A stretch of DNA of 64,000 nt from an uncultured Candidatus Saccharibacteria bacterium (GTDB lineage: Bacteria > Patescibacteriota > Minisyncoccia > Phycocordibacterales > UBA6065). Shown here one piece after another: positions 1 through 64,000 of the stretch. How positions within the stretch are numbered: position 1 is the first letter of the stretch; every line of letters begins with the position of its first letter. A model generated the notes under the pieces. The model ran no database searches and was not told where the DNA came from. It saw nothing but the letters and a program-made list of their open reading frames with translations. The stretch covers positions 25,481-89,480 of the forward strand of contig CAYJCZ010000001.1 in NCBI GenBank assembly GCA_964368835.1. The letters are read 5' to 3'. A program made the position numbers and the translations under genes.

Positions 1-957
1 AATCTTCTTTACTACGAGTGGATAGATAAGATGATTTTCAAATTGTTGAATCACAAGATAAAGGCCAGCTACAACAAATCCAGCGGAAGTGCCCGTATCA
101 GAATATGCGGTCGCTATGGCTGGAATCGCAGCAATGATAGGTCCGAAAAGTGGAATCATTTCAAGGAATGCAGCAAACACGGCAAACAAGAGCGCATTGC
201 GTACACCGAGAAGTGTAAGTCCAAGATACACCAACACACCGACGAGCAAGGCAAGAATCAGTTGTCCTTGCATCCAGAGCGCAATCTTTATCTGCGTTCT
301 CTTCCAGAGGTCGATTACATAAGCTTCCTGCTTTCTTGGAACAACAGTTCGCAAAAATTGTTGAACACCGTCTTCTTGCACTGCGAGATAAAACGAAAGA
401 ACGATAATGAGTACAAAGGATAGAATTCCACCGAAGATCGAGCTTGCGGAATGAACAAAGCCCGCTGATACTGCATTGATTGCTTCGTTAATACTTTCTA
501 CAGCCCCTTGAATTGAAAAATCCTCAGGACGACTCGTCGAAACCAACTGACGTGACTCTTCTATTCCCTCAGCTAGACTCACTGCCACCTGCTTTGATTG
601 TTCGGTAGTTTCATTATCAAGAGGGTTCCAAAGTGATGAAGATGTAAGATAGTCCGGAACAGAATTCAAAAACTCTGACGTGTCTTGGAGAAGTTTAGGA
701 ATGAGTGTATAAAATCCACCAACAAGAATACTGCCTATAAGCCCGTACGTTATGAGTGCTGCAATAATACGAGGTGCCGAAATATCCATAAACCATTTAA
801 TCATCGGTTCAAGCGCAGACGCTATAACAACCGCTGTGAGGACGACCAAAATCACATCCTTTAGCGTGAAAAGTACAAGCGTACACACAATCAAAAGAAT
901 CGCCTTGATTATAGTCGTAATGCTTATCTCGATATGTCTGTCTCCGAAGGTATTCAT
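1..957 (-). CDS. AI-2E family transporter (PerM/UPF0118-like), 3' end truncated by window edge
   Basis: Translating the minus strand from the ATG at 957-955 gives MNTFGDRHIEISITTIIKAILLIVCTLVLFTLKDVILVVLTAVVIASALEP... This is a continuous multi-TM protein running off position 1 with no stop. The listed plus-strand ORFs 31-423, 89-322 and 752-979 are its antisense shadows. Confidence 0.55.
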   Translation of the reverse strand, partial: MNTFGDRHIEISITTIIKAILLIVCTLVLFTLKDVILVVLTAVVIASALEPMIKWFMDISAPRIIAALITYGLIGSILVGGFYTLIPKLLQDTSEFLNSVPDYLTSSSLWNPLDNETTEQSKQVAVSLAEGIEESRQLVSTSRPEDFSIQGAVESINEAINAVSAGFVHSASSIFGGILSFVLIIVLSFYLAVQEDGVQQFLRTVVPRKQEAYVIDLWKRTQIKIALWMQGQLILALLVGVLVYLGLTLLGVRNALLFAVFAAFLEMIPLFGPIIAAIPAIATAYSDTGTSAGFVVAGLYLVIQQFENHLIYPLVVKKI

Positions 958-999
958 GCGTCAATCATACTACGCATAAATATAATGGAACAGGTTAGT

Positions 1000-2268
1000 C
1001 TACCCGAGGACTTTCTTTAGTGCTTCCCTGTCGAGACCCTTACCAATGACCGCCACTGTGAGTTTTTGAGGATCAAAAATCACCTGTGCGACACGTAAAA
1101 TGTCAGCGGCAGTAATCTTTGCATACATAGTCTCAAACTCTTCTGGCGTATGGATATTTTCCCTAACAATTTCTTGATCAATAAGATAATCAGCAACATC
1201 ATCAGAAGTTTCGAGTCCCATCATAAGGTGGGCGCGACGATATTCTTTTATTTTATCCAACTCGGTTTGAGGAACGGGCTCTGTTTTAAGTCGTGCTATT
1301 TCCTTTAGGATTGCATCTATGATCTCGGCAACTCGCTCATGGGCAGTACCCGTAGAAATACTGAAGCGTCCATACGTATGATGAAGTGCATTATGTGCTC
1401 CCACGTAATATCCAGCACCAAGCTCATCACGAAGCTTTGTAAAAAGACGTGAGCTCATACCACCTCTCAAGATATGACGAATCATGCTCGCAACATAGCG
1501 ATCAGGATGATTTATATCAAAAGTTCGCCACGCCATGATGAGATGTGACTGATCCGTGTCTTTATCTATTACCACAAGTTCAGGACTCTCTTGTACTCGA
1601 TCCTTTGTTGTAAATACCGGACGAGACGGCGCATCAACAACCTCCCCAAAAGTAGCTTCTGCCCATGCAAGCATTTCTTTTTCAGGTACTCCACCTGCAA
1701 TTGCTACTACTGTGTTTTTCGCAGTGTACTGGAGTTTTCGATACGATATAAGCGCATCCCGGGTGATATCGTCTACGGTCTTTTTTGTACCAAGCACATC
1801 TCGCTCAGCCGGCTCGCCTGCATACATGTGTTTTGTAAGCGCCTCTCCAATTTTCTCTTGAGGGTCATCTGCGTACATATCTATTTCACCTTTTACTACT
1901 CCCTTTTCTTTTTCGATCTCTTTGACGGGAAAGGTTGAGTTTTTAAATACATCTGAAACAACATCAGCGATTTTTGCAAAATGTTTTGCGTCTGCCTTTG
2001 CCCAATACCCAGTAACACCTGTTCCTGTGAATGCGTTATACGATGCACCAATTGAATCAAGCTCAGTTGAAATCATGTGAGCTGTCGGACGTTTTGTTGT
2101 TCCCTTAAAACACATGTGTTCAAGGAAGTGAGATATGCCAGCTTGCTGCGGTTCTTCATAGTGCCCACCTGTAGCGACGTTAATCATCACCGTTACTGTT
2201 GGATTACCCTGCATTGGAGCGGTAATTACACGAACACCGTTAGATAGAGTTGTTTTCGTAAATTTCAT
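1000..2268 (-). CDS. M16 family zinc peptidase (insulinase/pitrilysin-like)
   Basis: HxxEH inverted zinc-binding motif (HFLEHMCFKGT). The length fits the M16 family. Start chosen at MKFTKTTLSNGVRV; the ORF track extends to 2301. Confidence 0.8.
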   Translation of the reverse strand: MKFTKTTLSNGVRVITAPMQGNPTVTVMINVATGGHYEEPQQAGISHFLEHMCFKGTTKRPTAHMISTELDSIGASYNAFTGTGVTGYWAKADAKHFAKIADVVSDVFKNSTFPVKEIEKEKGVVKGEIDMYADDPQEKIGEALTKHMYAGEPAERDVLGTKKTVDDITRDALISYRKLQYTAKNTVVAIAGGVPEKEMLAWAEATFGEVVDAPSRPVFTTKDRVQESPELVVIDKDTDQSHLIMAWRTFDINHPDRYVASMIRHILRGGMSSRLFTKLRDELGAGYYVGAHNALHHTYGRFSISTGTAHERVAEIIDAILKEIARLKTEPVPQTELDKIKEYRRAHLMMGLETSDDVADYLIDQEIVRENIHTPEEFETMYAKITAADILRVAQVIFDPQKLTVAVIGKGLDREALKKVLG

Positions 2269-2392
2269 AACGCTGAGTATAGCATTTTGGCCATGCAACA
2301 CATGTATTTGCTTTAATTTAGTTTATATTGTATAGTAATTTTAGCCAGCACAGTCAAACAATCATGGTTGGTACCGCCCCGGTACCCATCAC

Positions 2393-2632
2393 ATGAAACC
2401 CCTGCACACACACCACCACAACGTTCCCGACTTATTCGGTCAGATTGGAAAGTTTCTATATCTGGCCTTCCTCATCGTCATATTCAGCGGCATCATCTCG
2501 TTCGGAGCATCTATCCTCATTTTTGAGCAGATACCTGACGAAACGATTGCCCGCAAGTTCCTCATCCTGTGGGCAATCATCGCCTCTGTGATCGTCGGCC
2601 TTATGGTACGACACTCACGCAGTACAAAGTGA
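2393..2632 (+). CDS. small His-rich membrane protein (2 TM), hypothetical
   Basis: 79 aa with two hydrophobic helices, followed immediately by a bidirectional terminator at 2637-2672. Confidence 0.45.
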   Translation: MKPLHTHHHNVPDLFGQIGKFLYLAFLIVIFSGIISFGASILIFEQIPDETIARKFLILWAIIASVIVGLMVRHSRSTK

Positions 2633-2636
2633 TGAA

Positions 2637-2672
2637 AAGCCCCGGTCGCTTACGCGACCGGGGCTTTTTTCT
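2637..2672. terminator. bidirectional rho-independent terminator
   Basis: The hairpin GCCCCGGTCGC-TTAC-GCGACCGGGGC is flanked by A-run and T-run. It serves the 2393-2632 gene (+) and glyQS (-). Confidence 0.7.
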
Positions 2673-2673
2673 T

Positions 2674-4005
2674 TTACATTCCCAACTTCTGAGATAGATA
2701 CGAAGCAAGATCTTTTGACATAATCTTCTCCTGCTCTCCTGAGTCACGATCTCGTACAGTTACTGGATGTCCGTCCTTTTCAACAGTATCAAAATCAATT
2801 GTGACGCAAAATGGTGTACCGATTTCATCCTGGCGGCGGTACCTCTTACCTATCGAACCGGTATCATCATATTCCACGGCACCAAATTCCTTTCGGAGAA
2901 TTTTGTGAATCTCCTGCGCCTTTGCGATGAGCTGCTCTTTATTTTTAAGAAGAGGAAATACAGCAACTTTAATAGGTGCAACTGCAGGAGAAAGCTTGAG
3001 GTATACCCTCTTTTCACCCGCGAGCTCGTCTTCTTTGTATGCTGCTGCGAGAACGGCAAGAACAGTTCGATCAACACCAAACGAAGGCTCAATCACATGT
3101 GGTACGAAACGAGCCTTTGCATCTTCATCAAAATATGAAAGATCCACATTTGATGCAGCTGCATGCGCCTTAAGGTCAAAATCTGTACGGTACGCAAGAC
3201 CATAGAGCTCCTTCTTTCCAAACGGATAATCAAACTCAAAATCAATTGTCCTCTTTGAGTAGTGTGCTAGATCCCCCGTAGCAATCTCAAGCTCGTGGAC
3301 ATTTTTCTTTGGCAAACCGATGTCTTCAGTAAAGGCATGAACCTCTTTTACAAAATGATCAAAAGATTTTTTCCAATCCTTTGGATCAACAAAATACTCA
3401 ATCTCCATCTGCTCAAACTCTCGAGTACGGAATATAAAGTCGCGAGGTGCAATTTCATTTCGAAACGCCTTACCTATCTGCGCCATACCAAACGGGAGTT
3501 TTGGATGGAATGTATCAATGATGTTCTTAAAGTTTACAAACATACCTTGTGCGGTTTCCGGTCGCAAATATGAAACAGCGGAATCATCCTCCATCGCACC
3601 AACGTTAGTCTTAAACATCATATTAAACTGCTTCTCTGCCCCAAGCTTACCGCCACATTCTGGGCATTTACTTTTATCTTCGAGATGATCAGCACGAAAA
3701 CGCCTCTTACATTTTTCGCATTCAACGAGAGGATCCGCAAAGCCGCCAACATGACCAGATGCCTTCCAGACATTCTGATTCATAAGGATCGCGGCATCCA
3801 TGCCATACATATCATCACGCTCAGTCACAAATCTCTTCCACCAGAGATTTTTTATATTGTTTTTAAGAGATACACCGTGTGGAGCATAGTCCCATGTACC
3901 AGCAAGTCCTCCATATATCTCAGATCCTTGAAATATAAAACCACGTCTCTTGCAAAGAGATATAAGATTTTCCATCACTGCGTTTTTTTCTTCTTTTTTT
4001 GCCAT
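2674..4005 (-). CDS. glyQS: glycine--tRNA ligase (class II, alpha2 GlyQS type)
   Basis: N-terminus ...NLISLCKRRGFIFQGSEIYGGLAGTWDYAPHGV..., Cys-cluster insertion and class II motifs; 443 aa. Confidence 0.9.
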   Translation of the reverse strand: MAKKEEKNAVMENLISLCKRRGFIFQGSEIYGGLAGTWDYAPHGVSLKNNIKNLWWKRFVTERDDMYGMDAAILMNQNVWKASGHVGGFADPLVECEKCKRRFRADHLEDKSKCPECGGKLGAEKQFNMMFKTNVGAMEDDSAVSYLRPETAQGMFVNFKNIIDTFHPKLPFGMAQIGKAFRNEIAPRDFIFRTREFEQMEIEYFVDPKDWKKSFDHFVKEVHAFTEDIGLPKKNVHELEIATGDLAHYSKRTIDFEFDYPFGKKELYGLAYRTDFDLKAHAAASNVDLSYFDEDAKARFVPHVIEPSFGVDRTVLAVLAAAYKEDELAGEKRVYLKLSPAVAPIKVAVFPLLKNKEQLIAKAQEIHKILRKEFGAVEYDDTGSIGKRYRRQDEIGTPFCVTIDFDTVEKDGHPVTVRDRDSGEQEKIMSKDLASYLSQKLGM

Positions 4006-4010
4006 GACTG

Positions 4011-5924
4011 TTAGTTCTGAACAATTTCGTCACCTGATTTGTAAAGCGGATCTGACGAAGTCCTTGTGCTCAGTGCGGGTGCACTGTTTTCTATTACAAC
4101 TCCTGTAAATGAGTCTGTCCCCGTAATTCGCGCGTTAGTTATAAGCTGCGGAACTGAACCTACCTGGTTTAAGCTTGGGCGAAGCGAAACCTGGAAAGAT
4201 ACCTGCTTGCCCCCGCCCGTGTCTGTGTTTCGAGGTATGCTGCCCACATTCCAAACAAGAGTGCCACCAGTATCATTGTAGGTTATTTGAGCATCAGAAG
4301 GGCTTACGGTGCCTGTCCACGAGACATATGGTGGAAGTGAGGCGGTAACCTTCGCACCGGTGATATTATTCGAAGTATTGGTAACTGTCCATATGATCGT
4401 ATATGTCGTAACCTGCTCTGCACGTGGAGGAATCGGACCAGAATTCGAGAGCGGACCCTGGCTTCTAACCGCACGATTAGAGAGAGTGAGGTTTGAAAGG
4501 AGCTTCACCGAACGTGTAACCGCCGATGTAATCTCCTGAGGAACGCCCGTAGTATCGACTCGACTTCCCTTTGCTGACACCGTCACACTCATCTGAGGAT
4601 TAAGAACTGACTGCCCTGGTGACGCATTCGTTGAAGAGAAGCTAAAGTTTACGCGACCATTCTCTCCTGGAGCAATATTGTCGAGACCAAATGTTCTTCC
4701 CGCCTCCCATACGATTGTATCGGTAAGAGAATCATAAAATCCTCCATCAACAATTACAGAACTTTTATTTAGAACATTTCCAGAAAGTTTTGCTTCGATT
4801 CGAGCACCCGTAATTTTATCTGCACTGTTGTTTGTCCAAATAATTTCTGCCCTCACTGCTCGTCCTGGATTTGCTGAAATATCTCCCCTATTACCATCAA
4901 GAGTTACATCAAGACCAAGAAACGGCTTTTCGATTGTAAACGAATGATCTCGAGACACTATGTTTGTCGCAATCTCACGTTCATTGGTCGCGCTTTGGAT
5001 ACCAACATTTGCCCGCAATATGCGCTCTTCATCATTTTGACCCTCAGTTGTCGCCTGAAGTTTAATCGTTCGTGAAGTTCCAGGAGCAAGGTCTCCAATC
5101 TTCCACACGCTATTTCCGTATGAAGGTTGAGGATTTGAAGAAATAACTTTAAAGCCAAACGGATAATCGAGGCTTACAAGTACGTCACGAACAGGTATCG
5201 TCGTATTTGAGGCTACAGTAACTGTGAAATCGGACGATTGACCACCAAGCACCTTTTCCAAGCCCGCAATAGAAACCGTTACCGGTGATGATGAGATCGA
5301 AACACTGTATTCCTTTTCTTTATAGAACGTAGCATTGGAATTTTCTGTCTGGTATTCAACTCTGAACTTAACATTTCTCATCGCACCTTCTTCACCAAAC
5401 ATAATTGAAGAAATTTCCTTTTGAGCTACTGATTGAGATTTGATGCTACCTAAAGGAATCTTAAGGCGAGATAGATCGATTGATGCATTTCCGCTATCTT
5501 TTGTACCGTCGGGATATTCAACTATAAGATCAACATTCTCTATGTTGGTTGCATTACGGTTTACGACAGAAACATTGAGGGTAAGCGGCTCTCCCCCGGA
5601 TATTGATGTTGGACCTTCAATAAGGACGTTCACATTATCTGCTGAAACAAAGTTTCTTCCGCCGAAAAGTGTATAGCCACCAATTATTGCGGCCACGATA
5701 AAGAACAGGAACGCGCTTATGAAGAGATATGTGTAGGTTTTGCGTGTATTTTTCATATGTGCAGTATCATCGAGGTCTGGTGTTTTCTCTTCTTGCCACG
5801 TCTGAGAAACTTCGGTCCGGCCTTCGTGGATGTTATGACGCACATCTGTTGGAGTCTCTTCAATTCTTGAATAAAGACTCTTACTTACTCTGTCTAAAGG
5901 ACTCTTTTTGTCTGATTCGAACAT
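4011..5924 (-). CDS. membrane-anchored surface protein with repeated beta-rich (DUF11/CARDB-like) extracellular domains
   Basis: A roughly 70-aa cytoplasmic N-terminus and a single TM helix (YTYLFISAFLFFIVAAIIGGYTLF) are followed by about 550 aa rich in S/T/N/G. The recurring ...VTVSAS/NTSN... segments suggest repeats. Confidence 0.5.
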   Translation of the reverse strand: MFESDKKSPLDRVSKSLYSRIEETPTDVRHNIHEGRTEVSQTWQEEKTPDLDDTAHMKNTRKTYTYLFISAFLFFIVAAIIGGYTLFGGRNFVSADNVNVLIEGPTSISGGEPLTLNVSVVNRNATNIENVDLIVEYPDGTKDSGNASIDLSRLKIPLGSIKSQSVAQKEISSIMFGEEGAMRNVKFRVEYQTENSNATFYKEKEYSVSISSSPVTVSIAGLEKVLGGQSSDFTVTVASNTTIPVRDVLVSLDYPFGFKVISSNPQPSYGNSVWKIGDLAPGTSRTIKLQATTEGQNDEERILRANVGIQSATNEREIATNIVSRDHSFTIEKPFLGLDVTLDGNRGDISANPGRAVRAEIIWTNNSADKITGARIEAKLSGNVLNKSSVIVDGGFYDSLTDTIVWEAGRTFGLDNIAPGENGRVNFSFSSTNASPGQSVLNPQMSVTVSAKGSRVDTTGVPQEITSAVTRSVKLLSNLTLSNRAVRSQGPLSNSGPIPPRAEQVTTYTIIWTVTNTSNNITGAKVTASLPPYVSWTGTVSPSDAQITYNDTGGTLVWNVGSIPRNTDTGGGKQVSFQVSLRPSLNQVGSVPQLITNARITGTDSFTGVVIENSAPALSTRTSSDPLYKSGDEIVQN

Positions 5925-5947
5925 TTTCGCATTATACCACGAAGCGC

Positions 5948-6514
5948 CTAGAGCTGTGTCTCCTTGAGGGCCTTATTTATCTCTGTAATTACTTCCTTTT
6001 TCTTGCTTTGAATGAGAGCGATAGTGTCTAAAGACACCTCGAGCACATCTTCCCCGCCCAAAAATTTCTTGGCATCGAGATATCCAAGAGAAGAAAGAAC
6101 ATGAATGAGAATAAGAGATTCAAATGCTATCTGCTCTTCCTTTGATTGAGTTAGTAAATCTTCTTTAAACAAAGACAGAAGCGTTGAAAATAATCTTTCA
6201 TTCCTTTCTTCACCTTGAACAAGCCTGCGCACAAGCGACAATACTCGAGCTCGAATAAGCGCATTGCCCGCAGGAGATTTCTTATCATGCGCTCCGGTGA
6301 GTCGCCACACCTCCCTGCCCTTAACCAATGAAAACGTAGCAAGTGAATATTCATCAAGCGCATACCTGAGCTTGGAGACAATGAGTCTCACACCCTGTGC
6401 CTTGGCACGTATAAGACCAAAATCTCGTGTATAGATCCAATACATCTTGGACGCCTCACCTGTTGGTGTGCTGCCTAAAATAAAACCTTCAGTCGTGTAA
6501 ACCGCGTATGACAT
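5948..6514 (-). CDS. recO: DNA repair protein RecO
   Basis: MSYAVYTTEGFILGSTPTGEASKMYWIYTRDFGLIRAKAQG... matches the RecO N-terminal OB-fold signature. Start chosen at the internal Met; the ORF track extends to 6694. Confidence 0.7.
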   Translation of the reverse strand: MSYAVYTTEGFILGSTPTGEASKMYWIYTRDFGLIRAKAQGVRLIVSKLRYALDEYSLATFSLVKGREVWRLTGAHDKKSPAGNALIRARVLSLVRRLVQGEERNERLFSTLLSLFKEDLLTQSKEEQIAFESLILIHVLSSLGYLDAKKFLGGEDVLEVSLDTIALIQSKKKEVITEINKALKETQL

Positions 6515-6632
6515 GCGTAGATTGTAGCAAAGAAGCGCCTTGCCTTTCAGGTATATATGAGGTAAAAACAAGTACGAAACCTCCCTCAACCTCAAGCCCT
6601 TTGTGAAAGGAATCATGTTTGTAAAAGGAATT

Positions 6633-7232
6633 ATGTCCAATACAACTGTAGACACGATTATTTTCGTCATTGTTGGAGCCTCAGGATCAGGCAAAACAAC
6701 GCTTTACAAGGCGCTCATGGAGCTTAAACCCTCTTTTAAGCGCTGTATCACAGAAACAACCCGTCTGCCTCGGAAAAATGAGATCCCGGGAAAAGATTAC
6801 TATTTCAGATATCCACCTTCTTTCGCACAAAGAAAGCTAGGTGGCTTCTATGTAGAAACCGCCAAAGTTCACGGCGAAGGCTGGTACGGAACTCCCAAAA
6901 AAGAATTCGACCAGCTCGTACGAGAAGGCGGCTGTATCATTCTGAGCGTTGACGTCGTTGGATTCATATCTGTCCGCGACTATGTAAGCGTACAGTTTCC
7001 TGGCGTTCAAGTGGCTGGCATATTCATCGATGTACCAGCTCCGTGGGAACAGACCCTGCGAGACCGAATGAAGGCTCGTGGTGACATGTCCCAATCAGAA
7101 ATCGACCGGCGAATCGAGACCGCACGGTTCGAACGAGATCACGCCAGTGCGTGTAACAAGCAAATTGTGAATGATGATTTCACGGTTGCGCTCGAAGAAC
7201 TCCTTCGCTTTGTCGATCACCGGACAAAGTAG
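6633..7232 (+). CDS. gmk: guanylate kinase
   Basis: P-loop GASGSGKTT and TTRLPRKNEIPGKDYYF, the Gmk TTR..PR..E..G.DY.F motif. Alternative starts are at 6603 (GTG) and 6615. Confidence 0.85.
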   Translation: MSNTTVDTIIFVIVGASGSGKTTLYKALMELKPSFKRCITETTRLPRKNEIPGKDYYFRYPPSFAQRKLGGFYVETAKVHGEGWYGTPKKEFDQLVREGGCIILSVDVVGFISVRDYVSVQFPGVQVAGIFIDVPAPWEQTLRDRMKARGDMSQSEIDRRIETARFERDHASACNKQIVNDDFTVALEELLRFVDHRTK

Positions 7233-7262
7233 TCCCTCATCCCGCATATCTGTGCGGGATTT
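7233..7262 (+). terminator. rho-independent terminator after gmk
   Basis: Hairpin ATCCCGCA-TATCTG-TGCGGGAT followed by TTTTATTTG. Confidence 0.7.
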
Positions 7263-10200
7263 TTATTTGCGAAGCGCTATTTTATAGATGTATTCTTCGA
7301 TAGCGAGTGTTGCAACATGAGAGAGATTTTCGTGCTCAATACCGGTAACCAATGTCACTCGTTTTATTTCTGAAGCAAATTTTGCCACAAGCTCCTTTCC
7401 TTTTTCATCTGAATCCACGAGAAGTACAACCTTATCCCCTACCGTGAGTTTTTCTGTCTTACGAAGTTCCTGTACTGATCGGATGAGGTCACGAATCACT
7501 CCTTCTTTTCGAAGTTCATCGGTAACTGTGATATCAAGTGCCGTATCAGTTTCCAAAGCGTTCACAACGGTCACCGATTTCACATTTACTTCATCTTGAA
7601 TAAGATCAATAAATTCCTGGCCCAAAGATTTTGATTTCACCTTAAGTGAAGAAAGTGGCTGGCGGACTTTTATATTCGCTTTTGCACGTTCCTGCAAGGC
7701 TATCGTCACAAGCTTTCGTGTTTCTGTCATATCGTCTATAACCTTTTCATCGAACTTCGAAACTGTTGGCCAAGTGGTCAAGTGCACGCTTTCTGGATCG
7801 TTGGTTGCCTTTACCTTTGAAAAGAGATGCTCGGCATAAAAAGGTGTATACGGAGCCATTATTTTCGAGAATTCTCTGAGGATATATCGTGTTGTTTCAA
7901 GCGCTGCATTTCTATCCGCAAGATCATCTGACTTAAATCGATCGCGTGAACGTCGCAAATACCATGTTGATAGATCATCAACAAATGCGAGGAGCGGTCG
8001 TGCACCCTTATCTATTTGATACTTCTCCAAACCAGTCGTCACCTCAGAGAGCGTCTCCAAAAATCGCGCGTGTATCCAAAGATCAAGAACATTCTTTGAA
8101 GTAAATGAGAGTGTTTCCTGTGTATTGCCCGTCGCATACATCTCATAGAATGAAAGCACGTTATCGAGTCTTTGTAGGAATTTCTTTGAGACCTCGTCCA
8201 CACCCTTTTCAGAGAATCGAACATCCTCTGCTTTTACCGCAGGAGATGATGCCAAGAAATATCGCAATGAGTCCGCACCATACTTTTCCACTGTAGGCAT
8301 AAGCGGCGGGTAATTATTCTTTGATTTAGACATTTTCTGACCGTCCTCTGCCAAGACAAGTCCGTTTACAACAACATTTTTGTACGGAGACTTACCAAAG
8401 AGTCCAACACCTAACACTATAAGCGAGTAGAACCAGCCTCGAGTTTGATCGAGTCCTTCAGCGATAAAATCAGCAGGATATCCAACGGTCCTATTGAAGA
8501 GTCCTCCCATAGGATTAAAATGCGGTCGAGCTTTGCCAACATAAAACGATTCCGCAAAAGGCATAGATCCTGACTCAAACCAACAATCAAATACTTCTGG
8601 TACTCGTTCGAGCTCTTCACCATCAGGTGCAACATAATCAATCTCATCTATAAATGGTCGATGGAGATCAAGGTTGTAATCTTCGTTGTGTGGCAGTGGC
8701 ACAAAATCCAAAGAATGCATTTCACCAGGTTCCTTAAAATATCGTCTTTCATCGTGGAGAACCTTGTCTGAGCTTGGTGTATCAGCAACACTGTGACTGA
8801 GCGTGTTAAGAATTGCTCCGTGGCTCACAATAAGGATTTTCTTGCCAGAGTGTCGTTCGTCTATATCAAAGAGTGCGCTGAAAGAGCGCTTTTTAAGCTC
8901 GTCAGGTGTCTCCATACCAGGATAAAGGCCATGTGTTCGAACGTATTTATCCGTCTCGGTCCACAACTTACCTTCCCTCTCTGAGCCAACCTTAAATTCA
9001 CGCAAACGAACATCGTATACAATTTCATTTTCAGGTATACCTAATTCTCGAGCATATATTTTCGCTGTTTCTTTTGTTCTCAAAAAGTCTGATGCGACAA
9101 TCACATCAATTCCAGATTTTGCGAGCCTCTTTGCTTGTGCAAGAACCTGCACCCTACCCTTTTCTGTAAGATTATATTTTGCAGTAACATCTGAGTTTGA
9201 AATTCCGAGAGCATTAGCTTCTGATTCACCATGTCGAGCAAGAGTATATTTATTTCCAGATCGCTTTACTAACTTTGAAAGACCTTCGATCGTACCAACG
9301 GTGTATGTCTTACCTGATTTCAAACCGCGCCAAACTGGTATTGGTGCACCCCAGAAACGAGAGCGTGATATCGCCCAATCTCGAGCACCCTCAAGCCAAT
9401 TACCAAAGCGACCATCCCTGATATCTTCAGGTGTCCATCCGATTTTCTTGTTTGCTTTTACTAGATTACTTTTAAAATTTGTAACCTTAACGAACCATGA
9501 CGATGTCGCATAGTTTAGAAGCGGAGTATCACATCTCCAGCAATGTGGATACGAGTGGATGATTTTCTTTTTTTCTAAAAGCAGTCCGTTGTGAGCAAGC
9601 CATTTTATGACCTCGATGTCTGTCTTTTGATGACCATCCTTCTCTACCGCCTTTGGTTTTGCATCTAATCCTGCAAAATCACTAACTTCAGGCTTTATTT
9701 TGCCATCCATCCCGACGTGCTGAATAAATGGAAGCTTTTCTCGCTCACCGAGTTTCATGTCATCCTCTCCGAATGCAGGGGCGATATGCACGATTCCTGA
9801 TCCGTCTGTCGTTGTTACAAAATCTGCCGCATATACCTTGAATGCATTGGTGATATTTTTTGTAGCGTTGGTGTTGTAGTACGGGAAAAGTGGCTTGTAC
9901 TTTTTTCCAACGAGCTCGCGACCAAGCACCGTCTTTATGATTTTATGTTCTGCTCCAAAAACAGATTCTGCTAGCGCTTTTGCAACCACATAAGTGGTTT
10001 CTGCTATTTTGCTTGTGACAAATACGTATTCAATATCAGGATGAACAGCGAGTGCAACATTTCCAGGGAGTGTCCATGGTGTTGTTGTCCAAGCGACGAA
10101 ATATGTCTTTGGCGTATCTATAAGCTCAAACTGTATGAATACAGAAATATCTGTTATGTCTTTATATCCCTGATTTACCTCAAAGTTTGAAAGCGTTGTC

Positions 10201-10757
10201 TCACATCGAGGACAGATCTGCATAGACTTGAAACCTTCATAGACGAGTCCTTTGTCATGAAGCGTCTTGAAAGCCCACCAGACAGACTGAGTGTAGCCAG
10301 GATCCATAGTTCGATAATCATCAACCATATCTACCCATCGACCGATACGAGGGATGATATCGCGCCATTCCTTGGTGTAGCGAAGAACCGCTGCGCGAGC
10401 TGCTGCATTGAACTTCCCTATTCCGTATTCGAGAATATCTTTCTTTGTTTTAAGACCAAGTTCTTTTTCAACAAGGTTTTCTACTGGTAGACCGTGACAG
10501 TCCCAACCCCAGCGTCGAGAAACATGATAGCCTCGCATTGTTTTGTAGCGAGGAATGACGTCTTTTATAGTAGTTGGCAAAAGGTGTCCGAAGTGTGGAA
10601 GACCTGTTGCAAATGGAGGACCGTCAAAAAATACGAACTCTTTTCCGCCCTTTCTCAGAGATTTGCCGAAAATGTCGTTTTTTTGCCAAAATGAAAAAAC
10701 CTTGTCTTCTATTTCAACAAGCTTTGTCTTGGGTTTTGTATCAGGTGCATCAGCCAT
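7263..10757 (-). CDS. ileS: isoleucine--tRNA ligase with an inserted histidine-phosphatase (PGAM-like) domain
   Basis: HIGH region (PHFGHLLP), CP1 editing region, WGAPIPVW and KMSKS motifs. An inserted domain of about 180 aa carries RHGESEAN, SDFLRTKETA and IVSHG motifs (residues about 510-690). Start chosen at MADAPDTKPK; the ORF track extends to 10778. Confidence 0.9.
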   Translation of the reverse strand: MADAPDTKPKTKLVEIEDKVFSFWQKNDIFGKSLRKGGKEFVFFDGPPFATGLPHFGHLLPTTIKDVIPRYKTMRGYHVSRRWGWDCHGLPVENLVEKELGLKTKKDILEYGIGKFNAAARAAVLRYTKEWRDIIPRIGRWVDMVDDYRTMDPGYTQSVWWAFKTLHDKGLVYEGFKSMQICPRCETTLSNFEVNQGYKDITDISVFIQFELIDTPKTYFVAWTTTPWTLPGNVALAVHPDIEYVFVTSKIAETTYVVAKALAESVFGAEHKIIKTVLGRELVGKKYKPLFPYYNTNATKNITNAFKVYAADFVTTTDGSGIVHIAPAFGEDDMKLGEREKLPFIQHVGMDGKIKPEVSDFAGLDAKPKAVEKDGHQKTDIEVIKWLAHNGLLLEKKKIIHSYPHCWRCDTPLLNYATSSWFVKVTNFKSNLVKANKKIGWTPEDIRDGRFGNWLEGARDWAISRSRFWGAPIPVWRGLKSGKTYTVGTIEGLSKLVKRSGNKYTLARHGESEANALGISNSDVTAKYNLTEKGRVQVLAQAKRLAKSGIDVIVASDFLRTKETAKIYARELGIPENEIVYDVRLREFKVGSEREGKLWTETDKYVRTHGLYPGMETPDELKKRSFSALFDIDERHSGKKILIVSHGAILNTLSHSVADTPSSDKVLHDERRYFKEPGEMHSLDFVPLPHNEDYNLDLHRPFIDEIDYVAPDGEELERVPEVFDCWFESGSMPFAESFYVGKARPHFNPMGGLFNRTVGYPADFIAEGLDQTRGWFYSLIVLGVGLFGKSPYKNVVVNGLVLAEDGQKMSKSKNNYPPLMPTVEKYGADSLRYFLASSPAVKAEDVRFSEKGVDEVSKKFLQRLDNVLSFYEMYATGNTQETLSFTSKNVLDLWIHARFLETLSEVTTGLEKYQIDKGARPLLAFVDDLSTWYLRRSRDRFKSDDLADRNAALETTRYILREFSKIMAPYTPFYAEHLFSKVKATNDPESVHLTTWPTVSKFDEKVIDDMTETRKLVTIALQERAKANIKVRQPLSSLKVKSKSLGQEFIDLIQDEVNVKSVTVVNALETDTALDITVTDELRKEGVIRDLIRSVQELRKTEKLTVGDKVVLLVDSDEKGKELVAKFASEIKRVTLVTGIEHENLSHVATLAIEEYIYKIALRK

Positions 10758-10792
10758 AGATACGATGTACATTAGCAATTTTTAGCCATTTT

Positions 10793-10822
10793 TGAAAGAA
10801 AAGCCCGGCGGCCTTTCGGCCG
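10793..10822 (-). terminator. rho-independent terminator after argS
   Basis: Hairpin GCCCGGCGGCC-TTTC-GGCCGCCGGGC with T-run on the minus strand. Confidence 0.7.
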
Positions 10823-10834
10823 CCGGGCATTCTC

Positions 10835-12556
10835 TTACATTTTCTCCGGAACTCTCATGCCTAGAAGCTTTAATCCATTTTCTAGAACAATTCTCGTTGC
10901 TTGAGTGATCGCAACGCGGATCGGAGACTCTGGATCGTCTTTCTTTACGATTACAACGTTTGCATACCAAGCATTAAACATTGATGAAAGCTCAACTAGA
11001 TATGTCGCAACCAAATGAGGAGCTCTCTCATTAGATGCTCGTGACACCACCTGAGGGAATTTTGCCAGATGTCGAGTTATCGCAGTGGTATACACACCTT
11101 CCTTTGCAATTTTAGGCTTTATTTTTTCCTTCTTTGCTTTTTCTAATACAGATTGAGCGCGAACAGCCGTATAAAGAAGATATGGACCAGAATCACCTTC
11201 AAAAGAAATTGATTTATCAAAGTCATAAATAATGTCGCTTGATGTGACCTGTTTGAGGATTGAATATTTTATCGCTGCGATCGCAACGATCTCTGCGGTC
11301 TGTGCTTTTTGCTTGTCATCCATCTGACGGTCTTTGAGTTTTTCATGCACAAGACCCTCGACATCACGAATAAGCGATTCACCTGTAATCACATTCCCCT
11401 TTCTCGAGGACATCTTGCCCTCAGCAAAGCGAAGCATGCCGTGCGATATATGTTCCGTTGCCTTTGCTGCTTCTGGCTCGATTATCTCAAGAGCCTTCAT
11501 CACAACGCGGAAATAATCTGCCTGTTCATTAGCGGTAATAATGATCGACTTATCTGGTCGAACTTTTTTCCACTTCTTGGTATTAAGTCCTAGCTCCTTG
11601 GTCTCATATGTTGGAATTCCCTGTGAGTTAATGAACACGCGCGTATGCAGCTTTGGGTCGTACTTCTCCCCTTTAAACACAACAGCGCCATCTGACTTTT
11701 CAAAAATACCTTTTTCGAGATTCTCCTCAACGAGAGCCATGCCATCATGAACAACCTCACTTTCAAGGTAGTAATAATCAAACTTTGTCCCAAGCTTTTT
11801 GTATATTTCTTCGAAATGCTTGAGGCTCCAGCGACGACCAAGCTTGTAAAGCTTCATAAGCTTACGATCTTTGCCCTCAAAGACTTTCTTGTTGATCTCG
11901 ATTATCTCCTTCTTTGCCTCTGCGTTATCTTCATATGCGGTTGAACCCTCTACGTAGCAATTACCAATGAAAACAACACGATCCTTGAGCGGTGAATATC
12001 GTGAAGGCATCTTGTCTGCATTCTTTGAAATGGCCCACATTGCCTTTGCAACATGCATACCAATATCGCCCTGGTAGCACATGCGACGAATCTTTGCGCC
12101 TTGTGAAGCAATAAGTCGTGCGATCGACTCTCCGATTGAGTTCGACATCAAATGCCCAATATGAAATTCCTTAAACGGATTTGGATCTGTGTATTCGACG
12201 AGAACTTTCCTTCCCCTCCATTCATTTGATGAACCGTACAACTCTTTCCTTTTGAGAATTGTTTCGATTTCGTTTGTAAAAAAAGAATCGGCTAGAAAAA
12301 AGTTTATAAATCCAGGACCAGCTACTTCAATTTTTTCAACAAATTCAATCTTGTGCTTTGAAAGCTCGGCCGCAATCTTGCCTCCAAGTTCACGCGGATT
12401 GGTCTTGGCTGCTTTGGCCAAAACAAGAGCAATATTCGTCGCGTAATCACCGTTCGATACATCAGCAGGATGTTCTAGTGTAATCTCACCAGCCGAAAGA
12501 CCAAGTGCTTTCGCAGCGCTTACAATAGAAGTTCTAATTTGATGCTCTATATCCAT
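10835..12556 (-). CDS. argS: arginine--tRNA ligase
   Basis: Arg_tRNA_synt_N-like N-terminus (SNGDYATNIAL), HIGH-type motif (FHIGHL) and C-terminal DALR anticodon-binding region; 573 aa. Confidence 0.9.
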   Translation of the reverse strand: MDIEHQIRTSIVSAAKALGLSAGEITLEHPADVSNGDYATNIALVLAKAAKTNPRELGGKIAAELSKHKIEFVEKIEVAGPGFINFFLADSFFTNEIETILKRKELYGSSNEWRGRKVLVEYTDPNPFKEFHIGHLMSNSIGESIARLIASQGAKIRRMCYQGDIGMHVAKAMWAISKNADKMPSRYSPLKDRVVFIGNCYVEGSTAYEDNAEAKKEIIEINKKVFEGKDRKLMKLYKLGRRWSLKHFEEIYKKLGTKFDYYYLESEVVHDGMALVEENLEKGIFEKSDGAVVFKGEKYDPKLHTRVFINSQGIPTYETKELGLNTKKWKKVRPDKSIIITANEQADYFRVVMKALEIIEPEAAKATEHISHGMLRFAEGKMSSRKGNVITGESLIRDVEGLVHEKLKDRQMDDKQKAQTAEIVAIAAIKYSILKQVTSSDIIYDFDKSISFEGDSGPYLLYTAVRAQSVLEKAKKEKIKPKIAKEGVYTTAITRHLAKFPQVVSRASNERAPHLVATYLVELSSMFNAWYANVVIVKKDDPESPIRVAITQATRIVLENGLKLLGMRVPEKM

Positions 12557-12616
12557 ATAACGGCTTAAAATAAAGATACTTTGATTGTATCATTTTTGAC
12601 CCCCTTGCGAAAGTTC

Positions 12617-13051
12617 CTATTTCCCTGTAGATCCGAATCCTCTTTCACCTCGATCTGAGGTTGAAAGCTCACCGTCTTTTACTTCTTTAAAGTTTACCTC
12701 CTCGTACTTGTGAATAATCATCTGAGCAACCTTGTGACCCGGCTCAAACACATACGTTTCTTTACCAAGATTCATAACACCCACCCGCACCTCCCCGCGA
12801 TAGCCAGAGTCAACGACATTTCCATACGTAATGATGCCGTGTTTAAAGGAAAGTCCGCTTTTTTCATAGATGATACCTACACAACCCTCAGGAATTTCCA
12901 TCTTGTAACCCGTGTTTATAGATGCGCGTTCCATGGGTGCAAGTGTAATCTTTTCACCAATATAAAGATCGAAACCCGCGTCGCCTGGCAATGCAAACTT
13001 TGGCACAGGTACATTCTCGCGGATCCGAACAATCTTGAGTGTCTTTTTCAT
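12617..13051 (-). CDS. dut: dUTP diphosphatase
   Basis: dUTPase motifs PGDAGFDLY, GYRGEV and STSDRGERGFGSTG. Start chosen at MKKTLKIV; the ORF track extends to 13090. Confidence 0.9.
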   Translation of the reverse strand: MKKTLKIVRIRENVPVPKFALPGDAGFDLYIGEKITLAPMERASINTGYKMEIPEGCVGIIYEKSGLSFKHGIITYGNVVDSGYRGEVRVGVMNLGKETYVFEPGHKVAQMIIHKYEEVNFKEVKDGELSTSDRGERGFGSTGK

Positions 13052-13099
13052 AAAATCACTATAGCAGGAACAAAAAAACCGTCTACCCATGTAGACAGT

Positions 13100-13732
13100 T
13101 TAGAGTGCTTTTGAGATCGCGTTCTGTACGAGCTCCCAAACTTCATCTTTGGAGCCGGTTGCATCTATGGTCATCGAACGCGAAGGGTTCAGCTTTGCAA
13201 ACTCCTGATACCCATTGCGAACCCTGGCATGAAACTCGGGTCCACGAGTATCAAAATAGTTTGATTCACCTTTGTCTTCTGCGCGCTTCTTTGTCCTTTG
13301 CATTCCGATTTCCGGTGGAACATCCAGAATGATATACATATCCACTGCAATGAGAGGGACAATTGATGCCTTGAGCGAAGCAAACAAATCAAAGAGGTGA
13401 TGACACTCCATTCCGTAAATCTGATACGCAAATGAAGATGCATCAAACCTATCGCAAATCACTATCCTGCCCTCTTTAAGCGCCGGCTCAATAACCTTTC
13501 GAACATGATGAGATCTTCCCGAAAAAGCCTGGGTGATCTGCTCGTATCCATTAAGGTCTTTTGAATATGGCGACGTAAGAACAAGATAGCGTGGACCTTT
13601 CTCTGCAAAATCGGTGCCTCCAATTTCTCTTACAAAAAGAGCGTCAGGATATTTCTTCTTCAGATTATCAATCTGAGTTGTTTTTCCCGCACCCTCGCAA
13701 CCTTCAAATACAATAAATTTTCCTTTCTTCAT
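13100..13732 (-). CDS. tmk: thymidylate (dTMP) kinase
   Basis: MKKGKFIVFEGCEGAGKTTQI P-loop and DRF..S motif. Start chosen at the internal Met next to the glyA stop. Confidence 0.9.
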   Translation of the reverse strand: MKKGKFIVFEGCEGAGKTTQIDNLKKKYPDALFVREIGGTDFAEKGPRYLVLTSPYSKDLNGYEQITQAFSGRSHHVRKVIEPALKEGRIVICDRFDASSFAYQIYGMECHHLFDLFASLKASIVPLIAVDMYIILDVPPEIGMQRTKKRAEDKGESNYFDTRGPEFHARVRNGYQEFAKLNPSRSMTIDATGSKDEVWELVQNAISKAL

Positions 13733-13733
13733 G

Positions 13734-14903
13734 TTATTTAGATCGCAAAACCTTATCAATCCTCTTTGCTAGAGCGATCATATCTTTCTCTTTTTTGCCT
13801 CGCGTTGTTTCTCCTGCTGTACCAAGCCTAATACCAGATGGATCAACCGGTGGTCGAGTATCGTATGGAATAGCGTTCTTGTTTACAATAATCCCTGCCT
13901 TTTCAAGCTTGTCAGAAGCCTCTTTTCCGCCAATCCCCTCTTTAGCTACATCAACCAAAATAAGATGGCTTTCTGTCCCTCCTGAAATGATCCTCCAGCC
14001 AAGAATAGAAAGTTCACGCGCCAATGTCTGCGCATTTAAAATCACCTGTCGAGCATATTTTTTAAATGCTGGTGTAGCCGCTTCTTTGAGCGCAACAGCG
14101 ATCGCTGCAGTCTGGTTCATGTGAGGACCACCCTGAAGTCCAGGAAACACCGCTCGATCAATTTTTTTATTTAATTCCCTGCTATCTACTTTAGAAAAGA
14201 TGAGCGCGCCTCGAGGACCACGAAGTGTTTTATGTGTAGTTGTCGTCACAATGTCTGCGTACGGAAACGGCGATGGATATGCCTTGCCAGCAACAAGACC
14301 TGCAACATGTGACATATCAACCATAAGATACGCTCCACACGCAGTAGCAATCTCACGGAACTTTGCCCAATCAATGACACATGGGTATGCCGTAAAACCA
14401 GCAATGATCATCTTTGGCTTTTCGCGAAGTGCGATTCGCTTTAACTCTTCATAATCTAGAACTTCACTTTCTTTTGAAACGCCGAAAGGTACTTGAGTCC
14501 AGAACTTTCCTGTCGCAGACACTTTATGCCCATGAGTAAGATGTCCGCCATGATCAAGTGACATTCCCATAACCTTATCCCCTTTTTCCAAAAGCCCTAC
14601 ATACACAGCGAGATTTGCAGGAGATCCTGAGAGCGCCTGAGTATTAACCGCCCAATCAAACGGGCTCAATCCAAATAGCTTTAACGCTCGCTCGACCGCC
14701 ATGTCCTCAACCTTATCAACTACCGTGTTACCACCATAGTAACGTTTGCCCGAATAACCTTCCGCGTATTTATTTGTAAGCTCCGAGCCAAGAGCATCTA
14801 GAACATCCTGCGATACATAATTTTCGGATGCGATGAGATTGATAACTGACTTCTGTCGTGCCTTCTCTGCCTTTATGAGCTTTTCTACCTGTTTGTCTTT
14901 CAT
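13734..14903 (-). CDS. glyA: serine hydroxymethyltransferase
   Basis: LIASENYVSQDVLDALGSELTNKYAEGY and the PLP-lysine region THKTLRGPRG; 389 aa. Confidence 0.95.
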   Translation of the reverse strand: MKDKQVEKLIKAEKARQKSVINLIASENYVSQDVLDALGSELTNKYAEGYSGKRYYGGNTVVDKVEDMAVERALKLFGLSPFDWAVNTQALSGSPANLAVYVGLLEKGDKVMGMSLDHGGHLTHGHKVSATGKFWTQVPFGVSKESEVLDYEELKRIALREKPKMIIAGFTAYPCVIDWAKFREIATACGAYLMVDMSHVAGLVAGKAYPSPFPYADIVTTTTHKTLRGPRGALIFSKVDSRELNKKIDRAVFPGLQGGPHMNQTAAIAVALKEAATPAFKKYARQVILNAQTLARELSILGWRIISGGTESHLILVDVAKEGIGGKEASDKLEKAGIIVNKNAIPYDTRPPVDPSGIRLGTAGETTRGKKEKDMIALAKRIDKVLRSK

Positions 14904-14976
14904 GGCGATTAAAGTTATTGGTTAAAATCAATATATCACGAGCACAAAGGCTTGGCATGCAAAGAAAAAGCCCAGA

Positions 14977-15510
14977 CTACAGAGTCCAGGCTAAGGGATT
15001 TCTCGCATAACTATCGAGAAACTTTTCCATGCGTTGATACGTGAACATGTCACGGTCCACAAGTGTTTTCCGTACGACAGCAAAACGAGCTGTGGGATTA
15101 AGGACGACATCCTCAAACTCATCAATTGGCCAAACGATGCAATCATTGACCCGCACATCTGCCTCGTATTCATCGGCCTCGTAATTGAAATCAAGGACGA
15201 AGTCTTTGCAAATGATGAGATTGGTCTTTGATCTGAGATCTAGACACTTGTAGCAATAGACGACCAGCAATTCTTTGAGCGTAAGAAGGCGTTCGGTCTC
15301 CGATACAAGCCTTGTGTCATACACCTCTCGAAAATTCTCGAAACTACCTATGCCCCGAAGCATGGGTTCAATTTCATAAGGATCGTTAAACGTTGGTCGA
15401 AGTGCGACTTCCACTGCATCACAGTAGGCATCAACTTGCGTAAGGAGCTGTTCTGCTGAAAATTGGGGGTCTATTTGAAACCGCCCAAGAGTTTTAGGCG
15501 ATGTATTCAT
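14977..15510 (-). CDS. hypothetical protein (177 aa), no recognisable family
   Basis: Clean ORF between glyA and the ThyX-like gene. Acidic, no TM. Confidence 0.4.
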   Translation of the reverse strand: MNTSPKTLGRFQIDPQFSAEQLLTQVDAYCDAVEVALRPTFNDPYEIEPMLRGIGSFENFREVYDTRLVSETERLLTLKELLVVYCYKCLDLRSKTNLIICKDFVLDFNYEADEYEADVRVNDCIVWPIDEFEDVVLNPTARFAVVRKTLVDRDMFTYQRMEKFLDSYARNPLAWTL

Positions 15511-15591
15511 AAATGAACTAGTGCTGCATGTAATTCAAGCACACTTTGGCCTTCTTTCAAGGCTATGCAGCTTTAATAAAACAGTTACAAT

Positions 15592-16890
15592 GTGGCCATG
15601 AGACAAATAATAATTGTTGACGATGTAGCACCGGAGGCTAATGCGATGCTTCAGGCACTTTATTCACGAAGCCCGAAGAGCGTAACAGAACATCTTGAGC
15701 AGGTAAGAAAGAATGGCGCGGAGAAATTTATGGCCTCGTACTACGTCGGGTACGGCCACAAGTCTATTGGAGACTGCGGTACCACTTCTATCTTTGTCGA
15801 AAACGTTTCAATGCTTGTAGCAAAGGCTGTTCAGGACTGGGCACTTTATAACGGTCAGGAGGCTTCGACTCGATACATTGATATGTCCAAGCAGGAAATT
15901 CTTAACCCGCTTGGTTCAAAGGAAGGAAAAGTGATCCAAGATGAATGGATGAGATTTTATATGCACGTACTTGAGGCACTCATTCCAACCCTGAAGGAAC
16001 GATTCCCTATCAAAGAGGGCGATAAAGAAGTCGTATACGAAAAAGCTATCCGAGCCCGCGCGTTTGATATCGCTCGAGGATTCCTCCCTGCTGGTGCAAC
16101 GACATATGCGAGCTGGCACACAAATCTCCGCCAGGCGCATGATCATCTCAAAGAAATGCGAAACCACCCTCTCGAAGAAGTTCGCATGACAGCACTTGAG
16201 ATTTTGAAGTCACTTCAGACTAAATATTCTTCAAGCTTCCTCCACAAAGAATATCCAAGTGAAGAAGAATACATCAAAAAATCTATCAGCGAGTTCGCTT
16301 ACTACGATGAAAAATCAATAAAGAAGTTTTCATACAAAGTTCGACTTGATCTTAAGGGCTTAAAGACTCACCAGAAACTTCTCAAAGAGCGCCCAGCAAA
16401 AGCAGAACTCCATCAGCGATTCCGACAGTATGGCGACATGGTCTTTTCATTCCCTCTCGATTTCGGATCATACCGAGATCTTCAGAGGCAGCGATCAGCT
16501 GTGCAGGAAATGCCTCTTCTTTCAACCAAACACGGTTTCTATTCTTGGTATCTCGAGCAGCTTCCAAAAGATCTTCGAAAAGAAGCAGAAAAAGTACTCA
16601 AGGAACAGGAAAAACGAATCGCAAAACTCAAGACAACAGCGGAGGTAAAGCAGTACTACACCGCTATGGGATATACGATTGCCGTAAAAATGTCATGCCA
16701 TCTCCCTTCTGCTGTATACATTGCAGAGCTAAGATCATCTGACACTGTTCATCCAACGCTTAGAGTTCAAGCGCAGCGTATGGGTGATGCCATCAAGGCG
16801 TCGGTTCCAGGTATAGCGATGCATCACGACACTTCCCCAGGAACATGGAATATAAAGCGCGGTAATCAGGATATTGTGAGGAAGGATTAA
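15592..16890 (+). CDS. thyX: flavin-dependent thymidylate synthase ThyX-like protein with tandem duplicated Thy1-like domains
   Basis: GYGHKSIGD, VSMLVAKAV-QDW-ALYNGQEASTRY and ...LRQAHDHLKEMR... align to the Thy1 family consensus (GHxS, vS..vahqlvRHR.aSyn.eSqRY, NLR..H). A second weaker copy follows (RQR ... ELRSSDTVHPTLRVQAQRM). Total 432 aa versus about 220-250 for single-domain ThyX. Confidence 0.6.
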   Translation: MAMRQIIIVDDVAPEANAMLQALYSRSPKSVTEHLEQVRKNGAEKFMASYYVGYGHKSIGDCGTTSIFVENVSMLVAKAVQDWALYNGQEASTRYIDMSKQEILNPLGSKEGKVIQDEWMRFYMHVLEALIPTLKERFPIKEGDKEVVYEKAIRARAFDIARGFLPAGATTYASWHTNLRQAHDHLKEMRNHPLEEVRMTALEILKSLQTKYSSSFLHKEYPSEEEYIKKSISEFAYYDEKSIKKFSYKVRLDLKGLKTHQKLLKERPAKAELHQRFRQYGDMVFSFPLDFGSYRDLQRQRSAVQEMPLLSTKHGFYSWYLEQLPKDLRKEAEKVLKEQEKRIAKLKTTAEVKQYYTAMGYTIAVKMSCHLPSAVYIAELRSSDTVHPTLRVQAQRMGDAIKASVPGIAMHHDTSPGTWNIKRGNQDIVRKD

Positions 16891-16896
16891 ATAAAA

Positions 16897-16925
16897 ACCT
16901 CGGCTTCGGCCGAGGTTTTTATTTT
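16897..16925. terminator. bidirectional terminator between ThyX-like and dCMP deaminase
   Basis: AAAAACCTCGGC-TTCG-GCCGAGGTTTTT. Confidence 0.75.
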
Positions 16926-16931
16926 TAAGAT

Positions 16932-17483
16932 TTATTTCATTCCAGGATATGTCTCAACCTCAGAATTAATCACTTGAAGTAAGACTCCTGCTTCCTTTAG
17001 AATCTCTTTGCTTCTGCTTGCAGCATGATAATCCTTTTTCGAAACGATACGAATAATACCTGCGTTTATGAGGATTTTTGCGCATGTATAGCACGGTGTC
17101 ATGTGGCAATAAAGCGTTGCACCATTTACCGGAACCCCTTCTCGAGCGGCATTTGCAATAGCATTCTGCTCAGCATGAGTTGTGCGAATGCAGTGCTTTG
17201 ATGTTGTGCCGTCTTCTTGTACCACCGTGTGCATTTCATGGCCCACATGATCACAGTGAGCAACACCAGCTGGTGCCCCAACATATCCCGTCACAAGAAT
17301 TCTTTTATCCTTTACGATCACACAACCAGACCTACCACGATCACACGTTGCCCTCTCGCCCACCACGTCGCAGATCTTTATAAAATATTCATCCCAAGAC
17401 GGACGAACATGAGGATTCATAAGATGAGGATCGGTTTCCTTTATCGGAGTTGATGATTTTGATGTTTTTACATGCTTTGCCAT
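16932..17483 (-). CDS. comEB: dCMP deaminase (ComEB/cytidine-deoxycytidylate deaminase family)
   Basis: Zinc-binding motifs HAEQNAI and PCYTCAK, plus PSWDEYF as in dCMP deaminases. An alternative internal start is at MNPHVRPSWDEYF (17420). Confidence 0.85.
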   Translation of the reverse strand: MAKHVKTSKSSTPIKETDPHLMNPHVRPSWDEYFIKICDVVGERATCDRGRSGCVIVKDKRILVTGYVGAPAGVAHCDHVGHEMHTVVQEDGTTSKHCIRTTHAEQNAIANAAREGVPVNGATLYCHMTPCYTCAKILINAGIIRIVSKKDYHAASRSKEILKEAGVLLQVINSEVETYPGMK

Positions 17484-17507
17484 ATATCGAAAGCATACTC
17501 TTTTTAG

Positions 17508-17535
17508 GAAAATAAAAAAGCCCCAACTTTGGGGC
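17508..17535 (-). terminator. rho-independent terminator (minus strand)
   Basis: AGCCCCAAAGTTGGGGCTTTTTT on the minus strand, after ORF 17559-17810. Confidence 0.7.
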
Positions 17536-17558
17536 TAGCAATCCTAATCCATAAAAGA

Positions 17559-17810
17559 TCAATGAAAAGGATCCTTCTCGACCGTAATCTCGCCCGGAAG
17601 AGCGACCGGCTGGGTGGCAGAGCATATTGGTGCCTCATGCTCACGCAATGGATTTTTCGCCTTCTCATATGCTAGATCACTTTGATGTAGCAGAATGTCG
17701 AAAGGATGCATTTGGCGACGAAAGGCTTCAAGGGATCGAGCCAGCACTGAAGCCTCGTAAGACCCCTCGGACATTTCAGGAAGAATTACATGAACAACTA
17801 ATTTACTCAT
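17559..17810 (-). CDS. small protein, possibly Dabb/ABM-like alpha+beta barrel
   Basis: 83 aa. N-terminus KLVVHVILPEMSEGSYEASVLARSLEAFRRQ resembles stress-responsive A/B-barrel proteins. Has its own terminator. Confidence 0.35.
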   Translation of the reverse strand: MSKLVVHVILPEMSEGSYEASVLARSLEAFRRQMHPFDILLHQSDLAYEKAKNPLREHEAPICSATQPVALPGEITVEKDPFH

Positions 17811-17883
17811 AAGACGAACTGATTTTGGGTTTAAGATTCTGGGGCAATACTATCTTTTGCAAGTAAAAAAGCAAATACCTCAG

Positions 17884-17912
17884 AGGGGCAATAAAAAAGC
17901 CCCTCGAAAGGG
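17884..17912 (-). terminator. rho-independent terminator (minus strand)
   Basis: AAAAAAGCCCCTCGAAAGGGGCT read on the minus strand as hairpin plus T-run, after 17922-18491. Confidence 0.7.
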
Positions 17913-17921
17913 GCTAGCTCA

Positions 17922-18491
17922 TTAACTCTTCCAGCCGGTGTCAGGTACCGCTTGTTTTGCTTGCTGGGAGTTTTCTGAAAACATCAGAGTCTCCCGGCCG
18001 TAGAGCGGGTTCGGACGAAACGTCTCGAGACAATCAAACCGAATAGGACTGGCTGTGTCGAGCTTGTAGAGCCAAATACATTCCTCGACCGCAGCCACAA
18101 CATCAGAAACATTCGGGGTACAACGCTCGAGCATCTGTTTCGGATTGCAATCGATCGCTCCGCCCACAAGTCGACTGACCTTTTTTCGACCTGTATGCAG
18201 GACGAGAATTGGTTTACCATAGCGCCAGAGAGCGGCACCGATTTCAATACCGAGTCCCGTCGACTCTTCATCGACAAAACAAACAAAGAGATCACACGTA
18301 GCGACATTTTCTTCAATGTCGCACTTATAGACATCAGTCCTGGTGCCGTCTGTTGTGCCGAGGAATCTCAGTAAGATGATCTTGTGGCTAAGACGATCGA
18401 TGAGGGTTTTCTTGACCGAGTCCATGTATGCAATGAAAGCTTCATCCGCGTGGGTGAGCTTGTGACCAAAATACAGCATTACTTTTGACAT
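17922..18491 (-). CDS. nucleoside 2-deoxyribosyltransferase / Rcl(DNPH1)-like N-glycosidase family protein
   Basis: DLFVCFVDEESTGLGIEIGAALWRYGKPILVLH matches the D...E.G.A...GKP signature of the Nuc_deoxyrib_tr / deoxynucleoside 5'-monophosphate N-glycosidase fold; 189 aa. Confidence 0.55.
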   Translation of the reverse strand: MSKVMLYFGHKLTHADEAFIAYMDSVKKTLIDRLSHKIILLRFLGTTDGTRTDVYKCDIEENVATCDLFVCFVDEESTGLGIEIGAALWRYGKPILVLHTGRKKVSRLVGGAIDCNPKQMLERCTPNVSDVVAAVEECIWLYKLDTASPIRFDCLETFRPNPLYGRETLMFSENSQQAKQAVPDTGWKS

Positions 18492-18570
18492 GAGGTACGA
18501 GTTTTGAGGGTTCTAAAGTCGATATTACGCTTTGGAGAAAGAAAAGCAAACATTTACAAAAGTACATTAA

Positions 18571-18600
18571 AAAAGCCCCGTCAGAAAACGGGGCTTAGGT
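18571..18600 (-). terminator. rho-independent terminator (minus strand)
   Basis: AAAAAAGCCCCGTCAGAAAACGGGGCTT. Confidence 0.7.
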
Positions 18601-18607
18601 GGTGTTG

Positions 18608-18754
18608 TTAGGCGGCCTTTTCGAAGCCAAGGGGAAGATCAGAAGTCTGATCGTCGCCGTAGATTTGATCGGGCGTCTCAGTGACGTCCGGTTTTTTTTG
18701 TTCCGGATCGTAATCCTCAGGAACAATATCCTTGATCACCAATTGAGTATTCAT
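18608..18754 (-). CDS. small acidic hypothetical protein
   Basis: The ORF-track version (to 18865) overlaps the rplK terminator hairpin, so the internal Met MNTQLVIKDIVPEDYD... is more plausible. Confidence 0.3.
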   Translation of the reverse strand: MNTQLVIKDIVPEDYDPEQKKPDVTETPDQIYGDDQTSDLPLGFEKAA

Positions 18755-18805
18755 AAGAGAAAACGTGTGTGCTGAACCTCTCTCATTGTACTTCTCATAT
18801 ATTTT

Positions 18806-18846
18806 TATGTAAAAGGAAAACCGCGCACTTTTCAGTGCGCGGCCTT
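18806..18846. terminator. bidirectional terminator downstream of rplK
   Basis: CCGCGCACT-TTTCA-GTGCGCGG with U-runs on both strands. Confidence 0.7.
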
Positions 18847-18851
18847 CTTTT

Positions 18852-19274
18852 TTACTTAACGTCAACTCCCATGTTTCGTGCTGTACCTTCTACCATCCTC
18901 ATTGCTGCGTTTATGTCTGTAGTATTGAGGTCTGGAAGCTTCTTTTCTGCGATCGCCTTTACCTGTGCCTTTGTCATTGTGCCGATCTTTACTGAGTTTG
19001 GTTTACCTGAACCGAGTTCCTTGCCCAAAGTCTTGAGAATCATCTTTGAAGCAGGCTCTGTCTTGTAGATCATCTTGTATGATCGGTCGTCATAGACTTC
19101 GATGATAGTAGGAACCATCTCGCCTATTCGTGCCTTGGTCTCATCGTTGAATCGCTTTACGAATTCACCAATGTTTATACCTGCCTGTCCGAGTGCAGGT
19201 CCGAGCGCCTGGCCAGGAACGGCTTTGCCGCCTGGAATCTGGAGCTTCAACATCTTTGTTACTTTCTTTGCCAT
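18852..19274 (-). CDS. rplK: 50S ribosomal protein L11
   Basis: MAKKVTKMLKLQIPGGKAVPGQALGPALGQAGINIGEFVKRFN... Confidence 0.95.
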   Translation of the reverse strand: MAKKVTKMLKLQIPGGKAVPGQALGPALGQAGINIGEFVKRFNDETKARIGEMVPTIIEVYDDRSYKMIYKTEPASKMILKTLGKELGSGKPNSVKIGTMTKAQVKAIAEKKLPDLNTTDINAAMRMVEGTARNMGVDVK

Positions 19275-19292
19275 AGTGGGGATAAGGTTATA

Positions 19293-19838
19293 TTAAATCT
19301 TCTTAACTTGCAAGAAATCGAGCTCGACAGGTGTTTCTCGTCCGAACATAGAAACAAGAACCTTCACCTTGCCTCGCGCAGTATCAACCTCTGACACTTT
19401 GCCTTCAAGATCCTTAAATGGGCCGTCAGCGATCTTTACAGCGTCTTCAGGGGCAAGATTAATCTCGTGTTTGACCTCAGCTGTGTCCATTCGACCAATA
19501 AGCTGCTTGATCTCACCTTCAGTAAGAGGTACTGGGTGCACACCGGAACCAACGAAACCTGTTACTCGTGGAGTGTTTCGCACTACGTACCAAGATTCGT
19601 CGCTTACAACCATGTCTACAAGGATGTAGCCTGGATATACCTTCTCTTCCTCTTCTACCCTCTTGCCGCCCTTAACTTTAATTTTCTTTTCAGTTGGAAC
19701 AAGTACGCTAAAAATCTTGTCCTGCATGTTAAGAGAATCAATTCGCTGTCGCAAGTTTCGCGCAACTGCGTTTTCGTAACCGGCATATGTATGGATCGCG
19801 TACCAGTGTCGCTCGCCGCCTGTTTGCTGTTTCGACAT
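19293..19838 (-). CDS. nusG: transcription termination/antitermination factor NusG
   Basis: NGN domain (WYAIHTYAGYENAV) and KOW motif (FKDLEGKVSEVDTARGKVKVLVSMFGRETPVEL). Confidence 0.9.
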   Translation of the reverse strand: MSKQQTGGERHWYAIHTYAGYENAVARNLRQRIDSLNMQDKIFSVLVPTEKKIKVKGGKRVEEEEKVYPGYILVDMVVSDESWYVVRNTPRVTGFVGSGVHPVPLTEGEIKQLIGRMDTAEVKHEINLAPEDAVKIADGPFKDLEGKVSEVDTARGKVKVLVSMFGRETPVELDFLQVKKI

Positions 19839-19839
19839 A

Positions 19840-20022
19840 TTATTTAAGAATTAGAGTTTCAAGACCAAGACCAAACACATAGTCCGCTAAAGCAAGGAGG
19901 ATTGCTGTAACGATTGAAAGGCCGATAACGAGAAACGTGTAGTTTAACGCCTGAGATCGGGTTGGCCAGTTTACATGCTTCATTTCACCGCGGGTTTCCT
20001 TGATATATTCGACGAGTTTCAT
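19840..20022 (-). CDS. secE: preprotein translocase subunit SecE
   Basis: MKLVEYIKETRGEMKHVNWPTRSQALNYTFLVIGLSIVTAILL... is a single-TM SecE at its conserved position before nusG. Start chosen at MKLVEY (60 aa); the ORF track extends to 20070. Confidence 0.8.
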   Translation of the reverse strand: MKLVEYIKETRGEMKHVNWPTRSQALNYTFLVIGLSIVTAILLALADYVFGLGLETLILK

Positions 20023-20040
20023 AGGGGTATTTTTGTTATT

Positions 20041-20062
20041 AAAAACCGCCCCGGAGGGCTGT
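20041..20062 (-). terminator. rho-independent terminator/attenuator just upstream of secE start (minus strand)
   Basis: Minus strand reads GCCCTCCGGGGC then GGTTTTT. Confidence 0.55.
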
Positions 20063-20368
20063 ATGTCCATATAATACTACGTCTTTGGAAAAAAGCAAGC
20101 GGTTGTTGAGGTAAAAAAATAACCCCTCCAAGCCGAAGCTTAGGAGGGGGAGACAGATGCACACATAGTGCAGAGCCTCTCTATTCATCACACGGTTGTC
20201 GGAATCCGACGAACCTGGGGACTCATTACTTTTTGATTGCAATCCGTGAGTCCTGTCGTCACTTGCAATCTCACCCAGTTCCCCTTTTATTGTGTACCTC
20301 GCCGGGATCGCTGAGGAGGGATCGCTTCTTCGTCCACCGCCCATCAATAAGCGATATTAATTTGATGG
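20063..20368 (-). ncRNA. candidate non-coding RNA of about 310 nt, class unknown
   Basis: A near-consensus sigma70-type promoter on the minus strand (TTGACA-16-TATGAT at 20403-20376) and an intrinsic terminator (20041-20062) bound an ORF-poor segment. Stable hairpins include CCCCTCC...GGAGGGG and GTCGGATTCCGAC. The only ORF (20039-20347) is low-complexity and overlaps the terminator. Confidence 0.4.
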
Positions 20369-20375
20369 TGCCTAT

Positions 20376-20403
20376 ATCATAGCACACCCTAGCAATTTGT
20401 CAA
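20376..20403 (-). promoter_or_regulatory. sigma70-like promoter (TTGACA N16 TATGAT) on minus strand
   Basis: Exact -35 consensus, 16-nt spacer and 5/6 match at -10. Confidence 0.5.
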
Positions 20404-20404
20404 G

Positions 20405-20432
20405 CAAAAAAGCACCCTCCGCGGGGTGCCAA
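20405..20432 (-). terminator. rho-independent terminator after tRNA-binding protein gene
   Basis: Minus strand GGCACCCCGCGGAGGGTGC then TTTTTTG. Confidence 0.7.
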
Positions 20433-20451
20433 AATACCCATATTTTAGTAG

Positions 20452-20886
20452 CTATCTCGCCTTAGTTCCCTCTGGAATATCCTTATTAGGCTCTAGGAGT
20501 GAGAATTTGCCGTCGTTTGTAGAAAGCGCAAACAACATGCCGTTTGATTCATATCCCTTTATCTTTCGCGGCTCGAGATTTGTGACAAACATACATGTTC
20601 TACCCACGAGCACTGCTGGGTCTGGAAAAAACATCGCGATCCCAGAAATAATCTGGCGCACATCTCGCTTCATTTCCGTCATTTGAATTTCTGCAATCGT
20701 GTCCCCTACTGCAACACCCATAGAATCAGCAGCGGCCGTCTCTGGTGCAATCGTAGCGAACTGTTCAGTGATCTGACCAAAATCAACAGAGAGCTTGAGA
20801 AGCTTGTCTGTATCCTGAATCTTTTCAGCAGACAGGATTTTCCCCGCCTTTATTTCTACTTTTGAAAAGTCATCGTATGTAATCAT
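20452..20886 (-). CDS. tRNA-binding domain protein (CsaA/Trbp111/EMAP-like OB fold)
   Basis: DFSKVEIKAGKIL...KLLKLSVDFG... matches the tRNA_bind (Myf) domain; 144 aa. Confidence 0.7.
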   Translation of the reverse strand: MITYDDFSKVEIKAGKILSAEKIQDTDKLLKLSVDFGQITEQFATIAPETAAADSMGVAVGDTIAEIQMTEMKRDVRQIISGIAMFFPDPAVLVGRTCMFVTNLEPRKIKGYESNGMLFALSTNDGKFSLLEPNKDIPEGTKAR

Positions 20887-20891
20887 AGGTT

Positions 20892-21296
20892 TTAAAATAG
20901 TCTGTCGTTAATGCCCTGGTGTCTTATTCGATCGATATAGCTTTGTAAGATGATGGAAGCAGCCGCTGCATCTAGTTTGTCCGTCTTACCCTGAAAATGG
21001 GCTGCCTGATGCGATGTTAGGAACTCTGGCTCAAGCACGACCTTGTATCCCAGTTTTTCAAGCTCAAGAGCAAGCGGTCGAATCTCATCCATAATACGAT
21101 TGTCCTGTCCCTTATTGTTCTTTGAATCACCAATAATAACTGTCTCAATATTGCTACGCCGAGCAATCTCTGCGATGTCGCGTATAAGGTTCTTTGAATT
21201 CGGTACTACAGAGTGTGGAAAAGCCAAAAGGCTCTTGTCGTCCGTAAGCGCGATACCTACCCTCTTTTCACCATAATCTATGCCAAGGAGTCTCAT
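20892..21296 (-). CDS. ruvX: Holliday junction resolvase-like protein RuvX/YqgF
   Basis: MRLLGIDYGEKRVGIALTD... is the RNase H-like YqgF signature. Confidence 0.85.
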   Translation of the reverse strand: MRLLGIDYGEKRVGIALTDDKSLLAFPHSVVPNSKNLIRDIAEIARRSNIETVIIGDSKNNKGQDNRIMDEIRPLALELEKLGYKVVLEPEFLTSHQAAHFQGKTDKLDAAAASIILQSYIDRIRHQGINDRLF

Positions 21297-21297
21297 A

Positions 21298-21894
21298 CTA
21301 TGAATTAAAGTATGCTTTACGATTCTTGTCCATAAGATTCATAAGATTTTCAAAAATTTCCCTAACTTCCTTTTGAGAATTAATCTTTTCCCGCTTATAA
21401 GTTAGAACTTCGTCAAAAGAAACATTGAGTTCTTTCCAATCTCGACCGCCCTGAGAATAACCGGCGAGTATTGGCATAATTTTATCAAGCGCATACACAA
21501 ATTTTGACTCAGGATCATGCTGTTCTTCATATTTAAAAATAGCTTCGTGCAAGGGTTTGAATTCAGGAAACTCAGAAGCAATTCGTTTCTGTGCATCTGA
21601 TTCTCTTTGCTTTTTAGTGACCCGTACGTCCTTTCCTGTATCAAAAGACCATGTGTCTCCGGCATACACCTCTACAAAATCATGAGCTAAGGCATATTCG
21701 AAAATTTTCTTCTTGTCTAAAGCCAGCTCAAGCGAATCGACCAAATACCAAGCCAACATTGCTAGGCCAAAACTATGTTCCGCATCATTCTCATACCGAT
21801 CAACACCTGGAACATGCGTACGTCGCTCAACACGCTGGAAAGCATGTATAAGTTGTGAAAAGGCTATTGCTTGCTGTATTTTCCCGTCTTTCAT
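21298..21894 (-). CDS. HD-domain phosphohydrolase (YfbR-like 5'-deoxynucleotidase family)
   Basis: H..H...D motifs (ENDAEHSFGLAMLA, LAHDFVEVYAGDT); 198 aa. Confidence 0.7.
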   Translation of the reverse strand: MKDGKIQQAIAFSQLIHAFQRVERRTHVPGVDRYENDAEHSFGLAMLAWYLVDSLELALDKKKIFEYALAHDFVEVYAGDTWSFDTGKDVRVTKKQRESDAQKRIASEFPEFKPLHEAIFKYEEQHDPESKFVYALDKIMPILAGYSQGGRDWKELNVSFDEVLTYKREKINSQKEVREIFENLMNLMDKNRKAYFNS

Positions 21895-21915
21895 AGAGCA
21901 AGTGTAACAAATTTG

Positions 21916-22002
21916 CGGATGGGGTGAGATTCGAACTCACGGTCCCCGTAAAGAGACGACAGTTTTCAAGACTGTTCCATTAGACCACTCTGGCACCCAT
22001 CC
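21916..22002 (-). tRNA. tRNA-Ser (anticodon TGA), class II with long variable arm
   Basis: The minus strand reads GGATGGG-TG-CCAG-AGTGGTCTAATGG-...-CTTGAAA (anticodon UGA)...-variable arm CGTCTCTTTACGGGGAC-GTGAG-TTCGAAT-CTCAC-CCCATCC-G. The acceptor pairs perfectly and a T-loop is present. Confidence 0.85.
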
Positions 22003-22087
22003 GTACGCTACAAGTTACACTAAAGTTGAAAAAACTTCAAAGGAATCCACTTTCTCTCCATAGAATAAAGGGTGTATACTATCTTCT

Positions 22088-22546
22088 ATGAACGGACTTT
22101 CTTGGGTAACTCACGAGTACGTACACAAGCCGAAAACTTCGGAATGGTATTGGACTGTGGGTATTATTACGGCGGCTTTGGTCGTTACAAGCATTATTTT
22201 TAGCAATTTTCTTTTTGCTCTTGTACTTGCGATCGCAGTTTTCTCACTTACACTCTTTTCGGTTCGAAAACCTAACCATGTTGATGTTGCACTCGGCGAC
22301 AAAGGTGTTCGAATTGATAAGACATTGTATCCATACAGCACACTTGATTCGTTTGGTATTGATGATGAACACCATGATGGCCCTCGCCTCTTTCTTAAAT
22401 CAAAGAAAGTAATGCTTCCTCTCGTGTCGGTACACATTCTCGATCACGAACCATCAGCAGTCCGAGAGTTTATGAAAAAACATCTCAAAGAAGAGCATTT
22501 CGAACAAAGTGTCTTCCATTCCCTCTTTGAAGCTCTAGGATTCTAA
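22088..22546 (+). CDS. membrane protein (2 TM), hypothetical
   Basis: 152 aa with two N-terminal TM helices. A terminator at 22549-22578 is shared with the tRNA on the opposite strand. Confidence 0.45.
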   Translation: MNGLSWVTHEYVHKPKTSEWYWTVGIITAALVVTSIIFSNFLFALVLAIAVFSLTLFSVRKPNHVDVALGDKGVRIDKTLYPYSTLDSFGIDDEHHDGPRLFLKSKKVMLPLVSVHILDHEPSAVREFMKKHLKEEHFEQSVFHSLFEALGF

Positions 22547-22584
22547 ACAAAAAACCACTCACTCGAGTGGTTTTTTGTTTCTTG

Positions 22585-22656
22585 TCCCCCCGTGAGGAAT
22601 CGAACCTCAATCTTGAGTTCCGCAAACTCATGTCCTATCCATTGAACGACGGGGGG
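22585..22656 (-). tRNA. tRNA-Arg (anticodon GCG, by hand folding)
   Basis: CCCCCCG-TC-GTTC-AATGGATA-GGAC-A-TGAGT-TTGCGGA-ACTCA-AGAT-TGAGG-TTCGATT-CCTCA-CGGGGGG-A; 72 nt, clean cloverleaf. The anticodon is read from a 7-nt loop and its assignment needs tRNAscan confirmation. Confidence 0.7.
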
Positions 22657-22734
22657 ATACCGTGACGTTCTACTAACTTACAGGAAAAAGGTTTAAATTA
22701 CAAAAAATCCGGCGAGTGCCGGATTTTTCTTTGC

Positions 22735-23001
22735 TTATGCCTTTGCTTTCTTGATCATCGCAGAGAGTCGTGACTTCTTTCGTCCTGCCGTATTCGGCTT
22801 GATGAAACCTGTCTTTGCTGCCTTGTCGATTTCTGAGTAAGCGCTTGGGAGAAGTTTCATTGCCTCTGCCTTCTTTCCACTCGTTACGAGCTTTTTGATC
22901 TCTTTTGTAACGTCTGAAACAGCGTCTCGGTGGCGAATATTAAATACTCGCTTCCTCTTTGAGGATCGAAGTGCTTTTTTTGCTGAAGATGTTATTGCCA
23001 T
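22735..23001 (-). CDS. rpsT: 30S ribosomal protein S20
   Basis: MAITSSAKKALRSSKRKRVFNIRHRDAV... basic helical protein, 88 aa. Confidence 0.85.
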   Translation of the reverse strand: MAITSSAKKALRSSKRKRVFNIRHRDAVSDVTKEIKKLVTSGKKAEAMKLLPSAYSEIDKAAKTGFIKPNTAGRKKSRLSAMIKKAKA

Positions 23002-23115
23002 ACTGGTTTATGAGTTGAGCGTTACTTTAACAGCGCTTGATCAAAAAAGCAAGTCCTGCGTGGCTCCTTTGGTGAAATCCCCTGCTTAATTGCTATCAAT
23101 TGGTATACTAGAGGC

Positions 23116-23685
23116 ATGATTACCCACCTTACCGGTACGATTATAGACAAAGAAGAGCGCTCGGTGGTTATAGACGTGCACGGCATCGGCTACAAGGTCT
23201 TTGTGACGACAACCACGATGGAATCTATCAAAGATGGCAAAGAAATCTCCCTTTGGACACATTTGGCCGTTCGGGAGGATGCTCAGACCCTCTATGGATT
23301 CATAAAAAAGGATGAATTGTTCTTTTTTGAGCTTCTTATCTCCTCCATCTCTGGTGTCGGCCCAAAAACCGCGCTCGGTATTTTGAATGTCTCATCTGCC
23401 GAGAATATTCGCCGCGCAGTTTCATCAGGTGACACATCTCACCTCACCAAAGTCGCAGGTATTGGTAAAAAAATGGCAGATAAGATAGTTTTGGAACTCA
23501 AGGGTAAGTTTGAAGCAGAGGCTTCCACCGGTATTTCGCTTCGCGATGAAGTGGATGCACTCGAGGCTCTCAAAGCACTTGGTTTCAAACACAACGACGC
23601 CCGCGAAGCTCTCAAAGATGTCGACCCTACCATTACAGACACCGGCGCTCGAGTTAAAAGAGCTCTCAAACTATTGGGAAAGTAA
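23116..23685 (+). CDS. ruvA: Holliday junction branch migration protein RuvA
   Basis: MITHLTGTIIDKEERSVVIDVHGIGYKVFV... OB domain, helix-hairpin-helix motifs (GVGPKTALGIL, VAGIGKKMADKIV) and a C-terminal RuvB-interacting domain. Confidence 0.9.
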   Translation: MITHLTGTIIDKEERSVVIDVHGIGYKVFVTTTTMESIKDGKEISLWTHLAVREDAQTLYGFIKKDELFFFELLISSISGVGPKTALGILNVSSAENIRRAVSSGDTSHLTKVAGIGKKMADKIVLELKGKFEAEASTGISLRDEVDALEALKALGFKHNDAREALKDVDPTITDTGARVKRALKLLGK

Positions 23686-23694
23686 GAAAATCTC

Positions 23695-24960
23695 ATGTTA
23701 AATAACATTCTCTATCATATTAAAAAAATCATTCCTGTATGGCTTTTTTCAAGGCTACAACCTTTGTATCATATCTCGCTCGCCTTCCTCGGTGCCCTCA
23801 TATATCGATTCCCTTCTAGAAGCATTAAAGTAGTTGCCGTCACCGGAACCAAGGGCAAAACATCCGTAACTGAGATTACCAACGCAATATTTGAAAACGC
23901 GGGATTTAAGACCGCACTTTCAAACACAATCAGATTTAAAATTGGCACTGAATCCAAGGACAATCTCTACAAGATGTCGATGCCAGGCAGATTCTTTATC
24001 CAAAAGTTTTTGCGTGAAGCCGTGAATGCAAAATGCGAATACGTGTTTATGGAAGTAACTTCACAAGGCGCACAACTTAATCGTCATCGATTTATTGATT
24101 TTGATGCCCTCATTTTCACCAACCTCGCCCCAGAACATATCGAGGCTCACGGTTCATATGAAAATTATGTAAAGGCAAAACTTTCTATTGGTGAAGCGGT
24201 GGCAAAGTCTCATAAAGAAAAGACAATACTTGTAGCGAATGCTGATGATCGAGTAAGCGACCTCTTCCTTAAGAAAGATTTCACGGAAAAGAAATTGTAT
24301 TCGCTCGAGGATGCTCGTCCCTACAATATATTTAAAGAGGGTTTCGCCATGACTGTACACGGCACACTTGTCCGCTCCCCTCTTTCTGGTGAATTTAATA
24401 TCTATAACGAACTTGCGGCGGTTACGTATGCTGAGAGTGAAGGTGTGAAAGTCGAAATCGCCCGTGATGCAATCGAAAAACTCACTATGATTCGTGGTCG
24501 TGTAGAAAAAATCGATGAAGGACAAGATTTCAGCGTGATTGTAGATTATGCTCACACACCCGACTCCCTTCAAAAACTTTATGATGTATTCAAAGGCACT
24601 CGACGCATCTGTGTCCTTGGAAATACTGGCGGCGGACGAGATACATGGAAGCGCGATGAGATGGCAAAGATCGCAGAAAATGAATGCGATGAGATCGTGC
24701 TCACCAACGAGGACCCATATGATGATGACCCTCAGGAAATTGTGAATGAAATGGCTTTGGGTATTACAAAAAAACCAAAGCATGTAATCATGGATCGTCG
24801 TGAAGCTATCGCAAAAGCTCTCTCACTCGCTAAAACTGGTGATTCAGTGCTTATAACAGGTAAAGGAACCGATCCGTACATCATGGGTCCTAACAATACA
24901 AAAATACTTTGGAGTGACGCTGAGGTGGCACGAGAGGAACTACGAAAGCTGGGTAAATAA
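23695..24960 (+). CDS. Mur ligase family protein (MurE/MurF-like UDP-N-acetylmuramoyl-peptide ligase)
   Basis: ATP-binding GTKGKTS P-loop and central DYAHTP motif. The N-terminal hydrophobic segment is atypical. Confidence 0.7.
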   Translation: MLNNILYHIKKIIPVWLFSRLQPLYHISLAFLGALIYRFPSRSIKVVAVTGTKGKTSVTEITNAIFENAGFKTALSNTIRFKIGTESKDNLYKMSMPGRFFIQKFLREAVNAKCEYVFMEVTSQGAQLNRHRFIDFDALIFTNLAPEHIEAHGSYENYVKAKLSIGEAVAKSHKEKTILVANADDRVSDLFLKKDFTEKKLYSLEDARPYNIFKEGFAMTVHGTLVRSPLSGEFNIYNELAAVTYAESEGVKVEIARDAIEKLTMIRGRVEKIDEGQDFSVIVDYAHTPDSLQKLYDVFKGTRRICVLGNTGGGRDTWKRDEMAKIAENECDEIVLTNEDPYDDDPQEIVNEMALGITKKPKHVIMDRREAIAKALSLAKTGDSVLITGKGTDPYIMGPNNTKILWSDAEVAREELRKLGK

Positions 24961-25060
24961 AATCACAGCTGCGTCGCTTGCCAGTCCTCGACACAAAATC
25001 CGTCAAAGAAAGCCTTGACGGATTTTGTATCTGCGGAGGCGCGCTTACGCAGCAATGATG

Positions 25061-26281
25061 TTATTTAACGAGCAAATTAAGTGTTTCCCTCGTCTTTTCC
25101 CCTATCATCCCCTCTTCACCTTCGATCTTATATTTCTCTTGAAATGCCGTAAGAGCTTTCTTTGTACATCCGCCAAACAATCCAGAAATCGGACAATCGT
25201 TTAAAGTTTTATCTGGCGTTGGATACAAACCCTGCTTTCGTAAAAGCATTTGAAGGGCGTACACATCTTTATCTTCAGTTAATAACGTCTTCACGTCTCG
25301 AGTCCACTCATACGGCAGTGTTGCGAGATCAAGTGGCGCATCATCACTTTTTGCCCCTTTAACAAAATAATCTTTGAGGCCGCGATAAGTTTGATACGCA
25401 TACTCAGATGTTGCCATATCCTTAATTTCCGCATTTCCAAATTGCGACTCATACAGATAGGCGTACTCGACGAGAATAGATGGTGTGACCGAAGTGTTAT
25501 ACCTACCAAGCGCTACCAATTGCTGATCTTCAACTATGCCGCCGCGCTCTCGCTTTGCGTTGCTCTGTGGAAAGATCTGGAGGAATCGATTATGCACAGC
25601 GTTTGCGATCTCTTTTGAAATTGATGCGTTCCCATACTGACTCTCTGGAGTATAAATAACGTAACCTGTGAATTCTCCCGCCTTATTCTTACCTCGTGAA
25701 CCGTAATCATTTATATGCACATGAACCGCGATATCGAAATCATTTTCATTGACCCATTTGTTCACGCCGTAGAGACGTGTCGCAACATCGCCCGTCACAT
25801 GCTCATGGACGATTGGATCATCAACCAAATCAATCTCCCCTTCTGAAACCTTGTCGCTCATAAGAGCCTTGTGCTCGTCACGCCACGTTTTAATTTCATC
25901 AAGATTTTCTGCAAAATATGCCCCGAGCTCAGGACTCCACTCTTTTTCATCACGACCAACCACAACTTCAAAGTTTCCATCTTGCTCTAGATACTCTTTT
26001 AGTTTGTTTGAAATCTCAACATTAATATCCCTTTCAATAATTTTTTTAAATTGTGAGCCGCCGAAATTTGGTTCGTGGCCAGGCATTATAAAAATGCGAA
26101 ACTTCTCAACATCTTTCTTTACTGCAGTTTCAATTGCATTAAGAGTTCCTGTAACTACAGATGCTGCTTCGGTTTTCATAGGATCTGGAAACGTAGGCAA
26201 AGAAAAATCTTGTGAAAGCGTAAAGAGCGACCCGCCAATCACGAGAAATGCTGCAAAAATACCTGTATACGCCTTAATCAT
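25061..26281 (-). CDS. N-acetylmuramoyl-L-alanine amidase (Amidase_3) with C-terminal peptidoglycan-binding domain
   Basis: Signal peptide. IFIMPGHEPNFGGSQ ... VHVHINDY fits the Amidase_3 zinc-site pattern. C-terminal PG_binding_1-like LLRKQGLYP...ALTAFQEKYKI. Confidence 0.75.
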   Translation of the reverse strand: MIKAYTGIFAAFLVIGGSLFTLSQDFSLPTFPDPMKTEAASVVTGTLNAIETAVKKDVEKFRIFIMPGHEPNFGGSQFKKIIERDINVEISNKLKEYLEQDGNFEVVVGRDEKEWSPELGAYFAENLDEIKTWRDEHKALMSDKVSEGEIDLVDDPIVHEHVTGDVATRLYGVNKWVNENDFDIAVHVHINDYGSRGKNKAGEFTGYVIYTPESQYGNASISKEIANAVHNRFLQIFPQSNAKRERGGIVEDQQLVALGRYNTSVTPSILVEYAYLYESQFGNAEIKDMATSEYAYQTYRGLKDYFVKGAKSDDAPLDLATLPYEWTRDVKTLLTEDKDVYALQMLLRKQGLYPTPDKTLNDCPISGLFGGCTKKALTAFQEKYKIEGEEGMIGEKTRETLNLLVK

Positions 26282-26347
26282 GCCTGAAATTATACACTGA
26301 AAACCTCTTCCTTTGCCTGTATGACCTCGCTATTGTAAGGTAAGGAC

Positions 26348-27280
26348 ATGCCAGAGCTTCCTGAAGTACAAACAACCGTTAATGGAATAAACGAGCACGC
26401 CACCGGTCTTGCTATAACCGACGTCTGGACCAACTACAATAGTCCGCATCATGAAGGTAAAGACAATATAAAAGATCCGAAATTCTTTACACAGTTAAAA
26501 AAGATAATTCGAGGAGCAAGCATCACAGGCGCATCTCGTCGCGCAAAGAATGTGCTCATCCATCTTTCAAATAGCCACACAATCATCATTCACATGAAGA
26601 TGACTGGCCACGTACTTTACGGTGCTTACAAAAAACAGAAGGTAGATAGAAAAGAAGCCTGGGTAGCGTCAGAGCCAGGACCTCTACGTGATGATGCTTT
26701 CAATCGCCATATCCGTCTTGTCTTTTCCCTCTCTAACGGTAAACATCTCGCCCTGTCTGATCTACGCAAATTTGCAAAAGTGACTCTTGTGCCTGATAAG
26801 GAGCTACATACATCGGAGCATCTTGCAAAAAGTGGTCCAGAGCCACTTGATGAATCATTTGGTGTAAAGATTTTTACGGAAAGACTCATGCGTCGTCCGA
26901 ACGGGCCCATAAAGACAGTACTCATGGACCACGAGATAATCGCAGGTATCGGAAACATTTACTCTGATGAAATACTTTGGCGTGCAGGTGTTCACCCTCT
27001 AGAAAAAGTAAGCTCGATTCCATCAGTAAAAATGAAATCTATGTTTGATGCAATGAGAGTAGTGCTCAACAAAGGCATTCATCTCGGCGGTGATTCAATG
27101 TCTGACTATAGAAACATCCTCGGTGAAAGCGGTGACTTCCAGGACAAGCACAATGCCTATAGAAAAACGGGTACTCCCTGTTTGAAACGTGGATGTCCTG
27201 GGACAATTACACGAATTAAGCTTGGAGGCAGGAGCGCACATTTCTGCAGCACTCATCAAAAACTCAGTAAAACAAAATAA
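26348..27280 (+). CDS. fpg: formamidopyrimidine-DNA glycosylase / endonuclease VIII family (Fpg/Nei)
   Basis: N-terminal MPELPEV catalytic motif with Pro2 and Glu3, H2TH region, C-terminal zinc finger C..C...C..C. Confidence 0.85.
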   Translation: MPELPEVQTTVNGINEHATGLAITDVWTNYNSPHHEGKDNIKDPKFFTQLKKIIRGASITGASRRAKNVLIHLSNSHTIIIHMKMTGHVLYGAYKKQKVDRKEAWVASEPGPLRDDAFNRHIRLVFSLSNGKHLALSDLRKFAKVTLVPDKELHTSEHLAKSGPEPLDESFGVKIFTERLMRRPNGPIKTVLMDHEIIAGIGNIYSDEILWRAGVHPLEKVSSIPSVKMKSMFDAMRVVLNKGIHLGGDSMSDYRNILGESGDFQDKHNAYRKTGTPCLKRGCPGTITRIKLGGRSAHFCSTHQKLSKTK

Positions 27281-27325
27281 ATTCCCTGCTTCACGTTTGA
27301 CGGTTCCTGTTCTATCATTGTCCTC

Positions 27326-28297
27326 ATGGATATTCTAAAAGGATTGTTTAAGGAGTTTGGATGGTTTATTTGGGGCATGGTTGGCCTTGCCCTCATTTGG
27401 TTTTTTACTGGAGGGCCACAGCGAGAAATTTCCCATCAGGGACCGTTCTTGAAACCTCCAGCACCGCTTGATAGCGGCAAAGGATATGGCCCATATTATT
27501 TTGGTACACCAACTAATCCAAAGCAGACACTCGATCTACCCGAATCACCAGAAGTGGTTATTAAAAATGCTGAAGAAGCTATAGAAAGTTTCTTTGAGCA
27601 GTCAGAGCAAGCGAAAAAAATCCACGCGACATCGCTTTTAGCTAAGAACATCTCACTTGATGGAACAGCGGGCGCGCGCAGCTCGAAACCATCCGAAGAA
27701 TATGTTCGTATCGTGGCAAGCCCATACCTGAATGGAACCGTAAAGATTTCAGGGCTTTTATTGAAAGGTTATTCAAAAAATTCAAACATAACTATTCCTA
27801 AGGCGGCAATCCTTCCACTCACCGGTGTCACCGTTTCAAAAAGCGATGTGTCCCTCCCAGCTGGCGGCCGTGCGCTTATAACTACTGGACGATCCCCTAT
27901 CGGTACCTCATTTCAAATAAACATGTGCACTGGTTATCTTGATCAATACCAAACCTATACACCTGCGCTCCTCAAGGACTGCCCAAGCCCTGTCGATGAA
28001 TTACGAATGTATGGCCCAGAAAATGAATCGTCGTGCGTCGACTTTGTTGAAAAACTTCCGCGATGTCGAATCTACAACGGCTCTTTCCCTGCAAACATCT
28101 CAGCTTCATGTAAATCTTTCGTCACAGAAAAACTCAACTACAATAGCTGCGCACTCAATCACAAAAACGATGCAAAGTTTTATTCAAATGAATGGCGAAT
28201 CTTCCTTGATAAAACAAGCGAGCTCTGGAGCGACAAAAACGAAATCATCCGCCTTATTGATAGCAAAGCAAAGACAATCGACGCGATAACCTATTAG
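27326..28297 (+). CDS. membrane-anchored Cys-containing extracytoplasmic protein, hypothetical
   Basis: N-terminal TM (FGWFIWGMVGLALIWFF), 323 aa, several Cys pairs. Overlaps the convergent SpoU gene by 4 nt. Confidence 0.45.
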   Translation: MDILKGLFKEFGWFIWGMVGLALIWFFTGGPQREISHQGPFLKPPAPLDSGKGYGPYYFGTPTNPKQTLDLPESPEVVIKNAEEAIESFFEQSEQAKKIHATSLLAKNISLDGTAGARSSKPSEEYVRIVASPYLNGTVKISGLLLKGYSKNSNITIPKAAILPLTGVTVSKSDVSLPAGGRALITTGRSPIGTSFQINMCTGYLDQYQTYTPALLKDCPSPVDELRMYGPENESSCVDFVEKLPRCRIYNGSFPANISASCKSFVTEKLNYNSCALNHKNDAKFYSNEWRIFLDKTSELWSDKNEIIRLIDSKAKTIDAITY

Positions 28298-28767
28298 TCG
28301 AACCAGCGATAAAGAATAATTCCCGCTGAAACTGATACGTTAAGCGACTCTTTCTTCCCTCTCATTGGTATTTCGGCAATTACATCAGATTTAGAAAGGA
28401 TTGATTTCGAAACCCCCTCGACCTCATTTCCAAAAACAACAAGTACTTTTGTACCTCGTTTTACTTTCTTGTAATCTACTGAGGATTCGGACTGCTCGAC
28501 AGAAATTATCTGAACTTTTTCTTTCTTAAGTCGATTAAGTATCGACACCGGCGTTTTTGCATACTCCCACGCCATTGTTTTTTCTGATCCAAGTGCAGAC
28601 TTGGCAAAATCGTTTCGCGGCTGACCAAACCGATCAACCGGCGTTGGTGTATAGCCGGTAATATAGATTTTTGTAGCACCAATCGCATCCGCAGTTCGAA
28701 AGATTGCACCCGCGTTATAGACCGAGCGTATGTCGTGAAGGAGGATATATACTTCGGTTCTTTTCAT
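28294..28767 (-). CDS. SpoU/TrmH-family RNA 2'-O-methyltransferase (SPOUT)
   Basis: LLHDIRSVYNAGAIFRTADAIGATKIYITGYTP... and the C-terminal SPOUT knot region; 157 aa. Confidence 0.8.
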   Translation of the reverse strand: MKRTEVYILLHDIRSVYNAGAIFRTADAIGATKIYITGYTPTPVDRFGQPRNDFAKSALGSEKTMAWEYAKTPVSILNRLKKEKVQIISVEQSESSVDYKKVKRGTKVLVVFGNEVEGVSKSILSKSDVIAEIPMRGKKESLNVSVSAGIILYRWFD

Positions 28768-28834
28768 ACGACAATACTAACGATAAATTGTCATTTAGCA
28801 ATTTTCTGCTATCATCAATTTACTTTTTAAGTTT

Positions 28835-28907
28835 CCGCCCATAGCTCAGTCGGTAGAGCAGCTCCCTTTTAAGGAGAGGGTCCCAGGTTCGATTCCTGGT
28901 GGGCGGA
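28835..28907 (+). tRNA. tRNA-Lys (anticodon TTT)
   Basis: CCGCCCA-TA-GCTC-AGTCGGTA-GAGC-A-GCTCC-CTTTTAA-GGAGA-GGGTC-CCAGG-TTCGATT-CCTGG-TGGGCGG-A. Canonical D and T arms, with one G-A mismatch at the base of the anticodon stem. Confidence 0.8.
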
Positions 28908-28996
28908 CAAGTGTAATCATTGTCGGTGGACAAATATTTTGACTTTAAAGCTTTGCGGAGCTACTCTTTGAAAGTTGCATCCCTTGCAATGCCTCA

Positions 28997-29344
28997 ATGC
29001 GAAGGCAAATCGCACAAGCTCCTCCACACAATCCAGTCATGATTACTTGCACAGAATCAGGCATCAGCCTCTCCGGCAAAGTGTTTGTCGTATGCGTCGG
29101 CGAAGACAAAAGCAGGTCGGTGCCGTTATCTCCAAGTTTAATCGATTCGATACCACCCCACCTCAAGTCAAAAACCAAACACTTCAAAAGAGGTTTGGGG
29201 GTAAACATCTGCAAAGCCAGAGTGGTCGGCGAAGATGAATACGTTCGTCTTTCCTTCGAGCCCGTCACGGATTTTTGTTTCTCCGTGGCCGAGAATGTTT
29301 TCAAACGCTATGTCCCGAAGGCGGCTGCACGTTTTCTTTCATAG
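28997..29344 (+). CDS. hypothetical protein (115 aa)
   Basis: Followed directly by a plus-strand intrinsic terminator (29350-29376), which favours it over the overlapping minus ORF 28945-29304. Confidence 0.35.
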   Translation: MRRQIAQAPPHNPVMITCTESGISLSGKVFVVCVGEDKSRSVPLSPSLIDSIPPHLKSKTKHFKRGLGVNICKARVVGEDEYVRLSFEPVTDFCFSVAENVFKRYVPKAAARFLS

Positions 29345-29349
29345 TCTCC

Positions 29350-29376
29350 CTGCCCTGCTTCAAGCAGGGTTTTTTA
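29350..29376 (+). terminator. rho-independent terminator
   Basis: CCCTGC-TTCAA-GCAGGG then TTTTTTAT. Confidence 0.65.
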
Positions 29377-29379
29377 TAC

Positions 29380-30096
29380 CTAAATATCGAGAGCAAATTT
29401 CTCGAGCTCAATTTCAAAATCAACTTCTCCACGGTGCGCCTTGTGATACATAGAGACAAGACTTGAAAGCATTTTCTGTATCTCTCCCTTTTTAAAATTG
29501 CCGACATATCGCTTTGCCTTTCCATAGACGAAAGGATTAAGTCCTGCCTCTGTCGCTGATGAGGTCTTCTCGGCTAGTGCAAGAGATTTCATCTGCCAAA
29601 AAAGAATTCCATGAATCTCCTCGGACACCGCATCACCATCAAGCGCCTCTCGAATGCCGACCCAAAGCCCTTTTTTATCTCGAGCACCCAGCGCATCTGC
29701 AAGGTGGAAAAATCCTCCTCCCTCTTTTTTCTTTTCCTCCTTTGATTCGTATTCAGTAATTTTCTCAGCTCTCTTTTCAAGCTTCTTTAAAACTTCCTTT
29801 GTGAGTTTTCCTTCGAAAAATATAAAGATGTTTGGAGATTCGGCGATTGCTTCGATCCTTTCAAGCATCACTTCGCGCACATCTTTATTCTCTAGCGTTC
29901 GATCCATAAATAGAATCTGCTTGTTTTCAAAAAGGCCTTGAGTTTGAGTTAGTTCATCAAGCCTCTCGAGAGTAATCTCCTCCATTGTTATTGTTCCAGC
30001 TGATGCGTCTGGTTTCTTTTCCTTGAGCGCATTAAAAAGCGCATGAGATTTCTCTCGAGCCTTCTCAATATCGGTTCCGTAGATGACGTATAGCAT
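29380..30096 (-). CDS. holA: DNA polymerase III delta subunit (HolA-like)
   Basis: MLYVIYGTDIEKAREKSHALF... has the length, helical character and position expected of the delta subunit; 238 aa. Confidence 0.6.
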   Translation of the reverse strand: MLYVIYGTDIEKAREKSHALFNALKEKKPDASAGTITMEEITLERLDELTQTQGLFENKQILFMDRTLENKDVREVMLERIEAIAESPNIFIFFEGKLTKEVLKKLEKRAEKITEYESKEEKKKEGGGFFHLADALGARDKKGLWVGIREALDGDAVSEEIHGILFWQMKSLALAEKTSSATEAGLNPFVYGKAKRYVGNFKKGEIQKMLSSLVSMYHKAHRGEVDFEIELEKFALDI

Positions 30097-32465
30097 TATA
30101 TTTTTTCCATCTCACCCCAGTTATTCCCCACTTTCGCATCCGCAACACACACAATTCCAAAGATATCTTTTGGATTAATGATACCCTCCATAATTTTCTT
30201 TATCTCAGGAATTATTTTGTCCGCGACTTTATCTTTTGCTTCAAGTACGATTTCGTCATGAACCTGGAGGAGCATGTGTACGTCATTCTCTAGTTTTTCC
30301 TTCTTCAAGTATTCATCGATGCGGATCATAGCGATCTTTACGATATCCGCTTCGGTACCTTGAATTGGCGCGTTGATTGCCATGCGTTCTGCGGCCGCAC
30401 GTATAAAAGGTAGTTTCGAATTAATACCATCAAAATATCGCCTGCGGCCAAAATACGTTTCTGTATAGCCCTGACGTAGAGCATCAGCTTTTACACTTTC
30501 AAGATAATCGCGCAGGCCGTGGAACTTCTCAAAATACTCGTTATAGAATTTCTGAGCTGTCTTGCGATCAACTCCCATATTTTTCTGGAGTGCCATAACA
30601 CCCATGCCGTACATCACTCCGAAGTTAATAACTTTTGCTTGGCTTCGCATCGCCTTTGTCACTTGATCAACAGATACACCAAACACCTGCGCGGCAACAG
30701 CAGCATGAACATCCTCCCCTCTTTTAAAGATATCAATAAACTTTTCATCTTTTGAAAGAAATGCAGCAATGCGCAATTCAATCTGAGAATAATCAAAAGC
30801 AACAAGCTTCCAACCTTTATCTACCGTAAACGCATCACGAATCTTTCTACCCAGCTCTGTTCTGTTTGGAATGTTTTGAACCCCAGGATCCTTGGTTGCC
30901 ATACGACCTGTAGCAGCGCCGGTTTGAATAAATGTTGCATGGAGCCGTGAAGCATCATCAAGAAGCGGAGGAATGGCATCGATGTATGTTCCTAAAAGCT
31001 TTGCTAATTCACGGTATTTGAGAATTTCTGCAATTATAGGATGCTCGTCCAAAAGCTTTTCGAGCTCTGATTCCTTTGTAGAAAGCGCTCCTCCTGCTGT
31101 CTTCTTTTTTGATACGAGACCCAGTTTTGTAAAAAGCACTTCACCCAACTGCTTTGGTGAAGCAACATTAAATTCCATGTCAGCCATCTTCCAAATACTT
31201 TTTTCTAGCTTTGAAAGTTCCTTGTGATACAAAGCACCCAACTCTTCAAGATATTTTTTATCTATCTTTACCCCAACCACCTTCATGGTGTCTATGATTG
31301 GAATAAGCGGCTTTTCGATTTCTTCATACACTTTTACGAGATTTTTCTTTTTGATCTCATTTTCAAGTGTCTTGTACGCCTCATCAAAAGTTTTTGCTTT
31401 AGTGAAATTTATAACATCCTCAAACCCTGGATCCGTGAGGTTAGAATTTACAAGCCAGAGCATAATATTTGCTTCCTTAAGTCGCATTGGATCAACGCTC
31501 GACTCAAGTATCGCCTCTTCTTTTATCTCCTCCACTGGCTCATCCTTTGCACCGTTATGGCCAAGTACGGTCTTTAGTCTCGACGTCATCGTCCTAAACT
31601 CAAGATCAGCAAAGAGCTTTGCGGCTTTATCAATATCAATGCCATCTCGCCATGTTTTTTCCGGCATCTTCCAATCAATCGGCGCATCACGACGAATAGT
31701 TGCAAGAACTTTTGAAAAGTCCGCGTCTTCTTTGCCATTCTCCAACAGCTCAATCATTCGCGGAGTAATTCCCGCTTCAATAAATTGCTCCTTATCTTTT
31801 TTGAGCGCTTTATAAATTTCCTCAATGCTGCCAAATTTTGTAATGAGAATTGTTGCAGTCTTTTCTCCAATGCCCTTGATACCAATAATATTATCTGACG
31901 GATCTCCACGAAGTCCCTTATAGTCTGGCAAAAGCTCTGGTCCAAAACCAAATCGCTCTCGTACTGCTTTTTCATCATAAAGAATAGTGTCTTTGATTCC
32001 CTTTTTGAGAGTGTATACCTGAACTTTTTTGTCCGAGACGAGCTGCAACGTATCCATGTCCCCCGACGCAATAATCACCTCAATTTCTTTATCTTTAAGC
32101 GTGCGCTCAACAATTGTTCCTAAAATATCATCAGCCTCAAAACCCTCTTTGTCATAAATCGGTATATGAAGAGCATTAAAAATTTCTCGTGAGCGAATGA
32201 TCTGGGTAACAAGAGCATCATCAGTCTTTGCTCGACCTGCTTTGTAGTCTTTGTATGCTTCGTGTCTGTGAGTAGGCTTTGGTAAGTCATATGCAGCAAC
32301 CACATAGTCGGGTTTAAGCATTTCGATTGCACTGAAAAGCATCGTGCAGAGACCGTAGAGTCCGCCCGTTGGTTCACCTTTAGACGTCGCAAAATCAGGC
32401 ATGCCGTGATATGCCCTGTGAATAATTGCGTGAGAGTCGAGTAGGATAAGGCGTTTCATGGGCAC
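30096..32465 (-). CDS. polA: DNA polymerase I
   Basis: N-terminal 5'-3' exonuclease (LILLDSHAIIHRAYHG) and C-terminal family A polymerase motifs (DYSQIELR, KVINFGVMYGM, QVHDEIV); 789 aa. Confidence 0.95.
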   Translation of the reverse strand: MPMKRLILLDSHAIIHRAYHGMPDFATSKGEPTGGLYGLCTMLFSAIEMLKPDYVVAAYDLPKPTHRHEAYKDYKAGRAKTDDALVTQIIRSREIFNALHIPIYDKEGFEADDILGTIVERTLKDKEIEVIIASGDMDTLQLVSDKKVQVYTLKKGIKDTILYDEKAVRERFGFGPELLPDYKGLRGDPSDNIIGIKGIGEKTATILITKFGSIEEIYKALKKDKEQFIEAGITPRMIELLENGKEDADFSKVLATIRRDAPIDWKMPEKTWRDGIDIDKAAKLFADLEFRTMTSRLKTVLGHNGAKDEPVEEIKEEAILESSVDPMRLKEANIMLWLVNSNLTDPGFEDVINFTKAKTFDEAYKTLENEIKKKNLVKVYEEIEKPLIPIIDTMKVVGVKIDKKYLEELGALYHKELSKLEKSIWKMADMEFNVASPKQLGEVLFTKLGLVSKKKTAGGALSTKESELEKLLDEHPIIAEILKYRELAKLLGTYIDAIPPLLDDASRLHATFIQTGAATGRMATKDPGVQNIPNRTELGRKIRDAFTVDKGWKLVAFDYSQIELRIAAFLSKDEKFIDIFKRGEDVHAAVAAQVFGVSVDQVTKAMRSQAKVINFGVMYGMGVMALQKNMGVDRKTAQKFYNEYFEKFHGLRDYLESVKADALRQGYTETYFGRRRYFDGINSKLPFIRAAAERMAINAPIQGTEADIVKIAMIRIDEYLKKEKLENDVHMLLQVHDEIVLEAKDKVADKIIPEIKKIMEGIINPKDIFGIVCVADAKVGNNWGEMEKI

Positions 32466-32543
32466 ATTATATGTTTATTTTCGTCCATAAGCCCTATTGA
32501 CTATTCATAAATAAATGATAATTTCAGCCAAGGAAATTTACCC

Positions 32544-32825
32544 ATGCTCCCAAAAAAACCTGTCTCGATTAGCCTGGAATTCGCAGAGTTTGTATCCAAA
32601 AAATTGCTCGGTAAAGATGAAGAGCTAATTGTCTCTCTCACACTACTAAAAAAAGAGCCTGAAAAAGCTCGAGAGGTGGTGCAAGGTAATCTTTACGAGT
32701 TGACCGTTATTGCCGCACTGGAACTTAAGGAGATGATTATCATCCACAACACGGAGCTAGCAGCTCAGGAAATCATCGAGTACATACAGCAAATCTACGC
32801 ACAGCAAATCGCCTCCATTAAGTAA
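32544..32825 (+). CDS. hypothetical protein (93 aa)
   Basis: Clean ORF, helical, no recognisable family. Confidence 0.3.
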   Translation: MLPKKPVSISLEFAEFVSKKLLGKDEELIVSLTLLKKEPEKAREVVQGNLYELTVIAALELKEMIIIHNTELAAQEIIEYIQQIYAQQIASIK

Positions 32826-32834
32826 TGGGGCTTT

Positions 32835-33287
32835 TTATTTGATCTCGATTCCTCTTGTAGTCTCATCTATAAACTTAAATGAGATCCTAATTGCGTCTTT
32901 TGGTAGTGCGGCACCTATGTTTTCCGGCCATTCGATTACGATCAAATTTCCTCTATCTGAGAGAGTTGCTTCCCATCCCAGTCGCATTATTTCCTCAGGC
33001 TTCTCGAGTCTATAGGCATCAATATGAATAAATCGCTTGAAGTGAAAATGATTTTGAATATCGAATCTCTTTTCTATAACAAATGTCGGGCTTGTTATGT
33101 GGTTTGGTGAAATCCCTAACGCCTGTGCAAAAGCTTTTGTAAACGTAGTTTTGCCCGACCCTAAATCTCCAGACAAAGCGACCACGGTTGCGCCGGATGT
33201 ATGTGGATGAAGTTTCGATACAAAATCACATGCCATCTTTTCTGTATCTGTAAGACTTTTTGAAATCATATATCTACTGTATATCAT
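32835..33287 (-). CDS. tsaE: tRNA threonylcarbamoyladenosine biosynthesis protein TsaE (YjeE)
   Basis: P-loop VALSGDLGSGKTTFTKAFAQALGI, typical of TsaE; 150 aa. Confidence 0.85.
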   Translation of the reverse strand: MIYSRYMISKSLTDTEKMACDFVSKLHPHTSGATVVALSGDLGSGKTTFTKAFAQALGISPNHITSPTFVIEKRFDIQNHFHFKRFIHIDAYRLEKPEEIMRLGWEATLSDRGNLIVIEWPENIGAALPKDAIRISFKFIDETTRGIEIK

Positions 33288-33338
33288 AAAAACAAAGAGG
33301 GCTCGACCTTACGGTCGAGCCCACGAAATAAATCATCA

Positions 33339-33839
33339 CTAATTCACCACTTTCCTACCGCCGGAACTCCAATTCCCCGAACCGCCTCCACCATACCCAC
33401 CGAAACCGATGGTGTAGTCGTCGAGGGGTGAACTGCGGGGTTGAACCTGGGTCTTGTTGGGAAACTCTTCCCACAAAACCGTCGTGAAGTGCCGCCGACC
33501 GCCGACGGAGACAAACTTTGTCTCGTTGCGGACAACCAACTTTTCCCCGGTTTCGGACAAGGTGTAAACCTTGCTCGTAAACGGGATGTTCTCGCTGTCA
33601 TTCGTCTGACGTAGGAAGATGGTGTGAATGCCACCCGCCTTGAGTCCAGAATGAATCAACTGACCCCGCATGTAGAAGTCTACATACTGCCCTTCTGAAC
33701 CTTTGTTCATGAGGAGCACGTTGTTTTTGGTGAGTCTCGTCGGGGACATGCATCCCGACAAGCCGATTGTGATGATTGCAAAGAGCAGAACTGACAGATA
33801 TTTGATGTTCATGACTGAAAATCTGACTTTTTTAAGCAA
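33339..33839 (-). CDS. lipoprotein with Gly-rich C-terminus, hypothetical
   Basis: Signal peptide with lipobox (ITIGLSGC) and a C-terminal GFGGYGGGGSGNWSSGG tail. Confidence 0.5.
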   Translation of the reverse strand: MLKKVRFSVMNIKYLSVLLFAIITIGLSGCMSPTRLTKNNVLLMNKGSEGQYVDFYMRGQLIHSGLKAGGIHTIFLRQTNDSENIPFTSKVYTLSETGEKLVVRNETKFVSVGGRRHFTTVLWEEFPNKTQVQPRSSPLDDYTIGFGGYGGGGSGNWSSGGRKVVN

Positions 33840-33933
33840 AGCACCATGCTTTACTTCTACCTTATAATTATACTCTATTTTTAGGCTAAAGTCAATAGTA
33901 AGGAAAGGGCTTAAAAACGGTACAATATTCCCT

Positions 33934-35664
33934 ATGACAGTATCTTTTAATGAAGAAAATCAGGATAAAAAACTCGAAGAATTCAATCATCGAGAACAGG
34001 AGGACGTTGCCCAAATCGTTGCGAGCCGTAACGGTCTTGAATACATAGACCTTACTGTTGTGGGTATCAGCATGGATGCTCTTCGTCTCATACCTATCGA
34101 AGAAGCACGTGGCTCAAACATTGCCCCCTTCTCTCTTGTGGGTAAGCGCCTAAAGGTTGCCGTCTCATCGCCGGTAAATTCAAAAACACTTGCGGTTATC
34201 GAGCGCCTAAAAAATATCGGATACGACGTAGTGATGTTTGTTGCCTCTCCCCTAAGCCTTGATAAAGTGTTTGGTCGATATTCTGACCTTACATTCACCA
34301 CAGAAACAAAGGCTGGTGCACTTGAAGTATCAAGCGAAGACATTCGTTCGTATATTGGAAAACTTAAATCTATCGAAGATGTTAAAAATGGCGTCGGTGA
34401 AATTTTGAAGCTTACAAAATCATTCCGAATTTCAAAAATTCTTGAAATTGTACTTTCAGGAGGTCTTGCGACCAAAGCTTCCGACATTCACGTTGAGCCA
34501 GAAGAAGAATACGCCCGCCTCAGATACAGACTCGATGGTGTGCTCACAAATATCATTAACTTTGATCTTGAAACATACAAACTCCTTCTTTCTCGTATAA
34601 AACTTCTCTCAGGACTTAAGCTCAATGTTAAATCTGAGGCTCAAGACGGCCGCTTTAGCGTGAAAGTTGGTGAAGATGATATCGAAATTCGTACCTCAAT
34701 CCTCCCTGGCGCATACAACGAATCAATCGTACTTCGTATTCTTAATCCAAAATCTATTCAAGTTCCGCTTGAGGATCTTGGTATCAATAGCAAATTGATG
34801 GGAATCATAATGAAGGAGGTCGCTCGACCAAACGGAATGATTCTTGTGACAGGTCCAACAGGTTCCGGAAAGACAACAGCCTTGTACGCATTCCTTCGAA
34901 AAATTCACACACCCGACGTAAAGATAATCACTATTGAAGATCCGATCGAATACCATCTCGCTGGTATTGTTCAAACACAAGTTAATCCAGACAAAAATTA
35001 CACCTTTGCACTCGGACTCCGTTCAGCACTCAGGCAGGACCCAGATGTCATCATGGTGGGAGAAATTCGAGACGAAGAAACAGCAAAGATTGCCGTAAAC
35101 TCTGCAGAGACAGGACACCTCGTGCTTTCAACACTTCACACCAACTCTGCTGCCGGTGCCTTCCCTCGCCTCATTGATCTTGGTGTTAATCCAAAAACTA
35201 TTACATCTGCAGTGAACATTGTTCTTGCACAAAGACTCGTGCGAACGCTTTGTACATGTAAAAAAGAAGTCCTCCTCGAAGGTGAACAGAAAAAATACGT
35301 AGGGGATGTCATAAAAAGCGTAATGGATAAATCGCTTACTGCAGGACTTCAGACGGAAAAGATGTGGCTGCCTGTTGGTTGCGACAAATGTAACAATACT
35401 GGGTACAAAGGACGTATTGGTATCCGCGAAGGTGTCATTGTTGATAGCAGCTTGGAAAAAGTAATCGAATACAGCACAAGCGAACATGAAATAAAGCAGG
35501 CAACAAAAAGCCAAGGTATCCCCGACATGCTTCAAGACGGTATTATTCGTGTCCTTCAGGGTGTTACCTCTCTCGACGAACTCAAACGAGTGATTGACCT
35601 TACCGAAGAATTGCCTGAAATAGAGAAAACAGAGGAAAAACCTGTCGAGACTCCCCTCGTATAG
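33934..35664 (+). CDS. pilB: type IV pilus assembly / type II secretion ATPase (PilB/GspE family)
   Basis: T2SSE_N-like N-terminus, Walker A GPTGSGKTT, Asp box, Walker B and His box, and a C-terminal tetracysteine (CTCKK...CDKCNNTGYKGR). Confidence 0.9.
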   Translation: MTVSFNEENQDKKLEEFNHREQEDVAQIVASRNGLEYIDLTVVGISMDALRLIPIEEARGSNIAPFSLVGKRLKVAVSSPVNSKTLAVIERLKNIGYDVVMFVASPLSLDKVFGRYSDLTFTTETKAGALEVSSEDIRSYIGKLKSIEDVKNGVGEILKLTKSFRISKILEIVLSGGLATKASDIHVEPEEEYARLRYRLDGVLTNIINFDLETYKLLLSRIKLLSGLKLNVKSEAQDGRFSVKVGEDDIEIRTSILPGAYNESIVLRILNPKSIQVPLEDLGINSKLMGIIMKEVARPNGMILVTGPTGSGKTTALYAFLRKIHTPDVKIITIEDPIEYHLAGIVQTQVNPDKNYTFALGLRSALRQDPDVIMVGEIRDEETAKIAVNSAETGHLVLSTLHTNSAAGAFPRLIDLGVNPKTITSAVNIVLAQRLVRTLCTCKKEVLLEGEQKKYVGDVIKSVMDKSLTAGLQTEKMWLPVGCDKCNNTGYKGRIGIREGVIVDSSLEKVIEYSTSEHEIKQATKSQGIPDMLQDGIIRVLQGVTSLDELKRVIDLTEELPEIEKTEEKPVETPLV

Positions 35665-35681
35665 TGCGGTAAAATAGAGCC

Positions 35682-36068
35682 ATGATAAATAAATCAAACA
35701 TTCCACAAGCTTTAAATGAATTAAAGCAGGTCGTTTCGCGCGAAGCAGAAGAAATCCGCAAAGATGAGACACAACTCAAGGAGGCTCACACAAAATTAGA
35801 CACCGCCAAGAGTGAAATCAAAGCAGCTGAGGCAAAAATAAAAGAAATGGAAGGTCAGATCCTGCACCTGCGACAAGAAGTGAGCCAGAAAAAAGTCTTT
35901 TTACCAAAAGATGAAGGGTCAGTACATAAACTTGAGTCTGAACTCGAGAAAGTTCGACATGAATATGCACGTCATCAGCATGAAATTGTTGAATTTCAGT
36001 CTGAAATTTCACGAATTCAAAAAGCTGGGCCAAAAAGTGGAAAAGATGAAAACCCTTTGGCGGCATAA
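35682..36068 (+). CDS. coiled-coil protein, hypothetical
   Basis: 128 aa, heptad-rich (KDETQLKEAHTKLDTAKSEIKAAEAKIKEMEGQILHL). Confidence 0.4.
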   Translation: MINKSNIPQALNELKQVVSREAEEIRKDETQLKEAHTKLDTAKSEIKAAEAKIKEMEGQILHLRQEVSQKKVFLPKDEGSVHKLESELEKVRHEYARHQHEIVEFQSEISRIQKAGPKSGKDENPLAA

Positions 36069-36156
36069 GTCAATTTGTCCGATCCCCTATCCTGTGTTCT
36101 CTTGAAAAAATGCTATTGCTACAGTTTATTTGTGGAGTACTATAAAACCCAGAAAG

Positions 36157-36192
36157 GAAAAGCCCGCGCTGTTAGCGCGGGCCGTTCCAGAA
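36157..36192 (-). terminator. rho-independent terminator on minus strand
   Basis: Minus strand GCCCGCGC-UAACA-GCGCGGGC followed by UUUUCCUUUCU. There is no U-run on the plus strand. Confidence 0.55.
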
Positions 36193-36193
36193 C

Positions 36194-36339
36194 ATAAATC
36201 TCTAAGCAATACTTAAAGACATGCATCTAAAGTTAAGCAGAGTTCTTAGGATAGCCCCAGTAGGAAGACCGGAGTCTAACCAGAACGTCCCGAGAATATC
36301 AACTAGTAAATCTTACGATTTAATTGCTTAGAGATTTAT
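36194..36339. repeat. perfect 17-bp inverted repeat pair (ATAAATCTCTAAGCAAT / ATTGCTTAGAGATTTAT) flanking a 112-bp core
   Basis: IR-L is 36194-36210 and IR-R is 36323-36339, exact reverse complements. Located in the intergenic region upstream of ruvB. Confidence 0.8.
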
Positions 36340-36398
36340 ATCCTGGAAAACCTATTTCAACTGATCTTGTAGCGATATCTTAGCATAAAGCCACCAAC

Positions 36399-37430
36399 AT
36401 GTCAAGTACTCCTCCCGCAGGTAGGCAAAAAGACGAAAATAAGGCCTTAAACAAAGGCTCCTTTGAAGGTGACGATCTTTTTCTCGACACAACCCTCCGC
36501 CCCTCTTCGTGGAACGAATACGTGGGACAAAAATCAATAAAAGAAAATCTCAAAGTGCTTTTGCGCGCAGCAAAAGAACGAAATCATCCGCCGGAACACA
36601 TTCTTTTCTATGGTCCACCTGGATTAGGAAAAACTACTCTCGCTCACCTCATTGCAAAGGAGACTTCAAGTCAGCTTAAATCGACTTCTGGTCCTGCGAT
36701 TGAAAAAGTTGGAGACCTCGCATCAATACTTACCAACCTCGCACCAGGTGACATGCTTTTTATAGATGAAATTCATCGCCTCAACAAAGCAATTGAGGAA
36801 GTGCTCTACCCTGCTATGGAATCGGGCTCACTCGATATTATTATTGGTAAAGGTCCCTCAGCTCGAACAATCCAGCTCGAACTTCCACCATTTACCCTCA
36901 TTGCAGCGACAACCCGCATCGCGCTTCTCTCAGCACCTCTCCGCTCCCGCTTCTCTGGAGGTACTTTTAGACTCGAATTTTATACAAACAAGGAAATTCA
37001 AGAGATCATTCATCGATCTGCTAAACTTTTGAAAATTGATATCGACGAACAATCATCAGAAAAGATCGCCAAACGAAGCCGCTTTACACCACGAACCGCC
37101 AACTTCCTCCTTAAACGCGTTCGTGACCTCGCTCAAGTAGAAAAAGTGCCTGTTTCTGTGGAAATTGTTGATAGAGCGCTTGTTATGCTTGGAATAGACG
37201 AGCTTGGTCTTACCCAAAGCGACCGCGATCTCCTCACAACTCTTATAGAAAAGTTTAAAGGAGGACCAGTGGGACTCAACACGCTTGCAGCTTCCCTGGC
37301 AGAAGAAGAGGCAACCGTTGAAGAAGTTCACGAGCCCTATCTTCTGCAACTTGGACTCATTGAACGCACCCCTAGAGGGCGTAAAGTTACAGAAAAAGCG
37401 TTTGGGCACATGAAACTATCTAGGATATAA
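36399..37430 (+). CDS. ruvB: Holliday junction DNA helicase RuvB
   Basis: AAA+ Walker A GPPGLGKTTLAHLIA, Walker B DMLFIDEIHR, sensor and winged-helix C-terminus. Confidence 0.95.
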   Translation: MSSTPPAGRQKDENKALNKGSFEGDDLFLDTTLRPSSWNEYVGQKSIKENLKVLLRAAKERNHPPEHILFYGPPGLGKTTLAHLIAKETSSQLKSTSGPAIEKVGDLASILTNLAPGDMLFIDEIHRLNKAIEEVLYPAMESGSLDIIIGKGPSARTIQLELPPFTLIAATTRIALLSAPLRSRFSGGTFRLEFYTNKEIQEIIHRSAKLLKIDIDEQSSEKIAKRSRFTPRTANFLLKRVRDLAQVEKVPVSVEIVDRALVMLGIDELGLTQSDRDLLTTLIEKFKGGPVGLNTLAASLAEEEATVEEVHEPYLLQLGLIERTPRGRKVTEKAFGHMKLSRI

Positions 37431-37438
37431 TTTAACTC

Positions 37439-37735
37439 ATGAAAAATAGATTCCTAGAACCCTCACTTATTGCCACTTTTTCAATTTTTTACATGTTTGC
37501 TTCATCGGGTATTTCCTGGATGATCGCTGGAGGAGGTTTAGCAAGACAATCTCAAGTGATAGCAACAGGATTTGCCATGATTGTTGCTCTTCTTTTTTTT
37601 GGATATGGTCTCAATAATATGTTAAACAGAACAGTTGGTCGCGGTTTATGCCTAACCATATTAATTTCCTCCGTCATATCAATGATTTTTTTTGTCGGAC
37701 TTACATATGGAATAATTACAAGACTGCCCGCATAA
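37439..37735 (+). CDS. small membrane protein (3 TM), hypothetical
   Basis: 98 aa, hydrophobic. Confidence 0.4.
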   Translation: MKNRFLEPSLIATFSIFYMFASSGISWMIAGGGLARQSQVIATGFAMIVALLFFGYGLNNMLNRTVGRGLCLTILISSVISMIFFVGLTYGIITRLPA

Positions 37736-37796
37736 TATTCTGAGCGTACAAAAGAACAAAAGATTCTCGAGGAAAATTACTTTAATCTAAACCACT

Positions 37797-38324
37797 ATGG
37801 CAGGACATAATAAATGGAAGCAGATAAAAGACAAGAAAGCTAAGACAGACGGAGCAAAATCAAAACTCTATTCAAAATACGCAAAACTTATCTCTGCTGA
37901 GGCGCAGAAAGTTAAAGGAGATAAAAGCGCCCCTTCCCTACGCGCACTTATTGAGCGAGCAAAGACGGAAAATGTAACAAACGATGTTATTGAGCGAGCC
38001 GTAAAGAAGGCCAGCGAGCCCGGCTCAGCACTTGAGGCAATTACCTACGAGGCATATGGTCCTGGTGGCTGTGCGCTCATTATAGAGGCATTCACGACCA
38101 ACAAAAACAAAGCGGCACAAGAAGTAAAACACATACTTACAGATAATGGATTTTCTCTGGCAACCCCAGGAAGTGCATCATGGGCATTTAAGCGTGAGGG
38201 CACAAACTGGACAGCTACCACCACGGTTGAGCTCGAAGACTCTGATATTGAAGCATTGGGTAAACTTGTAGACGCGCTTGAGGCAAACGAAGAAGTTCAA
38301 GAAGTGTTCACAAACGTAGAATAA
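37797..38324 (+). CDS. YebC/PmpR-family probable transcriptional regulator (short form)
   Basis: MAGHNKWKQIKDKKAKTDGAKSKLYSKYAKLI... matches the YebC N-terminus MAGHSKWANIKHRK... Confidence 0.75.
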   Translation: MAGHNKWKQIKDKKAKTDGAKSKLYSKYAKLISAEAQKVKGDKSAPSLRALIERAKTENVTNDVIERAVKKASEPGSALEAITYEAYGPGGCALIIEAFTTNKNKAAQEVKHILTDNGFSLATPGSASWAFKREGTNWTATTTVELEDSDIEALGKLVDALEANEEVQEVFTNVE

Positions 38325-38350
38325 AAAATAAGGCGCGAGAGCGCCTTATT
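38325..38350. terminator. bidirectional terminator
   Basis: AAAAAATAAGGCGC-GAGA-GCGCCTTATTGTT. Confidence 0.65.
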
Positions 38351-38351
38351 G

Positions 38352-38804
38352 TTAACTGACAGAATATACCCTTTCAACCGCCAAAATCTCTTCAATAATG
38401 GCAGGTTCATTCGGTAGTGGAATTGAATAGTAGAAAAACAGTTTGTAGAAAACTAGCTGTTCTTTTTTCCGTTCAGTCCACACAACTATACCCGCATCAA
38501 TAACAAAGGGTCCGGTGTAAAACTCAGCCAGGTTGTGTTTAAACACAGCAATGTTTCCAGCAAACCCCAAATCATACCAACGGCCAGATGTGTGAAGAAA
38601 AACCTCCAACCTGCTGCAGTGAAACACTATCTGCCCATTAGATGATTGAACCTTTTCAATAAAACACCTTATATGGTTCAAAGTCTCACCTTCGCACGAC
38701 GTAACCTCCAAACAACCTCCCACTTCCGTAAAAGCGGAATCTTGGAATGTAATTGCTTTAAAGTACATTGTAGTCCTCCCGCTCGAACTGTATACCCTCC
38801 TCAA
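38352..38804 (-). CDS. hypothetical protein (150 aa)
   Basis: Clean ORF with several Cys/His; no family recognised. Confidence 0.35.
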   Translation of the reverse strand: MRRVYSSSGRTTMYFKAITFQDSAFTEVGGCLEVTSCEGETLNHIRCFIEKVQSSNGQIVFHCSRLEVFLHTSGRWYDLGFAGNIAVFKHNLAEFYTGPFVIDAGIVVWTERKKEQLVFYKLFFYYSIPLPNEPAIIEEILAVERVYSVS

Positions 38805-38834
38805 ACAAAGTCAACGTAATGGTAAAATAGCTCC

Positions 38835-39317
38835 ATGATACTTATCGCAATCGATCCCGGATATGAACGACTTGGTATTGCTGTTATAGAAAAAAATCTT
38901 AAACAAAAAGAAAAGCTTTTGTATTCTGACTGTTTTCAAACAGATAAAAAACTCCCCCACTACATACGCCTTGGGCTCATAGGTGGTGAAATTGCAAAAG
39001 TGATATCTGAATACAAACCAGAGGTGCTATGTCTTGAAAATCTATTCTTTACAAGCAATCAAAAAACAGCTATTTCTGTTGCAGAGGCTCGAGGTGTCAT
39101 ATTGTACGAAGCATCTAGGAACAATCTGAAGGTTTTTGAATATGGACCTGGTGAAATAAAGGTTGCGGTGACAGGATATGGCAAAAGCGACAAAGATCAG
39201 ATCATTGCAATGATCCCCCGACTCATAAAAATAGAGAAAAACATAAAACACGACGATGAATACGATGCTATTGCTGTGGGGCTGACATGCCTTGCGATAG
39301 AACGATTTTCCTTGTAG
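38835..39317 (+). CDS. ruvC: crossover junction endodeoxyribonuclease RuvC
   Basis: MILIAIDPGYERLGIAVIE... with the catalytic Asp/Glu pattern. Confidence 0.85.
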   Translation: MILIAIDPGYERLGIAVIEKNLKQKEKLLYSDCFQTDKKLPHYIRLGLIGGEIAKVISEYKPEVLCLENLFFTSNQKTAISVAEARGVILYEASRNNLKVFEYGPGEIKVAVTGYGKSDKDQIIAMIPRLIKIEKNIKHDDEYDAIAVGLTCLAIERFSL

Positions 39318-39398
39318 TTTGGTTTTCCACAGCTGTAACTATTTGCAAAGATCATTCAATTTGCTACAAATAGGAACATTCAAGAAGAATTTAAACAC

Positions 39399-39638
39399 AT
39401 GCCACGAAAGAAAATAGAAAAAAATGTAGAGAAGCCAGAGATCCGAGAAACCGAAGATCGAGAGAAAGAAGACAAGGATAAGGATGAAGAGGAGGATGAT
39501 CCTAGTCCGAAAAAAGTTGCTTCTGATGACGATGAAACAGAAGCTGAGGATACCGACGATCTCTTGGGTGAAGAAGACGAAGAGGATGAAGATAACCCTC
39601 TTAATGATTTCATGACCGGCGAGGAAGAGACTTTCTAA
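39399..39638 (+). CDS. highly acidic small protein (Asp/Glu-rich, about 45% acidic), hypothetical
   Basis: 79 aa: ...EDREKEDKDKDEEEDDPSPKKVASDDDETEAEDTDDLLGEEDEEDEDNPLNDFMTGEEETF. A strong terminator follows at 39641-39668. The antisense poly-Ser ORF 39380-39613 is rejected. Confidence 0.5.
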   Translation: MPRKKIEKNVEKPEIRETEDREKEDKDKDEEEDDPSPKKVASDDDETEAEDTDDLLGEEDEEDEDNPLNDFMTGEEETF

Positions 39639-39640
39639 AA

Positions 39641-39668
39641 AAACGGGGATCTCCCCGTTTTTTTGCTG
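39641..39668. terminator. bidirectional terminator
   Basis: AAAAAAACGGGGATCTCCCCGTTTTTTTG. Confidence 0.75.
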
Positions 39669-40895
39669 CTATATACGAATTTTTATAAATCTGTGTTTTC
39701 CTACCTTCAGATCCATATCTGAATCTATTTTTGCGTCGAAAGCTTCGATCGCTGAACCCCCTTTAAAATCCTTGATCGCTTTTTCTGAAACCAATCTTTT
39801 GAATTCCGTCTTTGACGTAACGATTTTTTCGGAAATGAGGAAATCTGCAAGAGCTGTACCTTTCACAGCTTTTACCTCTGGAACATCGCTTGGCATAGAA
39901 CCTCCACTAAACACTGAGACAAAAGACTCTTTAGCTTTCTCTGCTGCAGCCTTACCGTGGTAAACCTCTACAACCACTACCCCAAGCCTCATCTTGGCAT
40001 CACGTGGATTACCGCCGTTTGAAAGAAACACCTTTTCCTTTTCAATTTCCTCATCTGAAACTCGAGTACAGAGTTCATAACTTGGGATAATGAGACTATC
40101 GGCGCCTGACATAACCTTTCCAAACATATCAGTCGCACTGTCTGCGAGTGTAATCATATTCCCTTCTGACTTACCCATCTTCTTGCCTGTTGAGTCAACA
40201 AGCAGTTTGGTGGTGAGCACAAACTTTTCTTTATTCTTAAGTGACCTCAAGAGGTTTCGGCCAGCAAGCATGTTAAACGTCTGATCGTTTCCACCAACCT
40301 CTGCATCAACATCCATAGCTACAGAGTCGTAGCCCTGCATCAACGGATAAAGGAATTCATGAAGGTGTATAGGTTTTCCCTCTTTGAGTCTGTTTGAGAA
40401 CATGTCCCTCTCAATCATCTGCTGAACTGTCATATTTGAAGCTAACTCAACCACCTGTGCGAAATTCATCTTTGAAAGCCACGCGCTGTTGTATTTTATT
40501 TCTGCTGCATTAGATCCGGAGAAAGAAAGAAACGTCGAAGCCTGCTTTTTATACGCCTTAAGATTATTTGCCACTTCTACCGCTGTGAGCTTCTTACGAG
40601 TAGCTGATTTATCAGTTGGGTCGCCGATCATAGCAGTAAAATCTCCCATAAGCATGATGACCTTGTGGCCCATCTTTTGAAAATGAGACAGTTTCATGAG
40701 TGGTATTGCATGCCCCATGTGAAGTGATGGTCCGGTTGGATCAATACCAAGATACATCGTGAGTTTTTTTCCACTTCCTAACGCTTTCGCAAAAGCCTCC
40801 TTTGACGGATACACATTTTCAACACCTTTTGAAAGAAAAAGCTCAATTTCTTTCGTATTAGGTATAACTGACTCTTTATTCCCAAAAAATTTCAT
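39669..40895 (-). CDS. tyrS: tyrosine--tRNA ligase
   Basis: HIGH motif (GPSLHMGHAIP), KMSKS variant (KMGKSEGN) and C-terminal S4-like domain; 408 aa. Confidence 0.9.
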   Translation of the reverse strand: MKFFGNKESVIPNTKEIELFLSKGVENVYPSKEAFAKALGSGKKLTMYLGIDPTGPSLHMGHAIPLMKLSHFQKMGHKVIMLMGDFTAMIGDPTDKSATRKKLTAVEVANNLKAYKKQASTFLSFSGSNAAEIKYNSAWLSKMNFAQVVELASNMTVQQMIERDMFSNRLKEGKPIHLHEFLYPLMQGYDSVAMDVDAEVGGNDQTFNMLAGRNLLRSLKNKEKFVLTTKLLVDSTGKKMGKSEGNMITLADSATDMFGKVMSGADSLIIPSYELCTRVSDEEIEKEKVFLSNGGNPRDAKMRLGVVVVEVYHGKAAAEKAKESFVSVFSGGSMPSDVPEVKAVKGTALADFLISEKIVTSKTEFKRLVSEKAIKDFKGGSAIEAFDAKIDSDMDLKVGKHRFIKIRI

Positions 40896-40969
40896 AAATA
40901 CAATGTATCATAGCCGTTTTTTATTGTCTTGTGAGGGGTAATGATAGGTGATATCGTAAGGTTTACTCT

Positions 40970-43516
40970 ATGAAAAAAAGCATATTTTCTCGAATTCACA
41001 GACATATCAAAGCTCACAGCAAGCAAGATATGTTTATTATTATTTCAACGATCGCTTGTATTGGAATTGGTATTATCATTCTCTGGATAGCTTCATTTAG
41101 ACTGCCTGATCTTTCATCATTCGAACAAAGAAAAGTACTTGAATCTACAAAGATTTATGACCGGACAGGAAAAGTACTCCTCTATGACTTCAATGACGGC
41201 GTAAGGAGAACCGTTCTTGCATCAGAAGACATCTCCCCTTTCATAAAGAAAGCTACCGTAGCCATTGAGGATGCTGATTTTTATAACCATAACGGTATAA
41301 AAGTATCTTCCTTCATACGTGCACTGCTCGCCAACATTCAAAGTGGTGGTTTTAGCCAAGGTGGATCAACAATCACGCAGCAAGTAGTAAAAAACACACT
41401 CCTAACGAACGAAAAAAGAATCTCAAGAAAAATAAAGGAGTGGGTTTTGGCCATCAAGCTCGACAAAGCACTTCCAAAAGACACCGTTCTCACAAGCTAC
41501 CTTAACGAAAATCCATATGGAGGAAGTCTTTATGGTGTTGAAGAAGCGTCAAAGCAGTTTTATGCAAAAAGCGCTAAAGATGTGACGTTGGCAGAGGCTG
41601 CTTACCTCGCAGCGATCCCTCAGGCGACAACGTATTTTTCTCCTTATGGAAACAATGTTGATAAACTCGAAGAGAGAAAGAATCTTGTTTTGCGCAAAAT
41701 GCTTGAAAGCGGCTCAATAAATCAAACCGATTACGATGCCGCCCTTGTAGAAAAAGTTCGCTTCCAACCACAAGAGCAGTTTGGTATAAAAGCTCCTCAT
41801 TTCGTCTTTTTCGTTAAGGATTATCTCGAGAAAGTTCTTGGTGTAGATTCACTCGATGAAGGAGGCTACCGTGTTATCACCACGCTTGATACCGACCTAC
41901 AAGAAAAAGCTGAAGATCTTGTAAAAACAACAGCGCTTAGTAACACAGAAAGTTTCAACGCATCAAACGCGGCGTTGATTGCACTTGATCCAAAAACAGG
42001 AGGAATCTTATCGATGGTTGGTTCACGAGATTATTTTGATAAGGAGATTGATGGTAAGTTCAATGTCTCAGTGGCACCTAACAGGCAGCCAGGTTCAACA
42101 ATGAAGCCTATTGTCTACGCCCAAGCATTTGAAAAAGGTTATACCCCGGAAACTGTTCTCTTTGACCTTCAAACAGAATTCTCTAGTGAATGTGACATAG
42201 AAGGTAAACCTATCAAGGAAGGAGTAGATCCTGAGGTTTGTTACATGCCTCAAAACTATGATGAACTTTTCCGAGGACCAATGACTTTACGAGAAGCCCT
42301 CGCTCAATCAATCAACGTGGTGGCTATTAAAACCCTTTATCTTGCTGGAACTCGCGAATCATTGTCATTGGCAAAAGATATGGGTATCACAAGCCTTACA
42401 AATCCAGATCGATATGGTTTAACGCTCGTTTTGGGAGGTGGTGAAATTTCTCTTCTTGAGATGACGAGCGCATACGGAGTATTTGCAAATGATGGTACCC
42501 GTGTGCCATATCGACCTGTACTTCAAGTGTTTGACTCTAAGGGTGGAGAAATCCGACTACCTTCACAAAGGCAAAGCAGAGTACTCAGTGAAAATGTCGC
42601 ACGAACCATATCAAGCATTCTTTCTGACAACACAGCTCGAACCCCAGCATACGGACCAAACTCTGTACTCTACTTCCCTTCACGAGATGTGGCTGCAAAA
42701 ACCGGTACCACAAACGACTCTCGTGATGCGTGGACAATTGGTTATTCCCCTAACATTGTTGTTGGAGTGTGGGCTGGAAACAACGACAACTCTCCTATGG
42801 TTAAAAAAGTTGCCGGACAAATTGTTGCACCAATGTGGAGTTCGTTTATGAAACAAGCCCTCGCTTCTGTTCCTGATGAACGCTTCCCTCTTCCTATGCC
42901 AGCAGACCCAACGACGTTAAAACCCGTTATGAAGGGTATCTGGCAAGGAGGTGACACATATGTCATCGACACCATATCTAACAAGCTTGCGACCGAATTC
43001 ACGCCTCCAGAGACACGAAAAGAGATCGCTGTTCAGTCTGTTCACTCAATTCTTCACTGGGTAAATAAAGCTAACCCTCTTGGTCCAGCACCTCTTGATC
43101 CAAAAAGTGACTCTCAGTACGAGCGATGGGAGGCACCTATCCGAAAATGGGCACTTGAACACAACTACCTTGATCAAGACTCGTCAGTTATTCCAAAACA
43201 AACCGATGATATACACACAGGAAGCAACGCTTTATCGATAAACATTCAGAATATTGATTCAGCAAAAAAATATAATCTTAACGAAAACATCTCCATCCAA
43301 GTTACCTCTACTGGAAAATACCAATTAACAAAAGCATCGCTTTATATAAACAACTCATTTATAGAAAGCGTAGAAAGAGCTCCGTTTGTCTTTAGGTTTA
43401 CTCCAAAAGATCTTTCTCAGATTGAGGAAATGAATGAGATCAGGGTTGTTGGATACGACTCAGTGTTAAACAGAGATGAAGCAACTACACAATTCTTTGT
43501 GGCCCTCGATAACTAA
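40970..43516 (+). CDS. class A penicillin-binding protein (bifunctional transglycosylase/transpeptidase, PBP1A-like)
   Basis: N-terminal TM, GT51 motifs (ATVAIEDADFYNHNGI, GGSTITQQ), transpeptidase SxxK/SxN/KTG (STMKP, KTGTTN); 848 aa. Confidence 0.9.
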   Translation: MKKSIFSRIHRHIKAHSKQDMFIIISTIACIGIGIIILWIASFRLPDLSSFEQRKVLESTKIYDRTGKVLLYDFNDGVRRTVLASEDISPFIKKATVAIEDADFYNHNGIKVSSFIRALLANIQSGGFSQGGSTITQQVVKNTLLTNEKRISRKIKEWVLAIKLDKALPKDTVLTSYLNENPYGGSLYGVEEASKQFYAKSAKDVTLAEAAYLAAIPQATTYFSPYGNNVDKLEERKNLVLRKMLESGSINQTDYDAALVEKVRFQPQEQFGIKAPHFVFFVKDYLEKVLGVDSLDEGGYRVITTLDTDLQEKAEDLVKTTALSNTESFNASNAALIALDPKTGGILSMVGSRDYFDKEIDGKFNVSVAPNRQPGSTMKPIVYAQAFEKGYTPETVLFDLQTEFSSECDIEGKPIKEGVDPEVCYMPQNYDELFRGPMTLREALAQSINVVAIKTLYLAGTRESLSLAKDMGITSLTNPDRYGLTLVLGGGEISLLEMTSAYGVFANDGTRVPYRPVLQVFDSKGGEIRLPSQRQSRVLSENVARTISSILSDNTARTPAYGPNSVLYFPSRDVAAKTGTTNDSRDAWTIGYSPNIVVGVWAGNNDNSPMVKKVAGQIVAPMWSSFMKQALASVPDERFPLPMPADPTTLKPVMKGIWQGGDTYVIDTISNKLATEFTPPETRKEIAVQSVHSILHWVNKANPLGPAPLDPKSDSQYERWEAPIRKWALEHNYLDQDSSVIPKQTDDIHTGSNALSINIQNIDSAKKYNLNENISIQVTSTGKYQLTKASLYINNSFIESVERAPFVFRFTPKDLSQIEEMNEIRVVGYDSVLNRDEATTQFFVALDN

Positions 43517-43547
43517 AAGAAAAAACCACCCAAAGAGGTGGTTTTTT
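43517..43547. terminator. bidirectional terminator
   Basis: AAAAAACCACC-CAAAGA-GGTGGTTTTTTC. Confidence 0.75.
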
Positions 43548-43548
43548 C

Positions 43549-43800
43549 TTATCTGATATCTGAAATTCTACTGCCAGGCATTCTTGTTTTAATCAAAGCC
43601 AGTATTGTTGCCTTTTTGGTATACACCATCGATTTCACCATAGGTGAACCTTTGATATATAAAACCCCTTTCTTTACATCAAAATCTACTTTATCGAGAT
43701 TACATGCTTCGTAGAGAGCTGCTCGAATAGAATCTTTTTGGTGAAGTGAGTCACCTTCTATTTGAGAAAACTTCTTGAAGTAATCAGCTATGTTAAACAT
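43549..43800 (-). CDS. DUF721/DciA-like small protein (commonly adjacent to dnaN)
   Basis: 83 aa. Position immediately downstream of dnaN and a general resemblance to DUF721. Confidence 0.4.
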   Translation of the reverse strand: MFNIADYFKKFSQIEGDSLHQKDSIRAALYEACNLDKVDFDVKKGVLYIKGSPMVKSMVYTKKATILALIKTRMPGSRISDIR

Positions 43801-43816
43801 ATAACCCTAGATTGAG

Positions 43817-44917
43817 TTATCTGTTCATCGGCATTACCAAGTATGTGAAGGATTTATCAGAAACACCCTTAAGAACAAGAGGTTTGTTGGCACCGCTAAT
43901 CGAAAGCACAAGACTGTCCGTATCGATTGATTGAAAACAATCAGCAATGTATTTGTGATTGAAATTAATATCAACATCCTGACCAGTAACACTTGAATCA
44001 ATCGCGTTGGTATACTCCCCCACATCGCTATTCTTTGTTGAAATAACAAAACTTTTCTTTGAAGGGAGAGCTTTAACGTTTACCTGGTTGAATTTATCTG
44101 AGAAAACGTGTGATGTTTTAAGTGAATCAATCAAATCCTGCTTTAAGACAATCACCTCTGTAACAAATACCTTTGGAATAATCTGTCGGTAATCTGGAAA
44201 GGTTGCATCAATAACACGCGACATGAGATAAATATCCTTTGTTTCAAACGCAATCTGGTTTTTATCAAAGAGAACTTTTATATCATCCACTACCCCATCA
44301 AGAGTTCGGATTATGTCCGCAACATTCTTTGCAGGAACGATAACTGAAGGAAAATCTATTGAATCTTTAACCTTAACCCTCTTTTCTGCGAGTCTAAATG
44401 AATCAGTTGATACAAAAACAAGATCTCCGTCTTCCTTAAAAACGTACACACTTGAAAGTTCAGGCTTAACTGTCGACAAAGAAGCGCTATACACGACAGA
44501 TTTAAAACCCTTAACGAGAAGTTTTGGGTTTATCTCAATTGTTCTTTCGGTCTCAAGTCGTGGAATTGATGGAAAGTCGTCTGTTGGGAATGTTTTTATG
44601 AGGGTTGTGTTTGAAGAAGTCGAAATAAGTACATTTCCATCCTTAGATTCGAGAGTTATGTTTTTTTCCTTCGGAAGTCCGGAGAGAAGAGAGCTAATTA
44701 CCCCTCCGTGAAGCGCAATTTCACCCTCCCGTTCAACTTTAGCGGGGATTTTGATCTCTATCCCGCAGTCGAGGTTTGTGGCACGTACAACGAGCGAATT
44801 TTTGGTCGCCTTGAGATTAATACATGAAAGAATTGGTAGTGAAAGATTTTTACCAGTCAGACGATCTGCCTTTGAAATTCCTTCGATCAGTTTTTCTTTA
44901 ATACATTCGATTTTCAT
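43817..44917 (-). CDS. dnaN: DNA polymerase III beta subunit (sliding clamp)
   Basis: Three-domain beta-clamp pattern, MKIECIKEKLIEGISKADRLTG...; 366 aa, downstream of dnaA. Confidence 0.9.
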   Translation of the reverse strand: MKIECIKEKLIEGISKADRLTGKNLSLPILSCINLKATKNSLVVRATNLDCGIEIKIPAKVEREGEIALHGGVISSLLSGLPKEKNITLESKDGNVLISTSSNTTLIKTFPTDDFPSIPRLETERTIEINPKLLVKGFKSVVYSASLSTVKPELSSVYVFKEDGDLVFVSTDSFRLAEKRVKVKDSIDFPSVIVPAKNVADIIRTLDGVVDDIKVLFDKNQIAFETKDIYLMSRVIDATFPDYRQIIPKVFVTEVIVLKQDLIDSLKTSHVFSDKFNQVNVKALPSKKSFVISTKNSDVGEYTNAIDSSVTGQDVDINFNHKYIADCFQSIDTDSLVLSISGANKPLVLKGVSDKSFTYLVMPMNR

Positions 44918-45146
44918 ATTCCTAGTATATCTTTATATCTTCTTTAAAGAAGACTATTACTATTAATAGGGCTGTGTATATGTTAATAACTTTTTATAGG
45001 GCCTCAGGTATAGTTATTTTGATTTTTTAGACTTTAGTTTCTGTGGATAAGCACCGATTGGATTTAATAACTTTTGATCGCTATCAACTTATCCTCCTAC
45101 ATATCCACATATCTACACGTCTTTTCCACAACCAACCAACATGGGT
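44918..45146. promoter_or_regulatory. putative oriC segment: DnaA-box cluster plus AT-rich unwinding region between dnaN and dnaA
   Basis: Perfect DnaA box TGTGGATAA at 45042-45050 (reverse orientation) and three near-consensus forward boxes: TTATCCTCC at 45089-45097, ATATCCACA at 45101-45109 and TTTTCCACA at 45122-45130. AT-rich tract at 45011-45040. Confidence 0.65.
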
Positions 45147-46490
45147 CTACGAGATGAGAGATCGTATATGATTCACTTCCTGAAGAAGTATCTGGTTGGA
45201 CTTTATCTCCTCTTTAACCTTTTCGCAAGAATGAATTACAGTCGTGTGATCACGGCCTCCAAGCTTCTCACCAATAGATGGGTATGAGATATTCATGTCT
45301 TCACGCAGAATATACATAATTACCTGACGCGGTTTAACAACTTCTTTCTTTCGAGTCTTCTCGTAGATGTTATTTTCTTCAATATTATAGAAATCTGAGA
45401 CGATTTTAACGACATCTTTAATAGAAACGAGCTTTTTAGGTTTAGCGCTGTTCTTTATAAGGTTCTTTATATCAATAATATTAAGTTCCCTACCTCGAAC
45501 CTGAGTCTGCATGGCTACAGAATTGATGATTCCTTCGAGTTCTCGAATATTTCCATCAACTGAGCTCGCGAGAAAGTCTAAAAGATCAGATGGAAGCGAC
45601 ACATTCTGCTTTGAGAGTTTGTTTTTAAGGATGATAAGTCTTGATTCATAGTCAGGTGCGGCAACATCAACAATCATTCCCGAGCCAAGTCGTGATTTTA
45701 TTCGATCTTCAAGGTCAGGCATGTGGTTTGGATGCTGATCTGATGAGCAGATAAGCTGCTTGTTGTTCTCCTTGAGGGTGTTGAAGAGATGGAAGAATTC
45801 TTCTTGAGACTTTTCCTTGCTTGAGAAGAATTGTACGTCATCCATAATCAAAACATCGTACTTTCGGTACTTCTCTTTGAACTGATTTGCCTTACCAAGC
45901 TGGAGTGAGTTCATGAAATCAACAGCAAATCGTTCAGAAGTAACATAAAACACCTTCTTTGCCGGATCTTTTGCTTTGATGTGGTTCCCTACCGCCTGCA
46001 TTAGATGAGTCTTTCCTCTTCCTGTGCCTCCGTAGATGTAGAGAGGGTTATATGCAATACCTGGATTTTTCATTACCGCCTGAGCTGCAGCATGAGCAAG
46101 CTCGTTAAATGGCCCAACCACAAAGGTATCAAAGGTATATTTAGGATTTAGGTTATCGTCTTTGCTTACATAAAACTCCTGAAGAGGTAGTTCGTACGCT
46201 GGAGCAGTCTTTCGCTCTATCTCAAGAGGTTCCTTACGCTCCTGGTTCTTTGAAATGACATATTCAAGAGATCGAACATCGTTTCCGAAGTCTCGGAGGT
46301 GCTTCAAGATCGTCTTATGGAATTTGCTTGAGAGCCATTCCTTTGCAAACACGCTTGGTACCGCAACATAGATAACACCATCATCTTGTTTATGGATGTA
46401 GGTGTCGCGGAACCACATGTTGAAGTTCGCTTTCGAGACCTGAAGTTCTACCGTCCCTAAAACGCTGTCCCACAATTTTTTTATATCCAT
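45147..46490 (-). CDS. dnaA: chromosomal replication initiator protein DnaA
   Basis: AAA+ Walker A GGTGRGKTHLMQAVGNH, Walker B, C-terminal DNA-binding domain (helix-turn-helix, ...HTTVIHSCEKV...). Start chosen at MDIKKLWD; the ORF track extends to 46532. Confidence 0.95.
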   Translation of the reverse strand: MDIKKLWDSVLGTVELQVSKANFNMWFRDTYIHKQDDGVIYVAVPSVFAKEWLSSKFHKTILKHLRDFGNDVRSLEYVISKNQERKEPLEIERKTAPAYELPLQEFYVSKDDNLNPKYTFDTFVVGPFNELAHAAAQAVMKNPGIAYNPLYIYGGTGRGKTHLMQAVGNHIKAKDPAKKVFYVTSERFAVDFMNSLQLGKANQFKEKYRKYDVLIMDDVQFFSSKEKSQEEFFHLFNTLKENNKQLICSSDQHPNHMPDLEDRIKSRLGSGMIVDVAAPDYESRLIILKNKLSKQNVSLPSDLLDFLASSVDGNIRELEGIINSVAMQTQVRGRELNIIDIKNLIKNSAKPKKLVSIKDVVKIVSDFYNIEENNIYEKTRKKEVVKPRQVIMYILREDMNISYPSIGEKLGGRDHTTVIHSCEKVKEEIKSNQILLQEVNHIRSLIS

Positions 46491-46651
46491 AGTTGTTTTT
46501 ATCCGGAGGTGAAGTAAGTATAAAGGTTCCAAAAAATTGTAGTACTTGTGAGCATTAAGTAAATGTGTTAATAATATGTGAACAAGTTGTTAATAAAGAT
46601 TTTCATTTGGCCCTGTACAGCGGAGGCAAAATGATATAGATTACTTACCCT

Positions 46652-46789
46652 ATGGCAATCGTATACAAAACAAGGAACAGAAAGCGCGCTCGAGCACACG
46701 GTTTTCTTGCCCGAAAATCATCAAGAAACGGTAGAAACGTTATGACCCGAAGGCGTCATAAGGGCCGAAAACAGATAGTTAAGGTCTAA
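46652..46789 (+). CDS. rpmH: 50S ribosomal protein L34
   Basis: Hand translation gives MAIVYKTRNRKRARAHGFLARKSSRNGRNVMTRRRHKGRKQIVKV (45 aa). This is below the ORF-track size cutoff and sits in the classic rpmH-rnpA-yidC arrangement. Confidence 0.8.
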   Translation: MAIVYKTRNRKRARAHGFLARKSSRNGRNVMTRRRHKGRKQIVKV

Positions 46790-46796
46790 AACACCC

Positions 46797-47123
46797 ATGC
46801 TCCCTAAGAAAGAAAGGCTTACAGTCACAGATTTGGAAGCCCTCTCTCGCGGAATAAGCGTCTTTTCGACGCTTATTTCATTGAGGTATATAGAAGCGGA
46901 TAAGCTAAAGTTTGCAGTGTCTGTCTCAAAGAAGATTGCTTCAAGTGCTGTTGTTCGAAACAGGATCCGTAGACGTGTTTATGCTCTCGTTGAAAGAATT
47001 CAGAAAGAAGTAAAGAAGCCTGCTTATATCATGCTCATGCCAAAGAAAGAGTTTGCAGACATGCCAATTGATACCCTAGAAGTAGAAATTAGAACACTTT
47101 TTTCCAAGGCACGTATCATTTGA
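46797..47123 (+). CDS. rnpA: ribonuclease P protein component
   Basis: MLPKKERLTVTDLEAL...RNRIRRRVYALV; basic, 108 aa, between rpmH and yidC. Confidence 0.85.
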   Translation: MLPKKERLTVTDLEALSRGISVFSTLISLRYIEADKLKFAVSVSKKIASSAVVRNRIRRRVYALVERIQKEVKKPAYIMLMPKKEFADMPIDTLEVEIRTLFSKARII

Positions 47124-47178
47124 GAGATGGTTCCAAGTACGTTACTATTCTTAAGTACACTTTTTTGACACTATAATC

Positions 47179-47919
47179 ATGCATTATCTATATACTACGT
47201 TTATTTACCAGCCTCTCTATAACGGGCTTATATTCCTCGGCGACCTGCTTCCCTTCTTTGATGCTGGAGTGCTTATTGTAATTTTTACAATCATAGTAAA
47301 ACTTATACTCTTCCCTCTTTCAAAAAAAGCAGTACGAACACAGGCGACAATGAAGCTTATTGAGCCGGAACTCAAGGTTATCAAGGAAAAGTTTAAGAAT
47401 GATAAGCAGGCACAGGCGCTTGAGACAATGAAATTGTATAAGGAAAGGCAGATTAACCCTTTTTCAAGTATTTTCCTCCTTCTCATTCAGCTCCCTATCA
47501 TCTTTGCTCTCTACAAGGTGTTCTCTTCAACAGGGTTCTCTTCTGTGAACGCAGAGCTCCTCTATTCGTTTGTAAAAATCCCTGAAAACATAAGCACAAT
47601 GTTTCTTGGGCTCATTGATGTGTCACAAAAAAGCGCAGTTCTAGCAGTGTTGGCAGCAGTTTCTCAGTATTTTCAGATCAAATTATCAACACCTAGCCTT
47701 CCTCAGAAAACAGAGAACGGATCTTTCCAGGAGGATTTTGCTCGAAACATGCATGTTCAGATGAAATATGTCTTCCCTGTTATGATTTTGTTCATTTCGT
47801 ACCATGTAGCAGCCGCACTCGCGATTTATTGGGTGACCTCTAACCTCTTTATGATCGGTCAGGAGCTCTATATACGTAAGCAAATGGCAAGAGAAGCTGC
47901 TATGGCCCCAAAGAAGTAG
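47179..47919 (+). CDS. yidC: membrane protein insertase YidC (short, Oxa1-like form)
   Basis: Multi-TM; K(L/I)xPLxxK-like segment KLILFPLSKKAVRTQATMKLIEPE; conserved rnpA-yidC synteny. Confidence 0.85.
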   Translation: MHYLYTTFIYQPLYNGLIFLGDLLPFFDAGVLIVIFTIIVKLILFPLSKKAVRTQATMKLIEPELKVIKEKFKNDKQAQALETMKLYKERQINPFSSIFLLLIQLPIIFALYKVFSSTGFSSVNAELLYSFVKIPENISTMFLGLIDVSQKSAVLAVLAAVSQYFQIKLSTPSLPQKTENGSFQEDFARNMHVQMKYVFPVMILFISYHVAAALAIYWVTSNLFMIGQELYIRKQMAREAAMAPKK

Positions 47920-47938
47920 TTTCAGGTGATGGTGATAG

Positions 47939-47968
47939 CAAAAAACCGGCCATGGCCGGTTTTTTGCT
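47939..47968. terminator. bidirectional terminator
   Basis: AAAAAACCGGCCATGGCCGGTTTTTTG. Confidence 0.75.
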
Positions 47969-47975
47969 ATCTTCC

Positions 47976-49214
47976 CTAGTCAACTAATTCGTATCTCCAC
48001 ACTATCTGGTCTTTCTTATTCTTGAAAACGAGGACTGTTTCGCTTTGGTTAAGGCTGAGGTCGATCATGTCCATACTTACACTTGATTCAAAGAATGGGT
48101 TCACTAATTCTTTTGTTTCTCCGCTTACGGTGTCGATTTTCCACAAACTGTCTGAAAACGAAACCCTGCCCTTGTACCATTCGTCAGGATAGTTGCTAAG
48201 TGGCGGAAGTATTGGTACCGCACAATAAACTACAGTTATACTCCTTTTACTCCAGGTGCACTTATCAACGAGTGTGGAGATACCCAACGATTCAACATTT
48301 CCTGTTTTTATGTTTACGAGAGAAGTTTTTATTGAATTGGATTCGTATGAAGATGTAAGGGCAAGTGTGCCATCGTTGTTAGCCAAAGCCTCAAGACCTC
48401 GGACGCTAGAGCTAATGTTGGTGTAGGAGCCGTTTGTAGGATTAACAAGGTATGAGGTTCCAAGGGCTTGATAGCTTGGTCTGCTGTAAAGAGTTATACC
48501 TGTTTGAGAAGTCCATTGTGATGACCAATCACCAAACGATGAACTCCAGACTGATGCCTTTGACGATCCGTCAAAATTTGCAGTTATTCCAGACGCACCG
48601 TTTGAGTTTTTGGTTATATAAAATATTTTCGTACCATACACAGTCATGTCGGCAATGTTGTCTGGTAGAGGTGTCGCTTCAATTGCATCTTCAGGACTTT
48701 CTAGCGGGAGTATTTTTGCACTTACGGTCTTTATAGAATCATTGCCATTTAGATAGCGAACAATAACCTGTGAACCATCGCTCGCCCAAAGCGCTTTGTA
48801 TATTTTAGGCATAGTTACATTCGAAATCTTGCTTACCTGGGCATTACTGCTATTGGTTTCAAATATATGGCCTGTAGCACGTTCAATGTATCGTATAAGT
48901 GTTGAGCTCGCTTTGTCGAAAGCTATGATTCCAGCAGCAGGTGTTGTTGATATTTGTCGCAATCGAGGAAGACCTGTTACTTCGTTTATCTCCCCTATTT
49001 CTGCAACTGTGGTTGAGCTCGTGTTTGTAGAACCAAAACCATCCTGACCATTTGAGGTTGTGTTATTCCCAAACGGAAAAAGATTATCATTAGAAGGTGC
49101 TGGGGTTTCTTCGGTTACTGTGCCAGTACCTGTTCCCATGAGGAAATACCATCCCAACCCTCCAGCAATGAGGATGAGTAGAAGTGTGACAATGAAGAAT
49201 GTTTTTTTTGACAT
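47976..49214 (-). CDS. secreted/membrane-anchored S/T/N-rich protein, hypothetical
   Basis: N-terminal TM/signal (FFIVTLLLILIAGGLGWYFL), 412 aa, beta-rich. First gene of the T4SS-like block as read on the minus strand. Confidence 0.45.
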   Translation of the reverse strand: MSKKTFFIVTLLLILIAGGLGWYFLMGTGTGTVTEETPAPSNDNLFPFGNNTTSNGQDGFGSTNTSSTTVAEIGEINEVTGLPRLRQISTTPAAGIIAFDKASSTLIRYIERATGHIFETNSSNAQVSKISNVTMPKIYKALWASDGSQVIVRYLNGNDSIKTVSAKILPLESPEDAIEATPLPDNIADMTVYGTKIFYITKNSNGASGITANFDGSSKASVWSSSFGDWSSQWTSQTGITLYSRPSYQALGTSYLVNPTNGSYTNISSSVRGLEALANNDGTLALTSSYESNSIKTSLVNIKTGNVESLGISTLVDKCTWSKRSITVVYCAVPILPPLSNYPDEWYKGRVSFSDSLWKIDTVSGETKELVNPFFESSVSMDMIDLSLNQSETVLVFKNKKDQIVWRYELVD

Positions 49215-49216
49215 AA

Positions 49217-50248
49217 TTATTTAGGTGCTTGAGGGGTGAGTTGGAACACGGGTTTTACTGGTTTTGGATAAGGCTCCTTTCCTGTTTGAACTACCGTGTT
49301 TGTCCATTCTATATAGCTATCCATGTATTGAATTTGCAAACTGTATTGCTGTTGAATATTGGCAATTTCCTCTGAATTATATACAGGAACCTGCTGAGTT
49401 TTAAGGTTAGACATGGTCACAATGTTTTGAGCCACATTGGTTTTGAAAGATTCTGATTCCCTTACCATGTCAGCAATTGATGATTTTTTTGCTGCGTTTT
49501 CGAATGCAGTGCTTTGTCCAATTATACTATTACCGATAGCCGCTAAACCATTTAAACGAATATGGTTTTTTTCTTCTGTGCTTCTAGCAATCAAAGCGTT
49601 ATCCGCATCAGATTGTAGTTGAGCCAAGTCTCCGGTAAAGTTCGGATCATTCTTTGCCGCATCTAATTCAGCTTGTTTATCTGCAGCTAACTTGTTTGCG
49701 GCCTCAAGGTTAATGCGAGTTTGTTCGCTTTGAGCTCTGACCGCCTGGAGCTGCGCACGTGCGGCATTTAATGAGGCATCCTCCGACCCGCCACCACAAG
49801 GAACCCTTTTACCACTTATCTCTTCGACACAACCAATTGGATTTCCGAGGCTTAAATCCTGATTAACGAGATCAACGTTAATGGTTTTAAGAATAAGATA
49901 TGAACCAAGAAGGAGTAGAAGGCCGAATATTGCACCTTGCCAGTGTTTTTTAGCCTCAGACTTTCCAGAGATTGCTTCTGTGGTTGCATATTGAACACCT
50001 GCCCAAATAATCATGCCTATCGCCAAGATTGCAGCGATCCCAATTGAGATACCGTAAATGTTGGTAATAATAAATGTTGGGTCAGCTGGCTTACCTGTCT
50101 CAGTTATTCCTGGGATGGTTGATAGTGCACAATACGTTCCCTCAGGACAACTTGGGACCGCTTGAGCAAGTGCCACGGAAAGAGGTAGTACAAGTGTAAT
50201 AACTGTTAGAAACACTAGGCCGGCAAAAGAAATGAATTTATTTTTCAT
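49217..50248 (-). CDS. TrbC/VirB2-like pilin-type membrane protein with long C-terminal coiled-coil extension
   Basis: Signal peptide (…SVALAQA) is followed by two hydrophobic helices separated by a short polar loop (IYGISIGIAAILAIGMIIWAGVQY ... AIFGLLLLLGSYLIL), the VirB2/TrbC topology. A roughly 200-aa coiled coil rich in Ala/Gln follows. A 1-nt overlap with the upstream gene suggests translational coupling. Confidence 0.45.
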   Translation of the reverse strand: MKNKFISFAGLVFLTVITLVLPLSVALAQAVPSCPEGTYCALSTIPGITETGKPADPTFIITNIYGISIGIAAILAIGMIIWAGVQYATTEAISGKSEAKKHWQGAIFGLLLLLGSYLILKTINVDLVNQDLSLGNPIGCVEEISGKRVPCGGGSEDASLNAARAQLQAVRAQSEQTRINLEAANKLAADKQAELDAAKNDPNFTGDLAQLQSDADNALIARSTEEKNHIRLNGLAAIGNSIIGQSTAFENAAKKSSIADMVRESESFKTNVAQNIVTMSNLKTQQVPVYNSEEIANIQQQYSLQIQYMDSYIEWTNTVVQTGKEPYPKPVKPVFQLTPQAPK

Positions 50249-51222
50249 TATTGCAGTATGGTTATTGAAGCCTGTCCTCCTTGCATGATGTTTGTTTGAT
50301 GTTGAGCTCGGAATTCTATAACCGTTTGTCCTGATACGTTGGCATCACCTCGGAGTACAATTTCTCTTTTATCCTTGAAGCTCGATACGTTTGCACCATT
50401 CATGAGCCAGTCAATGCTAAGGCCATTACCTTTATTTAAAGAGAGGTCAAAAGGAGTTGCGCTGAGAGTGAGTTCTTCTGCCTTCAAGTAAAATCTGTTT
50501 GAAAGAGCGTTCTCATAAATAATTCCGTAGAGGGGGCTATTCTCATAGAAAACGATCTCAGGTGTTATTGGGACAATAGAAATTGTATCTCCTGAACTCA
50601 TGTCATCCGCCTGTGTCGAAACAAGGACAGATATTTCATCCTCCCCTCTTACATAGCTCTCTTGCCTTCCTTTATAAACATCTTTTCCGTAGCCAGATTG
50701 ATCTGGATCGATTGTTCCATTTTTCTTCCATGTATAAACAAGTGTTTTTGGATTTATGCGTGTTCCTGTGGTTGTGAAGAATTCAGGTAATGCGGTTACG
50801 GTAAATGTTGACCCGTAAGTTGAGAGGGCCTTCCCTTTGTAGAAAGGTGGTGTGTAGCCATCTGACTCCCAAAGCAAAGAAACATTCGTTGTTCTGATTG
50901 TAGTGCTTTTTGAAAAATACTTTTTGTTCGTACCAGTTACTTCGACAGATACTTTTGTAGATGAACCAGCCTTTCCCATGGTGGTGGTAATTGAAGTTAC
51001 ACCCTTACCTTTCTGAAAAACCTTACCGTTCACATACCATGTGAATGTGGCAACATCAATATCTGTATCAGCGCTCGCTGCTTTTACGGTTACTTCTCCG
51101 TTTGGCCGAGGAAATTGCGGACTTACCTGTAGTGTAAGTTCATTTGTTTGTGCATGAGCCGTCAAAAAAACGAAGCTCGAGAGGAATAGAGTAAAAAAAG
51201 TGCTTTTTATCAAGCGAAACAT
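50248..51222 (-). CDS. secreted beta-rich (Ig-like) protein, hypothetical
   Basis: Signal peptide (…FLTAHAQ); 324 aa. Confidence 0.4.
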   Translation of the reverse strand: MFRLIKSTFFTLFLSSFVFLTAHAQTNELTLQVSPQFPRPNGEVTVKAASADTDIDVATFTWYVNGKVFQKGKGVTSITTTMGKAGSSTKVSVEVTGTNKKYFSKSTTIRTTNVSLLWESDGYTPPFYKGKALSTYGSTFTVTALPEFFTTTGTRINPKTLVYTWKKNGTIDPDQSGYGKDVYKGRQESYVRGEDEISVLVSTQADDMSSGDTISIVPITPEIVFYENSPLYGIIYENALSNRFYLKAEELTLSATPFDLSLNKGNGLSIDWLMNGANVSSFKDKREIVLRGDANVSGQTVIEFRAQHQTNIMQGGQASITILQ

Positions 51223-51309
51223 ACGGTCATTCTATCACGAAACTACCTGTGGATAACAAACCACCTGTTAATAAATGAAAAATCACCCCGTAAGGTGATT
51301 TTTCTTGTT

Positions 51310-53115
51310 TTATAACTGTGCGTTCTTCTTTGCTTCTTTGATTGCGAGTATCTGTGATGGATCTGAGGTAATTATTTGGTCTTCGGTATAAGAAGCAATG
51401 ATTTTTATGGCCACATGCTTTAGTCCGACGAAGAATATGCCCTCCCCTACGTCTGATTCGAGCAATAAGTACTTTTCCTCATCTGTGAGGTTAAAGACTT
51501 GCTGGAGTCTGTCTATAGACGATGGAGACTGTTTTAGAAGGATCTGGATAGAAGAGTTGGTAATGATTGGTGTTCCATAAGGAGATTTAAGGAAGTCGTC
51601 CACGTCCTGGGTGATTGTTGCCACTCCTAGGAAGTATTTTCGTCCTCTTTTTGCCAAACCAAGCAAGAATGAGGCCGTATCTTCAGATTTCATCATCCAC
51701 CACGCCTCGTCGATCACAAGAAGGCGCTTTTTGAGGTTTTTTCGAATCGCATTCCAGATGTAGTGGGTAACGATATACATTGCAACAGGTTTAAGCTCCT
51801 CTTCCATGTCTCGAAGTGAGAATACGATGAATTTGGCACCGATATCGACGTTTGTTGGCTGATTTATAAAGCCAGACCAAGTACCTTTGGTGTATTTGGT
51901 GAGTCTTTGAACAAGCGACTCCCCTCCTTCCATACCAGCAAGCACTAATTCGAAGTCAGAAAGGAGTGGTGGCTGGATAGATTTGAAGTCAGAATCAGGA
52001 GTGATGTCTTTGAGGGCGTATGTTTCGGTAATCGCCTTGTCGATAAGTGCGTCCTCCTCAGGTGTAAGACCACCCATCATGATTCGGAAGAGGCCAACAA
52101 GGTTAATGATGTTTGAACGAAGCACATCTGCGCCAGATTCGTCTTCTCGAGGAACAGGAAGATCAAAAGGATTGATATGGTGCTCTGAGTTAAGTGAAAT
52201 GTTGAAATATTTTCCACCCGTAGCTTCTGCAAGGAATTCATATTCCCTTTCAGGGTCAATCACAATAACATCCGTATCAAACATGAGGGTTCGAAGGATT
52301 TCAAGCTTTGTTGTGTATGACTTTCCTGCACCAGATTTTGCAAAGGTGATTGAGTTATAGTTTTCAAGAGAAAATCGGTCGAAAAGCACAAGTGATGAGT
52401 TGTGGCGGTTGATTCCGTAAAGAATTCCCTTGTCAGACGTAAGGTCAAAGGAAATAAACGGGAAAAGTGAAGAAAGTGGCGATGAGTTGAGCTTTGAATG
52501 CACAAGAAGTTCATCTGTTGCTGTAGGAAGGTTTGATTTATAGCCTTGTTCTTGCTGGAAAAGTGCTGGTTTTACGTATACAAGCTTTGATTCAAGGATT
52601 GATTTGATTTCAGACTCTGTTTTATCAAGCTCTGCTTCAGAATCACCATAAATAGAGATATATACACCCACATCAAAAAGTTTTTCAGTAGCTTGCTGGA
52701 GCTGGTCTCGGAGATTTTCAAGATCCTGGTATGCAGTATCAAGCATTGGGTCTCGTACAAGCCCCTTCTGTTCCCTGATTGCAATCTGGCTTTGTACTTC
52801 AGCCACCTTCTTTTGGAATTGTCGTAGCACCTTTGCTGTTTCAACAGGATGAATGAATATTGAAATGTTGAAGACTTTGTCGAGATTGATGATTGGAGCA
52901 AACCAGCTTTCTCCGAGGAAGCGTGGGTATGAAATTACAAAGAAGCTACGGACAATTTTATCTCCAAGGTTGAGTTCTCGAGGAGAAACCTTAAGTGCAG
53001 AGGGTGCAATAACATCCTTGAGCTCCAAAACACCAGCCTCATAGATTTCCTGAGGCATTATTGGAGCAATTCGCGCTCCCTCGTCTTTCTTTTTTAAAAA
53101 ATCAAAGATTCCCAT
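51310..53115 (-). CDS. VirB4/TrbE/CagE-family type IV secretion ATPase, C-terminal ATPase portion
   Basis: Walker A FAKSGAGKSYTT and Walker B LLVIDEAWWMM (DEAW), the VirB4 arrangement. Start chosen at MGIFDFL, 4 nt after the stop of the upstream N-domain ORF. Confidence 0.8.
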   Translation of the reverse strand: MGIFDFLKKKDEGARIAPIMPQEIYEAGVLELKDVIAPSALKVSPRELNLGDKIVRSFFVISYPRFLGESWFAPIINLDKVFNISIFIHPVETAKVLRQFQKKVAEVQSQIAIREQKGLVRDPMLDTAYQDLENLRDQLQQATEKLFDVGVYISIYGDSEAELDKTESEIKSILESKLVYVKPALFQQEQGYKSNLPTATDELLVHSKLNSSPLSSLFPFISFDLTSDKGILYGINRHNSSLVLFDRFSLENYNSITFAKSGAGKSYTTKLEILRTLMFDTDVIVIDPEREYEFLAEATGGKYFNISLNSEHHINPFDLPVPREDESGADVLRSNIINLVGLFRIMMGGLTPEEDALIDKAITETYALKDITPDSDFKSIQPPLLSDFELVLAGMEGGESLVQRLTKYTKGTWSGFINQPTNVDIGAKFIVFSLRDMEEELKPVAMYIVTHYIWNAIRKNLKKRLLVIDEAWWMMKSEDTASFLLGLAKRGRKYFLGVATITQDVDDFLKSPYGTPIITNSSIQILLKQSPSSIDRLQQVFNLTDEEKYLLLESDVGEGIFFVGLKHVAIKIIASYTEDQIITSDPSQILAIKEAKKNAQL

Positions 53116-53119
53116 ATGT

Positions 53120-53755
53120 TTATTTGAGTGATATTGGCTTTTCGGTGTCTCCAGGATTGAAAATTTTGTAGAAAAGCTCGACGATCTCCTCGGTACCGAG
53201 CTCAACGGTTCGAATTCCACAACGTACAAGACCCTGAGTTACCACACTCACCCTTTGCTCGAGCTGGCTTCTGCGTTCTTCAAAGTCTGCAATTTTCTTT
53301 TCCGCAGTCTGCGCTGCGTTCTTTTTTTTGCCCAACATATCTGCCACACCGCCCGAGTTTATCATTGCGGGGGTGTATGGAACCACAACAAAGAATGTTT
53401 TTGTCATGATGTTTGAGTTTTCCGTAAAGTTTTTTATGAACTGAATGTATTCTCGTGTCTGGATTTTGAGAAGATCGCTCATTTGTTCCTTAAGTCGGTT
53501 TTCTAGGAGAGCAATATACGGTCGAATATCGAGTTTTCGAGACTGAATGAAAATTTGTACTGAAAAATCGAGTGAGTTAAGGAAGTTTTGGAATTGAAGC
53601 AGGATAGATTGCTGCTCATCTGCAGATTTAAGAGCAAAGTTAAGTGACGATGCCATAACAATTCCACGCATGGAGTCATCTTTGAGGATCACTATCCCCT
53701 GTCTGATCTCTTTTATGGGAACGAACTCTTGAGTAGTTTTAGCGTTTACTGCCAT
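53120..53755 (-). CDS. VirB4-family N-terminal domain protein (split from ATPase portion)
   Basis: FVPIKEIRQGIVILKDDSMRGIVMASSLNFALKSADEQQSILLQFQNFLNSLDFSVQIF matches the conserved N-terminal domain of Gram-positive-type VirB4 homologues (PrgJ/TcpF-like). Stop is at 53120-53122. Confidence 0.6.
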   Translation of the reverse strand: MAVNAKTTQEFVPIKEIRQGIVILKDDSMRGIVMASSLNFALKSADEQQSILLQFQNFLNSLDFSVQIFIQSRKLDIRPYIALLENRLKEQMSDLLKIQTREYIQFIKNFTENSNIMTKTFFVVVPYTPAMINSGGVADMLGKKKNAAQTAEKKIADFEERRSQLEQRVSVVTQGLVRCGIRTVELGTEEIVELFYKIFNPGDTEKPISLK

Positions 53756-53791
53756 GCAAATAATTTATATGACGATTATATCGTACTTATC

Positions 53792-54232
53792 TTAGAACGT
53801 CTGCTTTCCTCCCTGATTCTGCGCCGGAGTCTGACTCTGCTTGATATCAAGTGACCATGTAAGATCCTTTAACTTGCTGTCCGAGAGCTTTGGGACGTAA
53901 AAACTTGAGGTTGGGTCGTTTTCTTGACCTGGTTTTGCAACGATTTGCTTGTCTACCTTCCTCCAGAGATACAATTTGCTCTGTGTGTAGTAATTAAAGG
54001 CAGATTCTAGGACTGATATGAAGGGTTTGTTGTTGATTTTATAGAATGCGAGCGCAAGTGAGAGGCCGAGTGTAGGCATTATAAAGAGGGCTTTGAGGAT
54101 GAGGGTGGGTATGAAGGTGAAAAAGAGAAAGGAGATACCTGCCCCACCAAGCAAATAGATAAACTGCTTGATGGTAAGCGGTCCAAATATCTTATCTTCG
54201 ACTTCTATGAATTGAGGAACTTGAAATCGCAT
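53792..54232 (-). CDS. PrgI/VirB3-like small membrane protein
   Basis: QVPQFIEVEDKIFGPLTIKQFIYLLGGAGISFLFF plus a second TM. It lies immediately upstream of VirB4 on the minus strand, as PrgI does. Confidence 0.5.
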   Translation of the reverse strand: MRFQVPQFIEVEDKIFGPLTIKQFIYLLGGAGISFLFFTFIPTLILKALFIMPTLGLSLALAFYKINNKPFISVLESAFNYYTQSKLYLWRKVDKQIVAKPGQENDPTSSFYVPKLSDSKLKDLTWSLDIKQSQTPAQNQGGKQTF

Positions 54233-54258
54233 ATCGCTATTATACCCCAGAAGGAATA

Positions 54259-54618
54259 TTATTTTTTAACAATGCTGGTAGCGCCTGAGCCTGGGATTTT
54301 AATACCAGCCTTATCTTCAGCGCGTGTAATGGCAACCATTATGAGGACTTCGAGAGTAAGTGCTGGAATTATGCTTATAACAGGTATGAACTCAACAATC
54401 GAAGCAGCTGCATATGTCACTCCTCTTTTCTTTGAAAGCACACTCACACCATGCATTGAGAAAAAAAGAGCAATAAGGCCCTGACTGATGATGACCACTA
54501 TTACATTTATTCCAGGTATAAGTGACAAGAGGTCACACACGACCGCAAAAGCAAGGAGGAGTATCGCCTCTGAATTCCCTAGTCTATTTTTTGTGGGCTT
54601 TTTCTCCTCATCATTCAT
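54259..54618 (-). CDS. small polytopic membrane protein, hypothetical
   Basis: 119 aa, 3 TM; 1-nt overlap with the upstream gene. Confidence 0.4.
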   Translation of the reverse strand: MNDEEKKPTKNRLGNSEAILLLAFAVVCDLLSLIPGINVIVVIISQGLIALFFSMHGVSVLSKKRGVTYAAASIVEFIPVISIIPALTLEVLIMVAITRAEDKAGIKIPGSGATSIVKK

Positions 54619-55298
54619 TATTTTGCGGGTTCTCTATATGGATCGCTTGATGTGCTGGGTGATTTAATTTCAGGCTTTTTTTCCTCAAGTTGTGTTCTTT
54701 GGACGGGCATAATCATTGAGCCGGATAGTTTGCTGCCAATGAAATTCTGAGCAATTTGCTGCTTTGCGTTTTCCCATGGTTTTTGCGGACCGCGCTTTAT
54801 TTCTACGTCTGGTTCTGATTTTACGGGAATCATAGGTAGTGAGGGTTTAGGGTTTTCTATTTCTCCTAATATGTCAGTTTTTCTCAAAACATCTGAAATT
54901 CGGATGTTTTCTGGGGGTGCTGATTTAACAGGATTAATGATGTTGTTGTACCTAGGTTTTGAAGCCTCGTAAGTTACGGGCTCTTCTTTACGAGGATTTA
55001 TTTTCATAAGAGATTCTCGGAGAGGGACAAAAATCTCAATATTCACCTCAGTTGTAATTTCTATAGCTTCTTGGGCTGTTATTTCTAGCAGGGTTTCAAT
55101 TTCAGTAACAAAATCATCTGGATGGAGTAGTCCTAACATTACATTGCCAACAGCGGTTGTTAGATCCCCCACCTTGTCGATCAAAAGATTATGTTTTTTA
55201 CCTATAGATTGCAGTTTTGCATACGTGTCAGCAGAATCTATGGCGCTCCGTATGTCTTGCGGGAGGCTATCGTATCTTTTTTTAAGTTCTTGGTCCAT
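54618..55298 (-). CDS. hypothetical protein (226 aa)
   Basis: Clean ORF inside the T4SS-like block. Confidence 0.4.
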   Translation of the reverse strand: MDQELKKRYDSLPQDIRSAIDSADTYAKLQSIGKKHNLLIDKVGDLTTAVGNVMLGLLHPDDFVTEIETLLEITAQEAIEITTEVNIEIFVPLRESLMKINPRKEEPVTYEASKPRYNNIINPVKSAPPENIRISDVLRKTDILGEIENPKPSLPMIPVKSEPDVEIKRGPQKPWENAKQQIAQNFIGSKLSGSMIMPVQRTQLEEKKPEIKSPSTSSDPYREPAK

Positions 55299-55311
55299 AT
55301 TTGGGTTTCAA

Positions 55312-57651
55312 TTAAGATTCTTTGTCTTCACCATCTTCCGCGTCGGCTTTTTTAGGGCCGGGAGCTCCCCCTTCATCAGCACCTGTTGCCCAAGCATCAT
55401 TTTTCTTCTTAGTTGCCTTAGACCTGCTCTTTTTGAGCTCACCAGCGAGACCTGTTCCCCACTCCATCTCTGGCTCACCATTTTTATCCACAATCGGATT
55501 TCCAGCAGGATCCTTCTTCTGTTTACCAGATCCTTCTTTACCAATTATTTTATTTTTAATAATGTTAGCCACCGCATTACCCGCCGTTTTCTTTTCGCTC
55601 AGATCCCCCATGGTTTTTGCGATTTTTAATGACTGCTGAAGTGCCTGTGTCTGATTTCTGGTCTGTATAAATTTGTCTTCGTAATTGGTTATTGCCTTAT
55701 CAAGATCGGCCTCTATCAAACTACCTATTTTGTCAGCCTCCTCGATTTCATCACCTGTTGCCTCTTTCTCAAGATTCATAACATAAAGGTATTTCTCGCT
55801 TGCCTTAAGTGCATTTGCTTGAGCAATATCATTCTGACTAATAAGCTTCTGATGCAATTCACGAAATGCCTTGGCCTGCGAGATAATTTTTATTTTATCT
55901 TTACGGACAGTTCGTTCTCTTTGGACCATAAAGTTTTCTAGGCCTCTTGATGCCTCATCAAAATTTTGGTTGACTCCGTTGTGGTCAGCTGCCATAGCAG
56001 CCTTCTCGAGGTTGTTAACAGGAATATTTGCATCAACCATAAGGTTTGTGATTCCCTGTGCTTCCTTTTGCGCATCTGTCTTCTGTGCTTTTGTATAAAG
56101 ATTACCTGCTTCCGTTCTCAGTTTGTCAGCATTCTTCTGCTGAGCTTTTTTACCTATAGCAATCCAGTTAAAGATACTTGATCTACGTGATTCAGCGTAT
56201 GCCATCTGCTTATCAAGACCATCCTTGTCATCACCAAACTTTGCTGCGTATTCTTTGTCGGCTTTCTCCTGATCCTTGGTCATTTGACTGAATCCACCCT
56301 TACCTCCTGGTTTTCCTACATCAACACCAACTGTTTTTGCGATTGATGCAAAAGGCGCAGCTCCACGTATGTCGAAGCTTGATTCTGCACCCTTGCGTGC
56401 AACAGCAAGGCTGGCTTTACCTCGAATCTGGTTAACACTGCGAGAGAATGCATTACTACCCACTTTACCTGCTGCCATATTCTGAAGATTTTCATTCTGA
56501 GTCATGTTTGCTGCACGGGAACCAATGAATCTTCGTCCACCAAACGCGGTTAAGGCAATACCACTTGATCCAACTCTTGTCATAAAGTTACTTGCACCAC
56601 TTGCAATACCTGAGGCCGCCTTACCCAACTGACCCGCTGAATCTTTAGCAACCTTAAGACAAATAAGGAGCGCACAAATAACAATGATGTACTTAAATAC
56701 CTTTCCCGTGTCGATACCTGCAACAACTGCGGGATTTCCGCTAAAGAATGATGCCCAAACACTGCTTGCCTCCATGTTATTAATAAGTTGAAGGCTTATG
56801 TAAAGCATCAAGAGGTAGACAATTGGAAACGTCACAGCATCTACAAGTTCACCCCACCACTTCTTTGAGTATTCTTCGATTTGTGGGAGAAGACCACCGA
56901 TGAAGCCGATAGGTGATAGAACGAGCAAGAAAATTATTGTCACAGCGCGTGTCATAAATAGTATCGCGGTGTACATAAATACGTACGTAGCAACCAAGAC
57001 TACAATAAGCTTGAGAACTGGAGTAATAATTCCACTATCGTTTAGAGTTTTTGCAAGGAGAGCTGCGTTTCCAGCAGGATCCTCCCAGAGTCTGAAAATC
57101 TCCAGCTTTGACGCAATGAGGGCGCTGATACTAGTGCTGGCTCCATTGGCTTTAAGTGATGCAAGAATTCCGCCGTAGAGCCAATTTCCGAAAATATTAC
57201 TTACATCAACAAATACCTTTGTAAAGTAAAGGCTAAAGTTGATGATTAGGGCCGCGATGATAAGTTGAGTGAGTCTGCGTTTTGTATCAAAGTTACTTAG
57301 ATTAACTATTGTTTGAATTGATATCCAGATGAGCGTAAAGATAAAGAACAGGTTGCAGATGTCACGAATAACTACCCAAGATTGGTTTATAACCGTAAGG
57401 TTTCCGAAAATATACGCGGTACCAAGTGAGAATCTCACCGCATAGTCCAAAATCATACCGGTAAACGCCATCGCTCCAGCCGCCAAAGGCAAAACAATAA
57501 GCTCAAAAAGCTTTCCAATGTAGTAGGTCGGATCTACGAATTTAAGAAGATCAGTAACACCCTGTGCGTGCGTGACGTCAGGTGTTATGAGTAGCAAAGC
57601 CACCAGTGCGCCGATGAAGAGATATGTTTTTTTGTTAAAGAAAGATTTCAT
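55312..57651 (-). CDS. VirB6/TrbL-like polytopic membrane protein with long hydrophilic C-terminal tail
   Basis: A signal peptide is followed by at least 7 TM helices over about 400 aa, then about 380 aa of charged, Lys/Ala/Gly-rich sequence. Confidence 0.5.
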   Translation of the reverse strand: MKSFFNKKTYLFIGALVALLLITPDVTHAQGVTDLLKFVDPTYYIGKLFELIVLPLAAGAMAFTGMILDYAVRFSLGTAYIFGNLTVINQSWVVIRDICNLFFIFTLIWISIQTIVNLSNFDTKRRLTQLIIAALIINFSLYFTKVFVDVSNIFGNWLYGGILASLKANGASTSISALIASKLEIFRLWEDPAGNAALLAKTLNDSGIITPVLKLIVVLVATYVFMYTAILFMTRAVTIIFLLVLSPIGFIGGLLPQIEEYSKKWWGELVDAVTFPIVYLLMLYISLQLINNMEASSVWASFFSGNPAVVAGIDTGKVFKYIIVICALLICLKVAKDSAGQLGKAASGIASGASNFMTRVGSSGIALTAFGGRRFIGSRAANMTQNENLQNMAAGKVGSNAFSRSVNQIRGKASLAVARKGAESSFDIRGAAPFASIAKTVGVDVGKPGGKGGFSQMTKDQEKADKEYAAKFGDDKDGLDKQMAYAESRRSSIFNWIAIGKKAQQKNADKLRTEAGNLYTKAQKTDAQKEAQGITNLMVDANIPVNNLEKAAMAADHNGVNQNFDEASRGLENFMVQRERTVRKDKIKIISQAKAFRELHQKLISQNDIAQANALKASEKYLYVMNLEKEATGDEIEEADKIGSLIEADLDKAITNYEDKFIQTRNQTQALQQSLKIAKTMGDLSEKKTAGNAVANIIKNKIIGKEGSGKQKKDPAGNPIVDKNGEPEMEWGTGLAGELKKSRSKATKKKNDAWATGADEGGAPGPKKADAEDGEDKES

Positions 57652-57654
57652 GGG

Positions 57655-59280
57655 CTATTGGACAACTATTCTATGGTCGTGACGATCTAAAGTATTTCCC
57701 TGCTGGTCGTAGATAACTGTTTGAAGTGTATAGTTTCCAGTAGTTGCACCCACTTTTTTGTCTGCTGTGATCCTGATTGTGAAAGGTGCATTGTCATCCG
57801 TCCAGATGTCACTCCATCCTACCGTTGCCTGAGGTGCAGAATTGACTGGGAAGCTTGCAGAACTGCCGTCCGCTCGCACAAATTCAACGTTGAAGTTTGT
57901 AAATGCTAGAGCAAATGGTACATCTGACATGCTTGCTGTGTCTTTGAATGCTGTGCGCATAAGCAATCCATCGGTTCGATAATTAGTATTCATACTAATT
58001 TCATAGAAGAAAGGATTGCCGTCGTTTACCGCTATAGATGTACCTGGATTGAGTTGTAGATCAAGTGTCTGTGTACCTGTTGGGCCGCCGATTGTAGGAG
58101 TACCTGTTGAACCGCCGCCATTATTGACGTTAACAGGAGGTGGGTTGCTTATTGCGGCATTAACTTCGGCTGTCCCAACTGTAAGACCCGTATTAATTGC
58201 ATTTGAAAGATCGGTGCCGCCAGTTATTACAGTTTGTCGTGCTGCTGCATTGTAGTCTACTGGATCCACAACAGTTTTTCGTGGGCCTCGTGTACCACCC
58301 AAAAGACCGAATGACTTATCCATGATCTGCTTCATAAGTTGGTTTGAGAGCGCATCAAAAACAGCGTTGATGTCGTTTGCAAGACCGATCTGATCAAGAG
58401 GCATGCCGAGGGTTTTGGTTAGTTGCTCTTGAACTATTGCACCCGGTGTCTCAATCGTACAGATTGGATTTGCAAGTTCAGAACCGAGAGTTTGTCCACC
58501 TCCTTCTTTAATGAATCGTGCTGTCGCTTCTGCCTGTGTTTCGCAGTACTTCCAGTTTTTGAATCCCCTGCCCCAATTAAGGTATGTTTTTTCCTTTTCT
58601 TGAACATCAAAAATTCGTTTTGAAATTTCATCCTGCGCAATAGCAAATGCTCCGTACGCATTATTCTGAGGAATTGTTGTAACTTGAATCCAGTTATCCC
58701 ATCCAACACCTCCATTGCTGTCTACAAATCCGTTTACATTACTTATGATGTTGCTCAATGAACACGCTGACCTTTGTCTGTACGGTAGACGGCTTTGAGC
58801 AAGTGCAACACGAAGTTGGAATGAGAATCGAGAACAAAGAAACGGTGCATCTTTTGAAAGGAAATCCCCAATCACATCATCAGCAGCATCACTTAACATG
58901 CCGCTCAGATCCGTTGCAAATCCTGGGTTTCCTTGGAATCCGTTGTTGATCCAGGCAACCGTTTTTTGGGTTATGTCATTTAAAAGTGCCTTGGCCATCT
59001 TTACGACAAGTGGTTTGAAGATGCAATCTTCAACAAAACTTCCAGCCACACTGACTTTTGATGTCGCATCGTTTTCAATAGCAACTCTAGTTATTGCATC
59101 AGCTGCAGCACTGAATCCGAGTGCGGTTGCAATTTGAGCTATGCAAGTAAGAACTTGAGCTTCAGATTTTTTTGGATAGAAAAAGAAACCGCTCGGAATC
59201 AAAAGAGTGATGAGGAGGAATGAAAGTACGGTTTTTTTGCAAAAACGAGAAAGCATTATCTCGAAAAGTATAGAGGTCAA
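57655..59280 (-). CDS. secreted protein (541 aa), hypothetical
   Basis: N-terminal signal/TM; Gly/Thr-rich PPVNVNNGGGSTGTPTIGGPTGT linker. Confidence 0.4.
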   Translation of the reverse strand: MTSILFEIMLSRFCKKTVLSFLLITLLIPSGFFFYPKKSEAQVLTCIAQIATALGFSAAADAITRVAIENDATSKVSVAGSFVEDCIFKPLVVKMAKALLNDITQKTVAWINNGFQGNPGFATDLSGMLSDAADDVIGDFLSKDAPFLCSRFSFQLRVALAQSRLPYRQRSACSLSNIISNVNGFVDSNGGVGWDNWIQVTTIPQNNAYGAFAIAQDEISKRIFDVQEKEKTYLNWGRGFKNWKYCETQAEATARFIKEGGGQTLGSELANPICTIETPGAIVQEQLTKTLGMPLDQIGLANDINAVFDALSNQLMKQIMDKSFGLLGGTRGPRKTVVDPVDYNAAARQTVITGGTDLSNAINTGLTVGTAEVNAAISNPPPVNVNNGGGSTGTPTIGGPTGTQTLDLQLNPGTSIAVNDGNPFFYEISMNTNYRTDGLLMRTAFKDTASMSDVPFALAFTNFNVEFVRADGSSASFPVNSAPQATVGWSDIWTDDNAPFTIRITADKKVGATTGNYTLQTVIYDQQGNTLDRHDHRIVVQ

Positions 59281-59292
59281 GATAATTATACA

Positions 59293-60198
59293 CTACTTTA
59301 GAAAGACGTATCCACTTTCAAGTGAGGAAAACTCTATTCCTCGTGATTTCAAATAGCTTGAAACGATACGCAGCGCAGGATCGAGTGTCTTAAGTCCCTG
59401 ATCATAGCTGAGCATCATCTTTGCTGCAGCTATAGGATCAGAATCAAGAAGTATCATTCCGTGTATACCATCAATAATAGATGAAAGTGAATTAAGGTAT
59501 GCCAAATGTGCTTCTACCAGGTTTTTTGGAACAGGAATTTGTGAGGCTAGTCTTCGGGATTCTTTATATCGAGCTAGATTCTGGGGTAATTTGGCTAGAT
59601 ATGAGGAGTCATCGGTTTCGTATGCTCTATTTACAAGTATAATTTCGTTTTCATAACCACTTGGTACGGGTTGGCTTACGGCAGCCCCCATAGCATTGCC
59701 ATATTCTTTGAGTTCAGATGGTAAATCAGTATCAAGCACAATTATATCGCCTGTTGTATAGGTTTTTTCAAATTCTGGACCTCCGTAATCCTCTAAAATG
59801 AGCTCATTAACAAACTGGAGCGTCGTGTTGTCGTCTAAAACCCCTCCCTGATTCTTAAAAGTGACATATTTTTGGAGAAGTGATCGTGAAAATCGCTCTG
59901 TTGCAGTTAAATTTTCCTCTTTTTCTGCATTAGCCGCATATTTTTCCTGCAAATCAGCTATTTTTTCCTCTGTCGAGCTCGCAGTGTTCTTTTTTAGGGC
60001 ATCTTCCCACTGGGCTATGTCAACTTGGCCATTTTCTATAGCCTTTTTTATGCTTTCTTGGGCAATCAAATCGATTTTTGTCTGAATTGAGTTAGATGGA
60101 GCCTTGTTTGCAGCTTTAAAGTAGATTCCTACTCCTATAATGAGTATTGCGGCTAGTAAAGAGAGACCAATGCTTGAAAAAAGGAATTTGCGAATCAT
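59293..60198 (-). CDS. membrane-anchored protein (301 aa), hypothetical
   Basis: N-terminal TM (FLFSSIGLSLLAAILIIGVGIYF). Confidence 0.4.
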   Translation of the reverse strand: MIRKFLFSSIGLSLLAAILIIGVGIYFKAANKAPSNSIQTKIDLIAQESIKKAIENGQVDIAQWEDALKKNTASSTEEKIADLQEKYAANAEKEENLTATERFSRSLLQKYVTFKNQGGVLDDNTTLQFVNELILEDYGGPEFEKTYTTGDIIVLDTDLPSELKEYGNAMGAAVSQPVPSGYENEIILVNRAYETDDSSYLAKLPQNLARYKESRRLASQIPVPKNLVEAHLAYLNSLSSIIDGIHGMILLDSDPIAAAKMMLSYDQGLKTLDPALRIVSSYLKSRGIEFSSLESGYVFLK

Positions 60199-60270
60199 AT
60201 GTCAAAAGTATATCAAGCTAATTACCTCCTTCATAGGTAAACGTGGACAAGAAAGTGGTATACTAGTCCT

Positions 60271-61014
60271 GTGAGGAGTATTTTTTCTTACATTTTCATA
60301 AGCCTCGTTATCTTTTTTGTACCGATTTTTGGCGTGAAAGCACAAAATATCACCGCCACGTCCTTTTCATATACTCCTCCGACTGTTGTAAGTAAGCCTA
60401 ATCCCCTTTCGAACGCCTCAACCAAGAAGTCTGTAAATATAAAGAGCTCAGCATTGGGCAAAACAGCTGGAGCAACTGCAAATCAGGTAAATCTTCAAGG
60501 ATTTCTTAATAAAGTACGAGCAAACGGCAAAAATATTCCTGAAATAGAAGGAATAGTTAATCAGATTAAGGTTGATGTCGCCACCTCGACAGATTTGACC
60601 GGCCTTTTCCTAAGACAACCAGGGATTATTCCATTTACAGGACAAGTTTCTCAATCGAGCCCATTGAAAGACAGACTTCTTTCGTTTGTTAACTACTTTA
60701 AACCAAAAGAGGCGTCTGCTGTCTCTACTCTTCCCTTTGGCGGCCCTCTTCTCTATTCATATCTATGTACCTGTAGTTACACATGGATTGTTTGGGTAGG
60801 GCCAACCGCAAGCGCAGCAACTTCTAACATGATTTTGGATTATATTCCGTTCTCACAGGCGTTCATGAAATATAACATTCCATATACATCACTCGTTTTG
60901 GGTAAATATAGCCCAAGCTCTTCAATGTGTTACATCTATTATGGATATGGCTGTATTAACCTTCCAATAACGCAAGGTCTCATTACTCCGCAGGTTGGCT
61001 CAAACGTATATTAA
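60271..61014 (+). CDS. secreted Cys-containing protein (247 aa), hypothetical
   Basis: Signal peptide (…IFGVKAQ); C-terminal Cys cluster (YLCTCSY, MCYIYYGYGC). Confidence 0.4.
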   Translation: MRSIFSYIFISLVIFFVPIFGVKAQNITATSFSYTPPTVVSKPNPLSNASTKKSVNIKSSALGKTAGATANQVNLQGFLNKVRANGKNIPEIEGIVNQIKVDVATSTDLTGLFLRQPGIIPFTGQVSQSSPLKDRLLSFVNYFKPKEASAVSTLPFGGPLLYSYLCTCSYTWIVWVGPTASAATSNMILDYIPFSQAFMKYNIPYTSLVLGKYSPSSSMCYIYYGYGCINLPITQGLITPQVGSNVY

Positions 61015-61823
61015 TCCCTCGCAAGCTTCATCCAGACATCTACACCTAACTCTTCTGCACGCGTGTTGGTGCTTAGGTTGAGTTTTTTGAATTTCTCTTC
61101 CAAAAGTTCTTTATCTAAAACGGCCTCAAGATTTGAAATCAACTTTTTTCTTTTTTGAGCGAAACCAGATTTTACGAATTCAAAAAAACGAACCTCCTCT
61201 TCTTTAGTCAAAAATGGATTGCGGATATTTTTTAGCTTTAAAACTGCTGAATCTACGTTAGGAATTGGGAAAAAATTTCCTCGAGACACGTTCATAACAA
61301 GCTCGGGTTCAGCGTACGCCTTTGTAGCAATCGACAAAATACTTTCCTTGCCATCTCGAGCCATAATGCGAGTTGCAACTTCTTTTTGAACCATGATGAC
61401 CATCATCGAAGGTCTACAGCTCGCAGACAGAAGATTCCGCATAAGTGCCCCTGTGATGTAGTACGGAATATTTGCGATTACTTTGTATGTTTGTCCGACA
61501 ATGGTCGCAACTTCTTCGTCTTTGATTTCAAGGATATCTCGATGGAAGAGCTCTAGTTTCCCTTCTTCAATTTCCTTTCTAAATTCCTGTGTCAGATGAG
61601 GAACAAGACGATTATCTTTTTCGACAGCCTTCACAAGCGCTCCGGCGTTTATGAGGGCGCGGGTGAGTACTCCTTTTCCAGGGCCAACCTCAAGCACAAC
61701 TTCCTTTTCTGTAAGTTCACCTGCTCGCACAATGGATTCAACTATACGAGGAGAAATAAGAAAGTTCTGCCCAAGTGATTTCTTTGCAGGGAGGCTGGTT
61801 CGGCTGCGGCGTGGTTTTTCCAT
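61011..61823 (-). CDS. rsmA: 16S rRNA (adenine1518/1519-N6)-dimethyltransferase RsmA/KsgA
   Basis: SLGQNFLISPRIVESIV and SAM motif VLEVGPGKGVLTRAL. Confidence 0.9.
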   Translation of the reverse strand: MEKPRRSRTSLPAKKSLGQNFLISPRIVESIVRAGELTEKEVVLEVGPGKGVLTRALINAGALVKAVEKDNRLVPHLTQEFRKEIEEGKLELFHRDILEIKDEEVATIVGQTYKVIANIPYYITGALMRNLLSASCRPSMMVIMVQKEVATRIMARDGKESILSIATKAYAEPELVMNVSRGNFFPIPNVDSAVLKLKNIRNPFLTKEEEVRFFEFVKSGFAQKRKKLISNLEAVLDKELLEEKFKKLNLSTNTRAEELGVDVWMKLARD

Positions 61824-61831
61824 ATCGGAAA

Positions 61832-63775
61832 CTATATATCAAAATAGATTACTTTGCCTCCTATTCTCTCTCGCACTTCCTCGTCGAGGTATTTTTCAGG
61901 AATATCAAAAATAAATTCTGATGGCACAGTGACTTGGCGTGAACCAAAAATTGTACGGATTGAAGCATGAGAAAGGTAGAGTTTTTTCTTTGCACGAGTG
62001 AGTGCAACATAGAAAAGTCGGCGCTCTTCTTCGTCGTCTCTCTTTCCGCCCTTTGAATCCATTGCCTTATGAGGAAAGAGATCCTGCTCGAGCCCGCTTA
62101 TAAACACATACTCAAACTCTAGTCCTTTTGAAGCATGGATTGTCATGAGTCGTACTGCGGGCGCGTCCTCTTCCATTTCATCTTGGTCGGTAGCAAGCGA
62201 TGCATCCTCCAATAGTTTTGCCGTTCCCTCTCCTGGGATCATAAAGTCATATTTTGTCGCAAGTGTAGCGAGCTCTTTTACGTTTTCGAGTCGTTCGAGA
62301 TCCTCGTCGGTGCCGCTTTGAAACATTTCTTCAAGACCGGTTCGTTTGATAACAAATCGGATGAGGTCAGACGCCTTCTCACTCTGCGATTTTGCGGAGA
62401 TATCATCAAGCATTACATTAAAATCACTCCATTTTTTTGCATGCGTAGGTGTAAGACGATCAAGCATGCCTGAAAATATTTTTGCGATTGTGACCTTTCC
62501 TATGCCACGAGCAGGTACATTAATTACGCGCTCTATGTCAGAGAGTGAATCACGGTTGAGTGCTGCACGAATAAATGACAGCACATCTTTAACTTCTTTT
62601 CTTTCAAAGAATTTCACTCCCAAGACTTGATAACCGACATCTTTTGCGAGCATTGCTTCTTCGAGTGCACGTGATTGGAAGTTTGCTCTGTATAAAACAG
62701 CGATTTGGCTCGGATCAGTACCCTTTTTGATAAGCTCAGCTGATTTTTCAGCTATAAAGCGCGCTTCGTCGTTCTCATCGAATGCAGGATAGACGGTGAT
62801 CTGCTCGCCCAGTCCCTGTCTTGTGAAAAGGTTTTTCTCAAATCGGTTCTTATTCTTTTTGATAATGTGATTGGCAACTTCCAAAATGGTTTGGGTTGAA
62901 CGATAATTCTCCTCGAGTACAACCATTTGCGCTCCCGGGTAGTCTCGTTCAAATGAAAGAATGTTTTTTATGTCAGCACCGCGCCAGCTGTAGATGTTTT
63001 GATCTACATCACCCACCACACAAATATTCTTTCGCTCCCCTGCTATGAGCCGAGCGATCTTGTACTGAACCTTGTTTGTATCCTGGTACTCATCAATGTG
63101 CACATATTTCCAAACATTCTGGTATTTTGTTCGCACTTCGGTATCTTTTTCCAAAAGTTCTGCTGTCTTAAGCAAAAGGTCATCAAAATCGAGCGCCTTT
63201 TCTTTTCTGAGGGCAGCTTCGTACTTTTGCCAGACTTTGTAGACTATATCTCGCATGTAATCGTTGCCGACAGATTCAAAGAACTGAGACATGTTCGTAG
63301 AGTTTCCCTTCTCACGAGAGATAATCGAGAGGATTGTGTTTGGTTCGTATTGTTTAGGATCAAGACCTAGTTCAACCACTGCGTTCTTTACCGCTCGCCT
63401 CGAATCAGAACGATCAAAAATCGTGAAGTGCTTGTTGAGGCCAAACTTGTGCGCATTCTCCTTAATTATGAAAACTCCAAGCGAATGGAAGGTGCTTACA
63501 AACGGTCGCTCGGTAAAACTAATTGGGACGTTTAAATCTTTGTCTTCCTTAAGAAGTTTCAAAACTCTTTCTCGCATTTCCTTTGCTGCCTTGTTGGTAA
63601 ATGTGATCGCGAGCACGCTTGCAGGCAAAACTCCATTCTTGATGAGATGAAGTATTCGAAAAGTTATGGTTTTTGTCTTTCCTGCACCGGCTCCAGCTAA
63701 AATAAGTACCGGTCCTTCGGTTTTTTGGGCGGCTTCACGCTGTCGATCGTTTAAAGTGTCGAGATGATTCACCAA
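61832..63775 (-). CDS. pcrA: ATP-dependent DNA helicase PcrA/UvrD (SF1)
   Basis: LNDRQREAAQKTEGPVLILAGAGAGKTKT (motif I), DEYQDTN (motif II), VGDVDQNIYSWRGA; 647 aa. Confidence 0.9.
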   Translation of the reverse strand: MVNHLDTLNDRQREAAQKTEGPVLILAGAGAGKTKTITFRILHLIKNGVLPASVLAITFTNKAAKEMRERVLKLLKEDKDLNVPISFTERPFVSTFHSLGVFIIKENAHKFGLNKHFTIFDRSDSRRAVKNAVVELGLDPKQYEPNTILSIISREKGNSTNMSQFFESVGNDYMRDIVYKVWQKYEAALRKEKALDFDDLLLKTAELLEKDTEVRTKYQNVWKYVHIDEYQDTNKVQYKIARLIAGERKNICVVGDVDQNIYSWRGADIKNILSFERDYPGAQMVVLEENYRSTQTILEVANHIIKKNKNRFEKNLFTRQGLGEQITVYPAFDENDEARFIAEKSAELIKKGTDPSQIAVLYRANFQSRALEEAMLAKDVGYQVLGVKFFERKEVKDVLSFIRAALNRDSLSDIERVINVPARGIGKVTIAKIFSGMLDRLTPTHAKKWSDFNVMLDDISAKSQSEKASDLIRFVIKRTGLEEMFQSGTDEDLERLENVKELATLATKYDFMIPGEGTAKLLEDASLATDQDEMEEDAPAVRLMTIHASKGLEFEYVFISGLEQDLFPHKAMDSKGGKRDDEEERRLFYVALTRAKKKLYLSHASIRTIFGSRQVTVPSEFIFDIPEKYLDEEVRERIGGKVIYFDI

Positions 63776-64000
63776 GAGATTTTATCACATAACAAGGGGG
63801 ATAAAAATACGGCTCAACATAAGGCTATTTTTGGAAAAATGAGCAAGGGGTCACTCACATAAATGCACTGTGGATACAAGGGGGACAACCCAAGTTGACT
63901 ATACTTTCGGTGTGGGTATAGTTATAGGGCACTGAAATGGCAGATTCACCGAAATATGGCTCAACAGAGCCATATATTCCGAAAATGAAGCAAATACTGG

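Follow-up and report, generated by a model that had tools for sequence, protein, structure and literature searches.

Why should a complete phosphatase lie inside an aminoacyl-tRNA synthetase, and is it genuinely part of that enzyme? Aminoacyl-tRNA synthetases have been closely studied, and their known built-in accessory catalytic domains are few and mainly concerned with editing. A preliminary description of the window (the whole stretch of DNA analysed here, 64 kb in length) had reported a continuous isoleucyl-tRNA synthetase (IleRS) reading frame with all the usual landmarks, into which an extra domain of about 180-220 aa with the full catalytic signature of branch-1 histidine phosphatases was inserted. 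The features of this frame are listed below, with amino acids numbered along the open reading frame.

7263..10778, minus strand: ileS, encoding a type-2 (eukaryote-like) IleRS with a nested phosphatase; open reading frame of 1171 codons from TTG, stop codon at 7263-7265.
9255..10778, minus strand: N-terminal part of IleRS, aa 1-508, comprising the first half of the Rossmann/HUP fold and the CP1 editing domain.
10584-10595, minus strand: HIGH motif HFGH, aa 62-65, within PHFGHLLP (aa 61-68).
10071-10091, minus strand: CP1 editing motif WTTTPWT, within WTTTPWTLPGN (aa 230-240).
9330-9353, minus strand: WGAPIPVW, aa 476-483.
8700..9254, minus strand: branch-1 histidine phosphatase domain, aa 509-693, 185 aa.
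8139..8699, minus strand: second half of the IleRS catalytic domain, aa 694-880.
8646-8666, minus strand: LHRPFID.
8568-8588, minus strand: DCWFESG.
8430-8450, minus strand: DQTRGWF.
8322-8336, minus strand: KMSKS, aa 815-819.
7266..8084, minus strand: anticodon-binding helical domain and type-2 C-terminal domains, aa 899-1171 (Anticodon_1, 899-1043; DUF5915, 1044-1171).

The frame at 7263..10778 is indeed continuous, and every string quoted in the preliminary description was recovered from it. The native hairpin-helix GKTYTVGTIEGLSKLVKRSG is in the N-terminal part, and DCWFESGSMPFA lies at aa 731-742. The TIGR00392 ileS equivalog model scored 855.8 bits (cut-off 621.4), with its match split by the insert, and Pfam returned tRNA-synt_1, Anticodon_1 and DUF5915, the two halves of tRNA-synt_1 flanking a His_Phos_1 domain. 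Among 70 homologues, no variation is seen at H62, G64, T231-T233, K815 and K818 or in the WTTTPWTLPGN motif of the predicted editing domain, and H65 is kept in at least 90%. By its motif content, the ORF is a full IleRS with the HIGH, KMSKS and editing motifs intact. Homologues P0121 and P0123 use the ATG at codon 8 (MADAPDT) as their start, so the gene probably begins with the ATG at 10757, running over 7263..10757 and encoding 1164 aa.

Solved IleRS2 and eukaryotic IleRS structures matched the protein at E values of about 1e-200, versus about 1e-86 for IleRS1, in keeping with a type-2 organisation; the best solved relative was the P. megaterium IleRS2 8C8U (E=2e-209, TM 0.70/0.79). As in IleRS2 (Priestia megaterium 8C8U, yeast cytoplasmic 8WND), the HUP/Rossmann fold is split by the CP1/editing domain and accompanied by anticodon-binding domains and a C-terminal DUF5915, and HIGH, KMSKS, WTTTPWT, WGxPIPxW, LHRPxID, DxWFESGSMP and DQTRGWF are all present. 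In contrast, only about 21 residues separate WGTPLNVWE(458) from H480 in IleRS2, whereas W483 and H697 are 212 residues apart in the window protein, and the CxxC knuckle that follows LHKPYVDD in 8C8U is absent. No second ileS was found in the 64-kb window, and the flanking genes (argS, dut, tmk, glyA, gmk and recO) are housekeeping genes. The ORF most probably encodes the housekeeping type-2 IleRS of a member of the Paceibacterota (Parcubacteria/Patescibacteria).

Within this frame, His_Phos_1 (Pfam PF00300) matched aa 513-669 with E=9.8e-27 (94.3 bits, gathering threshold 21.7), which bears out the claim of an inserted histidine phosphatase. The bounds of the insert, aa 509-693, were set by comparison with insert-less relatives such as P0027. 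The earlier placement at 8709-9266 (aa 505-690) was right as to location and is refined here to 8700..9254. Insert-less IleRS2 has just about four residues at this position, QTVT in P0027, between "...LSG" and "..DLHRPxID". WGxPxPxW and DxWFxSG lie 255 aa apart here, versus 59-84 aa in 74 insert-less IleRS2. The phosphatase is nested after '...GTIEGLSKLVKRSG', in a surface hairpin of the catalytic domain, with very short linkers on both sides. AF2 confidence is high across both junctions, and the insert is predicted to be an independently folding alpha/beta phosphatase domain with a phosphoglycerate-mutase-like fold. Its signature segments LARHGESEAN (aa 513-522), SDFLRTKETA (aa 563-572), REFKVGSEREGKLW (aa 593-606) and IVSHGAIL (aa 650-657) are all in place, and it appears to be a complete, intact branch-1 histidine phosphatase.

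The nearest folds to the insert are small-molecule enzymes, the structurally closest being small-molecule phosphomonoesterases, and it is most likely a PhoE/PspA-like histidine phosphatase of about 185 aa. Two other assignments were rejected. For dPGM, the dPGM_arch and GpmB models gave 62 and 52 bits (cut-offs 225 and 261); the mutase-specific residues of dPGM are ERHYG after the Glu and HGNS after the second His, and the insert reads E594-FKVG and SH653-GAIL. The SixA phosphohistidine phosphatases were set aside on the equivalog score and on their short (~155 aa) fold. Since no characterised phosphatase equivalog in NCBIfam reaches its cut-off, dPGM_arch being the best, the specificity of the subfamily cannot be read from homology.

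Could the nested frame instead be an artefact, whether a chimeric assembly, two genes fused by a frameshift, or an intein? Pfam detected no Hint/intein domain, the insert begins with N509-K510 rather than with Cys or Ser, and the HN at the junction (aa 697-698) precedes Glu, lies in a native IleRS segment and has a similar counterpart in the insert-less P0030. GC content across the insert (0.41-0.45) is the same as in the remainder of ileS. The preliminary description had proposed surveying orthologues for the same insert, and the identical in-frame architecture was found in all 120 of the 120 best full-length homologues, at 53-95% identity (NCBI, ENA, JGI and Logan). Additionally, a genome scan with the junction alignment (A3) as query matched the phosphatase/IleRS junction in at least 541 independently assembled species-level genomes of Paceibacterota/Parcubacteria, this count of species-representative genomes being a lower bound. 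The junction was covered in all 80 loci examined, and a single uninterrupted frame of more than 1090 codons ran through 70 of them, the other ten being shorter, mostly where the locus stops at a contig end. An artefact has next to no probability in the face of these results and is, for practical purposes, refuted; the intein, frameshift and chimera that the preliminary description had wished to see excluded can be dismissed together.

The identities of insert and core correlate (Pearson 0.89), as expected if the two have been co-inherited vertically, and the nested architecture is judged to be old and vertically inherited. No close insert-less relative was found among the 74 insert-less IleRS2 retrieved, a biased sample with which loss events are compatible: these share no more than 52% identity with the window core, even when its most conserved region is compared, versus 60-95% for insert-bearing IleRS in the same comparison.

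Whether the nested domain is likely to work as an enzyme was addressed through its catalytic residues, located as follows.

9228..9236, minus strand: RHG motif, with R515, the nucleophile H516 and G517; Arg and His in 367 of the 367 domains covering the position, invariant in alignment A1.
9078..9080, minus strand: R567, second phosphate-binding Arg (S563-x3-R567-x3-T571); Arg in 380 of 381 aligned domains, the exception being a gap in a fragment.
8997..8999, minus strand: E594, presumed general acid/base; Glu in 374, Asp in 5 and another residue in 2 of 381 domains.
8820..8822, minus strand: H653, second catalytic His (IVSHG); His in 377 of the 378 domains covering the position.

The branch-1 signature is thus present in full, as first claimed, and R515, H516, R567, E594 and H653 are unchanged in every complete domain of the 381, apart from five in which E594 is Asp; the remaining departures from the catalytic set are truncated or frameshifted fragments. 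N522, S563, E623 and R631 are also essentially invariant in these domains, which are otherwise 30-45% identical (mean pairwise identity of the insert, 43%). The spacing of 27 residues between R567 and E594 matches that of R62 and E89 in dPGM. As judged from this alignment, the catalytic residues of the phosphatase are under strong purifying selection.

We infer that the insert would be an active phosphomonoesterase acting by the standard mechanism of the superfamily. H516 would attack the phosphate to give a phospho-histidine intermediate, R515, R567 and H653 would hold the phosphate, and E594 would protonate the leaving group. A point against this is that conserved catalytic residues, as seen in an alignment, are no proof of turnover, and the domain might be kept for its shape alone, as a non-catalytic module for dimerisation, scaffolding or tRNA binding. 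Many members of the branch-1 family are dimers, the nearest free-standing relatives of the insert are often tandem doubles, and some synthetases hold 2-4 copies, which would fit a need for paired domains. Nevertheless, catalytic residues should erode in a pseudoenzyme, and here they are essentially invariant; we regard a purely structural role as improbable.

The substrate of an active domain would be a diffusible small phosphorylated compound, either a metabolite or a nucleotide, and probably not an adenylate or a tRNA bound in the synthetic site. Two properties of the domain count towards a small-molecule substrate: the cap region (aa 599-622) is poorly conserved with many indels, so that the substrate cap varies within the clade, and the pI averages 7.1 (range 5.1-9.3), the charge being inconsistently basic.

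The relation between phosphatase and synthetase was then considered across hosts and insertion sites. No other His_Phos_1 domain was found in the 64-kb window. In other lineages, the same phosphatase subfamily occupies at least two other IleRS loops (sites B and C, the position described above being site A) in 1-3 copies, and one valyl-tRNA synthetase (ValRS) fragment carries four copies. Of 146 nearest representatives newly retrieved, 126 lie within IleRS or ValRS, 20 are free-standing and none has another host protein. Six independent contigs, including one of 1.06 Mb, carry one of these variant synthetases. Sites B and C may have arisen by independent capture or by relocation within the gene; nearest-neighbour identities are all just 35-44%, a divergence too deep to favour either origin. 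Reasoning from class I Rossmann topology, site B would correspond to the loop at the distal end of the helix that begins with DxWFxSG, remote from the active site. That the same domain is found in different IleRS loops, one of which would on this topological reasoning lie on the Rossmann side remote from the active site, speaks against an exact geometric coupling with the synthetic site.

The explanation we favour, at somewhat better than even chances, is a two-enzyme polypeptide: a housekeeping IleRS with a nested, active phosphomonoesterase that works on a diffusible small compound, in which association and not geometry is selected. Given that members of this subfamily occupy three different loops of IleRS, in 1-3 copies, and also occur in a ValRS, selection would act to keep the phosphatase physically or stoichiometrically linked to a class Ia synthetase rather than to keep a fixed geometry. 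We would like to note that the repeated association with IleRS (once with ValRS), and with no other host, could equally mean direct functional coupling to class Ia aminoacylation. A class Ia synthetase would in that case have a genuine third active site in addition to those for synthesis and editing, and in Patescibacteria the phosphatase would be functionally linked to aminoacylation. Because the domain is placed in IleRS at three or more loops and in ValRS, and was found in no other protein, we treat this as a possibility of some weight, if tentatively. Its role could be, for example, to clear a nucleotide or phosphorylated by-product that holds back charging, to repair tRNA ends bearing a phosphate, or to control IleRS activity in response to a phospho-metabolite signal.

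Coupling through the nucleotide products and by-products of aminoacylation (PPi, ADP, AMP, or the breakdown of Ap4A/Ap3A), or through metabolite-sensing regulation that tunes IleRS, is rather doubtful in our estimation. The near-exclusive occurrence of the subfamily within IleRS (126 of 146 nearest representatives, once ValRS) speaks for it, as does recurrence at three IleRS loops, in several copies and always with intact catalytic residues. N509 and the PLPHN junction are nearly invariant, and the very short linkers together with the high junction confidence of the predicted structure suggest fixed packing on the catalytic domain. Set against this, the three insertion sites differ in fold position, with site B placed by topology away from the active site; we know of no branch-1 enzyme that hydrolyses PPi; and nothing explains why IleRS, and rarely ValRS, alone among some 20 synthetases should need such an activity.

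Repair of tRNA ends, which was among the suggestions of the preliminary description, would have the phosphatase remove a 3'- or 2'-phosphate (or the remnant of an opened 2',3'-cyclic phosphate) from damaged tRNA-Ile for charging on the same enzyme. Site A does belong to the catalytic domain, where the acceptor end binds, and the association is specific to tRNA-handling enzymes. This reading nonetheless has a low probability: the domain lacks a consistently basic charge, its nearest folds act on small molecules, sites B and C would be unlikely to reach the acceptor end, no phosphatase- or RNA-repair-related neighbours flank ileS in the window, and RNA-end activity is not known to us from any branch-1 histidine phosphatase.

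The preliminary description had favoured, as its example, a role in resistance, with the phosphatase inactivating an IleRS inhibitor that is phosphorylated or mimics an adenylate. IleRS is in general an antibiotic target, and one metagenomic CPR IleRS (P0375) carries a GNAT domain as well as His_Phos_1; some enzymes of the GNAT family acetylate aminoacyl-nucleotide antibiotics. Here, however, ileS lies among housekeeping genes with no biosynthetic or resistance cluster nearby, and the insert is conserved clade-wide rather than patchily. The models for the mupirocin-resistance IleRS MupA and MupB, also rejected as assignments for the synthetase, score far below cut-off (692 and 731 bits versus 1900). 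No natural IleRS inhibitor containing a phosphomonoester is known to us, and adenylate mimics are phosphodiester-like or sulfamoyl compounds that are not substrates for histidine-phosphatase chemistry. We consider a resistance function very unlikely. None of the roles first put forward, be it proofreading of adenylates, activity towards a tRNA end bearing a phosphate or resistance to an adenylate-mimic antibiotic, finds support in the present results.

A curated precedent for a bacterial IleRS with an extra enzyme domain is provided by NF040702 'ileS_w_GNAT' (isoleucine--tRNA ligase, N-acetyltransferase domain-containing), in which that enzyme is a GNAT. The window protein was rejected as a member (307 bits, cut-off 1999), and Pfam found no acetyltransferase domain in it. 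The small-molecule branch-1 phosphatases used for comparison, namely PhoE/YhfR (1H2E, 1EBB), the PspA phosphoserine phosphatase (4IJ5), the riboflavin-pathway HFP (9MMH), glucosyl-3-phosphoglycerate phosphatase (6S2Q, 4QIH) and CobC (6E4B), are free-standing enzymes with known substrates, whereas the insert is embedded in another enzyme. Closer in organisation are the bifunctional His_Phos_1 proteins PFK-2/FBPase-2 (1BIF), mycobacterial MutT1 (Nudix plus His_Phos; 3FJY, 9CXX) and the RNase H/acid phosphatase Rv2228c (NF005567), which likewise combine a branch-1 phosphatase and a second catalytic domain on one polypeptide. These are joined end to end, however, while the window phosphatase is nested within the catalytic domain of an aminoacyl-tRNA synthetase. 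The insert also resembles class Ia insertions such as the CP1 editing domain, the LeuRS leucine-specific domain and the IleRS2 INS subdomain (bioRxiv 10.64898/2026.02.03.703510) in being a folded, clade-inherited module placed in a loop. In contrast to the insert, those modules bind or edit aminoacyl-tRNA as part of aminoacylation; the insert belongs to an unrelated superfamily and has its own predicted active site.

A survey of 96,219 IleRS domain architectures (bioRxiv 10.64898/2026.02.03.703510) mentions neither a phosphatase nor Patescibacteria, and a literature search for IleRS or other aminoacyl-tRNA synthetases with a histidine phosphatase domain, including those of Patescibacteria/CPR, found no description. 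The architecture, presented earlier as unfamiliar, is in fact common in public Patescibacteria genomes, although no paper describing it was found; it is present in hundreds of related species yet seems never to have been described. In public Patescibacteria records, proteins with this architecture are labelled generically, for instance as 'class I tRNA ligase family protein'.

Annotation is affected accordingly, as NCBI often gives such proteins merely that name, and the three permissive IleRS loops could serve synthetase engineering. Were the phosphatase an unrelated passenger, it would still illustrate clearly how, in reduced genomes, one domain can be fused into another by nesting. That hundreds of species of a major uncultured lineage have kept, inside IleRS, an unrelated enzyme whose active site is invariant points to a hitherto unrecognised requirement in how very small, host-dependent cells manage translation or nucleotides.

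The ileS reading frame of the window carries, where the preliminary description had placed them, all of the motifs quoted there, and it is laid out as follows.

7263..10778, minus strand: ileS ORF, uninterrupted, 1171 codons
Two halves flanking His_Phos_1: tRNA-synt_1, class I synthetase catalytic domain (Pfam, E=3e-126)
aa 513-669: His_Phos_1, PF00300 (Pfam, E=9.8e-27; 94 bits, cut-off 21.7)
C-terminal of the second tRNA-synt_1 half: Anticodon_1, then DUF5915 (Pfam)
aa 509-693, nt 8700..9254, minus strand: foreign segment (phosphatase insert), from comparison with insert-less IleRS

The histidine phosphatase that had been recognized from motifs was thus recovered by its Pfam model, and the IleRS part of the protein is complete. 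The NCBIfam ileS equivalog TIGR00392 scores 855.8 bits (cut-off 621.4), and the predicted full-length model matches IleRS2 and yeast IleRS. The NCBIfam models for ValRS, LeuRS, and MetRS all fell under their cut-offs, as did both models for the MupA/MupB resistance IleRS. This is presumably the sole IleRS of a small genome. The mechanically called start is a TTG seven codons upstream of an ATG (10778 and 10757, respectively); because the close homologues P0121 and P0123 begin at this codon-8 ATG, the real gene is probably 7263..10757, encoding 1164 aa. GC content is even along the whole gene.

The closest solved relative of the protein is the Priestia megaterium IleRS2 (8C8U, E=2e-209), in which the gap between WGTPLNVWE(458) and H480 of '..IELHKPYVDD' is about 21 residues, whereas the corresponding W483-H697 interval in the window spans 212 residues. 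Comparison with 8C8U and with insert-less fragments, such as the type-2 IleRS fragment P0027, whose sequence runs uninterrupted across this place (site A), indicates that the native hairpin-helix 'GKTYTVGTIEGLSKLVKRSG' and the native segment after the insert are both retained and that only aa 509-693 is foreign. The extra domain previously noted after WGAPIPVW is also borne out by spacing, as WGxPxPxW and DxWFxSG lie 255 aa apart (start to start), compared with 59-84 aa in 74 insert-less sequences.

The insert is not an artefact, judging from its recurrence. All 120 of the best full-length matches, drawn from NCBI, ENA, JGI, and Logan (53-95% identity, 1123-1213 aa), have a Pfam architecture identical to that of the window protein, and when an alignment of the phosphatase/IleRS junction was run against GTDB genomes, one for each species, the junction turned up in at least 541 species. 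Among the matches listed, the junction was covered in 80/80 loci, with record titles including Paceibacterota, Parcubacteria, Taylor-, Kaiser-, Nomura-, Adler-, and Lloydbacteria; the frame is unbroken over more than 1090 codons in 70 of these, and the other 10 are shorter, most of them belonging to loci cut by a contig end. An assembly or frameshift origin was rejected on these grounds. An intein, which the preliminary description had also proposed excluding, was ruled out since the insert begins with Asn-Lys, Glu comes after the junction 'HN', and Pfam detected no Hint domain in the protein.

The catalytic signature of the insert is under evident constraint. Across 121 aligned full-length proteins, R515, H516, G541, S563, R567, E594, E623, R631, and H653 are 100% conserved and G517, N522, and T538 at least 98%, with other insert positions mostly at 20-50%. 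In a wider set of 381 domains (from homologues, genome loci, and representatives of 50%-identity clusters), every complete domain keeps the R-H-R-E-H set, five of them having Asp in place of Glu, and the remaining departures are truncated or frameshifted fragments. Mean pairwise identity is 43% for the insert and 64% for the IleRS core, and the two are correlated (Pearson 0.89), which fits a single old acquisition followed by vertical inheritance, with the insert evolving faster yet remaining constrained.

When the insert served as query in an exhaustive HMMER search, 5752 proteins passed a threshold of E<=1e-3; at E<=1e-10 the number was 448. The nearest cluster representatives newly retrieved numbered 146. 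A class Ia synthetase houses the domain in 126 of them, the majority of embedded copies being at site A; the other 20 stand alone, as single domains of about 200 aa or as tandem pairs of 400-450 aa. None of the 146 has a different host protein. Related proteins carry copies in two further IleRS loops.

Site B: between 'DCWFESGSMPYA..HYPF' and 'FPADFIAEGxDQTRGWF' (P0386, P0278, P0363, P0259)
Site C: between the last catalytic-domain helix and the anticodon-binding domain, which opens with 'LDxWI' (P0278, P0363, P0355, P0323)
Locus L081, 8001-12260: P0278/P0390, IleRS with copies at sites B and C

P0386 has the phosphatase at site B only, its site A being intact and insert-less, and the arrangement of P0278, which combines sites B and C, is present on six independent contigs, including one of 1.06 Mb. 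Some of P0386, P0278/P0390, P0363, P0355, P0323, and P0259 bear two or three copies, and RH(G/A)...R...E...H is intact in all copies of these proteins. The phenomenon is not strictly limited to IleRS, since P0243, a 1161-aa ValRS fragment (ENA, two contigs; valS 411 bits against ileS 199), carries four His_Phos_1 domains, one immediately after WWGHRIPVWY, the site-A equivalent. For copies at the different sites, identity to any other sequence reaches only 35-44%, a level too low to tell separate captures from an ancient move within the gene, and either may account for them. One further IleRS, P0375 (1066 aa, from an 11-kb JGI contig), shows three foreign in-frame domains, an arrangement that may be genuine or a product of mis-assembly: a tyrosine transposase domain of the IS200-like/REP-associated kind within the CP1 region (aa 326-472), His_Phos_1 at site A (aa 675-863), and a GNAT acetyltransferase after DxWF (aa 935-1063).

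The preliminary description had called the architecture unfamiliar for an aaRS. This holds for the literature, as searches of a full-text library with few subscription journals turned up no aaRS reported to contain a histidine phosphatase domain, though an earlier mention is possible; it does not hold for the databases, where such proteins are already public under generic names. The words phosphatase and Patescibacteria are both absent from a 2026 survey of 96,219 IleRS domain architectures (bioRxiv 10.64898/2026.02.03.703510). The closest curated precedent is NCBIfam 'ileS_w_GNAT', to which the window protein does not belong (307 bits, cut-off 1999).

Several other features of the window were recorded.

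5948..6694, minus strand: RecO-like ORF, RecO_N match from residue 65
6603..7232, plus strand: guanylate-kinase ORF, its neighbour
15592..16890, plus strand: ThyX (Thy1) ORF, 432 aa, Thy1 match confined to the first 210 residues, C-terminal half unassigned
28835..28908, plus strand: tRNA, ARAGORN 'tRNA-Stop, anticodon TTA' (Rfam 68.8 bits, a good tRNA)
45147..46532, minus strand: complete dnaA (DnaA_N, Bac_DnaA, Bac_DnaA_C)
55312..57651, minus strand: large ORF, 779 aa, without Pfam match at E<=1e-5
57655..59280, minus strand: large ORF, 541 aa, without Pfam match at E<=1e-5

In their listed form the first two ORFs share 92 bp at the 5' ends; given where the RecO_N match begins, the true recO start is probably further downstream. 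Manual placement of the tRNA in the standard register (7-bp acceptor stem, 5-nt variable loop, anticodon stem CUCC/GGAG with a G27.A43 mismatch, loop CUUUUAA) gives the anticodon UUU, so that it is most simply a tRNA-Lys(UUU) and not a suppressor. With a complete dnaA present, the window may be close to the origin of chromosome replication. The two large ORFs are mutually adjacent and adjoin a TraG-like P-loop ATPase gene (51310..53229).

The invariant catalytic set and the fold of the insert make it most likely that this domain is an active phosphomonoesterase, predicted to work by the phospho-histidine mechanism of the superfamily. The window protein reaches no cut-off among the NCBIfam phosphatase equivalogs. 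Fold comparisons of the predicted structure scored highest with small-molecule phosphomonoesterases, at 19-21 (PspA 20.9, B. anthracis PGM-like protein 20.7, riboflavin-pathway HFP 20.6, PhoE 20.6, GpgP 19.7, CobC 19.2), followed by the cofactor-dependent mutase dPGM (17.5) and by protein phosphatases and non-catalytic members (SixA, PGAM5, Sts, tau55; 14-15). Together with these nearest folds, a weakly conserved cap-like stretch (aa 599-622), about 30 residues of which are missing in some members, a near-neutral but inconsistent insert charge (pI 5.1-9.3), and the tolerance of three different loops favour a diffusible small compound as substrate over an enzyme-bound adenylate or tRNA end. Site B, going by Rossmann-fold topology, would sit on the side of the fold remote from the active site. 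Nothing was found in support of a resistance role: the ileS neighbours are the housekeeping genes argS, dut, tmk, glyA, gmk, and recO, and the architecture spans the whole clade.

We consider readings in which the phosphatase is coupled to aminoacylation or regulates it, taken together, less likely than a phosphomonoesterase acting on a diffusible small compound. A coupled or regulatory role nevertheless stays a serious rival, because the phosphatase is tied almost exclusively, repeatedly, and in multiple copies to IleRS and ValRS, which suggests that the link to class Ia synthetases is itself under selection.

Follow-up and report, generated by a model that had tools for sequence, protein, structure and literature searches.

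Many bacteria depend entirely on the flavin-dependent thymidylate synthase ThyX for their thymidylate, and its absence from humans makes it a drug target. Its canonical form (T. maritima TM0449, M. tuberculosis Rv2754c, and the H. pylori and PBCV-1 enzymes; PF02511, TIGR02170) has one domain per chain and assembles as a homotetramer, in which three subunits build each active site. The first subunit provides the RHR motif, an arginine upstream of it and Arg174, directed at the FAD phosphates and dUMP; the second offers Thr/Ser55 and Arg165 to FAD; and the third brings Glu86, Ser88, Arg90, Tyr91 and Arg147 to dUMP and the lid. A 2004 PNAS study is said to have demonstrated in the laboratory, with the homotetrameric enzyme, that the residues of one ThyX site come from different subunits. 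The M. tuberculosis and T. maritima residue numbers used in this study follow the sequences of these two enzymes; the T. maritima sequence was supported indirectly, by its retrieval of ThyX homologues.

In the M. tuberculosis enzyme, the RHR motif and R199 of a site belong to subunit A and S71 and R190 to subunit B, and subunit C gives R87, S105, R107 and Y108 to the same site. The ThyX fold is also found in PolB (PDB 4P5A-C), the polyoxin UMP/dUMP C5-methylase, in which one monomer contacts the nucleotide through F79, R82, H83, R86 and R193 and its neighbour does so through E94', S96', A97', R98' and R166'. This structure was the source of the two-monomer partition of nucleotide contacts applied here. 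PolB is a single-domain homotetramer that is encoded in an antibiotic gene cluster and accepts UMP, to which its loops 1 and 2 adapt, and no such role was suggested by the context of the gene described below.

Longer proteins named FAD-dependent thymidylate synthase are present in Acidobacterium sp. S8 and Terriglobales (~520 aa), and long ThyX proteins are also encoded by phages (Tunturi_5 gp50, 518 aa; Ma-LMM01 gp020, 491 aa, PHROG 36506; Vibrio phage vB_VmeM-Yong, 461 aa). These Acidobacteria-type and phage proteins carry GQE-x-STRY without RHR in domain 1, and R-D-x2-RHR together with ELR...H in domain 2, a split identical to the one observed here. The Vibrio phage protein was 32% identical to the protein under study over 100% of the query, with a TMq of 0.79 to its predicted structure, and Tunturi_5 gp50 adjoins a dCMP deaminase and a dUTPase, as does thyX here. 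The ThyX of Chlamydia trachomatis (CT632) is functional and has been used in inhibitor screens, and chlamydial ThyX has been described as too divergent for inclusion in ThyX phylogenies. A literature search found no paper on tandem or two-domain ThyX, on a split-site design or on ThyX in CPR bacteria, and no solved structure or experiment was found for any long ThyX. A sequence search of the PDB gave no match for the present protein, for two sequence alignments or for an acidobacterial long ThyX.

The gene examined here lies in a window of 64,000 nucleotides, this being the whole stretch of DNA that was analysed:

15592..16890, + strand: ORF of a long, two-domain ThyX, 432 codons from GTG 15592, stop codon included in the coordinates

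Translation bore out this ORF and the peptides that had been quoted from it in the preliminary description. The length of 432 aa given there is that of the ORF counted from the GTG; public gene calls start at ATG 15598 and yield identical 430-aa proteins. The true start is likely to be ATG 15598, with a product of 430 aa, and the residue numbers used below are counted from GTG 15592 (the 432-codon frame). The reading frame contains no internal stop codon or frameshift. The genomes of 425 species share an uninterrupted ORF of ~430 aa, which recurs on independent contigs, and among the matches listed the homologues were 59-100% identical, with invariant catalytic residues. A gene-fusion artefact was rejected on the grounds that the same ORF is present in 425 genomes. 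The two-domain architecture, found in those 425 species genomes, forms at least 776 clusters at 50% identity, and the best 150 library representatives all matched across both domains or were fragments. The homologues are annotated in their sources as FAD-dependent thymidylate synthase. The two-domain form is the standard ThyX across thousands of ultra-small CPR bacteria, in Acidobacteria-type proteins and in some large phages, and is already named ThyX; the protein is an ordinary member of this known family, and its architecture, which had been called unusual, is not so.

Four genes of thymidylate metabolism flank the ORF:

12617..13090, - strand: dUTPase, which makes dUMP (Pfam PF00692, E 1.2e-27)
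13100..13759, - strand: thymidylate kinase, dTMP to dTDP (Pfam PF02223, E 3.7e-33)
13734..14903, - strand: serine hydroxymethyltransferase, which regenerates CH2-THF, the carbon donor of ThyX (Pfam PF00464, E 2.9e-156)
16932..17483, - strand: dCMP deaminase, which makes dUMP, convergent with thyX (Pfam PF00383, E 3.1e-22)

The dut, tmk, glyA and dCMP deaminase genes are kept in about half of the related CPR loci. When the 46 long related loci were inspected, thymidylate kinase was present in 25, serine hydroxymethyltransferase in 23, dUTPase at a distance of up to 6 kb in 22, and dCMP deaminase in 19. The surroundings as a whole are of housekeeping type (aminoacyl-tRNA synthetases, gmk, dut, tmk, glyA, dCMP deaminase, L11 and NusG), unlike a gene cluster for secondary metabolites or for phage base modification. 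A tblastn search of the 64 kb window detected no thyA, short thyX or folA.

The N-terminal half of the protein is a recognisable Thy1 domain:

15598..16239, + strand: N-terminal Thy1 domain, residues 3-216, with the Ser/Arg/Tyr side of the site kept and RHR absent
15751..15765, + strand: YGHKS, residues 54-58, in which H56 corresponds to T. maritima H53 and S58 to T55
15823..15843, + strand: KAVQDWA, residues 78-84, at the domain 1 position of the canonical R-x3-RHR, with no arginine
15859..15876, + strand: EASTRY, residues 90-95, in which E90, S92, R94 and Y95 correspond to T. maritima E86, S88, R90 and Y91 (hhalign)
16066..16089, + strand: DIARGFLP, residues 159-166, in which R162 corresponds to T. 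maritima R147 (hhalign)
16123..16131, + strand: NLR, residues 178-180, in which N178 and R180 correspond to T. maritima N163 and R165

Pfam PF02511 matched residues 21-210 (E 7.7e-15; 55.6 bits against a gathering cutoff of 24.8). This was the only match to that family, two having been expected in the preliminary description. In hhalign, the N-terminal half aligned with canonical ThyX at E 6.8e-10 and a probability of 96.6%; the canonical profile consisted of T. maritima ThyX and 15 retrieved viral ThyX sequences, as the single T. maritima sequence was too weak. Conservation was assessed in a 75-sequence CPR alignment and in a 108-sequence alignment of CPR, other representatives, Acidobacteria-type and phage proteins. 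YGHKS was invariant in all 75 CPR sequences, and H56 had one exception across the 108 long ThyX; according to a ThyX review, it is at the T. maritima T55 position, S58 here, that the second subunit of a site contacts FAD. The S-x-RY motif was kept, as had been reported. Its T. maritima counterparts E86, S88, R90 and Y91 are dUMP-binding and lid residues, and E90, S92, R94 and Y95 were universal in the 108 sequences, save for Q in place of E90 in one. R162, whose counterparts T. maritima R147 and PolB R166' contact the phosphate of dUMP, was invariant in 75/75 CPR sequences and was G in three of the 108. R180 was likewise invariant in the CPR alignment (75/75), and its counterpart T. maritima R165, equivalent to M. 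tuberculosis R190, is an FAD contact from the second subunit.

The RHR motif had been described as replaced by QDW in this domain. QDW is indeed found at residues 81-83 (nt 15832-15840) and no RHR is present, but in the profile alignment the triplet opposite T. maritima R78-H79-R80 was D82-W83-A84, one residue further on. The translation contains no Arg anywhere between K78 and R94, and the N-terminal domain therefore lacks RHR under any alignment. A hidden RHR, sought by realignment, was rejected on this basis, and the arginine-free KAVQDWA segment was classed as a degenerate half-site. Its residues were conserved only inside subfamilies, being K/Q/D/W in CPR sequences as against I/V/D/E in the Acidobacteria-type sequences of the 108-sequence alignment.

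The C-terminal half proved to be a second copy of the same fold, as had been proposed:

16240..16887, + strand: linker helix and C-terminal Thy1-like domain, residues 217-432, with the RHR/Arg174 side kept and the Ser/Arg/Tyr set lost
16474..16494, + strand: RDLQRQR, residues 295-301, a motif of the form R-x3-R-(H/Q)-R, in which R295 corresponds to R74 and R299-Q300-R301 to R78-H79-R80
16510..16521, + strand: MPLL, residues 307-310, at the domain 2 position of S88-G-R90-Y91, degenerate (hhalign)
16651..16653, + strand: Q354, at the domain 2 position of T. maritima R147, the phosphate-binding Arg being lost (hhalign)
16726..16764, + strand: ELRSSDTVHPTLR, residues 379-391, in which R381 corresponds to T. 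maritima R174

Pfam did not detect this second Thy1 domain in the protein itself and matched Thy1 in 11 of 30 homologous C-terminal halves. Profile comparison gave E 6.7e-6 for the C-terminal half against canonical ThyX, and E 1.4e-4 for the two halves against each other with the broad 108-sequence alignment; with a shallow 38-sequence alignment, the latter value was 0.055 over 21 columns. The AlphaFold model of the C-terminal half alone (pLDDT 91.7) retrieved 125 fold matches from the PDB at E<=1e-3 with Foldseek, and the best 50 of these 125 were ThyX or its homologue PolB throughout, with TM of about 0.55-0.6. In the full-length model (pLDDT 88.7) the same order of secondary-structure elements appears twice, and the PDB matches listed were all ThyX or PolB chains; for both models the Foldseek probability was 1.00 for the top ranks, with TM of 0.5-0.6 per domain. 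The presence of two Thy1/ThyX folds in one chain was thus confirmed, each half having the fold of canonical ThyX. An assignment of the C-terminal half to an unrelated family was rejected, and a weak match to Endotoxin_N (E 0.038-0.12) was regarded as noise.

An RQR segment had been placed near residue 290; it is present, at residues 299-301. The central His of RHR is a Gln (Q300) in this protein. Position 300 was H, giving the canonical RHR, in 52 of the 75 CPR sequences and Q in the other 23; the sampled Acidobacteria-type and phage sequences all had H there. RQR in place of RHR sets this protein and ~30% of CPR sequences apart from the Acidobacteria-type and phage proteins. The placement of this motif carries a two-residue ambiguity in hhalign, and its assignment is based on the literal R-x3-RHR spacing. 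MPLL was conserved only inside subfamilies, and Q354 was placed by hhalign both of the domain against canonical ThyX and of the N-terminal against the C-terminal half. The C-terminal motif ELRSSDTVHPTLR singled out in the preliminary description was located at residues 379-391; within it H387 is universal, and the counterparts of R381 (PolB R193, M. tuberculosis R199 and T. maritima R174) contact the uracil.

The residues kept in the two domains are complementary. The ThyX motif RHR-x7-S is complete in neither: domain 1 has the Ser (S92) without RHR, and in domain 2 R299-Q300-R301 (RHR in most homologues) is followed by Met/Leu where the Ser/Arg would stand. When both domains are considered, the contacts to dUMP are all present (R295, R299 and R381 from the C-terminal domain; E90, S92, R94 and R162 from the N-terminal domain), as judged against T. 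maritima R74, R78, E86, S88, R90, R147 and R174. The FAD contacts are also present, with R299-Q300-R301 in the C-terminal domain and S58 and R180, both invariant in CPR, in the N-terminal domain. The universal residues were H56 (with its one exception), S58, S92, R94 and Y95 in the N-terminal domain and R295, R299, R301 and R381 in the C-terminal domain, whereas the reciprocal-site positions K78, Q81, W83, M307, L309, L310 and Q354 varied between subfamilies. The 75- and 108-sequence alignments agreed on this complementary pattern. The motifs of the long class were found in the protein, namely YGH-x-S and G-x-E-x-STRY without RHR in domain 1, and R-D-x2-R-H-R and ELR...H without S-x-RY in domain 2. 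The CPR form is shorter (~430 aa) than the Acidobacteria-type and phage long ThyX, and differs from them in the residues of the vestigial pockets.

Since the sets retained in the N- and C-terminal domains are those contributed by different subunits in the published structures, a fused heterodimer is the best reading of the protein. It is probably a working FAD-dependent thymidylate synthase, and two such chains would come together as a pseudo-tetramer, two of its sites being live and the other two dead. The reaction would be the conversion of dUMP, CH2-THF and NADPH to dTMP and THF via FAD. The C-terminal domain would retain only the first subunit role (R295, R299-Q300-R301 and R381), and the N-terminal domain only the second (S58 and R180) and third (E90, S92, R94, Y95 and R162). 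If two chains were paired like the ThyX tetramer, the three two-fold axes of D2 symmetry would generate two complete sites, each consisting of one C-terminal domain and both N-terminal domains, and the remaining two sites would be vestigial, with every key residue missing. As the RHR/Arg174 set and the Ser88/Arg90/Tyr91/Arg147 set lie on different domains, a full complement of residues is possible in no more than two of the four pockets. The dimer of chains, its two FAD and two dUMP sites and its catalysis are inferred, and the quaternary arrangement and composite-site geometry would follow from D2 symmetry.

Canonical ThyX has the same set of FAD and dUMP residues, the chemistry expected here and the same pathway context (SHMT, dUMP suppliers and Tmk), but two domains per chain are found here where the canonical homotetramer has one. 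The preliminary description had raised the possibility of a pseudo-dimer with complementary halves acting as a functional FAD-dependent synthase, and this is favoured by the split residue sets and by the dut, tmk, glyA and dCMP deaminase context. In comparison with the homotetramer of the 2004 PNAS work, the division of labour would here be fixed by gene duplication, fusion and complementary loss, and by this analogy the fused protein appears to exploit the principle of the multi-subunit site permanently.

If the split-site arrangement is correct, the ThyX of a very large group of organisms, which takes in a large part of the CPR and Acidobacteria-type bacteria and perhaps further lineages, would work with half as many active sites as usual, the three site-forming subunit roles being permanently divided between two domains. 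Such proteins would be a natural tool with which to dissect, in the flavin-dependent synthesis of thymidylate, both asymmetry and the roles of the subunits. The C. trachomatis ThyX, at ~529 aa, could be a long two-domain ThyX; if it belongs here, the long class already has a biochemically characterised member. The practical result for the window is modest: the gene is the housekeeping thymidylate synthase that one would expect a CPR bacterium to carry.

The pockets treated above as vestigial might instead be alive as a second kind of site, for NAD(P)H, for a regulatory nucleotide or for dUMP held by other residues such as K78 and R190, which would give four functional pockets of two kinds. Their lining is strongly conserved in CPR (K78, Q81, P308 and Q354 in 75/75 sequences, M307 in 72/75), R190, the N-terminal equivalent of Arg174, is kept in 55/75, and canonical ThyX is reported in the literature to have no dedicated NADPH-binding domain. 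However, conservation inside CPR alone tells little, because this CPR family is very conserved, roughly one position in four being invariant. The same positions are not conserved family-wide, the Acidobacteria-type sequences having I/V/E/R/W and G/E/F there and Leu at 190, and such subfamily-specific residues are the pattern expected of structural packing rather than of a shared ligand site. The pocket has also been stripped of almost all cationic residues, and a second kind of live site is accordingly considered distinctly unlikely. A related proposal may be put forward very tentatively, namely that the long ThyX class is an obligate fused heterodimer with two sites per pseudo-tetramer, whose vestigial pockets in CPR took on a new role, such as the binding of NAD(P)H or of a nucleotide with allosteric effect; the class would then comprise the CPR and Acidobacteria-type proteins, those of some jumbo phages and cyanophages, and possibly that of Chlamydia.

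A neofunctionalised, pyrimidine-modifying enzyme had also been suggested, which might act on another pyrimidine nucleotide or in other C5 chemistry, for example as a PolB-like UMP methylase or as a dCMP or hydroxymethyl transferase of the kind seen in phage base modification. ThyX homologues with an altered substrate range do exist, as PolB methylates both UMP and dUMP, and the protein falls far under the cutoff of the thyX equivalog model (TIGR02170). Jumbo phages have two-domain relatives, and a fold match (E 5.7e-5, TMq 0.37) was obtained with a protein of 413 aa from Bacillus phage SP-15. Phage SP-15 has hypermodified thymine. Against this, every dUMP-contact residue of the solved ThyX and PolB structures is kept in one or other of the two domains, including the equivalents of Arg90 and Arg174, which read the uracil. 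The gene is of housekeeping type, is conserved in 425 species genomes and lies beside dut, tmk, glyA and dCMP deaminase and outside any biosynthetic or phage cluster, and the 64 kb window showed no further thymidylate synthase. Because all dUMP-contact residues survive in some domain and the context is one of housekeeping dTMP synthesis, neofunctionalisation was left unsupported and is regarded as highly improbable. The single Pfam domain and the absence of the classical RHR-x7-S in each domain alone might raise the suspicion of a relic or pseudoenzyme without catalytic activity, or of two genes joined in error during assembly or annotation; both are effectively refuted by the conservation data, the ~430-aa ORF running without stop or frameshift, on independent contigs and in 425 species genomes, with its catalytic residues invariant.

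Two gaps in annotation were exposed by this protein. Pfam recognises one domain only in the CPR proteins, the second domain of the present one being too diverged for it, and the class escapes the curated thyX equivalog model: the protein scored 16.5 bits against the TIGR02170 cutoff of 87.9 bits, and acidobacterial long ThyX proteins were also under this cutoff, with 46-47 bits in two stretches.

The long ThyX gene, read from the GTG at 15592, gives a translation of 432 residues, and the ORF and the peptides quoted from it in the preliminary description were recovered in place on translation. All public gene calls of the identical protein start two codons later, at ATG 15598; the length of 432 aa holds for the mechanical ORF only, and the public calls give 430 aa. 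No obvious Shine-Dalgarno sequence was observed upstream of the start (15592..15600). With residues numbered from the GTG, domain 1 (residues 3-216) and domain 2 (linker helix and Thy1-like domain, residues 217-432) carry the following motifs.

15592 (GTG)..16890, forward strand: long ThyX ORF, 432-residue translation
Residues 54-58, domain 1: YGHKS
Residues 78-84, domain 1: KAVQDWA
Residues 90-95, domain 1: EASTRY
Residues 159-166, domain 1: DIARGFLP
Residues 295-301, domain 2: RDLQRQR
Residues 379-391, domain 2: ELRSSDTVHPTLR

Two tandem Thy1-like domains had been proposed for this protein, with two Pfam matches expected. Only one was obtained (Thy1, PF02511, residues 21-210, E 7.7e-15), with nothing significant in the C-terminal half, but five lines of evidence beyond this match show that the second half is also a ThyX domain. 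In the full-length AlphaFold model (pLDDT 88.7, pTM 0.88) the two halves had a common succession of strands and helices, with E65-73/H74-81/E88-90 of the first half corresponding to E281-290/H291-297/E303-305 of the second, and the model's PDB fold matches, among those listed, were ThyX or its homologue PolB. The C-half modelled alone (pLDDT 91.7) gave 125 PDB matches at E<=1e-3, and all of the best 50 were ThyX or PolB (probability 1.00, TM 0.55-0.6). When homologous C-halves were scanned singly, Pfam Thy1 matched 11 of 30 (best E 2.5e-4). Profiles built on 108 broadly sampled long ThyX proteins were compared by hhalign with canonical ThyX (T. maritima plus 15 viral sequences): the N-half matched with E 6.8e-10 (96.6%), the C-half with E 6.7e-6 (84.7%), and the two halves matched each other with E 1.4e-4. 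Where the second domain is less diverged, two stretches were detected directly, of Thy1 in phage Tunturi_5 gp50 and of TIGR02170 in acidobacterial long ThyX proteins.

Conservation was assessed in 75 CPR sequences, the window protein and 74 others encoded at full length in species genomes, with identities as low as 46%. In domain 1, H56, S58, D61, E90, S92, R94, Y95, R162, N178 and R180 were essentially invariant. No arginine occurred between K78 and R94 in this alignment, so that no RHR exists in domain 1 under any alignment. The reported loss of RHR from this domain was thus upheld, but its supposed replacement, QDW, was misplaced by one residue, as the profile alignment set D82-W83-A84 opposite T. 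maritima R78-H79-R80. In domain 2, R295, D296, Q298, R299, R301, R381 and H387 were invariant, while Met, Leu and Leu occupied the positions of Ser88, Arg90 and Tyr91, Gln354 replaced Arg147, and Pro372 replaced Arg165. As R299 and R301 are invariant and position 300 is mostly His (52/75, with Gln in 23/75), the canonical motif R-x3-R-H-R lies in the family's second domain, and the Gln of the window protein is a common variant of it. The hhalign gap beside this motif moved by two residues between runs, and its assignment relies on the exact R-x3-RHR spacing of T. maritima (R74...R78-H79-R80).

These losses were compared with the site contacts of two solved structures. In PolB, one monomer contacts the nucleotide through F79, R82, H83, R86 and R193, and its neighbour through E94', S96', A97', R98' and R166' (PMC5003785); the T. 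maritima equivalents are F71, R74, Q75, R78 and R174 for the first monomer and E86, S88, G89, R90 and R147 for the second. M. tuberculosis ThyX binds FAD through RHR of subunit A together with S71 and R190 of subunit B, and dUMP through R95 and R199 of A together with R87, S105, R107 and the lid Y108 of C (PMC6514825). Judged by sequence, the C-domain retains exactly the subunit-A set, and the N-domain exactly the subunit-B and subunit-C sets. When the three two-fold axes of the D2 tetramer were applied to these roles, the sole consistent arrangement would be one in which the two C-domains never contribute to a common site. Two complete sites would then each be built from one C-domain and both N-domains, and the remaining two would lack any key residue; this two-live, two-dead arrangement is what we infer from the D2 symmetry. 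The proposed pseudo-dimer with complementary, degenerate halves is the best-supported reading, on the complementary residue sets, their conservation and the predicted folds.

Across the 108-sequence alignment of CPR, other representative, Acidobacteria-type and phage proteins, the live-site residues were universal or nearly so. Residues of the reciprocal pocket, in which the N-domain would take the RHR role, were conserved within subfamilies only: K78, Q81 and W83 of CPR proteins versus I, V/A and E in the Acidobacteria type, and M307 and L309 versus G/L and G/E. The N-domain equivalent of Arg174, R190 (16159..16161), is Arg in 55/75 CPR sequences although the other residues of that half-site are lost, and is Leu in Acidobacteria-type proteins. 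This Arg may simply be a remnant, or it may point to some function still left in the vestigial pocket.

Compared with classical ThyX, the window protein scores below the cutoff of the curated thyX equivalog TIGR02170 (16.5 bits versus 87.9) and has no RHR-x7-S inside one domain, both because of the split design. It is a member of the Thy1 superfamily and is predicted to work as a ThyX. The mechanism of the class, on conservation and symmetry arguments that of a fused heterodimer in which only half of the usual sites would be complete, is possibly under-described: recent ThyX papers still describe a plain homotetramer (PMC9931769), our literature search found no paper on a tandem architecture or split site, and a PDB sequence search found no solved structure of any long ThyX.

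The architecture had been taken as unusual, but it proved conserved and common. A word-indexed protein search returned more than 4,300 homologues, all of about 430 aa, those named being 'FAD-dependent thymidylate synthase' of Paceibacterota, Parcubacteria and Taylorbacteria. Long ThyX was encoded in 425 species-representative genomes, and the best 80 were almost all Patescibacteria (CPR), with most matches full-length. When 1.84 billion representatives were searched exhaustively, 776 clusters matched at E<=1e-30 and 2,760 at E<=1e-3; matches to the best 150 representatives spanned both domains or were fragments. The window protein is a typical long two-domain ThyX, of a class already named ThyX by public sources, and its gene appears to be an ordinary, conserved, already annotated thymidylate synthase gene of a CPR bacterium and no peculiarity of this genome. 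Genes sharing about 50% identity with this CPR-type ThyX lay, at three loci, on contigs of genomes labelled Spirochaetota, Gammaproteobacteria and Bdellovibrionales, which could be mis-binned CPR contigs or lateral transfer.

Phages also carry full-length homologues. That of jumbo Vibrio phages (461 aa) aligned with 100% of the query at 32% identity, and the comparison with its predicted structure gave TMq 0.79; others were found in Tunturi_5 (518 aa) and in Ma-LMM01 (491 aa, named 'thymidylate synthase'). Four records of these jumbo Vibrio phages (280-290 kb) label the gene, at 3980..5365 of the vB_VmeM-Yong MS32 locus, only as 'hypothetical protein'. Searching with a profile built on the phage proteins brought up thousands of sequences about 520 aa long; those with names came from Acidobacteriaceae, Terriglobales or Acidobacterium sp. 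and are called FAD-dependent thymidylate synthase or ThyX by their sources. The complementary motifs were common to the CPR, phage and Acidobacteria-type proteins. The COG survey counts cited in a review place ThyX in 6/6 Acidobacteria and ThyA in none (PMC5954106), which fits the long form as a housekeeping enzyme, although the ThyX of those genomes may include the short form. Chlamydial ThyX has been reported to be active and too divergent for ThyX trees; it is about 529 aa long and may belong to the long class. The 'thymidylate synthetase' of Bacillus phage SP-15 (BFVD A0A127AWA5, 413 aa, a two-domain length) gave a fold alignment of 388 columns with the full-length model (E 5.7e-5, TMq 0.37). 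SP-15 DNA contains a hypermodified thymine, so a role in base modification is possible for some long ThyX-like proteins.

Five related genes surround long ThyX: the four listed here and, somewhat further upstream, guanylate kinase.

12617..13090: dUTPase
13100..13759: thymidylate kinase
13734..14903: SHMT
16932..17483: dCMP deaminase

Neighbours within 6 kb of long ThyX were counted in the 46 related CPR loci that span 12 kb or more, and included tmk (25/46), glyA (23/46), dut (22/46) and dCMP deaminase (19/46). In Tunturi_5 the gene adjoins dCMP deaminase and dUTPase. A tblastn search of the 64 kb window with ThyA and FolA of E. coli and ThyX of T. maritima as queries found no further match. 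On the reverse strand, 7263..10778 encodes a 1171-aa class-I (Ile-type) aminoacyl-tRNA synthetase with a histidine-phosphatase superfamily domain (PF00300, E 9.8e-27, residues 513-669) inserted in the catalytic domain, as also in the public gene call; it was matched over >50% of its length nearby in only 6/80 related CPR loci. Between glyA and thyX, a 177-aa ORF (14977..15510, reverse strand) appeared among the gene calls of three independent contigs, had no Pfam, NCBIfam or PHROG match, and adjoined thyX in only 1/80 related loci. A 189-aa ORF (17922..18491, reverse strand), present in 6/80, weakly resembled nucleoside 2-deoxyribosyltransferase (PF05014 E 0.033; phrog_9107 E 0.0017) and could be a further nucleotide-salvage gene of the cluster.

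Follow-up and report, generated by a model that had tools for sequence, protein, structure and literature searches.

The 64,000-nucleotide stretch of DNA analysed here, referred to as the window, carries a type IV secretion system (T4SS)-like gene cluster among housekeeping genes, and it raises the question of what kind of machine this cluster encodes and whether its VirB4 ATPase, spread over two adjacent open reading frames, is a genuine pair of polypeptides or a broken gene. A sequence-only reading had already recognized a T4SS-like membrane apparatus at this site, and the ORFs do lie at the coordinates and on the strand it gave. However, its count of thirteen genes comes down to 12, of which 11 are co-directional on the minus strand (g1-g11, 47976-60198) and one is divergent (g12, 60271-61014), and its label of "secreted" proved too simple in that some products are bitopic membrane-anchored proteins. 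The encoded set comprises a TrsD-like protein with an ATPase core, a PrgI/VirB3 protein, an extended VirB6-like protein, a VirB2-like pilin, one cytoplasmic protein, and lineage-specific membrane or secreted proteins. Our best explanation, to which we assign a probability of about 0.85, is that the locus encodes a chromosomal, non-conjugative T4SS typical of the ultrasmall Patescibacteria, derived from monoderm MPF-FATA machinery and situated near oriC in a Paceibacteria-type genome.

The two VirB4 parts are encoded by g5, a 211-aa TrsD-like or "TraC-like" (PF26593) protein (53120-53755, minus strand), and g4, the 601-aa ATPase core (51310-53115, minus strand). On the 752-position NCBIfam model conju_CD1110 they are colinear, g5 covering positions 2-118 and g4 positions 185-733, the latter with 372 bits against a cutoff of 325, so that the earlier VirB4 assignment now has HMM backing; g4 also matches P-loop_TraG (95.7 bits), and both the Walker A (FAKSGAGKSYTT; GAGKSYTT) and Walker B (LLVIDEAWW; VIDEAW) motifs reported before are in its product. 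The g5 product further matches the NCBIfam profiles VirB4_plasma (E 2e-11) and TrsD/TraD (E 7e-6), and the top 14 PDB matches of its AF2 model (pLDDT 65) are all TrwK/VirB4 chains, a structural match that is itself weak (E 8e-3, TMq 0.45). The g5 protein corresponds to the first part of the VirB4 N-terminal region and is made as a separate polypeptide.

At the junction (53116-53122, minus strand), the TrsD stop codon TAA (53122-53120) is followed by a 4-nt spacer, ACAT, and then by the ATPase ATG at 53115, which places g4 in the +1 frame relative to g5. Two ORFs lying 4 nt apart in different frames could also stem from an indel in sequencing or assembly, from a recent frameshift that made a pseudogene, or from programmed frameshifting into one 800-aa protein, and an ATPase frame that stays open for 38 codons upstream of its ATG as well as the existence of one fused 797-aa homologue fit such an origin. 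Comparison with 80 related species-level loci nevertheless refutes it. The two-ORF layout recurs in all 80, TrsD ends at its own stop in each, and the ATPase starts at its own ATG, directly followed by a conserved N-terminus (MGIFDF/MSxF), except in two loci without an assignable start. Moreover, the stops vary, the spacers range mostly from -4 to +10 nt and reach hundreds, and all three frame offsets occur, so that no slippery site or overlap is conserved. These features together exclude frameshifting and sequencing error, and the chance that an indel or frameshift underlies the split is negligible. The best 120 homologues of g5 point the same way, all being of about 211 aa (206-222 aa in 120 of 120), as does the strong purifying selection on both VirB4 halves. 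Among the best 150 representatives of g5 at 50% identity, 149 are unfused; the exception, P0182 (797 aa), aligns to g5 over residues 1-214 and to g4 over residues 225-796, matches positions 18-725 of the 792 in TIGR00929, and sits in the same dnaA context. The 4-nt spacing noted earlier (53120 and 53115) therefore stands, and the question left with it is settled in favour of two polypeptides: as judged from these sequences, the split is genuine, a conserved two-gene TrsD + VirB4 arrangement, and its junction is a predicted site of termination-reinitiation and translational coupling. The TrsD + VirB4 pair as such was already described for Patescibacteria in 2025 (PMC12102498).

By sequence comparison, g4 is also the most conserved gene of its neighbourhood, above even DnaA. 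Median identity across 79 loci is 83% for g4 versus 60% for DnaA, in a locus set that was picked by VirB4 similarity and slightly favours high ATPase identity, and g4 exceeds DnaA in 49 of 49 loci. Against one relative locus (L003), pN and pS are 0.017 and 0.57 (near-saturated) for g4 and 0.027 and 0.62 for DnaA, while pN reaches 0.43 for the pilin and 0.38 for VirB6. An ATPase conserved more strongly than DnaA is a small new addition to what is known of these systems.

The neighbourhood itself bears on whether the cluster could belong to an integrated conjugative element as its mating-pair-formation module, or be the decayed remnant of one. Such an origin would suit an ATPase that passes the cutoff of the NCBIfam "conjugal transfer ATPase, CD1110 family" and components (PrgI, TrsD, and VirB6) that are of conjugation type. 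Yet the cluster is flanked by dnaN-dnaA-rpmH-rnpA-yidC and by rsmA-uvrD, in a synteny conserved across about 50 species and in dozens of Paceibacteria genomes, GC content is uniform (about 0.41-0.43), and an ATPase under tighter constraint than DnaA is the opposite of decay. A scan of 38 window ORFs, among them every ORF of at least 300 aa, turned up no relaxase, T4CP (VirD4), VirB9/10, or integrase, and relaxases occur in just 103 of 3,035 Patescibacteria genomes (PMC12102498). We consider a conjugative element very improbable, and the reading of the cluster as a chromosomally fixed, non-conjugative system of Patescibacterial or Gram-positive type, put forward at the outset, gains support from HMMs, housekeeping flanks, synteny, and the literature (PMC12102498, PMC12857230). 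The absence of relaxase, VirD4, and VirB9/10 from the window, stated earlier, was likewise borne out among the ORFs scanned, as was that of VirB11: the sole ATPase of the T2SSE superfamily, a 576-aa protein encoded at 33934-35664, was considered for this role and rejected as a PilB-type type IV pilus ATPase. Other parts of the genome could encode a T4CP or relaxase; homologues of VirD4 are widespread among Patescibacteria and usually lie far from virB4 (PMC12102498). The dnaA-dnaN spacer, 3-15 kb from the cluster, holds three DnaA-box-like 9-mers, one of them perfect (45042-45130), and is the likely oriC; at least 10 related loci have perfect DnaA boxes just past dnaA.

The remaining T4SS components can be assigned with differing firmness. 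The product of g6 (53792-54232, minus strand; 146 aa, TM hairpin at about residues 27-59) is a PrgI/VirB3-like membrane protein, as proposed before, with 37.3 bits against PF12666 (gathering score 27) and a weaker match to TcpE; it is found in 80 of 82 loci at a median identity of 56% and is expected to be the membrane anchor for the ATPase. For g9 (55312-57651, minus strand; 779 aa), the polytopic layout reported earlier holds, in that residues 1-335 contain about 8 TM helices and the roughly 400 aa after them form a charged, K/E/A/Q-rich tail, but the TrbL/VirB6 profile PF04610 yields 17.6 bits against a gathering score of 25.9. Six of 32 g9 family members scanned (31 orthologues and the window copy) match TrbL, with a best E of 6e-5, and the tail is hypervariable (median tblastn coverage 0.51). 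The VirB6 assignment is accordingly weak, although the "extended VirB6" is a recognised class (PMC12857230). The g2 product (49217-50248, minus strand) is a VirB2-like pilin with a signal peptide, TM helices at about residues 67-85 and 105-123, and then an alpha-helical, A/Q/N/E-rich extension of about 200 aa. The earlier pilin assignment holds for the family, in that 40 of 41 sequences (alignment A7, the window copy and 40 orthologues) match T4SS_pilin (PF18895), 6 of them above the cutoff and the best with E 4.7e-10; the window copy itself scores 22.6 bits, just below 26.6. Conservation is limited to residues 1 to about 135 (median coverage 0.36), and the orthologues, with a median length of 322 aa, carry unalignable tails that draw only coiled-coil-type noise matches. 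A pilin with a hypervariable coiled-coil tail of about 200 aa is a second small addition. Among the cluster's otherwise unassigned proteins, none was recognised as VirB8- or VirB1-like.

These accompanying proteins differ widely in their distribution over the 82 loci. The most constant is g3 (50248-51222, minus strand), a secreted all-beta protein of 324 aa with a signal peptide and, in agreement with the Ig-like protein described earlier, an N-terminal BiPBP_C domain (PF06832, 32.1 bits against 26.8). Its orthologues lie directly downstream of virB4 in 77 of 82 loci, and 13 columns of their alignment (A2) are invariant, 3 of them Trp and 4 Gly; a PDB sequence search gave no match. We regard g3 as a core accessory component. 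The last cluster gene, g1 (47976-49214, minus strand), has orthologues in 61 of 82 loci and encodes a signal-anchored protein of 412 aa, in which an S/T/G-rich linker is combined with a globular C-terminal domain that is conserved. Alignment A4 shows G115, K318, C319, W321, C331, W346, Y347, and other residues of the protein to be invariant; it had no match in Pfam, NCBIfam, or PDB. The 533-aa membrane-anchored or secreted protein g10 (57655-59256, minus strand) combines a conserved Cys/Trp-rich helical N-terminal half with a C-terminal beta-sandwich, and W102, C141, C165, C238, C266, and TPG270-272 are invariant (alignments A3 and A6). Its AF2 model is poor (pLDDT 51) and confident over residues 395-533 or so alone, which give generic Ig-like/fimbrial structural matches; a PDB sequence search gave none. 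The 301-aa g11 protein (59293-60198, minus strand), encoded by the first gene of the upstream transcription unit, has one N-terminal TM helix and an outside domain predicted to be mostly alpha-helical; it had no match in Pfam, NCBIfam, or PDB-profile searches, and orthologues of about 26% identity occur in 33 of 82 loci. The 226-aa g8 (54618-55298, minus strand), left out of the earlier gene list, lacks a TM helix and is presumably cytoplasmic; family profile searches gave no match, and orthologues occur in 42 of 82 loci. Its stop shares 1 nt with the start of g7 at 54618, one of two TAATG overlaps that had been described correctly, the other being that of g3 and g2 at 50248. The g7 product (54259-54618, minus strand; 119 aa, 2-3 TM helices) is a variable cluster member that changes place: homologues are known from 24 loci, and all 23 with a complete ORF lie between virB4 and g3, unlike in the window, and none is present in relative loci L001 and L003. 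Finally, the plus-strand g12 (60271-61014; 247 aa) does encode a secreted protein with 4 Cys, as reported, but it had no match in a family search and is detectable in only 6 of 82 loci, so its membership of the system is doubtful.

The minus-strand genes look like two leaderless transcription units. Immediately after virB4 (51277-51304, minus strand), a 12-bp GC-containing hairpin precedes a T-run, the spacer folding at -24 kcal/mol (RNAfold); similar hairpins follow virB4 in relative loci L004, L005, L007, and L009, and the element resembles an intrinsic terminator or attenuator parting the two units. An extended -10-like box, TGATAGAAT (51229-51237, minus strand), lies 6 nt upstream of the g3 ATG, TGnTAnAAT occurs at the same place in relative loci L001 and L004-L008, and we infer a putative promoter of a leaderless g3-g2-g1 transcript. 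A further extended -10-like box, TGATATACT, precedes the g11 ATG by 8 nt, and TGGTATACT precedes the g12 GTG by 6 nt. The two leaderless units are a third small addition.

What such a machine might do can be framed by solved T4SS structures (R388) and by genetics in Southlakia epibionticum, where the T4SS is essential (PMC12857230, PMC11665869; the essential locus is that of Wang et al. 2023, as cited in PMC12857230). By analogy, TrsD would dock on PrgI/VirB3 at the membrane and recruit or complete the hexameric ATPase in trans, translational coupling probably keeping the two roughly equimolar; the ATPase would power pilin extraction and polymerisation through the VirB6 platform, resulting in a conduit or contact structure that resembles a pilus and spans the monoderm envelope. 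Host-specific contact would probably be made by fast-evolving exposed parts, namely the pilin tail, the VirB6 tail, g1, g3, g10, and g11, and the machine would likely serve an essential exchange with the host cell, by effector export or uptake of host molecules, rather than plasmid transfer. All that is said here about cargo, transport direction, and a pilus is inference. Alternatively, an auxotrophic cell could obtain its nucleotides through a ComB- or Ced-like apparatus for taking up DNA. Such a role was put forward for Patescibacteria, which lack nucleotide synthesis (PMC11665869), and both the lack of a nearby T4CP, as in ComB, and weak ATPase-domain matches to CedB and CedD are in keeping with it; those matches, however, reflect generic similarity among P-loop proteins, with 34-49 bits where the cutoffs are 600-700, and nothing in the window links the cluster to competence genes. 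In S. epibionticum, moreover, comEC is dispensable and the T4SS essential, which rules out ComEC-linked transformation as the function that makes it indispensable (PMC12857230), and we judge DNA uptake improbable. An apparatus limited to building an adhesive pilus or contact fibre, with no substrate translocated, would agree with a window devoid of a coupling protein, a pilin whose long surface tail is variable, and several Ig-like or adhesin-like accompanying proteins. It is nonetheless unlikely, since such extreme ATPase conservation, together with essentiality in Saccharimonadia, suggests more than adhesion, the window encodes another ATPase, of a type IV pilus, for adhesion and motility, and some T4SSs (Ptl and Brucella VirB) secrete without a T4CP (PMC12102498).

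Set beside known systems, TrsD and the ATPase core of the window are colinear with full-length single-chain VirB4 (TrwK of R388; TIGR00929, VirB4_CagE), and TrwK chains are the sole specific structural matches of the predicted TrsD model. Diderm VirB4 is one polypeptide of about 800 aa that works with VirB7/9/10, VirB11, and VirD4, none of which is in the window cluster. The Gram-positive TrsC-TrsD-TrsE module of pGO1/pSK41 has likewise a separate small TrsD/TraD immediately upstream of the VirB4-like ATPase and an adjoining VirB3-like gene, but its genes are carried on plasmids and serve conjugation, it includes a relaxase and T4CP, and it has no VirB2-like pilin. As g5 scores only 25.9 bits against the pGO1-type TrsD model (cutoff 200) and the ATPase best fits the CD1110 model (CTn-type, fused), the two splits may or may not have a common origin. 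The Patescibacteria T4SS, by comparison, has the same component set and lacks relaxases (Quinonero-Coronel et al. 2025, Microb Genom, PMC12102498). Both combine a VirB4 of MPF-FATA ancestry with a separate adjacent TrsD homologue, the most abundant component of that system (PMC12102498), and both have PrgI/VirB3, VirB6-like, and VirB2-like pilin genes with no relaxase nearby. The position beside dnaA, dnaN, rnpA, ksgA, and rpmH is also that reported for Paceibacteria (PMC12102498). The differences are a single long-tailed pilin gene, where Saccharimonadia and Microgenomatia have arrays of several, and the lineage-specific, unnamed accessory proteins g1, g3, g8, g10, and g11. The locus is the known Patescibacteria T4SS and differs in nothing essential from the published system (PMC12102498).

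The minus strand from 47976 to 60198 carries eleven tightly packed ORFs (g1 to g11, numbered by ascending coordinate), and one divergent ORF, g12, lies on the plus strand at 60271-61014. This total of twelve corrects the thirteen genes counted in the sequence-only reading, whose list also lacked a 226-aa protein without transmembrane (TM) helices encoded by g8 (54618-55298). The 1-nt TAATG overlaps described there do exist at two junctions, 50248 and 54618, and the remaining junctions span 2-36 nt, apart from the one that follows the ATPase gene, where the spacer is 87 nt. The ATPase core (g4, 601 aa, 51310-53115, minus strand) contains the Walker A (GAGKSYTT) and Walker B (VIDEAW) motifs that had been recognized by eye, and matches Pfam P-loop_TraG (95.7 bits) and AAA_10 as well as the NCBIfam profile conju_CD1110 ('VirB4-like conjugal transfer ATPase, CD1110 family') at 372 bits (curated cutoff 325) over profile positions 185-733 of 752. 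These matches point to a VirB4 of the monoderm (MPF-FATA) type. Upstream of it on the same strand, a 211-aa protein (g5, 53120-53755) aligns to positions 2-118 of the same CD1110 profile and is further matched by a mycoplasma ICE VirB4 model (E 2e-11) and a TrsD/TraD family model (E 7e-6).

The neighboring genes supply other putative T4SS components. The product of g6 (53792-54232, minus strand) scores 37.3 bits against PF12666, above the gathering score of 27, and is a PrgI/VirB3 homologue adjoining virB4. On the other side of the ATPase, g2 (49217-50248, minus strand) encodes a VirB2-like pilin (PF18895/PF04956); its own PF18895 match of 22.6 bits falls short of the 26.6-bit cutoff, but the profile matches 40 of 41 sequences in alignment A7 (40 orthologues and the window copy), several of them above cutoff. 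The weakest component call is the VirB6-like protein encoded by g9 (55312-57651, minus strand), with about eight TM helices followed by a charged tail of roughly 400 aa: TrbL matches it at 17.6 bits against a cutoff of 25.9 and is found in 6 of 32 family members scanned, while topology and gene position fit the assignment. This layout of TM helices and charged tail corresponds to the 'extended VirB6' architecture (PMC12857230). Preceding the pilin gene, g3 (50248-51222, minus strand) codes for a protein that has a signal peptide and, scoring above threshold, a BiPBP_C Ig-like domain. Family-profile scans of g1 (47976-49214), g8, g10 (57655-59256), g11 (59293-60198), and g12 detected no family. 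Profile searches of PDB sequences with alignments of g11, g3, g10, and g1 and their orthologues (A1-A4) returned nothing below E 0.07, and allowed no VirB8- or VirB1-like assignment among these four. An AF2 model of g10 built from 19 sequences was poor (pLDDT 51), and for its C-terminal domain Foldseek returned only generic beta-sandwich matches. A small 3-TM gene (g7, 54259-54618) lies in the window between g8 and prgI and is absent from the closest relatives, L001 and L003; the 23 relatives that carry a complete homologue all have it between virB4 and g3. It thus relocates between lineages, among them L011, L013, L014, L016, and others, at ~11820-12270.

The VirB4 of the cluster is encoded as two polypeptides. 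At the junction, read on the minus strand as ...AAA TAA ACAT ATG GGA..., the stop codon of the 211-aa ORF (53122-53120) lies 4 nt from the ATG of the ATPase (53115), which is in the +1 frame. With its matches to both TrsD and VirB4 N-terminal profiles, the 211-aa protein is a separately encoded TrsD homologue adjoining virB4. It is homologous to the pGO1-type TrsD/TraD proteins but falls outside that curated subfamily, scoring 25.9 bits against NF041427, whose cutoff is 200. An AF2 model of TrsD (pLDDT 65) places TrwK/VirB4 chains of the R388 T4SS in the top 14 PDB matches, the best with probability 0.99 and E 8e-3 and all later matches noise, a weak but specific structural match that suggests a VirB4 relationship. 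A search with TrsD recovered at least 8000 homologues. The 120 best come from MAGs of Paceibacterota, Parcubacteria, and Taylorbacteria, are 76-100% identical, and without exception measure 206-222 aa and carry the 'TraC-like' domain PF26593. At 50% clustering, no fusion is seen in 149 of the 150 best representatives, some of which have low-complexity tails. The sole fusion, P0182 (797 aa), aligns through residues 1-214 to the small protein and through residues 225-796 to the ATPase, so that the two window proteins are together colinear with one VirB4; P0182 itself spans positions 18-725 of 792 of the canonical VirB4_CagE profile. Its context in an NCBI MAG, PrgI...yidC-rnpA-rpmH-dnaA, is that of the window. 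At the P0182 locus (L083 544-2937, GCA_964615945.1, contig CAZTUR010000004.1) no g3, pilin, or g1 gene separates virB4 from yidC, and the linker of the fusion resembles read-through of a former stop and a 27-nt spacer into the Met-Gly start of the ATPase. This apparent fusion may be real or a MAG error.

Stop and start are tightly coupled, and a single junction of this kind might reflect a sequencing artefact, a disrupted gene, or a programmed frameshift. Across 80 related genome loci, all of them from Paceibacteria, Parcubacteria, or CPR MAGs, TrsD has its own stop codon in every case, and the ATPase starts at an ATG of its own, with a conserved MGIFDF/MSxF N-terminus, in 78, our script having assigned no start in the other two. 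The intervening spacer is -4 (ATGA), 1, 2, 3, 4, 5, 6, 8, 9 ... nt in most loci and reaches ~490 nt in a few, and each of the three frame offsets (0, 1, and 2) is common. The junction showed neither a fixed overlap nor a slippery site in these 80 loci, which excludes programmed frameshifting and sequencing error and leaves an artefact or frameshift next to no probability as the source of the split. The division of VirB4 into TrsD and ATPase is universal in this clade, and its junctions are variable.

The cluster is flanked by dnaN, dnaA, rpmH, rnpA, and yidC on one side and by rsmA (ksgA) and uvrD on the other, and the synteny with dnaA/dnaN/rnpA/ksgA/rpmH recurs in related loci. All other window ORFs that were scanned are housekeeping or at least not of mobile-element type (among them aminoacyl-tRNA synthetases, SHMT, PolA, RuvABC, Mur ligase, Fpg, PBP1, and a PilB-type ATPase). 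If the cluster were a remnant of an ICE or a plasmid MPF module, a linked relaxase, coupling protein, integrase, or replication module would be expected, and the window contains no such linkage: none of the 38 ORFs scanned, including every ORF of ≥300 aa, encodes a relaxase, a coupling protein (VirD4/TcpA), or an integrase. Together with the housekeeping neighbors and the uniform GC content across the window, this argues against an integrated conjugative element, and we consider an ICE remnant very improbable. A chromosomal site near dnaA/dnaN/rnpA/ksgA/rpmH with no relaxase nearby is instead what a T4SS of the Patescibacteria type would show. In the closest relative, L001, a gene for a cell-wall hydrolase with LysM and Peptidase_M23 domains lies immediately beyond uvrD (positions 1-47), and its counterpart here would start in about the last 60 nt of the window; for Paceibacteria, an association of virB4 with VirB1-like hydrolases that have M23/LysM domains has been noted (PMC12102498).

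The cluster, rsmA, and uvrD (47976-61823) occupy the minus strand to the right of the likely oriC (~45040-45130), and would accordingly be transcribed head-on to the replication fork; rpmH, rnpA, and yidC are co-directional with the fork, related loci show the same orientation, and GC skew is only weakly informative on this point. DnaA boxes lie in the dnaA-dnaN spacer (45042-45130), and two further perfect 9-mers, TTATCCACA, occur inside the cluster at 51248-51256, in the virB4-g3 spacer, and at 55484-55492. Control by DnaA through the spacer box was considered and rejected: the box is conserved in 0 of 76 relatives and is for that reason probably a chance occurrence. A strong hairpin with a T-run follows virB4 (51277-51304) and has similar counterparts in L004, L005, L007, and L009. 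A TGnTAnAAT box precedes the g3 ATG by 6-9 nt in the window, L001, and L004-L008, and boxes of this type also stand before the g11 ATG and before the GTG of the divergent g12. These signals suggest two leaderless transcription units, one from g11 to virB4 and the other comprising g3, the pilin gene, and g1.

Rates of evolution differ sharply among the components. Across 79 loci, chosen by VirB4 similarity, the median identity is 83% for the ATPase core, 66% for TrsD, 60% for DnaA, 56% for PrgI, 55% for UvrD, 50% each for DnaN and YidC, and 26-37% for the accessory proteins, and in 49 of 49 loci the ATPase is more conserved than DnaA. Constraint on the ATPase exceeds that on the replication initiator. 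The ATPase protein is 99% identical to its counterpart in the nearest genome (L003, contig CAZBVG010000004.1), which might suggest recent gene transfer, but its synonymous sites are almost as diverged (pS 0.57) as those of dnaA (0.62) and dnaN (0.64), and the identity therefore reflects purifying selection (pN 0.017). The pilin and VirB6, with pN values of 0.43 and 0.38 in the same comparison, evolve faster by ~20 times at non-synonymous sites. Purifying selection on the motor is very strong; a requirement of the system for epibiotic growth is known only from Southlakia epibionticum (PMC12857230).

The single VirB2-like pilin of this Paceibacteria clade has a hypervariable putative coiled-coil ectodomain of ~200 aa. 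The protein is conserved only through its first ~135 residues, and the orthologues, of median length 322 aa, end in helical tails that cannot be aligned; the CHAP, M15, and He_PIG domains that surfaced in single orthologues were not seen in the ten longest and were set aside. Extrapolating from R388 structures and Southlakia genetics, TrsD would bind PrgI/VirB3 at the membrane and complete the ATPase in trans, the ATPase would drive extraction of the pilin and its polymerization through the VirB6 platform, and the variable exposed proteins would mediate host-specific contact for an essential exchange. The cluster might instead build a fibre serving adhesion only, which we regard as unlikely, or a machine for DNA uptake, which seems slightly less likely still. 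If the pilin does polymerize, it is tempting to speculate, though with little confidence, that the filament forms a dense, fast-evolving host-recognition brush and, separately, that the trans-acting TrsD is more than a split domain and works as a regulated switch for assembly. Such a brush would differ as a solution from the multi-pilin arrays that Saccharimonadia have, and might help to determine the host range.

Several other features of the window deserve mention. A PilB-type type IV pilus extension ATPase (33934-35664, plus strand; T2SSE 399 bits, with an MshEN N-domain) is encoded 12 kb from the cluster, so that ATPases from two separate filament or secretion systems are present in the window. 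The isoleucyl-tRNA synthetase ORF (1171 aa, 7263-10778, minus strand) contains a His_Phos_1 domain (94 bits, residues 513-669) between the halves of its class I catalytic domain, an unusual case of an enzyme domain inside an aminoacyl-tRNA synthetase. A 432-aa ORF (15592-16890, plus strand) carries a ThyX (Thy1) domain at residues 21-210 only (55.6 bits), and Pfam gave no match to its C-terminal half of ~220 aa. A candidate suppressor tRNA at 28835-28908 (plus strand), called 'tRNA-Stop' with anticodon TTA by ARAGORN, was rejected: the arm read by hand (stem GCTCC/GGAGA, loop CTTTTAA, 5-nt variable loop) and a canonical Rfam tRNA match of 68.8 bits indicate an ordinary tRNA-Lys(UUU), and the call was probably a register slip.

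The system is already known. In an analysis of 3,035 Patescibacteria genomes, the VirB4 proteins of the phylum formed a monophyletic clade nested in MPF-FATA, and TrsD outnumbered every other component, its 2,272 homologues including 1,664 that are encoded beside virB4 (Quinonero-Coronel et al. 2025, PMC12102498). PrgI, VirB6, and VirB2-like pilins were also encoded near virB4, relaxases were near-absent, and the Paceibacteria neighborhood was dnaA/dnaN/rnpA/ksgA/rpmH (PMC12102498). Reviews state that the system is essential in Southlakia epibionticum, suggest that it may form a pilus in a monoderm, and call its role 'completely unknown' (PMC12857230, PMC11665869). No T4SS had earlier been reported as essential to the bacterium carrying it, and the system matters well beyond this locus. 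What the sequence-only reading saw was real and correctly interpreted, although both the system and its split ATPase had already been published. To that description the present analysis makes modest additions, namely a split that is universal in the clade despite variable junctions, an ATPase more constrained than the replication initiator, exposed parts that change some 20 times faster at non-synonymous sites, and a long, variable pilin tail. The locus matches the published Patescibacteria T4SS feature for feature (PMC12102498): its split VirB4 corresponds to the TrsD-VirB4 pair already described, and the cluster is another instance of the published arrangement.
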